A stretch of 61,654 bases of DNA, the filler included, from Sluysia triapertura (Eukaryota): assembly GCA_046118255.1 (NCBI GenBank). It is 5 parts of 5 records of this genome, joined end to end, with 100 filler letters (N's around TTAATTAATTAA, not from the genome) between each part and the next. Parts side by side here need not be neighbours in the genome. Positions count along the whole stretch, not along the records: positions 37,126 to 49,689 come from JBJNIA010098549.1; 4 more parts are not named here. The stretch is one strand, 5' to 3'. The notes beneath the pieces were generated by a model. The model was given only the letters and a program-made list of their open reading frames with translations, had not been told where the DNA came from and searched no databases. Below, piece after piece: positions 1-61,654 of this stretch (position 1 is the stretch's first letter; the number at the start of each line of letters is the position of its first letter). The position numbers were made by a program, and so were the translations under genes.

Positions 1-545
1 TATATTTATTTTAATTAAATTACATTTCTTAATTAAATTATAATTATCTTCTTTAAATTATATTTATTTTAATTAAATTATATTTATTTTAATTAAATTA
101 TATTTATCTTAATTAAATTATATTTATCTTAATTAAATTATATTTATCTTCATTAAATTCTATTTAATTAAATTAAATTATATTTATCTTCTTTAAATTA
201 TATTTATTTTAATTAAATTCTATTTAATTTAACTAAAATATATTTATTTTAATTAAATTATATTTATTTTAATTAAATTACATTTCTTAATTAAATTATA
301 ATTATCTTCTTTAAATTATATTTATTTTAATTAAAATATATTTATTTTAATTAAATTTTATTTATATTAATTAAATTATATTTATCTTCTTTAAATTCTA
401 TTTAATTTAATTAAATTATATTTATTTTAATTAAATTATATTTATTTTAATTAAATTATATTTATCTTCTTTAAATTCTATTTATCGTAATTAAATTATA
501 TTTAACATAATTAAATTATATTTATCTTTCTTAAATTGTATTTAT
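1..545. repeat. AT-rich minisatellite, ~20-bp unit (consensus ~TTATATTTATTTTAATTAAA)
   Basis: Tandem, slightly diverged copies visible from base 1 to ~545; the array runs off the window start. Confidence 0.9.
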
Positions 546-846
546 TTTTAATGCCTAATGCAAGAATAATTTTAAAATAGTTTTGTAGAAGTAATTGAAA
601 ATGAAATATCTATATTAAGTTTGAATTTTTTTACGTTAAATTAATACTTTATTCTATTTATTCAACCAAGTCATTAATTAGTAAATTCATTTTAAACATA
701 TTTTTTCTCCTTTGTTCTTTTCGATATTTTGTTGAACTGAACTGTTTTTCTTGCTTCTTTACGCAATTTATAATAATATTATGATTAAAATATTAAAATA
801 TTCGTATGTTATTAATATTAAGATATATAATTACAACATATTTCAG

Positions 847-1241
847 AAGTCGAGTTTGGCAGACGCTCAAACGTTCTTGTCGTATAATATTCTCAATTTG
901 GTTGGCCAGTTTTTTTGTTATGTTTCCTTTGGTACTTGTCAATGATCTGTTAATTATTGGAATGGTAAATATTACAACTAATTTTTCATCTTATCTGTTA
1001 TCATTTAATTCATCACAAACTATTTCAGTACATTATATATATAAATGTGACGAAATATGGACAAATCATAGCCTTCAAATAAGTTATTCAGTTAGTCAAA
1101 TGATTCTAGTATTTCTTATTCCGTTGATAATAATGATTTGGAGTTACTTTGGAATAGCAAAAGCACTCAATAAAGCTTTGTTGGAAACTAGAAAAAAACC
1201 GCGATTAAATAATTCATTTGAAAAGGATATTATTATTAGAA
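847..1241 (+). CDS. Class A GPCR, cholecystokinin/sulfakinin receptor-like, internal exon (ICL2, TM4, ECL2, TM5, start of ICL3)
   Basis: Acceptor tttcag ends at 846. Translation RSRVWQT...IIFSIWLASFFVMFP resembles the SRVWQT segment of CCK receptors, followed by ECL2 Cys (KCDEIW) and TM5 VFLIPLIIMIWSY. Donor GT at 1242 is phase 1, matching the exon at 7780. Confidence 0.88.
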
Positions 1242-4200
1242 GTAATTATTAATTAATTGAGATATATAAATACAATAAACATTACTTTGCTAAACTTATC
1301 ATTTGAAAATAAAATAAATAATTTATGATAAATAATTTAATTATCATATTGTAACTGTAAATTATAAAAATAAAAGATAAAGATATTAAGCTAAAAGATA
1401 AAATTCAGCATAATCCCATTAAAATATAAATTGTATGTTACATACCATCATTGTTTACTAAAACTTTAATGAATAATTATTCGTTAAAATTTGATTATTT
1501 TAATATTAAACATTTTAATACTTATAGAATGAACTGTTTTTAACACAATTATCGTTTGTTTAAATAGTTTTAAAAAAGAAAATCGATTAGTTTTTATTAA
1601 GAAAATTAAAATGATCAATGATTTACTCAAGCGTAAATAGTAACTATTTAGAGTAATAGACAAAATTTATATTGAGGTTTTTCAAAAGAATTATTCGAAA
1701 ATAAAACTAATATGTTTGAAGAGACACAAAAAGCAATTATATGATTGGTTGAATCAGTGCCAACGAAATCCGAAAAATTTAGTTATATGTTTAAGCAATG
1801 AAATTTAGTAAGATTGTTTTAAACAATTATTTTGCTGTATAATATGGACAAAAGAAAATTCAGTTTGTAGGCAAATTGTAGATCAATGTAAGAAAAAGTT
1901 GAAAATATGAACCAGAAAAATTTTTCTTCTGACAGATTAAATTTATACAAATAAATTTAAATTTACTAAATTTTGATACAGGTATTATTTCTATTTTAAA
2001 AATTTATTATAGATAAACTACTTTTAAAATATATTAGAAGTTTCGAGATGATTAAATGCTTCTTGGAAAATTAATATATTTAATTTAAATCTTACAGAAC
2101 AAAAATATCTAAGTGAGTTCATCAACGTTGGAATTTAAATAACGTAAAAACTACTGGAGATTAAATTAAGAATTTATATCTTAATTTTACAGCTGCGTTA
2201 TGAAAATTTAGTTTAATTCTATACTTAGTACGATCAGGATTATTTTATAAGGGTCACAAGAAACCTTAAAAGGTCATTTCGGTAACAATTTTCTCTTAAA
2301 CGAAATAATTTAGCTTCTAATAACAAAGTTTTATTATGATTCTATTAAATAGAACCAGACAAAGATGAGATTTTACTGAGGTTCTTTGGTAAAGAGAACC
2401 TGTAAGAATAAATTTTAATTTAGGATTTTTGTTAGTTTACAACAATTCCTTATTAAACGGAATTGTTAGAAAAGTTTTTTAATATAACTTAATTAGGTTG
2501 GCCAAATTGAACCTGAAAATTTTATCGTTAGTTTATTAATTTATCTATTATACTCTTTAATACAATTTTTTGAATAATTGAAGCATTATATTAATAAGAT
2601 TCAATGAAGCCAATTAGTATACGTAACAAAAAAATAATTGTGGATAAATTATAAAGATTATTTTTATTAATAATCTTGTTAAGTTAATTTTATAAATTAT
2701 TTACTTGATTATACTATGTAAACGATAACCAAAAAGATTAAAAATTCTAGATTTTAAGTGGTATTTTTCTTAGCAATAATTTAAAATATTGCAAAAATCT
2801 TATTAAATAAAACTAAAGAATTGAACAAGAAATTGGATTTTTCGTAACACGAGGCAAAAATAGTAGTAATTCTTCAAATATTCTCCAACAATATATTTTC
2901 TTCTAATTGACTAATAATATTTTTAAACATTCATACTTAACAAAACAATGATCTTGAAAAAATTTTACTTGAAAAATTAAAATAATTTTTTTAATTTATT
3001 CATTTGTTAATTTTTAAATTATTATTTTTTTATTTTATTAAATTTATTATTTTATATCTTTGTAATTTAAAAACTCAATAATTTTATACTAATTTAATAT
3101 AATATCCATGGAAATGAAATAAATACATGATAAATATCAATACATACAAAAGAAATACATAATAGTTTAATTGTTTATAATGGCCATGACGACGTAATCA
3201 ATACTATTTTGAGTACATATATGTACCGACTAAATAATATTTGAATACACATACATACCGACAAAGAATTCCAAATTGTTTTTAAAGAGTAGTTTCGTTA
3301 TTTCTGAAGATAATTGTGTTGAAGAAAAAAATGTGATTAAGACTTTGAAACTACAAATCATATAACAATTTAAAACTTTAATATATACATGGATTAAGTG
3401 GTGATGATCCTTATACATATATTAAATTTATTTAATAATAAAGTTAAATAATCATATTGTCTAAAAGTAAACATGTTAAATTAATAATTACATATCTGAA
3501 AATAAACTCCTAAAATTAAAGTTTGTGTAAAATAATAGTTATTTTATACAAAAATACATAGACTAACAAATTATATGGCTGAATAAGATGTATATACTGT
3601 AAGAAAATTTACAGACATTATAAGAAATTTACGACATAATAAAGTATATGTAATTTAAGAAGAAATTATGAATAAATAATTATAGATATTACATGCATTA
3701 ATGAATAAAACATATATATTATATGAAGAAATTAAACCATAGAAAAAAAAGTATATAAACAAGTGATTTTTACGAAATTCACACCAGAGGAATTAATATC
3801 GTTATTGAAGATGTTGCTGATTACTGAAAATAGTGCTGGTAATTTGCTGTGGTTTTCTTTAAACTAAACCCCAGCAAAATAAAATTGAGCAAGGTCCGGT
3901 TACAGTATAGTTGGTGTTCCTATAATCTTAAGTTAATAATATTTCTATATCATTTAAAAATTACGTTTAGACATTTTTTTAGTCATTTGTAAATAACTTT
4001 AAAGAATTTTATGTGATTTTAGAGGGTTGTGTTGACAACCTAACAAATTTAATTGAAGACAAAAGTAATTCTGTTTATTCTATCACATTTAAACTATGTA
4101 ATTCGTACTGATAATTTGATAAGTATAAAGTATTAACATAAAGTTTTCAAAATTATTTAAGTTTCTAATTTTATTTTATTTATTTCCATAATTTCGTCTG

Positions 4201-7200
4201 CCATTTTAGTGATATAAATAAATCTTAAGCGTTAATTAGTTTTATTATTGAGGACTGAAAAGTTAGATCTCATGCAGCAGGAACAAGTATTAATTCAAAA
4301 CTTCTAAGATTATAAGAATAAAATCAGAATAAAATCAGATAGATCAGATAATAAAATCATTGTTAACTAAAGAAGCAGACAATAATTTATAAACGATAAA
4401 TATTGACCGATTAATAGACAAATCATAATCGAGTATCTTATAATTTTATCTAACTACTTACTTGAAAGTTAAAAATAACAATATATTTCTAAAATAGAAA
4501 TAATTTTTGAAAAATAGAAAATTATTTTTCCTATTTATAAATCTTATCATCTTCATTTAGAAATGTAAGCATTTGAATTTGAATTTTACTCTTTACTTTA
4601 TTAATGATAGTCAGTATAGATTTTCAAGAAAAAGTATCATAGAAAATCTTTGACTAATTTTGTGTGTTTTAGAAATAATAGACAATAGACTAAATCACAA
4701 AATGATTAATACTTAAATAACAGATTATTTTAAATAAATGCAGTTTTATTATAAATTATATTTTAAAACTACTTTTTTGTATTGTTGACATGTCATCACA
4801 ACCATTAAAATCATGCGATTTCTCTAAAGTCATTTCGAGAAAAGAAAACAAATTTTCAAAAAATAAAATAAGTTTTCGAAAAAGAAAAAAGAATTTTGCT
4901 TATTCCAGTCTTTTCCATGAAATAGTAAATTATTTTATTTAAAAGCAATTTTGATTTATTACAATCAAGATTATAAAATAGTCGTAAAATCCGAATTTTA
5001 TCATTTTACTGAGGGGAAAATTTTTACTTAAAATTTAAAAAAGAAATTCATTAAATATCCCAAAAAGATTTTAATCATAAAATAACCATTTGAATTTTTT
5101 GTTTTTTATTGTGTATATTTTGTTTTTTGAGCTTTGATTAATTTTAATCGTTGTATTTAATCGATATTCTACTATAATTACAGTTGGTTAAATTTCTTAT
5201 TGTGGTATATAAATTTTAATTAAGTTAGAGATGCTTTAAACCTGCTTTTGAGTAAATATAGTAGGATTATTAACTTTAAGATTACAGAAACGCTAATACA
5301 CATTGTAACCTGACCATGCTAAATTTTTATTTTGCCGTAGCTTTGAATGATAAATGATTCATTTTATGCTTTTTTGGGGGTACTTCTTTTACAGTAAATA
5401 TTAACATAATGTAATTTAATCTATAATAATAATTATTATTACTGATCTACAGAATATATTGAAATGAAGGAAATAAATTATTGAAATATTAATTGATAAA
5501 ATGATGAGTTCTGATGACGAAATTGTAGCCTGGCTTAGATTTATAATGAACAAAATATATAAAACAATTTTTGGAAAAACAATAACGATAAATTGTATCC
5601 AAAAGTATCAAAATTGATATTTGATTAAAAATATAAAATGAAACATTATAAGAATACACATTATATTTTTTTTTCACTAAATTTGATTTTCAAAATGTAA
5701 AATAAAAAATATTTCGTGTTTATTCGGTTTTAACTAAAAAGTTCACTTTTTTAGACGATCTAATAAAATTACCTAGAAAAATGTCTATAAAAACCGCAGG
5801 TGAATATGAATTTTTTTATTACTAAACGTTGCTTAAAAATTAAATTTAAGTGCAAACTAGTAACAGTTGGTATTAGGATTAAGTGCATTAAGTGTAAGAT
5901 TTGCACTTTGAATAAAATAAAATATAAATAAAACGGTTTCATTTTGTACACTAATTTTATATAATAATTTACCAATAATAATTTTAAAATATTCAAATAA
6001 AGATTTTGATGAATTAGATATACCTTAGTAAAAATATGATATTGATTATGCTTTGAATGTTCTACTGAAATAATATAAAATTAGTTTAAAATTTCAATAT
6101 AATACTACAATATTTACAATGATAGTAGTTTGCAATTCTGCATGAATCGTAGCATTTCGGAAAACTACTGTAACATTTGTAACAAGAGTTTTAATGTGGT
6201 CGACACAAGTTATATTCAACTAAACGTTAATAGGACATAAAGTGTGAGCAAATGTGCGCGTCAGAAGATGAAACACTAGAGAATGTTTTCTCTAAGAAGT
6301 AAGAAAGATAGTGAAATGAAGTAATATACTACCTATAATGTCGTAATTATTGATGTATTTATGTTCAGATAAATCACTATATTGAAATTTATTTAAATAA
6401 AATTTACTTGGAGATCACCATAGATGTTTACCAATAAATTCATATAATTTATCAGGAAATGTAATATCACATTTACATTCTATCACAGACTTACAAATAT
6501 TAATACCAATAAATGTCAATAAATAATGTCAACTTGTACTAATTTAAAATAAAAAATGTTTTAAAATATTAACACATTATGAGTTGGTAGCCTAACAGAT
6601 CTAACTAGAGTGTTTAGCGGACAAAAATCGAAGATATGCAAAATGATATTCGTATTTATTTAAATATCGCACATGATAGCCAATTGTGACTAATATCTTG
6701 CCCCGCTTTTAAAAAATACTTTTCAAATGACTCACTCATCCGTCCTTAAGTAACAGTCCATAAAATTGGTACTAATACTCATAATGTGTTAATTTCTAAT
6801 ACAGTTGTTTCAAATAAATTTTTATTGGTAATTGTATTAATCCTACGAATGCTTTTATATAATTAACAATCTTTACTTAATTCTTTAATTTCATTTAAAT
6901 TTTGCTTTTTTTAAATTTCCTTTTAATATTAATTTTTCGGTATAATCGGGATCATGTTTCATATTTAAATATTAAATTATTGTTATTTTTATTAGTAATG
7001 CGAAAACAGATTTAAAATTTAAAAATAACATTTCGAACTTTTAAATAATGGATACATTTTTTTAACAAGTTTAAGCGTAAAATTTTGAATTCAATTAAAA
7101 ATAAAGAAATATTAAGAGAAATGTCTGCAAAAAATTTTAAAAAGCAACTTTATTTATTTTAACTTTCATTAATAAATAGTTATTACAAAATGAATTGTAT

Positions 7201-7779
7201 TTAATTGAGTTAAGTTGTATGTGTTTATGCAAAACTTATCAAAATCAAATTAATTCAATGAGTCAATAAATTAATAAACGTTTATTCTCAGTTTAATCAA
7301 GAGGATTAGAAAAGGATTTAATAAAGGTAATCCAAGTAAGGAAATATTCATAGTATAAAATTTATGAGCAAAAGAAAATGAAGTTATTAGACCAAACTGG
7401 GGACATAATAAAAAGAATTTAGTAAGAGATTCTTCACCTGCTATGAAGCCTCTTACAACATTCTTTAAGGAAATAAAAAGTGGTATATTTATATTTTAAA
7501 TAATATTAAAGTAATACGTACTTTTTTCTAAAAATATCAACAAATGTGGCATAAAACGTTTTAAGAATTAGTATAAATGATTAAATAACGATAATTTACC
7601 TACGCTAAAGACTAAGAAAGGTACATTTCATTTTTTGCACAATGTTCAATCTAGAACACTTTATCATACAATATAGTTTTGCCTGATCCAAAACCTCCAG
7701 TCACTTTAATAATAGATAAAGTTAAAAATACTTCCAATAAAATCAATAAATATATTTAAATAATAATTTATTTCTTTAG

Positions 7780-8040
7780 ATAAACTTATGAAACAATCAG
7801 TTGATAACAACAGTCAGTTAGAAGATAATTTACTGAATTATTCGGCAACAACAAGATCACGACTTTCAACTAGCACTTATCATTGTCAAAATTATTTGAA
7901 TACATTAAATAAAAACAAGAAAATTGTGCAAATGCTTGTAATTGTTGTACTAGAATTTTTCATTTGTTGGTTTCCAGTATTTTTTCTAAACACCTGGTAT
8001 TCGATTGATAAAAATGGAGCCAGAAAAATGGTTTCTCCGG
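7780..8040 (+). CDS. CCK/sulfakinin receptor-like GPCR, next exon (ICL3, TM6, ECL3)
   Basis: Acceptor ttctttag ends at 7779. KKIVQMLVIVVLEFFICWFPVFFLNTW carries the CWxP motif and the VLEFFICW segment of invertebrate CCK-like receptors. Joins 1241 in frame (A+AT). Donor GT at 8041. TM7 exon not found. Confidence 0.88.
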
Positions 8041-9260
8041 GTTAATTAATTCATTTTGTTATATTTACGAAGCATATTTTCATCAAAACTTTGTATTGAA
8101 CATTAAAAAACTACTTCCTCGAGTCAGAAATTAGTGAAATTAATTAATAAAAGTGACTTTGATGTAAAAGTTAAGTGTTAATTTGAAAATACTTTTATAG
8201 GTGTGAAGATTTTGATTTTTTAAAACTGAGACGAATTAATCTATGCTGTTGAAGACGCTTTTTCTGAATTGAAAACGGATACATTGAATAATTATTTTCT
8301 TTCTCAACATCAATGTACTGTATAAACCGTGAAAGTAAATGGAAGTAACAACTATATAAAAAAGACCATTTAAAAAGATTTGATAAGCTTTTAATTTCCA
8401 TAAATTTTGATTTTTGCCTCATGAACGTGTGCAAGACATTTTAAATTTAAACATCGTCAATTAATCATCAAATGAATCCTTAAAGTATTTCAGAAACGCT
8501 ATCAATAGTTAAGTTTCAATAAAATATATAATTTTATGATTTTAGATTTGATTTATTTTGATAATTTTTCAGAAATATTAATTTTTAAAGAAATCGGGCA
8601 TTGATTTCTGGACGGAGACAGTATTTGATTTTTAAAAACAATTCTTAATACAAATATTTCGATTGTATGGATCATTTTATTATTTATTATTATTATTTAT
8701 TATTCAAACATAATTTTGTAAATTAAAAATGTATGACTTAAATTAAAAAGTTACTTCATTAATTCAAATTAATACAAATTGAATATTTTACATTATATTT
8801 TAAATATATTTCTAAAATAAAAAGAACTTTAAAAAATTAGGTTTATAAAAGTTTTTTTTTCATAATACATTTACAAAAGAACAATTAGTACAATTTTTGT
8901 CATTTTTGTTTTAACAAAGCTTTCTTTTTTTCTATTTAACATTGACATTACTAAATTTACTATTATAATATTATTTTTTTTATCTCATTCAAGTAGAAAT
9001 TTTGTCTGCAAATAGTGTTACGTAATTATTTATCGGTTTCTATATAAAATTATCTAATTATTCATAGCATTTGGATGATGTTTAGGTCTGCGAAATTAGA
9101 CGGTTCTGAAACAACTTTTTAATAAATTTTGAAATGTGAAATAACACTGAATTTTCATATTGATGTTTCAGCAATGCCAATAATGAATTCAAAATTGTTT
9201 GATATTTAAAATAGTAATTCCGAAATTGATAATTTGTTTTCGTAATTTTAGCAGCTTTAA

Positions 9261-9700
9261 TTCTACGATTACCAAGCGTGGACAAAATTTTCCACAGACA
9301 TTTTCATTTTTAATAATTAATAAACATATTATCCGGTACAATTTGAAATCATTTCTTCTTCATAAAACGTCAATTTTTAATTATTATTTGCAATTTTAAT
9401 TTAAATCTCACGTAGAAAGAAGGTTGTACATTGTTATTTTGAGCAGAATCAAAGATATTTGACCACAGAAAAAATTAAACAACATTCCGAAGAAGATGCT
9501 TTATTTTTTATAAATATTCTGTCAAACACGAAGAAAAACAAAAATAATTTCTAGTTTGTGTGGTAAATGCAACAATTATGTTTGTCTTTTATCTTCAAAG
9601 AAGGTTTGATATTTAATGAGTTGTTTAAATGTACAATTTATTGAAAATAAAGAATGTGTGTATCGTGGATATTTTTGACCACGCTTGGTAATCTACGTAA
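9261..9700 (+). mobile_element. Internally deleted piggyBac-like DNA transposon relic
   Basis: Inverted repeats GATTACCAAGCGTGG (9267-9281) / CCACGCTTGGTAATC (9679-9693), extending inward with mismatches. TTAA at 9257-9260. Internal decayed Cys-rich tail (RRCFIF...RRKTK...CGKCNNYVC) resembles piggyBac C-termini. Confidence 0.6.
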
Positions 9701-11042
9701 TTTTTATTGGTTAGAGTTATTTTTATTGTCACTCTTAATTATCTTAAATAAATTGATGTAAATTATATTAATCATAATGTGAGAAATTTATCACCCTGTT
9801 ATTTACTGCATCAATACAACAATTTTTGAGTATTTTTGTATTTAGATTTGAGCTTTAAGTTTACAGTAGTATGATAATAAATCGAATAATAAAACATGAA
9901 ATGATAAATCTATCACTCTTTAATAATTACAGGACTAAATAAAATTAAGTTAGTGTATTTAAATAATTCAATATAATCTAAAATAATTATGAAAATAATT
10001 TAAACAAAATCTATATATTGATTAATTTCAATAAACTAATTAATTAATTAATTTTAATAATAAGAGGAATAAAAAAGTGACAAATTTTAGATTTAGGGTT
10101 TAAAACCCTCTAGTTAAACTAAAAATAAAATGAGGACAGAATAATATGGAAGAATTATTGAATAAATTGAATAGTATAATATGTAATATCGATAAATAAC
10201 ACACTTTAATTAGCATAAAATCATTTGTCAAACTAGAATAATAAAGTCCGGCAAGCAACGTCAACTTCCTATGATTGATGAGATTAATTACGCATTCTTT
10301 TCTATCTTTAACAAACATAATTCACTTTAAAATAACATTTAATAATGATGTTTTCTTCAGATATTTATAATAAAAACTGTAAATATGATTTTCTATATTG
10401 TTAACTTTTAACATGTGGAAGAATTTTCAATAAGTATTACGTCAATGTTACATTTTTTCGTTATAAAAAAAATGTTTTATAAAAAAATGTTCGGAAGTTT
10501 TTTCAACAAAGTTTAATTATTTCTAAATTTTTAATTTAACAGATTATTCCATTATTCATTAAAATATTAATTTTTTCGCTATTAATTGTATCATTTTTTA
10601 TATGAAATTATCTTACAAAATTTATTTTAATTTACATAATTCACAAAAGTGCTTTTATCAACTTTTTACCTTAAAACATATATCAAGGTTTTTAAAGCAT
10701 TTTCTAATATTCTATTTAAAACATTATACATAAATGGTAATGTCTTCTTATCGCATTTCCTGTTGTTACATGTATTACTAGCATTATTATCATTATTTTT
10801 ACCATTATTATTAATATTATTAATTTATATAATTATTTTTACTTTTATTATGGTTATCATGACATTTAATTTATATTATTATCGGCTTATTTTTTTTCGA
10901 AATAAATAAATTTTATTATTTATTTTTATTAATGATTTAATTTTAAATCCAGACCTGAGCGACAATTTCATTTGTAAGTCATTCTATTTCAACAACATAA
11001 CTTGAATAAGATTTTTAATAAAACATTTTGTATATCAGATCG

Positions 11043-11142
11043 NNNNNNNNNNNNNNNNNNNNNNNNNNNNNNNNNNNNNNNNNNNNTTAATTAATTAANN
11101 NNNNNNNNNNNNNNNNNNNNNNNNNNNNNNNNNNNNNNNNNN
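11043..11142. other. Assembly gap with artificial TTAATTAATTAA linker
   Basis: N-run with a central 12-mer giving stops in all six frames; identical structure at four places. Confidence 0.95.
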
Positions 11143-12477
11143 ATTTATATATAGACAGTCGAACGTCTTTTAAATCGTTTAATTCACACAGGTTATTCGT
11201 TAAAATTTTTGATATTCGAATGTTTTCTTTCGAGACTATAGGGATTTTGATAATGTTGTATCCAGATGTGTCCATTGCTTTTACAATCAGAATATCGATT
11301 ATACATTGTAAATTGTGATGTGTTCAAAAAGTTTCTTTTCTTTCGATGAAATTGATTGGCCCGGGAATACATTATTACAAATATTTATCTTTTCTTCTGA
11401 AATTAATCATGTTCACTTTCGTGCCATCTGAGACTTCTCAGTTAATCATCATTCTGAGATCATGACAACTTCTTTTCAATTTTCTATCAGGTAACACAAC
11501 TTTCAAATTATTATGCATACAACTAGTGATTTTACTATTTAATTATTATCTACTTGCAATAATGAGTAGATAATAATTACTATTATTGTAAAACTTATAT
11601 TGTAACGACTTATATCGTCCAGAAGACGCCTGTATCATTAAAAGAAGTTTGTGATGGTTCAATCATTACGCTTCTTAAAAATCGCAAAGTTTAATTAATA
11701 ACATCAAACAGCTTATAAAACAGACAATAAAGATTAGACAATTTAAAATTTAATTCGTTAGAATATTTACAAAAATTCCCCTCAGTAGATCGGAGCAAAA
11801 ACTAATTTACAAAAATAACTTACCGCACTCATGGAAATTAAAAATAGAATAGTAAAATATAGAATAATAAATAGAATAGTCCACTGTTGATGATGAAGAT
11901 GCTCGGATAAAATGGCTACAAGTTGATACCAAATGAAATTTCTAACGAGCGCAGAAATTAAATAACTAAAACAAATGGCAATATAGTGAAACTGATGCTA
12001 ATTTATATACTAGTCTTTAACCAATAGAAACTGACATAATTTTCTTTTCTATTTTTAGTAAGGAATTTTCTTTTTTAAGAAATTAAGTTATTTTAGGTTG
12101 GTTTAGTGTGGTAAATTGTTTTTTGAATCTTTAATAGGGTTGTGATGACAACCTAACAATCCTATTGTATGAAAATATGTATAAATGATAGTTGTATTAA
12201 TTTTAATAATTATAATTAAAATAATAACATAAAATAAATCATTTTATGTAAATAGCAACATTTATTTATGTATAATTTTATTTTGCAACAAATAACGAAT
12301 ATTTATCTATGTACGAGTTTATATTTCGTATGAGTCCACATCTTTACAGAATTTCTCGAAAAATCGAATTGTTGCAGATTGATTTTTTTAGCTACGTAAA
12401 CATTCACCAAAATATACTATTAAACGTTTAGCTTTAATTTTGTTAATTCTCTGCAGAATTGAAATTAACATAAGCGT

Positions 12478-12480
<3 letters not shown>

Positions 12481-12531
<51 letters not shown>
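12481..12531. repeat. (TTA)n microsatellite
   Basis: Pure trinucleotide run; explains the poly-Leu ORF 12440-12703. Confidence 0.95.
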
Positions 12532-12533
<2 letters not shown>

Positions 12534-14589
12534 ATCAGTATCTTTATATATTTAACTGCAGAATTTACGTCATACATTTATTAATGTTACAAACAACTTG
12601 GTCATCGATAAGAATTCCCGAATGCTATTTATTGACAAGGTCTAGATTATTTTGTAAATATTACATTTATTGTCTATTTCTTCTAATTATAATACCTCAT
12701 TAAAAATATTGTTTTGGAAAAGGTTCTGATTCAAAGCGTGATTAAATCCATTTTTTGTGATACGATTTGTCTTTAAGATCATAGTTCATTGTCATTATTG
12801 CGCAATGGAGCGATTTTCTTACAATTGATGACTCAATCATGTTTTCTCCATGAGAGTTCGTATTCCGATGATAAATGAGCTGTCTTAGAAATTAAAAAAT
12901 TTAAAATTATAATATGCAAACAATGATTAAAAAAATTTACTTTATTTAAAAGCAAGCAGTTAAGGACTACATTGTCACGTAACAAAAAGGGTTCTGTGTC
13001 ATTGTACGATAAATATTTGTCTAACTCACACCGATGGGATGATCAAATAAGAAAATATGTCAATGATGTATTGATAGATGTCAACTTAAATGAGTTTGTA
13101 CGAACTATAGGATGGCCGATGCGGAGACAACTTGCTCAGTTGATGGCCAACTTTATACTGATAGACGGAAAGAACGATTGTGCATGTGTACAATCGTAAA
13201 TTGTCGGTAAAGATCCGGTGATAAAAATACTACAGAAAGCACACCATTTGCGTTGTCGAGCAGAAGGAAAATTAATCAAGTTGAGAAATATTTACGCGAA
13301 CAATTTTGTGTGTTTGAATTATACATGTTATATTTGTGTTATTCTGTCTACGTATTAGGCCGACTCCCAGTATGAGGCAGGTTAAAGTTTTTAAGTAAGA
13401 CAAGAAACAAATTAATCAAAGAAAGTTTAGTTAAAATTATTAAGAATTCGAATACTAAAGAGTCAAGAAAACAAAATTTAAGACAGCGACCAGAAAACAT
13501 AAACAGCTTCTTGAATAAAATCAAAATACACCAATCCCCGATTTACACGGTTTTCCAAATAAGTTTTTTTGTTTTTATCGTTTTTCCAAATACGTTGTTT
13601 TACGTTTTTCTCAGGAACGTATCTACCATGTAAATCGGGGGATAGGCGTATTTTAAAACAAATTATACAGAAATAGAGCATAAATTGAAACAAATGCCTA
13701 AACATTTTACCATAAAGTCACATACAAATTTAAAATATTAAATGTGTTAAAATTATGCACAATTCCACGTCTCAAATAAGAGAACCTGATAAACAGAGAG
13801 TGTATTTATGTATATTCGGTTAATTTGTACACATTTTGATAGGTACAAATTAGTAAAGGATCATTTAGACCGATACTATTCATATATTACAAACTAAAAG
13901 CGAGATAGAACATTCTAACTTATACTATATTATGTTTCAAAGTTTAAGATTGATATTTAAAAAAAGGACCAGTGAAATATCGTTGATCACACGAATAATT
14001 TCAAACTATCCTCTCCGTGTTGCCATGGCAGAAACAAAATCTGACATATTTCCCAATACAAAATTACTTCTAAAGATTTTAATTATATTTAGTATCTGTT
14101 GTGTCTATTCGAGATGTATGTCAGATCTCGACTCTGAAAATCTGAGAACAGGTAATGATAAAATAATAACATATCTCCAAGAGTGTAGAAAAATTCTGAA
14201 TTGTATTTAAACGGTTTTTGTTGCAGAACATCTCCAGCGATTAAATCTGGTCGCACTTCATCTTGCCATGACTCGTATTTTTGATCGCGCAGTCTTTCTG
14301 ACATGACCTGAATGAAGAAAAATAAATTCAAAGCAGATTTTGTTCCTAGTTTTATATGATTATACCGTAAGAAACAAAGATGTAATCAATATTTTATTTT
14401 CTTTTAATGTATTTATATATTTCTTAAAATAATTGAGACGACATATTCGATAAGCGGATCTTCGAAACTTTCTATTCTAATAGTAGTAGTAGTAGGAGCG
14501 GTTGTAATAGTAGTAGCACTATTGTTAATAAATAATACTGATAAGATAGACACGCGTTCAAAAGCAAGAACTGATGCATCGCTGGTAGA

Positions 14590-15030
14590 AAAGTGAAAAA
14601 ATTACAATTAATAATTAATCAAGTAGCAAGACTAATTCTTCAACTGGGAATAAGATCTCATGTAACACCTTATTTTAAGGAATTACATTGGTTGCTAATA
14701 AAAGAAAGAATATAAATCAAAATCATGACAATAATTTACAATTGGATATCTTTGAGAAATAATCGAAAATTGGAAACCAAGATGAGACATAATAATAATC
14801 TATACAGAATCCATAGTGATAATAAGAGCTAGGTGATAGGTTGTATACCGTTTATGTTTCAAAAATATACAACCAGTACTACCAGAGAATGTTAAATTGA
14901 TGGAAGATTATGAAATATTTAAGAAAAAGGCAACGTTGTTTCTGTTTCAGAAATATTAGTGAATGATTTAATTTAAGCACTTTTGAGTACTTACTTTGAG
15001 TAGATATGAGCGCAATATTAATTAATATAT
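14590..15030 (+). mobile_element. 3' end of an L2/CR1-group LINE (5'-truncated, decayed)
   Basis: Translation KLQLIINQVARLI...HVTPYFKELHWLLIKERI, then GDR...LPENVK...FKKK..LF, matches the post-RT C-terminus of L2-type ORF2. The tail AAGCACTTTTGAG...GAGCGCAATAT resembles the L2 3' end and is followed by an AT repeat. Confidence 0.8.
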
Positions 15031-15169
15031 TATTAATTAATATATATTAATATATATTAATATATTAATATATTAATATATATTAATATTAATTAATATA
15101 TATAAATATAAAAACCACAATGTATAGCTACATATAATCATTATCATTATGTTGACAAAAGATCTACCA

Positions 15170-16030
15170 ATTAAATCCTTACCTGAAACATCTGGAACCA
15201 AAAAACAATTAACAGAAGAACGAAATCAAAAGAACCAATAAAATTATTCATTGAAAAAAAGAAGAAATTGTATTTGACAAATACAAAGACGTGTACAATT
15301 TAAGTAAAATATCGAAGTAATTTAAGTTTAATAACTTCTAGAATCTTCAGGAAATGCGCGAGAATCAATATGCGACTCTAGAAGTACGCATTTCAAAAAT
15401 GCATTATTGCGATTATTGTGCATATTAGTGGAAAATAAATCATGTTTCATTGATAAAAATGAAAATGTTATACGTCAAATAGAACTGGAGTATGATACAT
15501 ACAAAAACAGGATGATTTTCATAATTTAGAGAGAGAATCGTGGATTAGAAATTTAAAGACAGCTTATTGAAAAATATTTAAAAATCCTAGGGATCGAGTA
15601 TTACTATGGAACATATGTTAAATGCAACAAAATTAAATCTTAATATGAAATTTGTGTTTAATATTTTCAGTGTTACTAGTTAATGAAATTTTCAGTCTTT
15701 TCTAGAAGAATTACAAATTGTGCGCGCTGCTTTAAAGTTCTAAATAATGATGAAGTAATAACGGAGATGCTGACCGATGACGTCTTCATCGGACTTGAAG
15801 GACGAATGAGAATGCTCCAAGATGTTGCTATGTAGATGTATCTCACGTCGCAATAAGTATATTTGAAAAAGGGATCTTCATAAGCACGAAATAATAGTGT
15901 AAGATGGACGATGCCTACACTAGAAGTTTAAGAACTAAGAAAATCTGGAGAAAATTCGTGACATTCTGATAGTCAAAAGAAGTTTACGCATTAGAAAGTT
16001 ATCTAGGAGGCTGCAGGAAGAACAAAGGAA
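15170..16030 (+). mobile_element. Possible decayed LTR-retrotransposon gag-like region
   Basis: Purine-rich coding-like sequence with many stops; segment CARCFK...EMLTDDVFIGL loosely recalls Ty3/Gypsy gag. Weak. Confidence 0.3.
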
Positions 16031-16256
16031 AGAACTCAATTATTTTAAAGTTACGTAACGTTTTCTAAAATTTATTTCGATGAAACAATAGTTTATTTGT
16101 GGCCGTATTACCTTTGATGTTTCGATAACTAAAGGATTTGCTGTTTCCGTTGTGTTCATTTTATAGTGTATCCATTGAATATTATAATCTTAATAGATAA
16201 TAATATAGTAATATGTATTGCGTTAATTGACAACGCATACCTTACCCATCATCTTA

Positions 16257-16470
16257 TCACTACATCTAATACAAACTATAAATTCTACAATAAAATTATT
16301 AATATTAAAATTGTAATAAGTGATCGAATTATTATCAAAATTAATTTTATTAACATCTCAATCCTCGCCTTCATCAACACCATTATGATTGAGGTCACAG
16401 TGTTACTTATTTTGTACATTTCTCTACTGAATACTGACTTCATATCTTGTCACTGTGTTTATTGTCATTT
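16257..16470 (+). repeat. Dispersed direct repeat, copy 1 (copy 2 at 21340-21571)
   Basis: Near-identical ~215 bp, beginning TCACTACATCTAATACAAACTATAAATTCT. Confidence 0.9.
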
Positions 16471-17136
16471 TAGAGCTCATAATACATTTGGTGGATCACA
16501 ATTCTCCACTATTATTCTCTTCACCATGTTACTTTTAACGTGGCAAAAATGCCACACTTAACTTATTTGGATAAGTTTTGAATATTATAAAGGTAGTTTT
16601 CTAGTTTTAACTATCTCTACATTCTACATTTAACTTTATCGACGTTTTTATAGTTTTTGATTTTAATTTTCTTATGCAGTCTTTTATTATCTATGATCCA
16701 TCCCTAAACTCGTTAGCACAGAAGGTTGTTTGATCAGGACTCTGCCACTGGCGGATCCTTAGGCGATTTTTGAGACAATAAAATTCCAAATTTATTCGGA
16801 CAATTTTATGACGAATAATTTAGCCTAAGTTTGATTCAAAGTACTTATATCATAATGCATGTTAGTCCTACATAAATTATTATAAGTGTTGAAATTTTAA
16901 GGTTTACAATATTATGAAAATTGAGCTTGTGTTTTATGTATGATGTTTTGTGTAAGGTTGAGTTGAAGTTTGTTTAAGATTTTATTTATAAGAAATATGT
17001 TAGTGTGTGTTTACTATTATACTGTTTTAAGCTTCAGTTCAGTACACCGAGCTTTTCGATAGACTAAAAATAAAAATAAAGAATTAGGTCTTTCGTGTTT
17101 CGTACAATAATAGTGATAATAGTAATCATAATAATA

Positions 17137-18040
17137 CAGTAAACTCCCGATTATCCGGTTTAGAAAATGCAAAAAAGAACAGAAGTAAAGAATATTCCTG
17201 TTGACTACCACAATCAAAAAGAGCACAGATGGATAGAAGGATCTTTCAACGTTGGTTAAAAAATAAATGGGTCCCAGAAATTCGAGTTTTTTTTAAAAGT
17301 AAAGATGTGGTGTCCCACCAACACTGACATCATCAAAGAATTTATTGAAATATATTTTGGTAAAATTTTTACCCAATGAATATGTCAACCAATGTTAAAA
17401 ATAGGACAAAGCACCGTACACCTACCTCAATAAATTCTCAAACCAGCTTTTGCAGCGAGAATGACGATTTAATGAATTGATGGAAAATATGACAATGTTG
17501 GATGCAATATATGGAGCTGTTAAAACTTGGTACACAATTAAGCCAATGACACTAGTTCGATCGTTGTTGAAAATTTTGTCAAATGTAGAAAATAATGTTT
17601 CGGACTCTATCGAACCTGAGATATGTAATATTTCAGAATTATATGAACTAATGAAAAATTTAAATGGCTTTGAAAATGTTGATGATCAAAAAATTAAATT
17701 TGATTCATCTGATCCAGGATTCCAGATACAGAATGACACAGATATTATTTCAAATTTAATTTCAAATCCAAATTAAAATAAAAATGAGGCACTGACTTCC
17801 GTCGATATTTTACTAGAATACTACAATCAATGGAGCTTCAAGAAAGATTCGAGATGATATTAAAGTCATTGAGAAATTCACTTAAACAAACCAAAGTTAC
17901 CGATTTTTTAATAAAGCATTGAATGTACTTTCATTGTTGTTGTATTATTCTAGCATTTTTTATTATTTTTGTATTATTATTTTGCGCACTATCCGTGCCG
18001 GCCCTCCCCATTATTAACCCGCATAATCAGGAGTCTACTG
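17137..18040 (+). mobile_element. Tigger/pogo-family DNA transposon, internally deleted
   Basis: TIRs CAGTAAACTCCCGATTATCCGG (17137) and CCGCATAATCAGGAGTCTACTG (ends 18040), TA on both flanks. Decayed DDE_1-like text PVDYHNQK...MDRRIFQRWLKNKWVPEIR and MLDAIYGAVKTWYTIKPMTLVRS. Confidence 0.88.
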
Positions 18041-18843
18041 TAATTAATATTTTTAATTATTATTATGATTAATATTTTTATGTAACATGCTAAATCAGTA
18101 AAATTATGTTTCAATGTATAAAATTGATAAAAGTATATTTTTGTAAGGTAATTTTCGAAAGTTGTAATTTATTGTAACCTATCATTCATGAAAAAAACGG
18201 AGTTTTGCGAGTCATATTAACGGATATGACACAAGAAAGTTTTATTTTAATTCTAAAGTTGTAACAATAAATTACGAACGACACATTAATTCGGATAAAC
18301 CTATTGAGGCACGATTTCGAATGTGATATTTATTTAATCAAAAAATGTAACATTGACGTATTACGCATTGCGTCCTCTGTGTTTATTATTTGAGTATTTT
18401 TATATTATTAGTGTTCTATAAAAAGTCAATTGTTTTTGATTCCCAATTTTATCATTTATTCGCAATATTTGGAATAATCGATATTTAAAAGTGATAATTG
18501 ATAAATTGTATATTTGTGATAATATAAAGACGGTTGAACCTTGTTTTGATTTTGTTATTTTAAAAGATATTTAAAATACTCAACAGAATTTGGACGGATT
18601 TCTTTGATATATACGTAAATGGAATGGACTGAACGGAATAGCTAGAATGAAATATATACATCAATTATTGAACTACGATGAAAATAAAACTGTTAATAAT
18701 ATAATATTCATAAATTATAAATTTTAATAAATTTTAATATAATATAAATTGTATAAATTTTAATTGTTAATATAGTATAAAATTTTAATAATGTAATATA
18801 AAATTTTTAATAATAATCTTAGTGAGGACAATAAAATATTATA

Positions 18844-18845
<2 letters not shown>

Positions 18846-18892
<47 letters not shown>

Positions 18893-18895
18893 TAT
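18846..18895. repeat. (TTA)n microsatellite
   Basis: Trinucleotide run. Confidence 0.95.
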
Positions 18896-20419
18896 CTGTA
18901 TATTTACCTGTGTCATTACTATTGAATCCAACTGTATATTTAACTGTGTAATAAATAACTATAGAATTAGAATTTAAATACAAATCATTTATATGTAGAA
19001 ATAATATAGAAATTTAAATTACACACATTTTATATAAATCATTTATATTTGGAATTAATATATGAAATTTAAATTACTAAAAATTAAAAAAAATATAACT
19101 TCAAAACATTCACTAACAAAACTATTAGTAGAGTGCACATTAGAAGAAATCAAACAATGTTTTATACAATCAGTAAGGAAAAATTAATGTTTTATGTTAA
19201 TTCCAGAATTATAGAATTATATAGACAAAGAAAACTTAAAAGTACGAAAAAATATCACATGAATTTCATCGTCATAATCATTATGGATATCTAACATATT
19301 TAATATTATGCTTTATCGATTTTTAACAAAAATAGGATTTTTATATGCGTTGTATTAATAAATATTTGTTTTTAATTTGTCTTTTATACTATTGTGGGTT
19401 TTAATTTTTATCAAAATATATACTATTTAAGTTTGTAAGTAACATATCATATTAAAAAAATTAATCGATTTTTATCATAAATAATTATAAGAGTAAGTAG
19501 TTTAAAATTACAATTTTAACATTTACTTTATTTAAATATTTTATTTTCATTGGGTGTTGAATACTACATATTTATAAAGAAAGACATGATAAGATTTTTC
19601 GGTATTGTATTTTAATTTTTAGCAATGAATTTCAAATATGTACATTTCATTTGCCCTATGTTAATAAGTTATAATTATCATAATCATCATCATTATTATT
19701 ATTTAATTTTTAATGTGAATTAGTTAAAAAAGAAACGAAGAATACAAACATTCCATACATGTATATTTAAAAATGATCAACAATGATTTAAAAAATGACG
19801 ATAATAAAAGTAATTTTTAGTAAATAGGAAGTGTAAGAAGCACCTCTAAACCACATTGTGGAGGAATACTATCTAGATTCCGTTTAATTAACATTAATAT
19901 TCTATTTTCATCGTATGTAAAAGGAATTAAGTCCTTTGATTCAACAATAACATCATCAAATGAATGAACAAATTCAGTATCATTTTTTAATTCAATAATT
20001 ATCATAATAATTAATTATAACAAAAATAATAATAATAATAGTAGTAGTAGTAGTAGAAAAATTGTAATTCCATAGAATTTATAATCATTTCTGCTTCATA
20101 AAACACTAAATTTAAAATAATATTTTGACTTTTAATTAGGATTAGAAGATTATACGAAGATGTTTTTAAAATGTTTTAATAAATAAATGAATTATCTTAA
20201 ACAATTTTGAATAATATAATAAAGTAGAAGTAGCGGAAATAATAAAAACATTAGTAATAATAAAATGCGATAAAGAATAAATTATACACAAAGAGAAAAA
20301 CAAATGAAATATTGTAATAACGAGATTAATAATAAGAGCAATAATCAAAATTATAACAATTTAATATTATTATTATGAAAATAATAATCATAAAATTATA
20401 GTAATTATAAATTATTACA

Positions 20420-20538
20420 ACTGTGTTCATGTTTTGTATGTATTGAGTAATCTGTTTATCAATTTGTCTATGTAAGAAGCGCTGATTTGTGACGAAGTTT
20501 GTTTATGAATGTGATGAGTTGATCTGGAGTCCACTACA
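20420..20538 (-). repeat. GT-rich dispersed repeat ending in CACTACA (TGTAGTG on minus); probable LTR end
   Basis: Aligns by eye with 53611-53747; a similar end at 25077-25083. TG start is typical of LTRs. Confidence 0.5.
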
Positions 20539-21339
20539 AAGGACTTCGACAAATTTCTCAATATAAATTTGAAAAACACTTTCAGAATAACAACAAAATA
20601 CTTCGTGCATCAAATCAATCGATAATAATAAAATTTAACAATTACAGTGGATGAATACTTCCACAATTTTCAGACTTTGAATCTGTATTACCACCAGACA
20701 AATACATGAAGCAGTAGCAGGTTTGTCTGCGGTTGTGATTGTTTATAGGTGTGTAGTAATTTGTTAAATAAGATTGATATATTTACGCAAAATGTATATC
20801 TCATTATAACGATAAAAACAAATGAATTTTAATAGTTAAGAACAATGTCAGTTTAACCCACTGTCCAGTACAACCGGACACACTTTTTTGATATACATTC
20901 ATTACAATTGACTTATTCCCTTCTATAAATTAACCTGTACACCTGGCTACCAGCACTCTATTAGGATAATCAATTAATCTTGTTAAAGATTATGATCATC
21001 AGAAAATTAGATAAATTTACGTCGCTAACATTCACCAAGTACTCAAATACGCATTCCGTAAATTAGTATATTGGAAAATAACTTGTACACCACAAAGTTC
21101 AGAAAATTTTCATGCCTTATTTGCTATTCCAATCAATATTCCAAACCACAAAACAAATTATTAAAAATCATTTCCATTTAACTAAGACCAAATCTAAGCC
21201 ATTTTCTATAATCGCCTACCTTGTTCCCAACCAATTAAAAACTCAGAATGCGATTGTGGTGTCCCGGCCGTCTACTGCAATTTTATCACCAACCACATAC
21301 ACAAATTCATAGATAAAATATACCCCACACATTATCATC

Positions 21340-21571
21340 TCACTACATCTAATACAAACTATAAATTCTGCAATAAAATCATTAATATTAAAATTGTAAT
21401 AAGTGATCGAATTATTATCAAAATTAATTTTATTAACATCTCAATCCTTGCCTTCATCAACACCATTATGAAGAGTACTCTTAAAACTCTTGAGGTCACA
21501 GTGTTACTTATTTTGTACATTTCTCTACTGAATACTGACTTCATATCTTGCTTACTGTGTTTACTGTCATT
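21340..21571 (+). repeat. Dispersed direct repeat, copy 2
   Basis: Matches 16257-16470 with a short extra segment around 21470-21490. Confidence 0.9.
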
Positions 21572-22937
21572 GTCAAGCTTAGCAGTGCCTCCTCGTAATA
21601 CATGTAGTAGATTACAACTCTGTATGATCATTTTTTTGATTAATGTCACATTTCAAGTTGCAGTTTAAAACAATTTACCGAGAAAATTCTACATTTAACT
21701 TATTTGGATAAGGCCGTAATTATAAATATTACAATAGAAATTTGTCTTGGAACCTGGCACAATGTTGCGTCTTATTATATGGTACAACTTATTCAAATAC
21801 AATGAATATTCATAGTTAAAAATCAATGGACATGTCGTGCGCAAAACAGAAAAGAATTTCGTTACATTCTAACATCATATTGACTTCTGAAAAGACTAAG
21901 TATTATTAATCGAGATATTAGTCAAACATGAAGAATTACAAGTCTAGTACAACGACCTTTACTAATTTCACAAATAGTTTGGTACGATTTCAAATTGATC
22001 AATCTGTTACAATTTCAAATTGTTGTAGAATGTGTCAAACATTGTGCGTATGTTCTTATTTAGTTGTTTGTAGAGGAGATTTATTCCATAAGTTTGAAAA
22101 ATCAGTTTGTTACAGAATGTTTTATTTAATTCAATCATGTTAGGATACATGTCGTGGTCCATCAGATTTCAAAGAAATTGGAGTTTGCTATTTAGCTTGC
22201 TTGAGGCCGGTGTGGAATTTCCTGCACAAGTTACTGACAGTATGGCTCCTACTAATACGTCGGACAAAGAGGGTTTCACAGTACTAAACTGCTGCAGATT
22301 TCAAACAGTACTGAACTTCATTCAGTAATTTTGATATTTTAAAAGAACGTATGGTTTGTTCTCCGAGTACCACACATGATTCTGTTCCTGTCCAAGCTCT
22401 TATCTTGCGTTCTTTCGTACAATGTCAATCATTAATAAGTGCTATAAATCATTCTTCAGTTTTACCCGATTTGTTGCGACCTAACAACGAATTGCTCTAA
22501 ACGAGATTTGTCAAGAAAGTCAAAATACGATTAAAGTGAATAATAAGTTTATTTGTGCATTTGAAACCCTTAGGCAAAAGGTTATTTGTGAAATAATCTA
22601 TAATGTTTCTGACATTCTAGTAATAAACAATGAAATTTTTTGTTTTTTGTATTTTTCAATAATAGTAGTCCTTAAGCCCAGTTATAGTCGTATATTATGC
22701 AAACCCAATGATATAGTTCTGTCCTCAAGTCCTAAAACAATGAAACAATTTCCTCTATCAATAAAGTAAAGCTGGACCTCAAGTGATTAATGAGTACTCA
22801 TTGTCAGCGGATAATTTAGCACGGACATGTATATCATATTTTATGAGCAGAAGATGCATCTTATTTATGTAAATAATTGCAGATATTCAACAAGTCTAAA
22901 AAACATATCACGCAGAAGACGAATCAAGATGACCAAC

Positions 22938-24261
22938 CTTTATTATGTCCCCTCTCTGAACCAGTTCGATCGGAATCCTACGTTCTTCGTTTGTCGAGTC
23001 CATCAGAGTCGCTTCAACCGCCTTTAAAGAAAGTAACTTACTGAGTGCTTCTGATGTTTTTCCCTAGAAAAATTAGCAATAAATACGATGTGTGTATCTG
23101 GTTACCTTAGCAACATGTTCCAACCATCGTCCGAGACTCAAAAACGTCACTAACATTGGAGTAGTCTCGAAGAAAGTCTGTGGACTACCACCATTCACTG
23201 AATTTGGATTGGCTAGAGCTATAATCAATACGATACAAGAATAGAAGTAAGACACAGTGATGGCCATGGTGACAAGCACATCCATATTAGCAGTGCCACT
23301 GTACCGTACTGACTTGTACGCTTGGATGTAGAAATGGCGAGCACAATAAAATTGTACGGGACTGGCCAATAAGAATAAAAAGAGATTTTCATAGGATAGG
23401 CCTGGAGTAACGATAAATAAGTGAGTAGAAGTGGAATTGGAATCGTGGGAAGTCATCGGAGTTAAGAAGAACATGAAAATCATCATAACCAGCATGGTCG
23501 GAATTCCGAATATAAGAGAGATGATGAAATCCCTCCTCCATCTGCGAATAGAGAATTAAATTAGATAATAGATAATATAAACCTTTTTGTAACTGATTCA
23601 TATTGTTTTTCCGGTGATTGACTTGTGCCTGAAGGAGTTGCCATGACAGCTTGGAACCCCATTTTCTGAAAAAAATCAGAAACCGTAATATAATCATCTA
23701 ATTAACCTCTATTGCATCAATTATGTTTCTAGGACCAAGTTTACAAGGGCTGTACTTAAATGTACCTCGCTCTGTAGTCAAGGCAACTTTTACTGAAATA
23801 ATGCCATCTAATTTGGAGATGTTCGACTCGATAGTATTGACACAGCTCGAGCAAGTCATGCCATCTATTATCACTTCCAGACTCATCACATTCGGCTCTG
23901 CAATATCAAGTTGTTCGGCTTCGAATCCGAGATTGTCCACCTTGTCTATAATGTCGGACGGCATTACCAACAATGGATCGTAGTAGACTTCTGCAGAAGA
24001 ACCCAGCAGGTTCACTAAGACGGAATCGACTCCTGGAATGAAATTAAATAGAAGTTGAATAAAATATTGTATTCCAGTCAAATAGTGCTCAAGCAGTAAC
24101 CAACCAGTAAGTTTCTGCAACTGTTTCTCGATTGTGTTCACGCACGACGCACAACTCATACCCAGTATTTTTAAGTGGCACTTAGAAAGTGTTGCTATCT
24201 TCTGATCAGAAACTACTCTATTCTTGTTGCTGTCGAAACTAGTTTCAGAAGGCAGCGACAT
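22938..24261 (-). CDS. ATP7: Copper-transporting P1B-ATPase (ATP7-like), partial: two HMA domains, first four TM helices, start of actuator domain
   Basis: Exons 24261-24105, 24032-23707, 23665-23583, 23541-23106, 23063-22938 splice in frame via GT-AG introns of 72, 41, 41 and 42 bp. Motifs [68 protein letters not shown]. Downstream TGE, CPC and DKTGT exons not seen. Confidence 0.93.
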
Positions 24262-24578
24262 TCTGAATAATTGACAAATTAATGACTTCGCTTACTGACC
24301 CACATGTTCTGATTGGGCCGATTGCGGTCAGTGAAATGCATTGTGTTTTTATGAAATTATGAAATTGCAGTTCCACATCTATTAACTATGGAAGAATTAT
24401 ACTCATTTATTGGTGTTTTGGGAGGTTTCAGAATGCAGAATAAGAAAGAACACAAAGATATGCAACATATTGCACAAAATTAGACATTAGTAAACTTAAA
24501 TGATAAGACATTTTAAGAGATATCTATATTATCCCAATTCTTTCAAAAATATTTATATAAACATCAATTTGATATATA

Positions 24579-24821
24579 CAGTGGTGATCAAATATTAGAC
24601 TAAAACAGGAAAAATGTTTTTCTTTGGTTTTCTTAATATTTGCTATCCTGAACCCATAAACCAACCACCAGGATGGAACTTATTGAAACTCTGATAAAAG
24701 TATGGCATCACAATGACGAGATCATCCGTGGCATGCCTTTAAGGATCAGGAAATTATTGGATAACAAAGGAGGGCAAATAAAGTACTGATACAACAGTTT
24801 GTACATATTTGATTTGTAGTA
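24579..24821 (+). mobile_element. Tc1-family transposon, deleted derivative, cut by the gap
   Basis: TA + CAGTGGTGATCAAA terminus. Translation KPTTRMELIETLIKVW...GMPLRIRKLLDNKGGQIKY* matches the Tc1 transposase C-terminus (SMPxR...KGGxTKY). Confidence 0.8.
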
Positions 24822-24921
24822 NNNNNNNNNNNNNNNNNNNNNNNNNNNNNNNNNNNNNNNNNNNNTTAATTAATTAANNNNNNNNNNNNNNNNNNNNNNN
24901 NNNNNNNNNNNNNNNNNNNNN
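24822..24921. other. Assembly gap with TTAATTAATTAA linker
   Basis: Same structure as 11043-11142. Confidence 0.95.
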
Positions 24922-26722
24922 TTTATTGTCAGATGTAGTTTGGTGAAGTGTTAAGGTAGTAGTTGTGAGTATTGTTATTTTATGTGATGAATTGTGTGAT
25001 GATTGTAGTTGCAGAGTGTGATTGTGGTGGATTTTATTTTAATTGAATTATTTTTAATTTTGAGTTAAGGGTTGGCCACTACAAGCGTCTCAAGGATTAG
25101 TTGATGTGGTATTCCAAAACTCTTAAGTTCTCAAAATTTTCTGTTAATAGCTTAATTGTAATTTCAAAATGATGATAAATCAACTTTACCTATGAACAAA
25201 TTCAAATTAATAATTGATTATTTATATGAATACAATAAAAAATAAAAATAAGATTCCATTGAGGCATTATTTATTAAAATTTTATTTTTTCCAATATTTT
25301 TTCGAATTACCTGTTTTAAGTTTGATGAATCCGATGGTTTGATCTCTTTAATAACGTTTTCAGTGATTAATGCATTACATTACTTCGATCTCCATTCAAA
25401 ATATATTTTAGTTTTTAGTTCAAAAATAAATATATTTAATATAAAATGACATTGAAATTGTTGTTTTAACAATTTGTTAATATCAGTATAGAAGGAAAAA
25501 ATATCAATAATAATAAAAACTTTTGACAACATTTTCATTAACTTTTTTATTAGACATTCTAATTTCTAAAACGGAAACATTTGTACGACTCTAAAATTCA
25601 TATAATCCTTCATGATTTAGGACCAAATGTTGAATCATGAATATATTATCTTTTCATTTTAACTATTTCGGTACGATCGGTACGCATTTGTGCTATCTAC
25701 ATCCATAGTCACTGAATACCGTGCCGAAAGTTGTGATTGTAATCTGATAAGTTATAAAACAAATTTTATTATCAAATTAAATTTATTTCTATAATATTTA
25801 TAAATAAAAATAGATTTAATGTATTTCTGATTTATATTAGAATTATTATATTATAAAAACCTTTATCGTACAGTTTTTGATTGCAAATCTTATAAAGAAA
25901 GACCAATTAAACAGGCTAAAACCTATTGATTTTTCATTTATTGTTGAATTTATTATTTGAAAGAATTCAACTGAAATTAGACTGTTTATTCAAAATTTAT
26001 AATAGTAAAGTTGAATTTTTATGTTTGCTTAATTATCATTATTGGTTGGTGTGACAGTGAAGGTCATGCTTTTAGTTCACCGAAGCTTTTCAGAGAAAGA
26101 TGAAATTGAGATGATTTTTTATATTATTTGTTACGGTTTAGAGCTCCTATATAATGCATAATTTATAGGTAGAATATTTGAATCTAAAGTCAATGTCGAT
26201 CAGAATTTTTTAAAAAAATTTTAATTAATTAATAATAATACATAATTTTAGAAAAAGTTAATTTTTTAAAGTAAAAATACCTTATTTATTTGTACATTAA
26301 TATTTTAACAAGTAATCGAGCATGACATTTTGAGTCTATAAAATAGGAAAGGTTGTTTCTGTTTATTCAATATTTGATTAGTTATGCAATCGATTAATAA
26401 AGAAAAGATAACAGATATAATCTTTCCAAATTTTGTTTAAATTATGTCGGTATTTTATTGATTTTCACAAAAACGATTTATTGACTAAAAGTTTGGCAAA
26501 TGAGAATTGTCAATAACGGAGAACATAATAATAGTTTTAGACGACGGATATCCGCTTTTTCTTTTTTCTGTCCTAGTATATATAATAATTATATTTTATT
26601 AGTTTGTTTTATTTACGTATAAATAAGTTATCTTTAATTATATAATTCAAAAGAATAGATTAATAAAATTATATATATAAAATTATTTATTTATTTATAT
26701 TGCATGATTTAAAATAACGATT

Positions 26723-26727
<5 letters not shown>

Positions 26728-26786
<59 letters not shown>
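26728..26786. repeat. (TTA)n microsatellite
   Basis: Trinucleotide run. Confidence 0.95.
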
Positions 26787-27151
26787 GTTGCTATTACATT
26801 GTGATTACCAGAAAATGAATGTAAGCAGATGTTCAATATGTTACTTTCTGGGATAATCTAGATGTATACTTTAAATTATTGTAAATATGTTTATATTATC
26901 ATTAATTGATGGTTATTAAAATAAATGATTTATAATATTGTACTACTCATGTAAAAGTTACATTTTAAGGACATTTTTAATCTTAAATTCAAATTCAATC
27001 TAGAATTCAAAATAGAACATAAATAAAAGTATAATGATTTTTGTAATATTACCAATTTTATGCATCGAAACATTTTATTATACTTTATTATTCAAAACAT
27101 TTTTTGCATAACTTTACAAATATAGTTAATTTTATTTATCGTTAACAGAGA

Positions 27152-27906
27152 ATGAAAATTCAAAAGATATCATCTAAAACAAAGCGTTATTTTTCCCCAT
27201 CTACTGTTTTAAATCTTCGACGCAATTCTGCAATAGATGATATTGAAGCTTCATCTATATTCACAGTAAATGAGCTACCTGCTACCGTTTCTTCACATGC
27301 TCCTACAAATAACTCTAGATTTCAAACAATCATCCTATATCTCCTATTGTTGATCGATTTACAATAAGCACATTTATTAAAAACAATACAAGCTGCAATA
27401 ATAAAATCGAAGAATCGAAACAGTTGCGTCAATTAATTGATCGAGCTAATAGAAGTCCCTTAATGCGACTGCATCGTCATTCATTTGCTTATTTGGATTC
27501 AAGTGCACAACCGAATTTTTGCGATCATTACGATAGTCTGTCCTTAGAAGAGCTTAATTTCAGTAGCTTCAATAGTAGTGGTAATAATGCTGATGATTAT
27601 TGGTACTCGTCAAATATAAACCAATCAAATATAAACCGTCGTCGTCCAATTGATGATCAATTTTATATACACAAACCATCGGATCATCATAACTACTATA
27701 GCATAACTGCATTAAATGAACAATACGAAGAATTGACAGCTGCTAATGATATACCTGAATATTTAATTGTATCATCACTTCGCCCAGTTAATCACGAAGA
27801 CCCTATAAGTCCTTTCGAATCAGTTATTGTCACACCACCTCAAGCTACTTTTAACCACCAGTTACAACCAAACATTGCCAATGCTAGAAATTCTTCTGTT
27901 AAATAA
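27152..27906 (+). CDS. Probable 3'-terminal coding exons of an unidentified gene (Ser/Asn/Pro-rich, disordered-looking)
   Basis: GC-richer coding-like stretch preceded by AG acceptors near 27148-27150. A 53-bp GT-AG intron (27266-27318) would join the two ORF frames. Stop at 27906, AATAAA downstream. No recognisable domain. Confidence 0.55.
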
Positions 27907-28371
27907 AAAAAAACAAAATTTTGTTTAAAAATCAAATTAAATTTTTGTTACTTTTATTCCTGAATAATTTAATACGTAACGTAATATATGTTTTTAATTA
28001 ATTCATTTTAAAAATGCAACAATTTCTTTAATTCGTGCCATTTTGATTTTTCTGATTTTTAAATAAATATCTTTATTAAATTTACAAACAAACATAAAAA
28101 AGTGATATAATTAAAATATTTTTATTATTACATTTGAACGTCAATTATAAATTGTTTAATTTTTTTTAAAATTAATTGTTCAATATTTTCTTTCATTTTA
28201 ATTTAATTTTCCGACAAACAAAAAAAAACTTTTTCGTTGCTTTAAAACAAATTATAGAAAATATTTAATCGTCATATTATTTTGTATTATTTGATGAAGC
28301 GGTATTTATTGTTGATGTGAACAAAATTTTGTGTAATTCTTTTTATTAGAAACAATATTTAATATTTAATA

Positions 28372-28521
28372 NNNNNNNNNNNNNNNNNNNNNNNNNNNNN
28401 NNNNNNNNNNNNNNNNNNNNNNNNNNNNNNNNNNNNNNNNNNNNNNNNNNNNNNNNNNNNNNNNNNNNNNNNNNNNNNNNNNNNNNNNNNNNNNNNNNNN
28501 NNNNNNNNNNNNNNNNNNNNN
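28372..28521. other. Assembly gap (150 N, no linker)
   Basis: N-run. Confidence 0.95.
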
Positions 28522-29249
28522 AGAATAAAAAGAAAAATAAATTTTGTCTAAAAGACAGGTTTACTGTAATTATTTTATTAATGAAGTAGTCAAAAGATTT
28601 ATTAATTTTGGATTCCTTTGTTACATTAGGACTTTTGTTCTATTTCTTAATGATATCTAACATTAATTCAGGAGTTGTGCATAGAGTTCTATATATAACA
28701 TTATATCCTAAACAATTACTTGTTGAAGTGGATTCTTTTAATCTGACAGTAACATTATTTGTGCGGTATCTATTGATATCTTCACAAATCCATATTTACT
28801 TATATGAAACTGTCTTCTAAATTTTTAATTACATTTAAACAAATAATTACTTCAAATGGTCTTTTATCAACATCAACATGTTTCTCTAAAATTGTTACTT
28901 GATATTGCAAAATTCAATTAATACACCCTCATAAGTTTATATACTTATATATTGTTTTTGTTATAGACTCTCAGTACAGCGTGACTCATCATGCCTGTTT
29001 CTACTACAGTTAGCATATTAAAATGAACAGAAAAGTTTCTAGCTCCAGCATCAATAACTTTTCTAATCCATTCATGCTTGAATTATACAATTATATATGT
29101 TTAAATTTAATGACGAAGATATCATCATTATCAATTATTGAGGTTTCTCTCTATAATTTTTGTGGGGTTAAGTTTTAATACACTTTCAGTAAAATTCATT
29201 TTAGGAGCACAATTTGCAAGTGCAACAGAAGTTTCAGTATTAATATTAT

Positions 29250-30300
29250 TTGTACTCTTAATCTATAATTTAGTTGAAGTAGTTTTCATAACTTCATGCG
29301 GTCTTTTAAATGTTATGTAATTGTACAGGTTTTGTTATACGATAATCAACTTATACTTTATCTCTACTTTGAAAATTGCACTTTAGTTTTTATCATGAGT
29401 ATCTTTGTAAGATTCTTGGGAGTACCTAATTTGTAAACCAGAACATTTTCATGCCCTCTGTAGATTTTCACGCATAATAGTAACGTAATCTGTAATATTC
29501 ATAAGCAAGTAAAATGTGAAAGTATATTTGAATACCTGCTGTACAAGTCTATTTCAGTTAGCAAACAAACAGAAAAATATATAAATACCAATCACTTTAA
29601 TTTTCATTGACATAACGTCTTGACATTATTTAAAGTTCTTTTAGGTCTTTCTACAAGGCCATCGGTCAGTGGTGATAAGAATTTTAAATTCTTAAATTTT
29701 AAATATTTTAGCTCATATTTTAGTTCTTTGAAATATAAATTATTTCTTTATGTTTGTGCAAGAGTTTCAGATTTTTATATGACTATCGGTAAATATCTAG
29801 CAACAAAATGAATTATTTCTTGCAGCGACCCATTTCACTGCATTATTTGCTTTTATTTTTACATGTTTCTTCTACAATAAAATGTACTTTATTGATACCA
29901 TTTAATATTTTCTTCTACATAATCCAAATATTTACTTTTAATTTTTAATGTTTTTCTTGCTTACACATGTGCTTCTAATTTCCAATCGCGATATTGCATT
30001 AATAAGGGAGAAATCAATGAATTAAGTTCACCTTTTATCGAATGTCTAATTTATCAGCTATATTTGTATTAAACATACCTTAGCAAGAGAAATACCTTTA
30101 GTTTTCTCTCGCATTTAATCATTTCTTTATTATATTCTACTTTATATTATCTATCAACTTTTTAAACATAGACATTCTATTTAAATGAGCACTTTTAAGT
30201 TTAAATTATTGATTCTTTACCATTATTAAAGAGCTATTTTCATTAATCTATATTCATTAATCTGATAGCTGCCAGTACACAAACATTTTAATTTACAAAC
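29250..30300 (-). mobile_element. Decayed Ty3/Gypsy pol (integrase) relic
   Basis: Minus strand near 29620-29680 reads YH..TDGLVERPKRTL (cf. YHPQTDGLVERxNRTL). Further on, SQESYKDTHDK..FKV and FKRPHEV resemble the GPY/F region. Many stops and frameshifts; boundaries approximate. Confidence 0.65.
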
Positions 30301-31289
30301 GTTTCCAATATGACGGAGCGCGAATTCTAATGAAGTATAAGGAATTCCGTTGCATATGAGATATTTTTAGAAAGTTTAACCTTGAAGCTCAAATAGTTTT
30401 ATTGTAATAAATTATTAAAAGTATAAAATTATTATTAAACTTAATAGCAATAATAAATAATAAATAATAGCAAAAATATATAATAATAAATTTAGAAAAT
30501 AAAACAAAAATTTAAACAAAATATAATAGAATAATAATTATAAAATAATAATAATAATAAAATAAAATTTTAAAACGATAATTAAAATTAATGTTAAAAA
30601 TTTAAAACAGATAAAATTAAAATTATCAAAAGTATTAAATATTTATTTTATTTTTTTGTGCTGATAAAAATCATAAAAATATTGACCGAAAGTTTTTGAA
30701 GGTATCTGAGATGTTTAAGAAGATGTAGGAGTTGCTATTCAATAATAAATATTAAATGTTATTTTATAACTGTTCAGTACATATGTTTTATAGAAGTGAT
30801 TGTGAGTTTGTAAGGTATTGGTTCATTACATTTATATCAATACAAATTAAATTTATGGTAAACCATATGTAAGTACAACTCAAAACATATATGAACTAAA
30901 AAGCTAATGAATCTACTTTTAAAATCAACAAACAAGAAGTAATATTAACTTCTTTGCTTAATGTATATTATAAACTTTTAAAATTACACCAAATTTTAAA
31001 GCTTTGTTTACTCAAGAAATCTCATAATAATTTGACTTAAACTATTCTAAAATGTATTTGCCTTGTATTATCAAAGTTTTCTTATAACATTATATTTCTA
31101 AATTTATTTCTTGTTTAATAGTAAGGTATCAACTGTAATATTTCTTTTCTATTGGTCAATTTTTATTTTTTGTTGATTTATTCTTATCTCTTTAAAGTGA
31201 TTTTGTAATCATTTATTTATATTAATTCATAACAGTCAGCGTTTTATCTTGCCATAAATTTTATAATGTTATGGGCTATAAAAGCCTGG

Positions 31290-31291
<2 letters not shown>

Positions 31292-31346
<55 letters not shown>
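31292..31346. repeat. (TTA)n microsatellite
   Basis: Trinucleotide run. Confidence 0.95.
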
Positions 31347-31347
<1 letters not shown>

Positions 31348-34300
31348 TCATTTGCCCAACCTAATATTCTCAAACCTTATTATAAATTACGTAGGAAGTC
31401 ACAATCAAATGTCACACATTCGCACACAATACTGAAATTAACCGCAAAACAAGTGTAACTTCTCATTAGTAACATAAGCATACCGAATATAAACAAGAGT
31501 ATTAAAAAATAAGGACTGTATTTGTATCTATAAGATCAGCCGTAACCTCTGAAGGGTTAATTCGGTTTTCTGAATAGTAATTTCAAACTTTGCATATATC
31601 TTATATGACTTATCATTATTTAATAAAACTTATCTTTTTTAATATAAACATGATTCAAACCAGTTTGTCATTAAATAGTGTACCATAATCTGTTATATCA
31701 AAAGCGACAGACCTATATAATACCAGCAAAATGCACTTATTAGAATTATGACCTTAATTTATTCGTAATACATTTGTTTCTTTTCATTGATAGGCTGTTT
31801 GTTTTTGTCAAAAACGGTGACAATTGTTATGAAACTACGTTTGATAAGAATGTTGTATTGGATACAACCTCAGATGAGATAACACAACGAATTCTTTTTC
31901 GAATGATGGATATTTTAGGTACTACAATGAATTATTAACAATTTTCAATACAATCAGAATAAATTTAGTCAAAATTAAATTATTTTTGTTTGGTATAGGG
32001 CTGTGGAATTTCTTTACTTGACATTTCCTAAACAATCATTATTAAATTATATTTATTTGTTCAACTTTTCTAAGTTTAAAACAATTATAATACTATTAAA
32101 TTACGCGGATCTGCCTATGTAATACGATTTATATTACGATAAAGACATATTCACAGGTAAGGTCAAATCTAGGAAAAAGTAACTTAATTCTTGAAGCGGT
32201 ATAATGAACGAAGGTCAGTATATCTTTATGCACTTTACAATTAATTATTAATCAATTTATTTCACTTTATCTTCTTGTTCTTATAACTTAATTCAAATTC
32301 TCCTTTTTAAGAATATTATATAATTTGATTGTAAAATAAATTCATCTCGTATTTTGTTTAAAACTAACTCAAAATAACTATTTAACAATAATTTATGAAA
32401 TACAAAGGCGTACCAGTATTAAAAGTATTCTTTCGAATATAACTGTAAATTAATGAGGATCAATATTTATCACTTTAAACGAATGGTTAATGAATATTAA
32501 GTTTTCTTTACGTTTATTTATTTTTAACTTGTAAAATAATTGTTTCTTTTATCAATTCAATTTTACTTTATATACTTATTAATTCCGTAACTAATATGAA
32601 AAATAAACTCGAAATGAGTAAATTTTATTCATAAACGTATAAAATGAATATTATGAACGAAACGTTATCAAAGAGTAAGAATATATCAAATATACAAAAC
32701 AAATATTATAAATAAGATTTATTCTTTCGAATAATATTAATAAAAGATATAATTTTAATAGAGATTTTGATCCAGGCGAATACTTGGATTTTTTAAGTAT
32801 CTGTGATTTTACCTGGAATTTTAACGCAAAATTATCAATGCGCAACTTAAAAACGAGCTTATTTATTATTTTGCATGAAAATTCCGAATAAATGATTGTC
32901 AGTGACTTGATAGAAGAAATGGTTAAAAACTTGATTGATTCTGAGAGAGGGGATATTTAAAATCTAACAGAAGCATCCTTTTATCTTTGTATCTCCACTG
33001 ATTTCGATAATAAATTTTCCTTTTTGTATATTAATTGTTTCAATAATTTTTAATAAAGTTTATATGCTTTATATATGGACGAATATGTCACTCACTAATT
33101 AATTAATTAATATTTATAAATTATTATACTAATTATGATTCGGTAATTGTATGATTTTTACAAGTTCAAGTTATTATTTACATAAAAATAAAAATTATTA
33201 TTTACATAAAAGTTCCAAGTAATTATTATTATTGTAATAGTTAATATTTATAATTAAAAAACCACAATTAATAATATTTAATAATAATATTTATACTAAA
33301 CTAGACTAAAATTTCACTAAAATTTATTATATTTACAGATTAATTATCTGAAATTTAAATTCATTTCTGTTATTTTTATTTTAGATTTATATTCTATTGT
33401 ATTTATTTATTGGGTTTTAAGTTTACTCAAAATAAATTTTAAAATAATAAATGCAAATACCTTATTACATTATTAATAATATCATAATACTAAAATGTTA
33501 TGTAAACATTTAGTTACAAATATTTCCTATTGTGAAATATGTTTAACGATGTCATTATATTGGAATTAATTGGTACATCCATTTATAAATGTGTAATATT
33601 TTGTTACTTAACCCACTATCCGCCAATATTCCATTTTGGACACATTTTGATATTTTTTCTTTTAATAACTACATCTTGTAAATAAAATACTAAAATCATA
33701 TCTCGTGCTTCATGAAAGTATTAAAACTATTTTGTTTTAAGTCATTATAGACTTCATCGTAATATCATTATAAACTTAATTTATTGTTTTTGTATTTTTT
33801 GAATTGTGGATAATTTGAAAGGTTTGCATTTTAAACACGATAAATCAATAACCATTGTAAATTATGTTCAAAGCAAGAATAAGTAATCGTAACGATAGAA
33901 ACAGGCAACAAGAAAAATCATTTAATATCAATTAGTTATAGGATACTCTTGATGAAACTTGTAATGATTCTGATTATATCTGTATATCGAAAAATATGAG
34001 GGAATTCTATAATAAGTAGAACTCATGAAATACAGAATTAAGTCCTTTCGCTTACTTTTTTAATAGCCATTACATTTTCCGTCTTCTTCTTCATAATATA
34101 AAATATCAATATATATATTTATTTTATATCTTTCTTTTTGTCAATGTCTAAATGGTTCCTGAAATTTAAAATCGCTTCAATTTTATTTTTATCTCTCTTT
34201 CGACATCATTTTCTTCTTTATTTCATTTTGAATCAATTTAATATATTTTACATCTTCTTTTAATTTATTTTCGAAAGTTTCGTCAAAAAACAATGAAGAT

Positions 34301-34406
34301 ATTCACTTTAATAATGATGATTTCTAAAACTTTTATATTAGAAACAAATAAAATACTATTCCATAAAATACATAATTTCAGTGTTAAATAAGCTACACTA
34401 TTTCAG

Positions 34407-34484
34407 TCAATAAAAATGAACTTTTGGACTGGGGTATAGTTAATCAATTGGCTGCTAAAAGAGAAGGTGCAAGATGGAATCCAA
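34407..34484 (+). CDS. Candidate 78-bp internal exon, product unassigned
   Basis: tttcag acceptor and GTAAGT donor flank an open frame NKNELLDWGIVNQLAAKREGARWNP; loosely like a kelch W....M...REGA segment. Confidence 0.35.
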
Positions 34485-34737
34485 GTAAGTCCATTTTAAA
34501 ATATTTTCTAATTTTTTAAGCTTATTTATTTATTTAAAAATTATTTATTTATTTATTTTATTTTACATTTTAATATTATAATTCAGTTTTAAATTTACAA
34601 TAAATAATTCAATTTTTTTTAAACTACGTGAATAATTTTTAATTTTAAATAACTGTTAAATAGAAAAAGCATTTTTGTAAATTTAATTAATTTATTAATT
34701 TTTACAACACTCATTTTATTTTAGTTTTATTATTTTA

Positions 34738-34738
<1 letters not shown>

Positions 34739-34789
<51 letters not shown>
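34739..34789. repeat. (AAT)n microsatellite
   Basis: Trinucleotide run. Confidence 0.95.
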
Positions 34790-36136
34790 TTAAAAGCAAT
34801 ATTAACACATTAAATTTTTTCTAAGTAGAATAGTTTAACACCAGACAAAATCAATAAATAGATCAATATTGAAAATATAATTATCAATTTTTAACTATAA
34901 ATGTTATTATTTGTTTATTTCTTATTTCATTTTAAGCATAATATTTTTTTAATTTAATATTACTTTTAATATTTTGTCCAAAGTTGTAATTTTTACTCAT
35001 TTATTTTATTACTTCTTTCATTATTTTAATTATTTCTTCAAACAAAAAACTTCTAAAAGATTTATATGAAAATCAATAAGATAATGGACTTAAATTTTTA
35101 AGCATAATTCAAATAAAGATTTTATCTATAGTAGAAAAATAAGGTTTCTTTTTTGCACGTTAATCACTATAAGGACACACTCTTATATCAATTTATAGCA
35201 CAACTTTTATTTATTATTTTATTATTATTTATTTATTTTATTATTTTGCTGCGGTTTTTACTGATACTTAAAGCTAACCTTACGGAAAAATAGAAAATTG
35301 AGCAGGGTCCGGTTACACTAAGTATCTTACGTCGTAAAGAGGGCACTTCTGTAACAATATAAATTAAGTAAAACGTATATTAACTTAAACTGATAATTTA
35401 AATATGAGAGGATCAAAAATTGTTATAATACAAACTCAAGCTGTTGTGCAATAAATAAAACTTAATCATATTAATCACAAAAAACAAATTAAACAGCTTA
35501 GATTAATTATAAAATAAAGATATAAAGAAAGAGAAATGGAGGTTAAGAATTTTATTTTATAGTTTAAACTATTATTCGGTATTTAACTATTTTAATTATA
35601 TTTTGCACTGTATTTTGCCCCTCAATATATCGGGGAAACCTTAAACTTTATTGAATAGAATATTATTTTACGTACATTTTAAGATATGAACTTTCTTAAA
35701 ATAGGCAATTTACTTTGAACACGGAACTGATAAATTTGAATCCAAATTTGACTGCGATTTTGGTTGAAGACGATATACAAATGTTGTTAAAAATAACGTT
35801 ATTTTGCAAGTGGAGATTTTCATTGCATTGATGCTAGTTTATATATTAGAATATTCTAGAGCATTCTAGAAGCTTCTATACTATTTTTAGAATCTAATTT
35901 TCTTTTTTGGAAAATAACTGTTTAAGTAATTTTAAGGATTGATGAATGATTTTAAAACATTTTCTATGATTTTAATTAATTTTTTGATAATTTTAAATAG
36001 TTTTAAATGATTTTAAGGTGTCAACATAGTAAATATAATTGTCTGTCTTAAAAAATTATGTAACTTATATTCTTATGAAGTTTGCACTTAAATCTTTAAA
36101 AAATCAAAACCAACAAATTCCAAAGTATTTACTAAC

Positions 36137-36406
36137 CTTATTAGTATTATTATAATTATTATTGTTATCCATGTGTGATTGTGTCTCCAATTGTGTAGAA
36201 TTTTCTTTATTTAATAAACGTACATTGTCATTTTCGTCACCAGTTAGTGAACAAGGTGATGTTCGTTTAATTTTGCGAATTTCACGTTTCAATAACGAAG
36301 TTTTTGTTTTAATATTAGATAATAGTTGATTCGATTCAGAGCCTTTCGAGTTATTTGAATCTATTGATGGTTTTATCATTGGCACTGATGATTTTTTTAA
36401 GAAATT
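36137..36406 (-). CDS. Probable internal exon (270 bp, phase 0/0) of an unidentified gene
   Basis: Acceptor ttttctattgcag and donor AAG|gttagt bracket an open hydrophilic frame NFLKKSSVPMIKP...NNTNK. Confidence 0.6.
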
Positions 36407-37025
36407 CTGCAATAGAAAATGATATAATAAAATTTGAACAAAATGAAAATTTTATAATCATAAATTTATTCAAATCTATATGATAGTATATTATACAATA
36501 ACAACTGATTTTATTAAAGTTTTGATAGCCAGATTTGAATGTATATTATATTTGAATGATATTAAAGTTTTCAAAATATATTGACTTTTTTCGGACTTTT
36601 TCAGAATCTAGTTTTTTATTGATAAAAACACCCTCATGTTGTACATGTAATATTTTTGAAAGTAACAATTTGTTTCTTTATTTCATGTACTGAAGTTGTT
36701 AAAAAGTTGGCGTATATGATTTTCGATCCTTTATAATAATAATATAATATAATTTATATTAATTTATATTGCTCCCATATCTACTGCGTAAGTAATTACC
36801 ATCATATTTCTGAAACAGGAAGAACTTTGCCTTTTGCTTAAATATTTCATAATCTTCCAACAATTTGACATTCTGTGGTAACTAGTTGTATATTTTTGAG
36901 ACATAAACAGTATACAACCTATCACCTAGCTTGTTATCACTGTGAATCCTGTATAGATTATTATTATGTCTCAATGAAATATTCATCTTCATTTCCAATT
37001 TTCGTATTATTTCCAAAAGATATTC

Positions 37026-37125
37026 NNNNNNNNNNNNNNNNNNNNNNNNNNNNNNNNNNNNNNNNNNNNTTAATTAATTAANNNNNNNNNNNNNNNNNNN
37101 NNNNNNNNNNNNNNNNNNNNNNNNN
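37026..37125. other. Assembly gap with TTAATTAATTAA linker
   Basis: Same structure as 11043-11142. Confidence 0.95.
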
Positions 37126-37177
37126 CTAATTTTAACCTTATATTAAATACATAATTCGCGATAATACTATTAAATCG

Positions 37178-37835
37178 TAAAGAAACTGGACCTAGATTCA
37201 TTAAAAGTCCATTCAATCAAGTGGTTGGTGAAGATCAAAATGCAGATTTTGCAACTAAAATTGCTGCACTCATTGTAACATGGTTATTCCATGATGCAGT
37301 TCTTACACAAAAGCATAAAACATATGCAGAAATACAGTGGCAAAGATTACGCTTCGAGTATAAATCAGGCTAAAATGGATTATACTGTACGCGCTGAAAA
37401 CAGTTTCGATAAGAAAGAAATGTCTGCAAAATTAGCCGTAGAACCAGCATTCACAAACAATTTTCCGAATGCTCTTAATATGACTCCATTGCCATAAATG
37501 GGAAAGAGAGAAGAATCAGAAATTGAAATGTTTAAAGAAAAAGAAACCAGATCAAAATTCACTTTCCCACTTCTAAATCATTTCATTATTTTTTGTAATT
37601 GTGAAAACTTATGTATAATGTTGATGGTCATTCTTCGTCAGAAGTAGCATGGTTTAAAAATGGTAAAGAATTAATTAAAAGAAAATATGATCATAATTGT
37701 AATTAATATGTGGAATTGCTTCTTTGGAAATATTCAAAGCTTCAGTAGAAGATGATGGAACATACAGTTGGTGAAGATGCGACATGAATGAAATTGCAAG
37801 TTTAACCAAGTCATACATAAATGTTGCTCAATAAA
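37178..37835 (+). pseudogene. Decayed twitchin/projectin/titin-family segment: two post-kinase I-set Ig domains
   Basis: Across frameshifts: GPRFIKSPFNQVVGEDQNADF..IVTW..SIKHMQKYSGKDY..DYTVRAENSF, then KFTFPL..LCNVDGH..VAWFKNGKEL..SLEIFKASVEDDGTY. No introns visible; small deletions and stops; Ser-rich tail continues to ~38070. Confidence 0.75.
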
Positions 37836-38149
37836 AACCGTTGATAATCTTCCGAATTTTACAGTTATAACCGTTCTACTGACACAGGTGTTAATTCAAA
37901 AAGCTGGGAATGGATTAGTGAAAGTGAAGAAATACGTTCATCTGATTCATTGTTTAGTTCATCGACATCAAAAGTAACCTCATCATTTAATATGTCATCA
38001 TCATCGTCATCTTCGAGAAAAAATACCAATATCATTGAAGAATCCACCGTCTATATTAGCAGCAGTAGTGTAGTGGTCAACATTTATAATTTAAACTCAA
38101 TTAAAATATTAAATCTAACATCTAGAAATTAAAGTTCATTAAAATGCAA

Positions 38150-38967
38150 TTTTCCCAACAGTTATACTTTTTATTTCACAATTACACCATCACAAACATC
38201 ATACAACAACATTTAACAATCTCAACACCTCACTAACTTATATACACCACAAATCAACTTGTATCTCAACCATCTCTAACATTCAGCTCAAACAATTCAT
38301 AACATTCATCCACTAAATACTTCATCAAACAAATCAGAATCACAGTATAAGCTTTACAAATCACAAATATAATAGCATTCAAACAACGCTAACAACTACT
38401 TCAGAAACACAGGTTACCCACACCTAAATCCTTAATCAACCACACCAACTTAAAACCCATTTCACAAATACATATACATCGAAAACAAATACTCGTAACA
38501 TTATAATAAATACTAAAACTTATTTTGTAATCATCATTCAAAATTAAAATAACTTAAATTTTTTAACAAACATTTTAAACCATTCAACTTAATGCATAGA
38601 TCTTATTTTCAAATTATAAACCTTTTAATAAGTTTCAATAAACAATTTCAACATTTTTCATTTCATTTACAATTTTAACTATTGCAATATTCAAAGCAAA
38701 ACTAAGATAACTTGAAAGATTTCATTATCCAACTGTGAAGCAACAACGATAGTCAATACTTACCATACTTTATTACCGTTGTTCCTTCACAGTTTATCAT
38801 TCACTTCTTTTCCTTCTATTTCATTTTTATGTAAGAAACAACAACTAGATAAAGAAAAGATCATGTAAAAAGTTTTAGTAAAGATTTATGCGTTTCTTTT
38901 TAAACAATAACAACAATAACTTCATCATTTCTACTATTACTAGTATTGTTATTGTTGTTATTACTAA

Positions 38968-39013
<46 letters not shown>

Positions 39014-39434
39014 GTCATTAGTGTTATTATTATTACTTTTCTTATCATTAGTACAGTTGTCATCATTATTATTAGTACAACGATTACTAACTCCACCTAA
39101 AGATAAAATACATAAAAATTAAATAAATTAAATTAACATTGCTACAAAATCGATGATAAACCTGGTTGCTGCCATCACCAGTGTTGACAGTCTATGTCAC
39201 TATTACATTAGGCTGTCATCCCTGATGATGGTCGGCCACCAGTTGTTGTTTTTCCAATTTGTTCCATTGCTGAATATCACCCAATCAGACTACAATACAC
39301 CATATACATTAAATAATCAATTCCTGACGTTCTGATTGGGTGATTTAAAAATAGAAAGTTAATCAAAAATCACAATTTGGTAATTCTGTTTGAACGATTA
39401 ATAACTAAAAAATTCTAGTTTTATAAACTTTAAA
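38150..39434 (+). promoter_or_regulatory. Upstream cassette A (C/A-skewed tract, shared motif, (ATT)n, TGACAG/CCAAT region with inverted repeat)
   Basis: Perfect 14-bp inverted repeat ATCACCCAATCAGA 39276-39289 / 39331-39344; TGACAG/CTGTCA near 39185 and 39213; motifs shared with cassettes B and C. Confidence 0.55.
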
Positions 39435-41072
39435 ATGTCCAAAAAAATTATGTCATTAGAGATCAAATCCGTTAAAAATAAAGATCGACTTCTAATACAT
39501 CTAATAAATAGACTAAAAGATGTAACTCCATGGCAAGATAAATTTGATTCTTTTCTTAAAGATGAAACAAAAAGGAATTCCATGTGTGAACAAAATTTAG
39601 AACCTTATTATCTACCTACAGAATATTCGGTGATACTATCGACTGTGTCGACACAGAGGCAAAAAGACTCAAGTGATCACAAAGCCAAATTCTGGGTTCG
39701 CAAAATTTACGAAAACCAATTAGATTATAAAGAAGTCATTATGATTTTGAAATGTAGCGTTAGAGGATTTACATTTTTGATTGTTAAGATAAATCCATTT
39801 AAAGAAATTGAGAATTTAACAAATCAAGCGATTTCGGAATTCGTAATGGGTAACAAGTTATCTATTATTATTTGGTATCAAAAAGAAGCATCTATAAGTA
39901 AGTCGATTATTAGAAGATTCTTGAAACGATGTAAATGTGTACATTCACCTTATTGTCAGCCAACATCTAAACGTTCTCATTTCAAATTGTTGTCTCGTAC
40001 AGTTAGTGATAACTACCTTTCCTTAGAAAATATAACGAGAAAAGTAATATTACTAAATGTGGAAAATACTAAAGCTAAAGAACAATATTTCATGTGGACA
40101 ATTCCGTTCAACACTTTGTCAAAGATGTTTACATTTGATTTAAATATGAATATTAAATTTTACCAATTATCTGATAATCAAAGGAATCGATTATTAGTCT
40201 ACACCGGAAACAGAATGTTGAAATATGTCATCAACAGATCTTCTTCTCTTATTTCTATCAATCAAGAATTTGAAAGATTCAAGGATAACGCTGTTTCTAC
40301 CACAGCATATGTTTCTGAGGATAGTCGTAAGATATTTAGTTTTGATTTACTTAATAACTATATTAGTTATCAGTTTAGTTGGTTATATAATTATTTTTTA
40401 GATAAGATAAATACTGTTTGGATCCCTGAACACTGGACAGTCGGATGGAGAATCGACAATGAAGTTGTGAAAAAAAATAAAATTTTATTAAGTGTAATAA
40501 ATTTTCATTCTTTTTATTTACTTAAATTTAGTCTTAACGTTGTACTTTTGATAAGTAAAAATGATGTAAAAACTACGATTAAAATCATAAACGATGAACG
40601 TGCTAAAGTTACTAAGCTTAGAAATCAAATAGACATGAACCATTGTATTGATAATTATATCCATTATTATGGTTTGAATAAAATTTTAACATTAACTTTA
40701 AATCATGTCTCAAGTCAAAAAAATAATGAGTCAAGCTTAAAAACTTTAAAACTCATACCTGACAGCTATGAAGACAATTCTTTATGTATGTATTTACGTT
40801 TTAAATTACTAACATATACTTACTCTTTTACTGAAATTAAGACGACGCCCTCAACCTTAATACACGCCTTAAACACAGAATTACGCTATAATCCTTTATC
40901 TTTAAAAACTAAATATCTATCGACTTATATTCTACAAACTAATAATATATTAGGTTATAACATGTTAACATTCTTAAATTTGTGTCAGAACATATACCAC
41001 CAAAAATGGTGCCTAGAGTTCTTCATAAAAGAATCATTTTTACAACATTACCCAAAAGCCCTAAATAGGTAA
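39435..41072 (+). CDS. Uninterrupted 545-aa ORF, unknown function
   Basis: 1638 bp open in very AT-rich DNA, AAAATG start, globular-looking composition, CKCVHSPYC cluster. AG|GTAAGT at 41069 overlaps the stop, so the gene may splice onward. No family recognised. Confidence 0.8.
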   Translation: MSKKIMSLEIKSVKNKDRLLIHLINRLKDVTPWQDKFDSFLKDETKRNSMCEQNLEPYYLPTEYSVILSTVSTQRQKDSSDHKAKFWVRKIYENQLDYKEVIMILKCSVRGFTFLIVKINPFKEIENLTNQAISEFVMGNKLSIIIWYQKEASISKSIIRRFLKRCKCVHSPYCQPTSKRSHFKLLSRTVSDNYLSLENITRKVILLNVENTKAKEQYFMWTIPFNTLSKMFTFDLNMNIKFYQLSDNQRNRLLVYTGNRMLKYVINRSSSLISINQEFERFKDNAVSTTAYVSEDSRKIFSFDLLNNYISYQFSWLYNYFLDKINTVWIPEHWTVGWRIDNEVVKKNKILLSVINFHSFYLLKFSLNVVLLISKNDVKTTIKIINDERAKVTKLRNQIDMNHCIDNYIHYYGLNKILTLTLNHVSSQKNNESSLKTLKLIPDSYEDNSLCMYLRFKLLTYTYSFTEIKTTPSTLIHALNTELRYNPLSLKTKYLSTYILQTNNILGYNMLTFLNLCQNIYHQKWCLEFFIKESFLQHYPKALNR

Positions 41073-42999
41073 GTCTAGTACGTTGGTGGACTCACCGTAA
41101 AACATATTTTGCTTTATTCTGTTCTCATCTTAAGAAAACATCAGCAAAAGCCTTAAACGTATTTTTCAATCCTATTTAAATAATTTCGAAGGTCATAAGC
41201 TTATGCTTAAAATAACAAGCATCCTAAGTGCAGTTTTAACAGTAAAATTTAGTAATATGTTAATACAATTAAAAATATTAAAAATAGTAATTATAACAAT
41301 ATGGTCAAACAAATATTATAGAATCAAAATAAATTTTCCTAAAGAAATTTGTCATAATTTTACAGAACAAAAATTATTGTGTATATTGTTATAAAAATTA
41401 GCAAAAATAATTGATAATAAAATAAGATACAAAAATTATTTTAGTAATGTCTTGCCTTTGTTAATGCTTTTGGTAATTCTTCAAAAATACTACAATAATA
41501 ATTACTGATACCATCGATCTATTAAGAGTACTTATATATACATATAGATACAAAAAATACATATGTTTTAAAAATGTTTAAAATTATTAATTTAATTTAA
41601 CTTATCAATAATTTAATACAATATTTACAATTTAATAAATAAAATTATAAATCTTCTAAATGTAATTGTTTTATTTACTTGTGACTTGTTTTATAATTTA
41701 TTTAGGTTACTTTTTTATTATAATTTTCATTGTTTAGTTTCATTTTTAAAAGACTAAATATAGAAATCAGGCAAAAGTGTAATTTACAAATGATCAAGAG
41801 TTTTATTTATATTCTTACAATCTAAGTCTAATAAAATTAGACATCAAAACAGGTGTATATAAACAAATCAATAAGAGTAAACATGAAGTAAAAATAAAAT
41901 CCGTTTATTGCATTATATAATGAATAAAAATTCACTTAGATATAGTTAAAATTATTCAGACTAAAACTAATTCTTTTATTATATTTTAAATTTTAAACAC
42001 TTAGAACAGATAAATATAATGTCCTTTTTATTATATAAAACAATGACAGTTTTTTATTAAATAAATCTCAAATAAATTTGACAAATAAATGTCAAACATA
42101 ATCAATCATAAAATTATGTTTTATTATAACCGACATTTTGAAAACAAAAATCAAGGAAATATACATGTGCAGGAAATTATTTCCCAAAATGTTTATTGCA
42201 TAAAGCAATAAAAAAACAATTAAAATATTTCTATACGAATGTTCTTTTATGGAAAGTTTTATTATAAATTTTATGCATTATTATAAACGGTTGCGTTTAT
42301 ATTTAGAATTGCATTTAAACATTTACCATTATAATTAATATTACTGTTATTATTATATTCATTATTATTTATGTTATTATTATTTTATAATAATAATAAT
42401 TATTATTATTATTATTTTGGAGTTGAAAGTTTTGAAGTTATTATCTTTACCTCAATGAATGTTATATTAAAGTTTAGATACATTGATCTATAAAAGTTGG
42501 TCAACTTATTTATAACAAACTTTTAACACAAATTCAAAATTGAACGTTTATTAACTAAAACAATTGATTTAAAATTTATACTAATAAAACATCAAAGTTA
42601 TTTTTGGTACTACAGTTTCGTATGTCACCAAATATTCGGACTGTGGACTACTAAAGAATAAACAAAAGATATTAAAAACGTATTCATAGTGTAACAAAAG
42701 TTTAATTATTTTAAGTTCTAATTCATCAATTTGATGATCGTTATCATTTTCATATTTTGAATGAATTTGAGGATCACGATATTTTGATAAATTGTTAGAA
42801 TAAGTGAGGCCAATTGTACTGTGTTTTTAAATATTACATTATTAAAATTATTCGAAATCGTGAAATCAGAACTTTCTTGATTTAAATTAATTAAAAGGAT
42901 TACTTTTAATATTAATACATTGGGAAATAAGGTGTTAAGACATTTAATTTTATTTGAAATTACCAAATCTAAATTACATTTTTCATATATTCCAAATTA

Positions 43000-44182
43000 T
43001 GCCATTTTGTTCGGTAACCTGTTTCTAAGTCTAAATAAAAATATAAAAACAAGATAAAATTTAAGATATAAAATTTAAAAATCATTACGTTGCTGCTATC
43101 AACATCATACATCTCTTGAATCGACAGTCTCCATAATTTGAGTAGCAATAGTTGGCAACAGATCCTTTAATCTACTGCGATGTGACGATTGGATCATATA
43201 GTTGAAATTCAGTTCTTGTAGTTGATCGATTGTATGTGAATATTTACATTTAGTTCCAAAATTTGAACATTTACCTTCTTGGTTAGATTCATAAGGTTAG
43301 AGAGCCACTTTAAAACATCATCGAAGTTAAATGGATTGCAATTTATTTATACTAATAGAAAAGCTATTTACTGATGGCTCTAGAATCAAACTATTGATTT
43401 GAGAATTCTCAAAATTCATTTTATGATTATCTTCATCATCACTGCTTGACTCGGATGTTAGATTCAGCATAATCTTTTCTTGCATTAAATTTACTTCTGC
43501 ATTCATAGACGAAGTGTGAAAAGGTTGGATCGTTTCTATATTGAAACCGCACCTTATTACATTTTGTTTAGCAGCAGCAAAAACTTTCTTATATAGTTTA
43601 GAGTAATCATGAACTATATTAGTAACTATTGGTGGGAACTTTAGTTTTTTTATTTCGACCACTCATCTTAATACGACTCATTGCATCACTTCTTATTAGA
43701 AAACTCCATATCTTTTGAGTCATCTCAAGTAATTCTGTACAAGTTCGTATCATGAATTCATAAAAGGCATCTTCTTTTAAGTTATTCTTTAACTTCCATA
43801 TTCCAGTAGAATTGTTAATGCTTAATCCAGCTTTCTTGCAGACACTGTTGATGAGAATTTTCTGAGCACAAACTTCGCGTCTACTTACGTTGAACTTATT
43901 TTCGATGTTGTCCAGCCGAGTGATCATCTGCTCTAGATTCTAAATTAGTATTATTATTGATTTGATTTCTCAAATTATAATGAGCTTCTGTTTTAGTTTC
44001 AGAATTTTCTTCATTTTTTGACCTCTATTAAAATCATTACTTTCTACATTATGCAGAGCACTGAACGCATCATGGACATCTAATACGATCATTCTGAGTC
44101 CACATTTACGATGTTTAGCTAAATCATTCACGTTTGTAGGTTCATTCATTAAATTCATAAAAATATTCACATCCACTAACAA
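43000..44182 (-). pseudogene. Frameshifted gene: coiled coil, BEN/DUF4806-like domain, acidic linker, possible CCCH-like remnants
   Basis: Three successive ORFs, two of the frame changes falling at A-runs: LEQMITRLDNIENKF; IWSFLIRSDAMSRIKMSGRNKK/LKFPPIVTNIVHDY; SSSDDED; downstream GKCSNFGTKCKYSH. Possible 58-bp intron at 43031-43088. Domain call by eye. Confidence 0.5.
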
Positions 44183-45450
44183 TTTTAATTTTTTTAACTT
44201 TTGAATTCAATTAGTATTTAATAATATTCAACAAAAATTGAGCAATAAAAATGCATTTAACTATTCTAGCCTAAAACATTTTACGTACTGACTATTATAT
44301 AGTTGTTATTACATGCAAGCAACACCAATTAAACATAAGCTAGCAAACTTTTAGTGTGCTATATGCGAAGAAACTGCTGCTTGGACAGTCTATCAAGGTA
44401 TAACATAATGACTGAATTTGATTGACTGTCCAATCTAAAAAGCAAATTTAATATGTTATGTCAATTAGTGTTCTTGTCACCATTAAGCCTACAAGCTGAC
44501 AAAATGATGATTAAAAATGGTAACAAATAACTATAATTTAAATCGATACATAGTCACTATGAGTTGTAACTGTTAAATGTTAATTATAAAAATAACGATA
44601 ATAATATGAGAAATAATGATAACAATAATAAAATGATAAAATGATAATGTTTTTAATATAGGAATAAAACTAATTAATATTAATAATAATATAAATTGCC
44701 AAAATCTAAGGAAAAATACATAAAATCTTTATCACTTTTGCTAATACATGATCTTTTCCATAAACACATTATCAAAATATTTCTACATAACAATCTTTAG
44801 TTAAAATATAATCAGTTGAAATTATGTTGAAGTTGTTCTTTTATCTTTGAAAGGTTTAAAAAGGTATGTTCTGATCATATTCTTTAAAAGAGATTTTATT
44901 TAGTGCCTACCGTGATGTGTATGTAAAAAGAATTGATGGAAAGTTGTTCAGAGATAATCAGATATAACTAAAGATGTTTAATAATGTCATTTTGATTGTA
45001 ATATCTACACTTAATTTAAAGTGTTGGTTGATGTTTGATGATGTTAAATGTAAAGGTTATTTTGATATAATAATTTTTCACTTCAAGATGTATAAAAATG
45101 AGAATGATTCTAGTGGGTATGAAGAGATAAAATGTGAAAAAGTGAATGGAAGATGAATGGAAGATGAATGGAAGATGAATGGAAGATGAATGGAAGGTGA
45201 ATGGAAAGTTATGAAATATGAATTTAATATTATATAATTTTGATGTTGTAGAGTATGAAGTGGAAATGTTTTAAGAAGGTTAGGATAAAGTTTTAGTGAA
45301 AGTCAAAGAAATAAAATGTAGAAAGTTTTTAATGTAAGAATAGTTAAAATGTTATGGAGTGTAAATTTGATATTATGCAATTTTATGTTTAGAAGTATTG
45401 AGAATTATAAAATGTTTTGAATATTGATTTTATTGTGTGTTACAGAAATA
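44183..45450 (-). promoter_or_regulatory. Upstream cassette B
   Basis: Inverted repeat TTGGACAGTCTATCAA 44381-44396 / TTGATTGACTGTCCAA 44418-44433 (15/16); several TGACA/TGTCA; AAT-rich 44580-44700; TACATGATCTTTTC 44745-44758; G/T/A-skewed tract beyond. Confidence 0.5.
45143..45207. repeat. Tandem 11-bp repeat (TGAATGGAAGA), ~5-6 copies
   Basis: Directly visible. Confidence 0.92.
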
Positions 45451-45459
45451 AAATTTCAG

Positions 45460-46179
45460 ATTAATTGGCAACCACATCAATAAACTGTTTAATCTTGAAA
45501 TATTTTGATCTTGTTCTGCTTTGTTACGATGCATTTGAGAGACGTTATGATAGTAACAGCTTGACGTGCCATATCATATGCAAATTCCGAAAACATTTAC
45601 TTGTGAGGGGCATTGCTCCGTAAGTTTTGAATATTCATCTAATGACCGACCGTAGCCATTTAATTTCTTCTGTCTGGATATCTATCACTTGAATCGATCC
45701 TTCTACGAGTACTCGTTTCTTAGTTGATTTCACCTTATTCATAGCAATTCCTACTTCGAAATTGTTTTGAAAGCATTTCATTTGATTTCACCGATAGTAA
45801 TCACGAAAAATCTATTTTTACACTCCGAGAATTTTTTAACTAAATGTTTAAAACATAGTTTATCACGTTTATATGTTTCTTGGTCATTAATGAGGGTAAT
45901 GTCATATATGTTTTTGATTGCAATAGTTACAAGATTTACCGGTAATTGTTGAGTATTTTTAATTGTTTGACTAAAACTTCTATGGAATCGGTTCAATATT
46001 ATCATTGAACAAAATTTACTCTTTTGATATTTATATTCGAGAGACATAATTTGTGGATCTTTACTAAATATTGGATGGTTGCTACATTCGTTTAAAAATA
46101 CATTAATTTCTAATTCAATTTGGTTCTTATTTGACATTACATGTTCCTTTGAAGACAGCATCAAACTATTATTCATCAA
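45460..46179 (-). pseudogene. Decayed orphan gene (133-aa ORF plus frameshifted continuation)
   Basis: ORF 46179-45778 continues in shifted frames (MKCFQNNFEVGIAMNKVKSTKKRVLVEGSIQVIDIQTEEIKWLRSVIR*...). No family recognised. Confidence 0.5.
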
Positions 46180-47065
46180 TTTATTAAAATCTTATCATTT
46201 GATAAAAATTCGATGTTGTTATTAAAATTCTGTCTAATTTTATTTTTGTTGCTATTTTTATTATTCTGATTGTTTAGCCTCACTATGATTGGCTGACCAA
46301 TAGGGGTATATGTATTGTCAGTTGTTAATGCTTGTATTACGAAGATGTCCTATTGGTCAGTTAATAACTCACAAATCATGATGATACCAATTAAGTGACT
46401 AACAGTTTCACATTGTGTGAGCTGTAATTTTGTTCTCTGATTATGAGGCTGTCAGTAGTTGACAGTTAATACAGTAGTATTGACTTTATTTAATTTGCAA
46501 CTGTCAATTGCTGACAGGTGATATGAAAATAAAATAATTATAATAATTATTATTATTAACATTATTATATATAAATAATAAAGTATGTAACAAATAATAC
46601 TAAATAATAAAATAAAATAACAAAATTCAGTAAAAAATAAACGCATAAACCTTATAAATCTCTTTAATTCTTTATGTTTTAAGGTCTATTTTCTTTGAAA
46701 TAAAATTATATGAATAAATTTTAATGTGCGTGAATGGTTTCGAATGTATATATATCTGGTTTTGGTATTGTAAAGTTGGAATTTGAAAATGTTTTGAAAT
46801 GAGAATAGTTTTAATGGATCTAACAAAAATAAGGTATAGAAAAAGTTTCAATGCGTTCAGAAAAGGTAATAGTACACTGTTAATGAATGTAATTACGATT
46901 GTAATGTTATGAAATTGTGAGTTAAAATGTTAAAAAAATTAAAGTTTTAACGGATCAAAAGGTAAAATGTAAGATGTTAGGAGATACAATATTTTGTGTG
47001 AAATGATAATTTTAATTTTGAATGAGAGGTTGAACACCACAGTTTTCAAGAAAAGTTTGACAACC
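46180..47065 (-). promoter_or_regulatory. Upstream cassette C
   Basis: Perfect 12-bp inverted repeat CTGACCAATAGG 46293-46304 / 46349-46360; four TGACAG/CTGTCA sites in 46448-46520; AAT-rich tract; AAACGCATAAA 46639-46649; G/T-skewed tract beyond. Confidence 0.55.
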
Positions 47066-47675
47066 TTTTAAAATTTTATAAAAGAAAATAGAAATTTTTC
47101 TTTTGATTTATAAATAAATAAAATGTAACAATAAAAATAGTTTTTATTAAATTTTAAGTGCATACATTTAATGTATCTATAAATATAATACAAATAAATA
47201 CAAAAAGGAAAGACTGAGTCGAGAAAAAGATGATTAATTTGTTCTTGAGAGACCAATTTTCAATATCAAAAATGAATTTAAAATTTTTATTGTTTAATTT
47301 TTTAAAATATTTTATATTAATAATAAATGAACATAAATTTAATAGAGGAACTTTCACTTTATAATCATTAATATTAAGATAGTTGATATTAAAATAAGAA
47401 CCATGTCAGCATTTTTTAAAGTCTGCGTTTCGAAACTGATTATAAATTAATCAAATAAATTAAATTTGTTTTTTAATTATTAAATTAAAATTAAAATTAA
47501 AATCGGCAATATAATATTAAATTATATAATATTTGTTTCAATAAAAATATTACAGTTATAAATAAACACTTTTCCTTGTTATTATTAACGAAAATCTCAT
47601 TAAAAATTAAAAATATATAGTAAATAAAATTGTATATTAAATTCGCAAAATATATAAGCTATTACATCTAAATTT

Positions 47676-47792
47676 CAATAATAATAATTATTATTATTAT
47701 TATTATTATTATTGTAATATTAATATTAATTATAATAATTATAATTATAATAATATTAATATTAATTATAATAATTATAATAATATTAATAT
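47676..47792. repeat. AT-only low-complexity (AAT/ATT) repeat
   Basis: Directly visible. Confidence 0.85.
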
Positions 47793-49689
47793 TCATATTG
47801 ATACTTTTCAGTATTTAAAATAAATACATTTTTCAAAGTATATTATTTAAAAGTACAAAAGCTTAAATATATTATATTTTTCTTAGATATTATATATTAT
47901 ATATTATATTTTTCAAATTTTTTGTGCATTACTTTGTAATTTAATAAATATAAACGAATTAAATTAAATTCACTCAATAATAAAAGATGATTAAGCAAAT
48001 TAATATTATAATCTTCATTCAGAATTTGATTCATTATTTAAATTTGAAAATAAACAAATTTAAGACCGTAAGTAAGTAAAAACAATTGATTAATTATTTC
48101 ATATAAATTTTAATAAACAATGCTGAAATCAAAGAAAACCATTAGCAATCTAGGTTGTCTTTGTGGGAATCATTTTAATTGTTCTTGTAATAAGAAACAC
48201 GTCTATTTAACCGCATAAAATGTCTCCATTAAAATTTGTAACATAATGCTTCTTTTCAATAATACAGTTTTTCTTGCTCTTAACATAATTGGATATCTAT
48301 ATGACTTTTTACATAATTATTTGTCGTCAGTGATTGTTTTATTGATATATTTTTATGTAATGTATATAAAATATATTTTAGTTGAAAGTGAAAAAAGGTT
48401 TCACAAATTTCTATAATAAATTTCTAATTTTAAATATCCATTATACAGTGAGTTATGATTGGTTTTCAGCAACTCTGGATGAGTTTAATTTTTGTGAAAC
48501 CAATTACTTATAATAAAATTAGTGACTGTCTATTCAAATATTCCAAACTGAGAAAGATATATTTAAAATAAGTTGTGTTACATTTTCAATAACAAAGAGG
48601 TAAATATTTCATTTTAATAAAAAATACGTTTTAAAGTAATAGGCGTAAATATTTTTAGAAATAAAATCGAAAACGTGTAATATATGAATTAAAAATAAAA
48701 TAATTCCAACTAGAAACAAATATATTTCTAATTTCAATCCAAATTCCACAACCTGTTCAGAATCAGATTAATAGTATTTTTCAATCTATCTGTCAAAATA
48801 TGCATCATTAATTAATAGTTGTAAGAGTATTGCTGTATCTGTTGAAAAGAATTTCAAAGAATAAAAACCACGCATATGATGGGGTTTTATTTATTTATGA
48901 ATTTGTACCTGTAAGCATTCTTTAATGTTTTGGAATTTCAGGATCTGCTGTTCTGTTTATTCGTGAAATAAACAAATTTAATGAATTCTTTATTTTACAA
49001 TAACAAGAGATTGATTATAATAAGTAAAATGAAAAGGAACAATAAAATAATTCTTTCTTTTATATTTTAATTATTAATTAAAATATCAGTAATATTACAA
49101 ATCACCGGAAAAATGTTAGTCTATTTTAAGTGTGATTTTGGGCATAGAAAACCAAGGAAGCATTAAGTAATTTTAAACTAATTGTGATGTTTTAATGAAA
49201 TTTTCTTAAATGAATATAGATTTCTCTAGTGAATTCAAAACATTATAATTGTTAATACAATCACGAGCAAACACCACCACAAATTATCACGTCTTGCATA
49301 AATAAAATGTTAAATCTTACATAAAACACAAACTCAATTCTGTAATATCATACATACTTTAGAACATTGTAATTTCAATTTAAAACTCGTTACTTAGTAT
49401 GGTTGGTATTATTGTTATTAAAATAAAATACTTGTATAACTATTCTCTACATGTGTTTTACATGTAGGTTTTATATATATTATGTCTATGATGTTTTACC
49501 TATTGTTTATCTATCTTTTATCGTTTTATTATTGTTTAATACTATTCTACTTCCGTGTTTTTGTAACATTTAATACTGTGAAGTCTAATCTAACTATGAA
49601 TAATATGAATACCTGAATGACTATTGAATTAATATGAATTTGTAAAATTATTTTTGTAACTTTATTGATTTTTGTATTATAAACAACTT

Positions 49690-49789
49690 NNNNNNNNNNN
49701 NNNNNNNNNNNNNNNNNNNNNNNNNNNNNNNNNTTAATTAATTAANNNNNNNNNNNNNNNNNNNNNNNNNNNNNNNNNNNNNNNNNNNN
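49690..49789. other. Assembly gap with TTAATTAATTAA linker
   Basis: Same structure as 11043-11142. Confidence 0.95.
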
Positions 49790-52700
49790 TAAATGTGAAC
49801 AATGTTTAAGTTTATAACAAAAAATAACAATAATTTGAAGTAAAAAAGTTGCTTGATTGATATTTACAAATTGTATATAAATTATGTACAATTTTTGTAA
49901 CTGGAAAATGTTGAATTTAATTCACCTGCTTATATAGAATAATAGAGTAAGTTAGTGTGATAATGTGCCAATATCATTTTAGGAATAAAATCACTCGTAT
50001 AGTATAATGTTTTGATAAAATTATTAGTATCATTACTATTATAATGTAGCTTATTATATTTTTACCATTATTATAATTATTATAAATTAATGTAATTTTA
50101 CTATTATCGTTATTGAATTTTCATTTCACAACATCACAGTACTTTTTGGAGCTACTCCTCAACACTAGATCCTAACACATAATAGGCATCACTCAGCCCG
50201 AATGAACTATCCTTTAAAGACATCAATATAACAAAAAATTACTTACTTTAATTGTTTTGCGTAATAATTATGGATATGTATTAAATTAAATTCTTTGTAA
50301 TTTAATTTAACAACTTGTGAATTTAATTGGCTGCAGGAAAAATTAATTATTAATGGATTATCTTACAGGTTTTTTATTATTTAATACCTAATAATTATTC
50401 CTGCATTTTATTGTTTTCTTTATTATTAGTCACAATTCAATTTTGATATTCATTAGTTTCATACGCTCAACGCTATAATTCAATATAATATCTCAGATTT
50501 AATATGGATTTTTTGGCTATTTCTTTGTGTTGTTGCTGCCTTTTGTGCGTAAAATAATTTTTGTGTTTTTAATTCTCGAGTATCAGACTGCTATTAATTG
50601 TCCTCTAAAAATATCTGCTACTTTTACTTGCGACTTGTATTTCAAAATGACATTTTTATTATCAATAAATGTGTTTTCTGAAAGTAAACATTTAAGTATT
50701 TCAGAGAGCAATTTATTTTTAGAAACAATATATTGGAAGATATACTGTATATTTAATGAATACTTTTATTTTATGCAATATAATAATTAGTTGGCCGTAC
50801 AATCCAATTAATTTTGAACCATTTATATTTAAATTAATTATAAACACTTTACTGAATCTGCTATAGTTTTTCTTATTTTTAATATTTTGATTTTGCAGAT
50901 TTTATTGAACATATGTTAATATTATACCGAAAGTGTTCTTAATCGTAACTGTGAATATTAATAGTCAAGTTAGCTCGAAATTAATGTGCATTTTTGATCT
51001 ATATTTTAAATATTTATAAGCACAATTTTTTATGATCTGAAATTTTTTAATAAATTATTGCTGACGAATCTTTTTAAAAATAGTTACAAAATTATTTTTT
51101 AAGTGTAGAAATTAATTTTCTTAAATTCAAAAAAACATAATCGATTTTTATTAGTGGTTGATAACATTATTGACTCTAAACATTAATTAATTCACACTTC
51201 ATTTTTTATGTATGTCTTTTCTTCATTTCTAATTAAACAATGTTTAAGTTTTTTCCTGTTTCATGACGTTCATAGTTTTTACTTTACCAATTAAGCGCGT
51301 CAGCTTCTGGTTTATATTTTATTAATTTAAATGTTTCGAACAATAAGATTACTATAAAATTACTTAACATTATTCGAAATTTGGTAAGACTTAGATTTAA
51401 TTATTTCTCCACACTTGGTTTTGGGAGTGTCTCGATATTTCAAAGTTGCAACAAAATTATTCAATGATTATAGTTTATTGTGAGTACTTTGGACTTGTTC
51501 CTTGACTGTCAAGGATAGAAGTGCTAAATTCTCTAAGAGTTCAATCTAATATTCCCTTAATAATTTATACCAAGCTTTGTAAAATATTTGTTTGCTACAA
51601 CAAATAGATAAAAATTTGTCGTACTTAAGAAAATATTAATAAAATTTTTTGCTATTTTATTTTATTTTAATGATATTTTACTATGATTCTATTTTATTTT
51701 TAATTTTTTAATTTGTATTCACAAATCAATATAAAAATGTTACAAACAGTTATCTTCATGGAACAATATAATATTGTTAGAAAATGTTCTTGCCTATGTA
51801 TTATTTTTCTCTGTTTAGAATTTATATCCAGTAATTATTTAGTTTGCATCAACTTTTTATTCAATTTAATTCCATGTTTCGTTTATATAACTTTTGTTAT
51901 TATTATTCAAATTGAGAATTATTGTAATAAAATCATTAATTTTGTCTAAAATAATCTTGATATTTCGAAATTTATAACAATTGTGATTACGAATTAACTT
52001 CATAGGATTATTAATTTCATCATCTTTTTCTCTCGTATTAAAAAATTTTTAATTCTTATCAAATTTAGTTTCGGCTTAAGGCGTTTACACAACAAAATAT
52101 TAAAATTGTAATTAAAACTGATATAATATAATGTAATACATTAAATAAGTATAAATAAACATAAAAAAATAAAACCAATCTATTAACACAAAACGTGTTA
52201 CCCATATCAAATATACAGCTTGTATTCGATGTCATTAATTCAGCGTAAGTAGATAGTGGTAGTAATTATGTTCTGTTTGACTTTGGTAATCGTAATAAAA
52301 ACATTAATCCACGTTTCAGATAATTCATCATGATAAATAAAAATTTATCAGACGTTATTAATGTTATGACTTCACTCAAATTATGCAATGCTTATTTAGA
52401 AATGAAGTAATCAATCGAATATTAAAATTCGAGTTTTCTCTTACTAAGATATTGATTGTATTATTTGAAGAAATTTTCACATAAATTAAAGCATAAATTA
52501 ATATTTTATCTAACACATTATTTTCATTGATAAAAGCAGAGTAAGCATTCGAATTAATTAACTTTTAATAGTGCTTCCTTTTAATATGAAACAATACATT
52601 GTCAGAACAATCATGAAATTTTGTAAATTCAATGATTAAAATAGTTGAATAGAGAACAAATTCCATTCCATCAACTACTATAACAATTTTACTTTTAACT

Positions 52701-53610
52701 TTAGTGACTTTTTTACTAAAGTTTACTAGCTTTACTATAGTCATGCTCTGGTTCAATGATTACATTGTAACGTTTTTTTCAAAAAATACGTTTACTATTA
52801 ACATCACACTGCTTATAGTATTTGTATACATTATTAGCTTGAGTATGTGTAGTATCAAAATCTGTTTTAAATTTAACATCTAAACTTTTCGCAATTTGCA
52901 TATGTATATTTTCATTATACGATTTCAATGCATGTCTAAAATTTAAATATCTACCAATGTATAAGACTTTCTTGCTTGACAAAGTTTACTTTTAATCAAA
53001 TATATCCGGTTAATTGTAGAATTAGAAGTAACTCGAGCATCTGATTCCATTTCTGTAATACTGATTCTGAACACGTTATACCGATTACATTGATTATAAT
53101 TAAAATTTGAACTTGGAAATTTTTATTGACAATATTTTCAATAATTTTTTAAATAACCTAGTACTAGGGTTATTTTGATTAACAATTGATTTTTTATTTT
53201 TAATTTAATATCTTATATTTCAATAATTTAAAATAATTTAATTTAATATAATATAATTAAATTTTTAAAAATTCAAGATTCTGAAATCGGCAAAGCTCTT
53301 TCTCTTACAGAAAATTTATAATATGTGATTTATTTTGAGTACTTAAAAGGAATATTATGATCGATTAAATATCTTAAGTGATTTTGGATACTTATTTCAT
53401 GATAATAGTGGTAGTAGTAGTAGTAGTACAAATAATGACAATAATAATAGTGATAGTAATAGTAATAATAATACTACTACTATTAATAAGGTATATACAA
53501 ATGTACATATATACATAGAAACACTTATACATACATAAAGAAAGACAGCAATCAAAGTTTTGCAACGACAATAAAAATATACAAGATTAAAAAATTAAGA
53601 TTTTATTAGG

Positions 53611-53747
53611 ACTGTGCTTATGTTTTGTATGTTTTATGTAGTGATTTGATATGTTGTAGTTTACTTAATAGCTTTGTTTATGTAAGATGTATTTATTTGT
53701 GAGGTGTTTGTTTGTGATTATTATAAGTTTATCTGAAGTTCACTACA
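53611..53747 (-). repeat. GT-rich dispersed repeat ending in CACTACA; probable LTR end
   Basis: Similar to 20420-20538. Confidence 0.5.
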
Positions 53748-54893
53748 TAATCGATCTTGACTCTGACTATATAGCCAATTATCTCTATGAACATATCACT
53801 ATTATTTTTCATATTATATACTTATTTATTTATATCCGCCTTCCTGTTTAGTGGATTTTTCCATGCCTTACTGGCGCTTGATTTTGATCCGTAATATTTT
53901 CTGGATGCTAATTAAGTGTGATGGATTTCTGACATCTTTCACATTTGTTTATTAGTTTATGGCTTCTGTTTTGTTTCTGATTACTTTTTTGGTTTTTATA
54001 AAGGTGCTTTTTTAAGTTGTAGGTTTTACTTTTGGCAAATTATGTGCCGAATGATTTTATTTTTAAATCATTTCAACAATATTTATAGTATCCATAATTT
54101 TTTTAAAATATTTTCATTTTACAATTGTTTTCCATATTAATAATTAATTATGAATAATAATTATTAACTATTGTGAATAAATACTCAAAAGCAGCTAAAA
54201 TACTAAAACTTTCTTTAAATAATTTACAATCTTCCAGTTTCATAGCATCTGCTTTGTAAATTTTGAAACAGAAACAATATATAACCTGTCACTTATATCA
54301 CTGTGTGCTTGGTATAGAATTATATTTTAAAGTTATTTATTTGGGTTCTCGTTTTTATTATATTTAGGAAATATTAAGGTCTTCATAACGTAAGTATATT
54401 CATAGATTATCCTGATTTTGCATTCTTTTGCTTTTAGAGGTATTCATTGTAATTCTTTCAGATATAGTGTTTCTTACGATTATTCTCGTCAATTGATTCA
54501 GTACTAATTATGACTTTCTCACTTTCTTATGGTAATGAATATAATAAACTATTATTACTATTATAATTTATTAGTTTTTCTCTATTAATAAATTACCTCA
54601 TATAATGTATTTTCTTTAATTGGTATTCATATTTTTTGATAATGAATTTAATTATTTTCAATAGAGAAATTTTAATGAATTTTAATTTAATTTTCCCATT
54701 TATTACACTTTGTTTTGAAATTTTTAAAATAAAATATTCAATTCAATTTTTTAGTAGGAAATGCAACCATAAATATAATTATTGTAGAATAGTATTGATT
54801 TTTTAAACTCGGTTAAATTAAAATTTATATTTAATACAAACTAAATCTTTAGGTACATATTTTTATCAAAAGCAAATGTAATTTTTATTTTAG

Positions 54894-55114
54894 ATACGAT
54901 ATAGAGACAAATTCGTGGAATCGGAGTGAATCCATGCATTACCGAAGATCAGGTGCAGGTTGTGCAGTAATGCATGAAACAATTTATGTTTGTGGTGGTT
55001 ATGGTGGTGCATCTAGACAAGGTCCTCAGCATTTAGATAGTGTTGAATGTTACAACACACTTACTGAACAATGGAGTTTCATTAATAGTATGCAAGCACC
55101 TAGGTGCTACATTG
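54894..55114 (+). CDS. KLHL12: Kelch-like protein 12-like, kelch-repeat exon
   Basis: ttttag acceptor; YDIETNSW...MHYRRSGAGCAVMHETIYVCGGYGG...HLDSVECYN...W...MQAPRCYIG. The order RSGAG, PRCY(I/V)G, AGYDGN, RCDxG matches KLHL12. Phase-1 donor at 55115. Confidence 0.88.
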
Positions 55115-57701
55115 GTTTGATTATTTTATTTGCTTTATTTGCCGATTTTTTTATAAAATATTTTATTCAACAAAAGAGTAATTCTACCTTCATGGTATTT
55201 TGACATACGTGATGTAATTTCGATAAGTTATCTATCAATAAAAGAAAATATGAAGTGAGTCCATCTACGATACGGCTAATCTATAGGGTTTAGAAAAATA
55301 TAAATCGTGGAAAGATAATAGAAGTCAAGTATATCTAAAAATTACTCTGAGTCTACATTGATCAGCTTAGCCATTAATTAACGAATTTTGAGTTAATGAC
55401 TTTTTGATTCTAGTTTGCCTTTAGGCGAGATTAATAATAATAATGCTCCACGAATTCAATTTCCGCGTTTTTAAATAAAACCTATAATAAAAGGTAATTT
55501 TAGAAAATTCATATGAAATATCGAATAATATTGCAATAGTAAAGATTCTATATAATTTAGTAAATTTTATTTTTTGATCCAAGTTAAAAGGATCAAATGC
55601 AAAAATCAATTTTGAATAACTCAATTAAAGATAAACTATATCGTAACATAAATAACTTATGCAACAATTTTAATACTAATCTATAAAAATTTGCAATATA
55701 ATTAAAACTGGATAATACAATAGATTTTAAATAATCAATAATATGATTTTATTCTAGTAATAATGATATTATCAATTTTATCAAGATTATTCGAAAATAA
55801 TAATCGTTGCATAATAGTTTGATTTAAAATTTAGAGTAAAGTATTTACGAAAAATGATTTTAAGTCTATTTATCAACACAATTTTAAATTAGCAAAAAGA
55901 CTTAAGAGAATAAAAACTAACGATTAAACAATTACAAAAAGTTCTGTTAGTAGAAAATCACGATTTCCAATCCAGAGAATATGATAACAGAGTGGTGGTA
56001 AGTTAATCGGATGGATACTTTGAGTTTGTAAAAGAAAATTAATAAATGATTGAAATCAACTTTTTGTTTTGTGATTCTAGTTGTGTAGCCATTAATATAT
56101 CAAATTTACATTTGACTTTAAAAGGTCTAGTTATCATATGATTAATGTTTAAATGATTATAGTACTTTTATAGTACTTTTATATTTTTAAGGTATTTTCT
56201 ATCTAATTCAATTTTATAAAGTACTTTTAAAATGTAAATAAATTTGTGATAATATCAAAATAAATTACTACTAATAATAATATTTACATAGTTATTAATA
56301 CAAAATATTATATATTCAAGATAATTAAAATATATATAATTTTACATATTTACATAATTATCTACATAATATTCACATAATTGTTAATAATATAATACAT
56401 AATTACAATAACAAATAATAAGTAATAAGCAACGTTTCCTTACGCATACTCATTAGCTTATGCAAGTAGCAAAAGTATAATTGTATTGTAATTTTATTAA
56501 TTAAATATCTCGCAAATAATCGATCATATAGAATTAAATTTTTCAGGTATTAAAGCAAATGTTAATGTCATTTTATTTTTACTTTCATAAATTTTTTTAA
56601 GTTAAAAGAAACTGTAAAATTATAAAAATCTATAAAAAAAAATATCGCATCCAATTATATATGGATATTTCAATAATTTATAAAAAGCATTTTTTTCTAA
56701 TCGCAAAAGTTTAATATAACTCGAAAGAAAATATTGTTCTATTCAAGGAAATAAATCGTCAAGCGGGTTCCGAACACTCTCTTAGAGATTGTTGTAGTTA
56801 TGGGGGGTCTGTCTATATGTAATTATTTCCAAAATTTTAGATGCGTTTGAAAAATAACAAAACGCAACGAAATTGATACACCACCTAAACGGTTAGTTAT
56901 CTCAATGGAAGTATATACAAGGCAATTGCTGGTCAATGTAAATGAAAATATGAACGAATTGAATAATATCACTGATCTTGATGTAAAAATAGGTATTTTC
57001 AGTTTCTATCCAAGTTATTTTTATTTATCTGTTAAGGAAACTAAGAAAGTGTCACTCTATGAATATATAGAAAATATTTACGAATATTTTCAAATTACCC
57101 ACTGAATGTTGCCTACTTGAAACATCTTTCTATTGGAAGAAAGTACGCGCTGTCTTAAGGAAATATGAAATATATGTATGTGAGTGTGCATGTAGTTATT
57201 CTTATTGCTGTTTCATTAAATATTAATATTTAAACTATTAATTAAATTACATAAATGTGTTTATGGTTTGACATTTCCTTATCGATCTATTTATCACGTG
57301 TTAGAAATAAGCATGCTTTTTAAGAATTACCAAAATAATTATTTAACAATATATCAATGGTGCATGGTAATATTTTATTAAGAGGAAGAATTTTCAAAAT
57401 GGCATATTCGTTTCTGCATTACAAAAGTGTCAACATTTTCTGCTCATTTAATACATCATAAGTCTTTGATGCCAAGTGTCACTTTTGTATTTAGAAATTC
57501 ATAAGTTGTATAAAATATAATAATTATGCATTCTGAATAATATTCATTCCTAATATTTATCAGAAGTTGAACTCAATCTTTAGCTTAGTTTAATCTATAG
57601 AGTAATACAATTGTTTATATTAATTGGTTTTGTTTTAGCAAAATGTTTTATACTATGATGCAAAACTATTTAAAAGTAAATAATAGGTAAATAAATATTA
57701 G

Positions 57702-58468
57702 GAGCATGTCAAATGGGAGGAATGATATGGGTAGCAGCTGGTTATGATGGTAATCGATTACTGAACACAGTAGAGGCGTATAACAAGTATGGTTTATTTC
57801 AATTAAAAACAAACAAATCACTAAATCTTGAAATAACAGAAGCCAATAGGAATGATAATAGTTCAGCTAGTGGTTGTGTAACTGTTACAGCAAACAATTG
57901 GACAACTTTCAAAAATTGTCCCATGCGTAATGAACGATGTGATACTGGAATGTGTATAGTCCATCTTTTTCAATTGGCTGAACCACCATTACGTTCTCTA
58001 CAATCTTCACAATATAGTGCATCAATTACTAGTCCATTACCTATATCTGCCCCAAGTACTCGCCTTGCAACTGCATTTGCAACTGACTCACCAACGACTG
58101 AAATTCCATCCCGTTCATATGCACATTTGCATTACCATTTTCATCCTCAACATTCACTGTTTCCGCAAACATCAGCACCTCCATTTAACAGTCAGTCCGG
58201 TCAGCCAGTACCTCCAGTTCATTCCGTTACTACTATGAATACTAATAGTACTCCTTCAGCTAATGCAACAGCAGCTTCTTTAAATGTACGAGATTTTTCA
58301 TTTATTCACCATTCATTGTTTGATTCTTCAAATCCGGGAAGGAACACTCCTCTTTCTATATCTCGTAGCATAGATACCAACAATACATCATCGAGTACAA
58401 TTTCGTATCCACTTTCTTTTGATGAATCCGGAGCTAACGAAGAAGTAGAAGGTCGAGGTGGGCCTCAG
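57702..58468 (+). CDS. KLHL12: KLHL12-like, last kelch repeat plus long Ser/Pro/Thr-rich extension
   Basis: Joins 55114 in frame (G+GA). ACQMGGMIWVAAGYDGNRLLNTVEAYN...W...MRNERCDTGMCIV. Donor CAG|gtatta at 58469. Confidence 0.88.
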
Positions 58469-58534
58469 GTATTAGTTATTTTAGTTTTAATACTTTTTTG
58501 TAATTTATAACTTCTTGTTTATTTTCATCACCAG

Positions 58535-58543
58535 GTAACATAA
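58535..58543 (+). CDS. Probable terminal coding exon of the KLHL12-like gene (V-T-stop)
   Basis: Pyrimidine-rich acceptor ...catcaccag ends at 58534 (66-bp intron); GTA ACA TAA; AATAAA near 58565. Confidence 0.5.
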   Translation, partial: VT

Positions 58544-61500
58544 ATATTGAAGTCTATTTTAATTAATAAAGACATTGTAATATAAAAATTTATAAAATTA
58601 AAATTTTGCATAGTAAAATTTGAGATAGCTATTTCCTATTAGTGTTGTTAAATATACTCACACTACTACCTTTTTAACCAAAACTAATTATTTCATGGTT
58701 TTATACTCAAATTTGTATAAATGTTGAAAACATATTTAAAAATATTTGAACCGTCAACACATAATTTATTGAAAGTTATTGGTACAATGTTTACTGGCGC
58801 ATTAAAATTGTATTTATAGAAATTCCCTTTTTGATTCTTTAATGAGCATAATATATTTTTAATTCCTCATGTTATCACATAAAACTGTATATTGTATTGA
58901 GCAAAATATTTGTTGAATAGTTTCTAACTACCGTAAACTTTTGTCTTGTAAATTAAACGCTTATGCTAAATCTTTAAAATTTATATGCTATTTTTTTGCC
59001 TTGTAAATTACGTTATTGAACTTTTGGAAATTTAAATGTGTCTGAATGCTATTTTATATTTTATAAATTTTTGACTTTACTTATTTCTAATAATAATTTC
59101 GATTTTCTTAATAATATTATCACTTTTTGCTACAATGTAAAATTTTGTTGCTAAACTCAAGTTTTAAATAATATTTATATTTTTTAATTATCTTCTTAAA
59201 CATTATGTATTATATTATTTACTTAGATAAATTAATATACTCGTCCTTGGCGTTCAGGATAGGAGGACTTAATAGTTAATTCGATTGTTTAATTAGATCC
59301 TTAATACTAACCGCCAATATCAAATTCCTGCAACTGTCCCATTTTAGTTAATTTTCACACCTTATCTAGGAGTGTGAATTCATATACTCGTTTCGATGGT
59401 TTGAAATAGTAGTGCTTAATAAAATTCTTTAATGTTTAACCTCTAAGATATTAATTGATCGTGAACTTTATTAAATATTTTGGTGATTGCTTTTTATTTA
59501 ATTAGCATAACTTAGTTATACTGGCTCTACTATCAACCCCTTTAATTAACTTTATTCAAAAAAAGAATGCACAATAATCGTTTAATTCTAAGAGAATTTG
59601 TCAAATATATGAATTAATTTTATTAAGATCAAAATCACTGAGTTCATGAATTTTTTTACTGGTAATGTTATAAATACAATTAGTATTATTAAATATTTAT
59701 TAAACAACACAATTTGAACTTTATTTTCATCACAGTGAAATTTATAAATATATAATTAGTTTTAAACTAAAAACAGTTCTTACCTTAATAAAAATTACGA
59801 GCCGATATTTTCAACTGGTTAATATGGCCAAAAATGAGTTTGTGTCTTCCACAGTTCGTTCTTAGTGTTTTTAAATTAAATTTTAAAATTCAGTAATGGT
59901 TGCTTATATACTATTTCATCCAACTGATTTAAATCCACAATTAATGTTAATTATTGAATAAATTGAAATTCAATATTATACGATACACAATTAATGTTAA
60001 TATATTATATTAATTATAATCTACACGAATTATCAATTTATCAAAAAATGTACTAAGTAATTAAACCAGTAAAATAAATTCAATGTCTTAATATGACATC
60101 AATTGAATTATGTATAAATAATTAAACAATTACATAAATAATTAAATGGTATATTGTACAAAGTAATTGAACCAATTCACAAAATAAAATTAAAATGTAC
60201 ACGAATAATTATGTTAGTTCAGAAACTATTTTTAGCCAACTAATTGTACATGTGGTTATGTGTCTTTAAAAATTTGATTTCATACTACGGTTATTGATTC
60301 TTAATTTAACATGATTTTATTCGATTATAATGATCTTAAATTTTGATTACATATAATTTGTCTTATTATATTCTACATTATGCTTTTAAGATAACTCTCA
60401 TGGGATTTTATATTCTTAAAATAAGATCTCATATTACTGTTATTGATTCTTATTTAAGATGATTTATTGACTACAATAATAAGGTTTGATGTTTATATAT
60501 TTTAATTTCATATTGTATTTATAGAATCTCACTTTAAAATGATTATTTATACATTTTCACTTTAAATTTAATTTTTACTTGTTATTAAATTTTGAATTTA
60601 TATTAGCTATATGTAATCTCATTTTAAATTGATACTAATGCATTATAATCTTAATAATATTTTAACCATTATTTTATTAAAAATGAGTTTATTTTAAAAT
60701 GAAGAATAAGCATTATGTTTATATATTATTATATTTTACACTACTAGATGGTTTATAAGAAAAAAGCATTCCTTGATTTTAAAACATTTCCATAAGTTTA
60801 TCGTAAGTAAATAATTTTATTCGAATTCAACTTTATGCTTCACTTTTTTTATTAATTTACTTGTACTCATTAATTCTAAATCTTTGTAGATTATCTCGTA
60901 AGTTTAAATTATACTCGATTTTATTGAATAAGTGTTTATTCAACTTGACTTTTAACTCTGAACTTTTACTTGAAAATTTTATTAATCAAATTAATTTATT
61001 ATGTAGTGTCTTTATATCTTTAAGATAGAAATAGAAGTGTAACATTTTATAAATGTATAAATATTCAAATCCCTTTACTAACCGTAACGTATTCTAACGC
61101 TTAATTTATGTATAAACTTTAATATTACAATATGTTCATAAAAATAAAAATAAACTTGATTTTAATTTATAAAGTTGGTTCATCTCTATATTTTAGACTT
61201 TTATTATTATGTAATTATGTACTTTTACCTCGTTTTTTGATTGTCACAGGTGGCAATGCTAAGTTCAGTATGAGTTTGAGTTAATTTCCGTGAAGATCTA
61301 AATCAAGTTTTTATAGAATATTTATTTACCCTTAAAACAATAAATAATACTTGAAAAAAATGAGTATTCCACTTAATGAAATATTTACCAAGGTTAGTGA
61401 ATTTAAATTTGACTTTGCTTTTATTTTAATTTTAAATTTAATTCATTTTTTTAATTTAGAACACTGAACTTATTATAAACTATCCAAATGAATAATCAAA

Positions 61501-61579
61501 ACTAAAATTGTCCGAACTAAAATGACACATTCAAATAAAATTTTTTACTCAAGTTACTTAACGTTCACATAAAATGGTT

Positions 61580-61654
61580 TAACAGTCGCACGGTAGAGCT
61601 TTTTTTGCGACACTTTTGGTAGAGGGGGGGTCCAATGGACTCCGCTTAGAAATA
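61580..61654 (+). mobile_element. Possible terminus of a TTAA-targeting DNA transposon
   Basis: TTAA followed by abruptly GC-rich sequence with repeated GGTAGAG and quasi-palindromic GGGGTCCAATGGACTCC; the partner end would lie outside the window. Confidence 0.3.

Follow-up and report, generated by a model that had tools for sequence, protein, structure and literature searches.

In a 61,654-nucleotide window of the Sluysia triapertura genome (GCA_046118255.1; the window is the whole stretch of DNA analysed), three compact genes, here A, B and C, had been described as fronted by one ordered upstream cassette, raising the question of whether neighbouring orphan genes are co-regulated or a mobile element carries different cargo.

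Layout and ends of the shared cassette

The common layout before the three genes is real. Reading towards the gene, unit A (38069–41082, plus strand, 3,014 bp) opens with a C/A tract (38069–38850) whose minus strand is G/T-rich (G 0.21, C 0.05), followed by a shared motif (38854–38895; on the minus strand CATAAA, 19 nt, CA and a U-rich run), an ATT/AAT tract (38900–39130) and a TGACA/CCAAT block (39135–39434) holding a CCAAT pair in a perfect 14-nt inverted repeat (39276–39289/39331–39344). Before the minus-strand genes the same order is found, its plus strand carrying in B a G/T tract (44760–45476, with an 11-nt tandem repeat at 45132–45217), preceded by an AAT tract and then CATAAA, 22 nt, CA and a U-rich run (44520–44758, including 44745–44758), and in C a G/T tract (46690–47041), preceded by an AAT tract and then AATAAA-CG-CATAAA (which includes 46639–46649) and a U-rich run (46520–46690). 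B and C have their TGACA/CCAAT blocks at 44180–44519 and 46180–46519, the latter the densest in the window. The ordered layout holds up on three grounds: the top three C-versus-G skew tracts of the whole 61.6 kb window are those of A, B and C (peaks in 300-nt windows +0.77, −0.92 and −0.62; window SD 0.195), the 340 nt preceding the starts hold 6, 5 and 9 TGACA/CCAAT words (mean 1.3), counts attained by only 1.5%, 2.9% and 0.2% of windows, and the inverted repeat is present in A. The cassette reaches 81 nt further left than the limit first set, to 38069, and the ATGs of B and C lie at 44156 and 46176 rather than at the starts given earlier.

The 14-nt string shared by A and B and the 11-nt string shared by A and C lie at the positions and on the strands claimed in the preliminary description. 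Sharing beyond chance is borne out for the first, any such word arising in 16 of 2,000 local shuffles (1 of 2,000 with matching distance), but the second is weak alone (587 of 2,000, or 99 of 2,000 with matching distance). B and C have no common 11-mer with at least three G/C; the relaxed pattern TTTATGYRTTT, devised post hoc, gave 4 matches against 1.6 expected, and the motif pattern had 0 matches among the metagenome contigs searched. Rfam returned 0 matches at gathering score in the window and two chance-level ones in 37900–47200, thus no known non-coding RNA or ribozyme; a bacterial promoter scan, a type not apt here, stayed at shuffle level.

The cassettes start at sharp ends (TGTAGTGG/TGTGGTTG/TGTGGTGT), which also mark the onset of the C/G skew: at the TGT ends of four units, C/G counts pass from 52/50, 49/56, 28/19 and 35/36 before to 69/13, 63/8, 60/16 and 50/10 after. 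The exact end pattern, derived from these same ends, has 4 matches in the window, every one located there (0.33 expected). Units B and E have TGT...ACA ends, C has TG...CA and A has TGT...ACG, with the last base off. Terminal inverted identity amounts to 0–3 perfect nucleotides only, and there are no terminal inverted repeats (TIRs); in 200-nt inverted end alignments B and E were at shuffle level, A was borderline (12 of 200) and the match in C was internal and AT-rich. Direct end alignments were at shuffle level in 4/4 units, with no direct terminal repeat, and on this ground a two-LTR non-autonomous element was rejected. Such elements are named TRIM or LARD type.

Multi-copy insertions and their cargo

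Unit C (42605–47041, minus strand; ends TGTGGTGTTCAA ... TAGTACCA) extends to about 42605, farther than first described, and contains unit B (42815–45476, minus strand, 2,662 bp; ends TGTGGTTGCCAA ... CACAGTACA); without B and B's duplication it measures 1.77 kb. Four contigs (joint 42807–45478, depth 63.7) join the two halves of C across B with the target site present once, which identifies B as an insertion. Its 5-bp target duplication (ATTGA/ATTGG) matches at 4/5 positions, as do the flanks of C (AAAAC/AAAAT), and those of E (GCGAT/ACGAC) match at 3/5, both differences being transitions; the duplications of C and E are weak alone, as several candidate ends exist and chance pairs with one or two mismatches also occur. 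Contig depth drops to background outside the ends of C, and a contig identical to C breaks off 39 nt short of the 47041 end. The left end of A is TGTAGTGGTCAA; its probable right end, ...AAGTCTAGTACG, is less sure because the flanks AGTAG and TTGGT do not match. That end has AAGTCTAGTAC in common with unit E, and a contig identical to A stops at 41110 rather than 41082. An Ig-domain copy adjoins unit A.

From one public run (X1), possibly itself the source of the assembly, 6,481 contigs aligned on 12.5 kb, 4,692 of them less than 95% alike, with the proviso that low-complexity tracts may cross-match at 80%. They pile on the cassette and cover all three genes less deeply. The C/A tract of A has the deepest pile, with a summed depth of 52,000–54,000, against 270–970 over the cargo and 11–13 for identical flank contigs, contig depth not being equal to copy number. 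One joint (38900–44612) links an A-type to a B-type cassette in another copy. These observations support A, B and C as multi-copy insertions with TG...CA-type ends, that is, mobile DNA and not a co-regulated host gene cluster, an idea that loses its footing since the units are insertions. The proposal of a mobile common cassette with different cargo, in turn, gains from the defined ends, the target duplication with its empty site, the nesting and the many diverged copies.

Two further units of this type lie elsewhere in the window. Unit E (21255–21951, plus strand, 697 bp; ends TGTGGTGTCC ... AAGTCTAGTACA) has no ATG ORF of 100 codons. Unit D (24922–25083, minus strand) contributes a fourth end like those that start the A, B and C cassettes (TGTAGTGGCCAA), with a C/A tract, before a scaffold gap cuts it off; no second end was found. 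Behind this end, at a distance of 0.8 kb, there is an ATP7 piece with an intron (22935–24264), whose exon shows at most 56% identity to anything, with the best matches in molluscs, a nemertean and a brachiopod. Pairing 17306 with 20538 as element ends was rejected, as 17306 falls within a decayed DDE_1 transposon. It had been foreseen that the cassette might be a common repeat placed independently of ORFs: it is indeed a common repeat, with E as an ORF-less short form, but the ORFs of A, B and C fall between the ends of their elements, and the link between cassette and ORF is therefore not accidental.

The three genes had been taken as whole, but only that of A is intact. It occupies 39435–41072 (plus strand), an ORF of 545 codons whose open frame has a chance probability of about 1e-21 and whose stop codon falls 10 nt within the probable end; at five sites all contigs differ from it (three non-synonymous, two synonymous), too few for a selection test. 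The B gene (43105–44156, minus strand) is broken by frame changes near 44010, 43940 and 43660 and by stops near 43330–43297, and the 5' part of the C gene (45477–46176, minus strand) reads through 132 codons in its first frame before frame breaks near 45780, 45660 and 45590 and the interruption by B, with the remainder at 42605–42814. Tiny introns may have caused these breaks, although splice contexts are poor; an assembly error is also possible, 12 of the 105 indel rows having been inspected.

The products are mutually dissimilar, as first noted, and none resembles other parts of the window (E 0.01). ORF A has no credible homologue: none of the 7,256 candidates compared reached E 0.1, the Atlas gave no usable match, and a search of 1.84 billion representatives returned one match, a Pedobacter protein with about 40 Ig-like repeats, rejected as repeat-inflated (single-stretch match of 30 bits). 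Searches of PHROGs and phage genomes returned nothing credible. Single-sequence folds were too poor for use (pLDDT 33 and 44), and a PDB search with the second found nothing at E 0.001. None of the 65 candidates compared with the first frame of C was homologous. In B, a CCCH zinc-finger-like piece (about 43234–43296) matched six Pfam CCCH models, every one under the cut-off (E 0.006–0.14), with tristetraprolin as the best PDB match (E 0.024); the first cysteine position of its C-x8-C-x5-C-x3-H motif is not open in this copy.

Probable solo LTRs and competing readings

Read on the opposite strand, the cassettes of A, B and C run from promoter words through CATAAA/AATAAA to a G/T-rich tract and a CA end. 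This order fits the conserved LTR plan of short inverted ends, AATAAA and a downstream GT-rich stretch (PMC3601003), in which conservation is described as residing mostly in R and U5 (PMC2664473). Here the U5-like part likewise draws a summed depth of about 53,000, far above that of the cargo. The three units thus probably represent solo LTRs from a set of related LTR-retrotransposon families, in which U3 would hold an antisense accessory gene particular to each family. The skew onset at the TGT end in 4/4 units tested and the length of E, which is an ordinary LTR size, also speak for this proposal. Counting against it are the long U5-like tracts (350–780 nt), the CATAAA form of the hexamer in A and B, such hexamers being common at 24% GC, and the frame of C, which extends beyond the proposed end of the unit; the unit ends also differ from the TGTTRNR...YNYAACA consensus given for animal Metaviridae (PMC3601003).

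By eye, neither a primer-binding site nor a polypurine tract nor a second LTR could be seen next to any of the five units, and no gag, reverse transcriptase or integrase was present among 118 scanned frames of 195 selected. All these absences are expected for solo LTRs; LTR identity is therefore an inference from the sequence, as are the transcribed strand, the poly(A) site, the activity of the promoter and any function of the cargo. Under this proposal, element RNA would be made on the G/T-rich strand, starting just past the TGACA/CCAAT block, would cross the AAT tract (putative R) and would end by cleavage at a CA some 20 nt beyond the CATAAA/AATAAA of the shared motif, with the G/T tract (putative U5) serving as downstream element. 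The same block, a candidate two-way promoter, would fire the opposite way to transcribe the cargo gene. Only in part, then, would the cassette be upstream control DNA of the gene, as first supposed, its distal half more likely belonging to the opposite-strand transcript. Integrase would insert the full element with a 5-bp duplication, and recombination between the two LTRs would leave one, cargo and promoter included. R and U5 being alike between families and U3 and cargo different, the same cassette would come to accompany different genes.

A non-autonomous DNA transposon without TIRs, moved by an integrase-like transposase acting on unlike ends and pairing a fixed promoter cassette with swappable, Pack-like cargo, is possible but rather unlikely. 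It would suit the depth of A, where both ends draw more contigs (about 53,000 and 5,370) than the middle (650–890), the occurrence of every copy seen as a single unit and the ATP7 piece behind D, and integrase-like DNA transposons with TG...CA ends and gene fragments are known (GingerRoot, PMC6839031). Ginger-type and Pack-TIR elements have TIRs, however (100–150 bp in GingerRoot, with a 6-bp duplication), against 0–3 nt here; a classic TIR transposon is unsupported for the same lack. No transposase was found in any unit, as originally noted for A, B and C, and this reading would leave unexplained why a poly(A)-like motif and a G/T tract are directed away from the cargo. We regard as unlikely a broader gene-shuttle class, free of TIRs and paired LTRs, in which an abundant fixed promoter cassette with two unlike integrase-type ends would mobilise interchangeable cargo and seed expressed new genes genome-wide; its cargo would comprise orphan genes and captured host pieces, namely the ATP7 piece behind D and the Ig-domain copy beside A.

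That these are ordinary host genes sharing a promoter design, which we take to be NF-Y and TALE-type sites, and a skewed tract upstream is very improbable. ORF A is intact, and upstream of the ATP7 start at 24261 there is likewise a CCCAATCAGAAC box and a C/A tract, but this tract begins at the same TGT end and hence belongs to a fourth element, unit D. For B, which interrupts the coding DNA of C, contigs show an empty site; the genes of both units are broken, and most aligned contigs are only 80–95% alike. The empty site of B already largely refutes this reading. Segments of an endogenous, polydnavirus-like DNA virus or a large virus-like element would account for compact orphan ORFs, common cis layout and clustering, but we give them hardly any credence, and the segmented virus first suggested is unsupported: direct repeats do not flank the units, searches of phage genomes, PHROGs and Pfam gave no viral match, and the units occur singly, with 5-bp duplications (most securely in B) and a short form that lacks an ORF. 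Helitron or non-LTR retroelement ends, suggested by the CTAG-T near the ends of A and E, the AAT tract as a tail and the steep fall in depth from one end of A, are highly unlikely, as the ends proven for B, TGT...ACA, come with a target duplication, the AAT tract lies internally rather than at a terminus and no GC-rich hairpin was found at the ends. Helitrons have TC...CTRR ends, a 3' hairpin and no duplication, and we know of none that duplicates its target.

Significance and known systems

If the units are solo LTRs, a full element would hold its accessory gene twice and a solo LTR would leave a whole gene with its promoter, giving retrotransposons a direct route to scatter orphan genes and providing a place to seek anti-silencing or RNA-regulating factors, such as the CCCH-like finger of the B cargo. 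If they are not, their ends define an unclassified element type. Annotators of such genomes should bear in mind that compact orphan genes sharing motifs upstream may be the cargo of an element.

Solo LTRs of Ty3/Gypsy, BEL/Pao and Copia elements are described with the same short inverted TG...CA ends, a 5-bp duplication like that of B and a GT-rich tract behind a poly(A)-like hexamer, the R/U5-like part being best conserved (PMC3601003, PMC2664473), whereas the units here measure 1.8–3.0 kb, with a gene-sized ORF and a very long G/T tract. GingerRoot and Pack-TIR elements are likewise multi-copy with captured or orphan coding cargo, and GingerRoot has similar integrase-like ends (PMC6839031), but both have TIRs, unlike our units (PMC6839031, PMC8277862). 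The giant Gypsy elements of planarians, Burro, compared by description only, are also abundant invertebrate elements with extra domains and accessory ORFs; these extras lie in the internal region, and the cited account mentions no ORF within the LTR (PMC6431247).

Precedents for ORF-bearing or antisense LTR-element genes exist in Retand and in HML LTR ORFs; an invertebrate case of a gene antisense inside an LTR was not found in the literature searched. Retand plant Gypsy elements likewise have antisense, possibly regulatory accessory genes, but between pol and the 3' LTR, and so not kept by solo LTRs, and with one conserved domain (TRP28) where the cargo here is unrelated (PMC11963269). An ORF in the LTR, as proposed here, is described for the antisense ORFs of HML2/3/4/8, for MMTV sag and for lentiviral nef (PMC2664473). 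The HML ORFs are about 100 codons, without start methionine and near chance length, and sag and nef are sense, whereas the predicted gene of A, in an invertebrate, is antisense and runs for 545 codons after an ATG start; as proposed for our units, the HML ORFs are mostly antisense and unrelated between families and to known proteins (PMC2664473).

Layout and termini of the repeat units

Each of three genes had been described as preceded by the same ordered cassette (a C/A-skewed tract, a shared motif, an AAT tract and a TGACA/CCAAT block), and this layout is real. The three repeat copies concerned, units A (38069–41082, plus strand), B (42815–45476, minus) and C (42605–47041, minus), hold the three strongest C/A (G/T) skew tracts of the window, and their TGACA/CCAAT blocks lie within the top 0.2–2.9% of 340-nt windows. 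Both shared strings occur at the positions reported in the preliminary description; chance does not account for the 14-mer shared by A and B (any such word arose in 16 of 2,000 local shuffles, and in 1 of 2,000 at matching distance), but the A-C 11-mer (587 and 99 of 2,000 shuffles) is unconvincing on its own. Sequence comparison bore out the claim that the three gene products are mutually unrelated. Mobility, previously left unproven, is now supported by the defined ends, the insertion of B with a 5-bp duplication and the many diverged copies.

A joint present in four contigs (depth 63.7) omits 2,670 bases, from 42807 to 45478, a piece that resolves on the window to 42815–45476, namely unit B, which on the gene strand starts with TGTGGTTGCCAA, ends with CACAGTACA and is flanked by ATTGA and ATTGG. 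Thus, B is an insertion in the coding DNA of C with a 5-bp duplication. Its left end also opens A (38069), C (47041) and unit D, a fourth end (24922–25083, minus; opening at 25083), and the skew begins exactly at the left-end base in all four. The exact left-end pattern, derived from those very ends, matches four times in the window, at no other place than these ends, versus 0.33 expected. Unit C closes at 42605 with flanks AAAAC/AAAAT, and unit E, a 697-bp short form (21255–21951, plus), has ends of the same kind and flanks GCGAT/ACGAC; AAGTCTAGTAC occurs both in E and at 41082, where unit A probably ends on its right side. The flanks of A mismatch, and a contig identical to the window runs on to 41110 instead of ending within 41082, so the right end or flank of A is provisional; because chance flank pairs with one or two mismatches also occur, only the duplication of B is firm. 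End alignments and an inverted-repeat search revealed neither TIRs nor direct terminal repeats in the units. A second, truncated copy of the unit E core lies at 16237–16477 (87% identical to 21320–21579).

Cargo genes and contig depth

The gene carried by unit A (39435–41072, plus) stays open for 545 codons (chance ~1e-21). In the other two of the three cargoes, B (43105–44156, minus) and C (from 46176, minus), several frame changes and stops interrupt the reading frame. Searches of Pfam, sequence databases and phage sets returned no credible homologue for any of the three products. Cargo B contains a CCCH-finger-like piece matched by six CCCH Pfam models, all under cut-off, and 8 of its 13 PDB matches (E up to 10, best 0.024) bear the names of CCCH-type proteins. 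Splice-like contexts were seen at 41070–41143 (GTAAGT where ORF A ends) and at 43031–43087 (an intron-like stretch after cargo B).

Contigs of one public run, which has 0.54 of the sampled words and is possibly the source of the assembly, were aligned to 37130–49680 at a likeness of at least 80%. This placed 6,481 contigs, 525 at 99% or above, 1,264 at 95–99%, 2,249 at 90–95% and 2,443 below 90%. Summed contig depth, which according to the tool's own warning does not equal copy number, was 52,000–54,000 across the C/A tract of unit A, 10,600 across its motif and AAT tract, 2,460 across its promoter block, 650–890 across ORF A and 5,370 in the bin containing its right end; it was 2,070–2,450 across the tracts of B and C, 650–970 over cargo B, 270–340 over cargo C, and mostly 33–82 (maximum 217) in flanking bins. 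Among the matches listed, two contigs from the flanks that are identical to the window had depths of 13.2 and 11.4. Cassette and cargo alike occur in numerous diverged versions, and those of the cassette are far more abundant; copy-number support for the units comes from this single run.

Candidate solo LTRs and their surroundings

The TG...CA ends share a 3-base inverted identity and, with the 5-bp duplication, are marks of a retroviral-type integrase; such a duplication is reported for most LTR elements (PMC6839031). On the strand opposite the cargo, the order is a TGTACT-type end, the antisense cargo, the TGACA/CCAAT block and the AAT tract, then CATAAA or AATAAA, a U-rich run, the long tract (G ~0.2, C ~0.05) and a CA end; in units A and B, a CA lies 19–22 nt past CATAAA/AATAAA, before the U-rich run. 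The published LTR plan has short inverted ends, AATAAA and a downstream GT-rich stretch (PMC3601003), with a poly(A) site 10–30 nt past the signal and conservation chiefly in or beside R and U5 (PMC2664473), and agrees with the unit layout and the depth profile. Because of this fit, we consider it rather probable that the units are solo LTRs, with a family-specific antisense gene in U3 that the LTR promoter would drive from its back face; we infer these steps to function from the sequence layout. No primer site, polypurine tract, partner LTR or gag/pol was found beside any unit in the window (the gag/pol scan covered 118 of 195 selected frames; of the others, most are antisense to or overlap known genes, or had already been Pfam-scanned); solo LTRs would lack these parts. 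The parent element is unseen in the window, and the anatomy is unusual and testable.

The main rival, a Pack-like DNA transposon devoid of TIRs, seems unlikely to us. It would accommodate the greater contig depth at both ends of unit A compared with the middle, as well as a piece of the ATP7 copper pump, introns included (22935–24264, minus), that begins 0.8 kb behind end D. Between the two lie a gap in the scaffold and the remnant of a Tc1-like element, so D could just as well have inserted upstream of a genuine ATP7 gene with a long intron. The piece covers residues ~417–803 of 1,467 (two HMA domains, the membrane part and the beginning of the A domain, with short introns), and no later ATP7 exon was found within the window; it may be cargo that was captured, or else a genuine gene in which one intron is very long. 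Among the 120 of 1,138 matches listed, none is more than 56% identical to the ATP7 exon; the best come from molluscs, a nemertean and a brachiopod, which makes the host a divergent bilaterian. The remnant (24652–24821, plus), between the gap and the ATP7 promoter, resembles the C-terminus of a Tc1 transposase and has no Pfam match. Reading the LTR in the opposite orientation fits worse, since the stop codon of A, 10 nt from the end, leaves no space for R and U5.

Plus-strand G/T-rich tracts ending in CACTACA or CAGTACA and preceded by AAT tracts (53600–53747, 20400–20538 and 16880–17046) likely represent more LTR-like families; the final 140 nt of the first two align well with each other, and left ends were not found for any of them. 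Just outside the proposed end of C, at 42285–42427, TTGCGTTT precedes an ATT tract, much as in the cassette motif; this may be a 3'-end signal of general use in the genome.

The window is an animal scaffold of 24% GC with gaps, including 7TM receptor and kelch exons besides the part of ATP7. Directly left of unit A lies a broken Ig I-set gene copy (37155–38130, plus; weak Pfam matches) at ~10x single-copy depth; one contig over it has extra letters from GTAAGT at 37800–37806, which suggests an intron absent from this copy. A decayed DDE_1 (pogo/Tigger-like) transposon lies at 17137–18040 (Pfam E 0.006, inverted ends by eye), and an AT-rich tandem array of ~20-nt units occupies the window start (1–540). 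A repeat pair, 77% identical (14575–15054 and 36732–37023), encodes a peptide without Pfam match that resembles the C-terminus of an L2/CR1 LINE.

Comparison with known elements

In the parts of the mainly open-access literature available to us, we found no description of invertebrate LTRs that hold long, family-specific antisense ORFs. Precedents for an ORF within an LTR are MMTV sag and nef, and HML2/3/4/8 LTRs have antisense ORFs of ~100 codons without a start methionine (PMC2664473). Plant Retand elements typically carry antisense accessory genes, which are sited between pol and the 3' LTR (PMC11963269), and the extra domains of planarian Burro elements are internal (PMC6431247). Gene pieces lie between TIRs in GingerRoot elements (PMC6839031) and Pack-TIRs (PMC8277862), and LTR-mediated retrocopies are located between LTR-element parts (PMC5131818).

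What the first reader, a model, noticed from the sequence alone, without database searches (positions are those of the whole stretch)
39435..41072. Intact 545-aa single-block orphan ORF in an intron-rich, AT-rich genome
Seen: the longest ORF in the window, with no stops where random frames close quickly, a CKCVHSPYC cluster, and no motif I recognise. Its neighbours are decayed while it is intact. A GTAAGT donor overlaps the stop. Inference: recent insertion or purifying selection; it could be element or virus cargo, or a lineage-specific gene.
Basis: partly seen in the sequence, partly recalled or inferred. Interest (0 to 1): 0.7.

Follow-up and report, generated by a model that had tools for sequence, protein, structure and literature searches.

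The report
Orphan gene inside a multicopy transposon
A long protein-coding gene with no known relatives sits inside a repeated, probably jumping piece of DNA in a little-studied animal, next to two similar pieces that carry other unknown genes; what the protein does is still open.

Summary
The 545-codon ORF (39435-41072, +) is real. It is the longest in the window; shuffles reach at most 164 codons. No sequence, profile or fold search found a relative. It is not a single-copy host gene. In the one run that holds it, hundreds of diverged contigs lie on it, at 21-91 times the depth of the single-copy flank. A conserved right end stops near 41110 in ATATTTT, where unique DNA begins. The ORF follows a G-poor tract, an ATT microsatellite, a long palindrome and paired CCAAT boxes. 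Two neighbouring cassettes on the minus strand have the same layout but carry unrelated, broken orphan ORFs. Best reading: a cargo gene with its own promoter in a non-autonomous DNA transposon, most like Helitron2/Helentron, moved by a transposase encoded elsewhere. The mobile origin is well supported. The class is inferred, because the 5' end and its inverted repeat were not found. Recent copying can explain why this copy is intact; 6 of 8 listed differences are nonsynonymous. Part of the orphan status reflects an isolated host, whose ATP7 is at most 55% identical to listed hits. Protein function and splicing remain untested.

The parts
39435..41072 (+). Intact intronless ORF, 545 aa (P0001): basic (pI 9.5), no clear transmembrane segment, CxCxHx3C at residues 166-174; cassette A cargo
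   Evidence: multicopy in run X1
38001..38800 (+). G-poor, C/A-rich tract upstream of cassette A (G 3-5% in three 200-nt windows from 38101); the most C-skewed region of the window after the leading satellite. Holds a 10-bp inverted repeat at 38731-38794
   Evidence: not covered by the read lay, so its copy number is unknown
38854..38902 (+). Short motif just before the microsatellite, with counterparts at the same place in cassettes B (46673-46633) and C (44758-44719)
   Evidence: B and C are the top non-self hits, C tied with an unrelated site; with GC-weighted scoring ranked them lower, so the link is modest
38935..39050 (+). (ATT)n microsatellite; pure ATT tracts also occur elsewhere in the window
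39136..39271 (+). Long imperfect palindrome with TGACAG/CTGTCA arms; bin depth about 1,770 times single-copy; loop differs in other copies
   Evidence: z -4.2, 0 of 200 shuffles; nhmmer E 2e-5
39276..39344 (+). 14-bp perfect inverted repeat carrying convergent CCAAT boxes (span 59 nt), about 95 nt before the ATG; putative promoter (inferred)
   Evidence: (z -3.8)
41068..41110 (+). Conserved right-end module: donor-like GGTAAGTC overlapping the stop, a 13-nt loop, GACTCACC, then CATATTTT; bin depth about 800 times single-copy
   Evidence: (32 contigs with loose letters before 41068; unique contig from 41110); folding not better than shuffles (z -0.3)
41110..42318 (.). Single-copy flank (one contig, 0 differences, depth 13.2)
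   Evidence: table 8
43108..45500 (-). Sister cassette C: G-poor tract on its own strand (44801-45500), ATT-type tract (44581-44691), hairpin (44381-44433), CCAA[T/G]..ATTGG pair (44325-44384), and a broken ORF (44149-43108) with a weak CCCH-finger match near its end; multicopy
   Evidence: zf-CCCH_UNK E 0.0076, below cut-off; z -5.1
45481..47200 (-). Sister cassette B: G-poor tract (46601-47200), ATT tract (46533-46574), TGACAG hairpin (46449-46517), CCAAT inverted pair (46293-46360), broken ORF from 46177
   Evidence: (z -4.7 and -3.5); outside the read lay, copy number not tested
55245..55291 (-). Second, diverged copy of the right-end module, also ending in CATATTTT, between two Kelch-gene exons
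   Evidence: best non-self hit of 1758 and of 946 windows under two scorings

Best explanation
The ORF is a cargo (accessory) gene with its own promoter inside a non-autonomous DNA transposon, most like the Helitron2/Helentron (HINE) group. SHOWN: the ORF and its flanking modules are multicopy and diverged; the palindrome and the right end are shared by far more copies than the ORF; the repeat ends near 41110 in ATATTTT; two sister cassettes have the same layout with unrelated ORFs. INFERRED: a Rep/helicase encoded elsewhere in the genome recognises the conserved ends and copies the cassette by rolling-circle transposition, and the interior is exchangeable. The TGACA and CCAAT boxes drive transcription, probably in the germ line or early embryo. 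The protein is kept open in the replicating lineage because it helps the element spread, most likely as a soluble nucleic-acid-binding accessory factor (basic, small alpha/beta domain, one CxCxHx3C cluster), and individual copies decay after insertion. This copy is intact because it is young. Odds: mobile-element-borne about 0.9; Helitron2-like class about 0.55; nucleic-acid-binding accessory role about 0.35.
For:: 2,400 records laid on 39100-45130 (249 at 99%+, 558 at 95-99, 882 at 90-95, 711 under 90). Seven of 7 bins inside the ORF are at 21-91 times the depth of the single-copy contig; the palindrome bin is about 1,770 times and the right-end bin about 800 times (ratios). One 255-nt contig in the ORF has depth 120 and 1 difference; two others are 87% and 93% alike. 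32 contigs join at 41068 with a different interior. The unique contig starts at 41110. ATATTTT lies at 41104-41110, 42 nt after the stem starts; chance for ATATTTT in an 11-nt slot is 1.5%. Fusarium Helitron2 subgroups FoHeli1/2 end in ATATTTT with a repeat/hairpin 38-51 bp upstream (PMC5148889, passages). A second right-end copy lies at 55245-55291. 4 of 5 perfect inverted-repeat clusters of the window, 3 of 4 convergent CCAAT pairs and 3 of 4 GACAG hairpins fall in cassettes A, B and C. Precedent: non-autonomous Helitron2 elements carrying a cargo ORF with 3' overabundance (PMC3627910, section 8); HINEs with a microsatellite, a 3' palindrome and unrelated interiors (PMC7492417, passages). 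P0001 has no HUH, Walker A, YxDD, GIY-YIG or Fanzor motif.
Against: The 5' terminus was not located, and no inverted partner of the right end (11 nt, up to 1 mismatch) exists in 37126-39440. The right-end stem folds no better than shuffles (z -0.3; rank 19 of 166 ATATTTT sites). The long palindrome seems internal, not terminal, unlike the described Helitron2 5' hairpins. No Rep/helicase partner was seen, and no genome is held. Summed depth is not a copy number. X1 is one run of unrecorded kind and may be the source sample. Alignments between the A, B and C upstream or promoter regions beat the shuffles clearly in only 1 of 6 pairs (0 of 100 for B-C upstream; 3, 24, 66, 48 and 97 of 100 for the rest), so their kinship rests on layout. 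Of two joints shown inside the ORF, one keeps the frame (net -39) and one does not (net -41). Nothing shows what the protein does.
Confidence: 0.55

Rival explanations
1. The cassette is an autonomous element of an undescribed kind: P0001 is its own mobilising protein and the more numerous ORF-less copies are its derivatives.
For: The ORF fills the element up to about 40 nt from the right end, and the ends outnumber the ORF roughly 10- to 80-fold, as for a transposase and its MITEs. No family match in Pfam, PHROGs, NCBIfam or 1.84 billion representatives.
Against: None of the tested motifs of known transposases or nucleases is present. Cassettes B and C have the same layout but unrelated proteins (150 of 300 shuffles score as well for B frame 0), which suits exchangeable cargo.
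Confidence: 0.13
2. An ORF1-only retroposon (HAL1- or HeT-A-like): internal promoter, one RNA-binding protein, and a conserved 3' end recognised by the reverse transcriptase of a LINE.
For: One ORF followed directly by a conserved 3' end; strong strand bias; a CCCH-like finger in cassette C; a weak KH-like alpha/beta match for residues 85-200 (Z 5.5, rmsd 4.9, 70 aligned). HAL1 precedent is mentioned in PMC3627910 (passage). Decayed LINE 3' ends lie in the window (family label recalled).
Against: No poly(A) or tandem tail at 41110. Depth does not fall from 3' to 5' across the ORF, and the upstream palindrome is deeper than the ORF.
Confidence: 0.1
3. A host multigene family of a lineage-specific protein, amplified by duplication, with transposon ends lying beside it by chance.
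For: The host has no close annotated relative (ATP7 exon at most 55% identical among 120 listed of 539 hits), so its own fast genes would look orphan. The ATP7 upstream region shares the CCAAT context, so this promoter type is also a host one.
Against: The stop codon lies inside the high-copy right-end module, and unique DNA starts about 40 nt later. Sister cassettes are pseudogenes. The differences shown look neutral.
Confidence: 0.1
4. Integrated segments of a multipartite DNA virus or episome, one gene per segment, sharing a stem-loop origin.
For: One ORF per cassette, shared stem-loops, strand asymmetry. The loop of A's palindrome holds a NANTATTAC nonamer at 39198, the CRESS origin motif (recalled).
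Against: NANTATTAC occurs 44 times in the window and is not in the B or C hairpin loops. Well-supported copies diverge in that loop (table 7). No viral relative by sequence or fold; the one IMG/VR pattern hit is an unrelated phage-like contig.
Confidence: 0.07

Closest known systems
Helitron2 / Helentron non-autonomous elements (FoHeli1/2 of Fusarium; HINE/DINE-1; Cg_HINE of oyster)
   Same: Right end in ATATTTT with a stem-like module about 40 nt upstream; T-rich junction; a microsatellite and palindromes in the left part; conserved ends around variable interiors; ends more abundant than the interior.
   Different: No subterminal inverted repeat pair found; the long palindrome lies about 1 kb inside, after a G-poor tract; carries an intact 545-aa gene with its own promoter-like module, whereas the HINEs in the passages read lack coding capacity.
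CRe-1/2/3 Fanzor1-carrying non-autonomous Helitron2 elements (PMC3627910)
   Same: A non-autonomous element with a single cargo protein and 3' overabundance.
   Different: P0001 lacks the Fanzor/TnpB motif (no TS-TS-x-x-C4 finger, no CxxC, no RD) and is intronless.
Canonical Helitron1
   Same: TC at 39150 after A, and CTAG at 41075-41078 before T, are present.
   Different: The repeat runs about 30 nt past CTAG and, by the loose-end letters, also left of 39150, so these are not the ends; no 16-20 nt palindrome 11 nt before CTAG.
HAL1 (ORF1-only L1 derivative)
   Same: A non-autonomous family that keeps one ORF open (passage in PMC3627910).
   Different: No tail, no 5'-truncation gradient, no ORF1 domain match.

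Membership tests
Helitron2/Helentron (HINE) | T-rich 3' terminus (ATATTTT in FoHeli1/2) at the repeat boundary | tested here: met
   ATATTTT at 41104-41110, unique contig from 41110, same ending in the copy at 55245-55291; chance 1.5% per 11-nt slot (PMC5148889 passages)
Helitron2/Helentron (HINE) | 3' palindrome/stem-loop 8-35 nt from the 3' end | tested here: inconclusive
   An 8-bp stem with one mismatch is visible (41068-41096), but it folds no better than shuffles (z -0.3; rank 19 of 166)
Helitron2/Helentron (HINE) | Asymmetric/subterminal inverted repeats (8-15 bp) pairing the 5' end with the 3' subterminus | tested here: inconclusive
   None at 11 nt with up to 1 mismatch in 37126-39440; the 5' end is not located and an assembly gap lies at 37026-37125
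Helitron2/Helentron (HINE) | Microsatellite in the left module | tested here: met
   ATT tracts before the palindrome in 3 of 3 cassettes; ATT tracts are common in this window, so the weight is low
Helitron2/Helentron (HINE) | Insertion at TT/T-rich sites, as a rule without target-site duplication | tested here: inconclusive
   The right junction is TTTT; no direct repeat of 8 nt or more between 41101-41129 and 37901-39160; no empty site seen
Helitron2/Helentron (HINE) | Autonomous Rep/helicase partner with the same ends | not testable with these tools
   No genome held; P0001 itself has no HUH or Walker A motif
Canonical Helitron1 | Ends 5'-TC and CTRR-3' with a 16-20 nt palindrome about 11 nt before the 3' end | tested here: not met
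   CTAG at 41075-41078 is inside the repeat, which continues to about 41110
Fanzor/TnpB | D-x(125,275)-[TS]-[TS]-x-x-C4 finger-x(5,50)-RD | tested here: not met
   no Pfam hit
Minimal nucleotidyltransferase (Pol-beta superfamily) domain | Profile match with the hG[GS]...DxD...D catalytic residues | tested here: not met
   30-sequence profile: P0001 no better than 300 shuffles; hhalign 37 of 60 shuffles as good
Minimal nucleotidyltransferase or type II KH fold | Structural match of residues 85-200 | tested here: inconclusive
   Model pLDDT 39; Foldseek best E 0.26, ranks 1-7 from MNT-type entries; VIA best Z 5.5 to eS7, MNT/ANT 3.7-4.7
CRESS DNA virus segment | Conserved stem-loop nonamer shared by segments, plus a Rep gene | tested here: not met
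   Nonamer only in A's loop and common in the window; loop varies among copies; no Rep in the window
ORF1-only retroposon (HAL1-like) | Poly(A) or tandem 3' tail and 5' truncation gradient | tested here: not met

The most novel reading that the evidence does not exclude
This genome holds an undescribed family of modular selfish cassettes. A common cis chassis (G-poor strand, microsatellite, long palindrome, paired CCAAT promoter, conserved right end) carries one of several unrelated orphan protein genes. The cassettes act like the segments of a multipartite element, and P0001 is either a new kind of mobilising enzyme or a new element-encoded drive or anti-silencing factor. The splice donor over its stop lets it fuse to host exons at new insertion sites.
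Probability: 0.17. Interest if true: 0.78.

Novelty: new variant of a known kind. Interest (0 to 1): 0.47.

Why it matters
If right, the finding turns an apparent orphan host gene into a transposon passenger, and gene counts and orphan-gene claims for this lineage would need a repeat filter. It also yields a new protein family that comes with dozens of natural diverged copies. That is enough for an alignment-based fold and a dN/dS test, so the question of what accessory genes do for non-autonomous rolling-circle elements becomes testable here. Three cassettes with one layout and three unrelated genes within 9 kb suggest a route by which new genes with ready promoters spread in an animal genome. 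Five literature searches gave cargo precedents (Fanzor1) but no description of this layout; that library lacks most subscription papers and Repbase.

Tried and rejected
No relatives of P0001 were found in: Pfam (1 hit, E 0.073), PHROGs (E 0.35), NCBIfam, the word-index search (0 of 7,256 candidates), PDB sequences, the ESM Atlas whole and residues 190-545, viral and metagenome contigs and phage records. The single hit among 1.84 billion representatives (P0002, E 3.6e-9) is a summed score over about 40 bacterial Ig-like repeats, best pairwise score 30 bits; rejected. Single-sequence AlphaFold models were unusable (pLDDT 33 and 39), and the viral fold searches gave noise (TM-scores mostly at or below 0.2). 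The nucleotidyltransferase lead failed a profile test; an R-x6-H stretch at residue 396 was noted but not tested as HEPN. An apparent IMSLE similarity between P0001 and the B protein is chance-level. No other P0001-like frame exists in the window. Rfam gave only sub-threshold matches and no hammerhead in 37126-49689. The palindrome pattern found 0 metagenome loci and 1 unrelated viral locus. One stop-free piece of the C ORF found no homologue (0 of 53 candidates). No RNA holder was listed, which says nothing about expression. No joint at the 41069 donor appears among the 15 of 32 joints shown, but the run looks like DNA, so this does not test splicing. Five look-ups of earlier findings returned nothing. 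No genome is held. The read lay covered only 39100-45130, so the left part of A and all of B have no depth data.

Full report
Observation. The frame 39435-41072 (+) gives 545 residues without a stop. It is the longest of 19 frames of 100 aa or more; the next is 271 aa. In 200 local shuffles the longest frame was 164 aa, and the other five frames over the ORF hold 34-71 stops. The CKCVHSPYC cluster (residues 166-174) and the AG|GTAAGT donor over the stop are as described. The neighbours are decayed: I-set fragments upstream and two broken ORFs downstream.

Host. The window holds ATP7, Kelch and GPCR exons, so the host is an animal. The ATP7 exon is at most 55% identical to the 120 listed of 539 hits, led by lophotrochozoans. 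No close annotated relative is in the collection, which explains part of the orphan status. No genome is held.

Protein. Sequence and profile searches found no relative. The single hit among 1.84 billion representatives is a summed-repeat artefact. The protein is basic (pI 9.5) with no clear transmembrane segment (highest 19-residue hydropathy 1.79). It lacks HUH, Walker A, YxDD, GIY-YIG, CxxC and Fanzor motifs. Single-sequence models were poor. Residues 85-200 matched small alpha/beta folds weakly, MNT-type entries by Foldseek (best E 0.26) and KH-like eS7 by VIA (Z 5.5). A 30-sequence MNT profile scored P0001 no better than shuffles, so no fold is assigned.

Copy number. One public run holds the stretch. 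Its kind is not on record; I read it as DNA because all 30 of 30 bins are covered and one contig spans 1,209 nt of non-coding flank with no difference at depth 13.2. On 39100-45130, 2,400 records were laid, 1,593 of them under 95% alike. The seven bins inside the ORF stand at 21-91 times the single-copy depth, the palindrome bin near 1,770 times and the right-end bin near 800 times. Summed depth is not a copy number, but single contigs say the same: one of 255 nt at depth 120 with 1 difference, and others 87% and 93% alike. Thirty-two contigs share the sequence from 41068 rightwards with another interior, and unique DNA starts at 41110. The run may be the source sample, so it is not independent support.

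Why intact. Of 537 differences 40 were shown, 8 in the ORF: 6 nonsynonymous, 2 synonymous, none to a stop. Random change would be 19% synonymous. A copy 0.5-1% from its parent stays open with probability 0.1-0.3 under my indel assumption, but under 0.01 at 5%. So youth can explain this copy, while a 545-codon frame in a family spread over more than 10% divergence implies selection in the replicating lineage (inference). Of 53 indels 12 were shown; in the ORF there is only a compensating pair. Of two joints in the ORF one keeps the frame and one does not.

Anatomy. Upstream of the ATG lie a G-poor tract (38001-38800), a short motif, an ATT tract, a 135-nt imperfect palindrome (z -4.2) and a 14-bp inverted repeat with convergent CCAAT boxes (z -3.8). 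Two cassettes on the minus strand repeat this order: C (45500-43108) and B (47200-45481). The three upstream tracts are the most strand-skewed in the window after the leading satellite. 4 of 5 perfect inverted-repeat clusters, 3 of 4 convergent CCAAT pairs and 3 of 4 GACAG hairpins fall in these cassettes. Their sequences barely align (1 of 6 upstream or promoter pairs beat all shuffles) and their proteins are unrelated. C is multicopy, including the part of its G-poor tract that was laid, and has a weak CCCH-finger match. Six of 19 TGACAG sites of the window lie in the A and B hairpins. TALE plus NF-Y composite promoters are known in vertebrates (bioRxiv 10.64898/2026.02.16.706105, abstract and outline only); a promoter role here is inferred.

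Right end. The stop lies in a module that starts at 41068 and ends in CATATTTT at 41110. A diverged second copy at 55245-55291 ends the same way. Fusarium Helitron2 subgroups end in ATATTTT with a repeat and hairpin 38-51 bp upstream (PMC5148889, passages); here the distance is 42 nt and the chance of ATATTTT in an 11-nt slot is 1.5%. Against this, the stem folds no better than shuffles, and no inverted partner was found upstream. The left terminus is unknown; loose-end letters at 39152-39155 resemble the A-rich stretch just upstream, so the family probably extends further left (read by eye).

Mechanism. Most likely a Rep/helicase elsewhere in the genome copies these cassettes by their conserved ends, and the interior carries an exchangeable gene with its own promoter. 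The protein most likely serves the element as a soluble nucleic-acid-binding accessory factor. The multicopy state, the boundary and the shared layout are shown; the class, the promoter, the partner and the function are inferred. Rivals are a new autonomous element (0.13), an ORF1-only retroposon (0.10), a host gene family (0.10) and a segmented endogenous virus (0.07).

Comparison and novelty. It works like the cargo-carrying non-autonomous Helitron2 elements of PMC3627910 (passages and section 8) and like HINEs (PMC4067079 and PMC7492417, passages). It is not filed as a member, since the defining inverted repeats are unresolved. Canonical Helitron, Fanzor, MNT and CRESS tests were not met. 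PMC6431247 (passages) notes that full-length gene capture by Helitrons is rare. I did not open the supplements of these papers; their terminus alignments may bear on membership. Five searches showed no description of this cassette layout. Verdict: a real feature, a new variant of a known kind, interest 0.47.

Noticed in passing
window 37155-38129 (+): Decayed, intronless I-set (titin-like, label recalled) fragments, Pfam E 0.013-0.069, then a Ser-rich open frame, abutting the G-poor tract of cassette A; could be a captured host fragment.
   Followed up: partly
window 14746-15054 (+) and 36732-37023 (-): Two copies, 77% alike, of a decayed repeat; the first follows a frame reading HVTPYFKELHWL, like the C-terminus of an L2/CR1 LINE ORF2 (recalled).
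   Followed up: partly
window 17465-17776 (+): Open frame resembling the C-terminal part of a pogo/Tigger transposase (recalled; no Pfam support).
   Followed up: no
window about 22700-24290 (-): ATP7 copper ATPase exons with short introns and much higher GC (about 41%, GC3 up to 0.46) than the window; best listed hits are molluscs, a nemertean and a brachiopod at 53-55%, so the host is an isolated animal lineage. Its upstream 24300-24317 shares the CCAAT context of cassette A.
   Followed up: partly
window 54853-58510 (+): Kelch-repeat gene (KLHL12-like, recalled) with a long low-complexity C-terminal extension; a second right-end copy lies between its exons.
   Followed up: partly
window 797-1252 and about 7780-8040 (+): Rhodopsin-family GPCR exon (Pfam E 1.8e-9) and a likely later exon about 6.5 kb away.
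   Followed up: no
window 16237-16477 and 21320-21579: An 87% identical dispersed repeat of about 250 nt, not identified; the second copy follows another C-rich tract (20901-21600).
   Followed up: no
window 41089-41097 (-): The right arm of the end module reads as a perfect splice donor (CG|GTGAGT) on the minus strand, facing the plus-strand donor over the stop.
   Followed up: partly
window 44095-44113 and 12331-12347: Two further TGGACTCA sites with similar upstream letters to the right-end module but without the ATATTTT ending; remnants or chance.
   Followed up: partly
window 11043, 24822, 37026, 49690: Four gaps carry an artificial linker (44 N, TTAATTAATTAA, 44 N); a fifth gap at 28372 is plain N.
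   Followed up: no
window 1-545 and 45143-45206: A 20-bp AT-rich satellite (27.5 copies) opens the window; an 11-bp minisatellite lies in the G-poor tract of cassette C.
   Followed up: no
window 27319-27906 (+): A 195-aa Ser/Asn-rich open frame without Pfam match, probably a last exon of a host gene.
   Followed up: no
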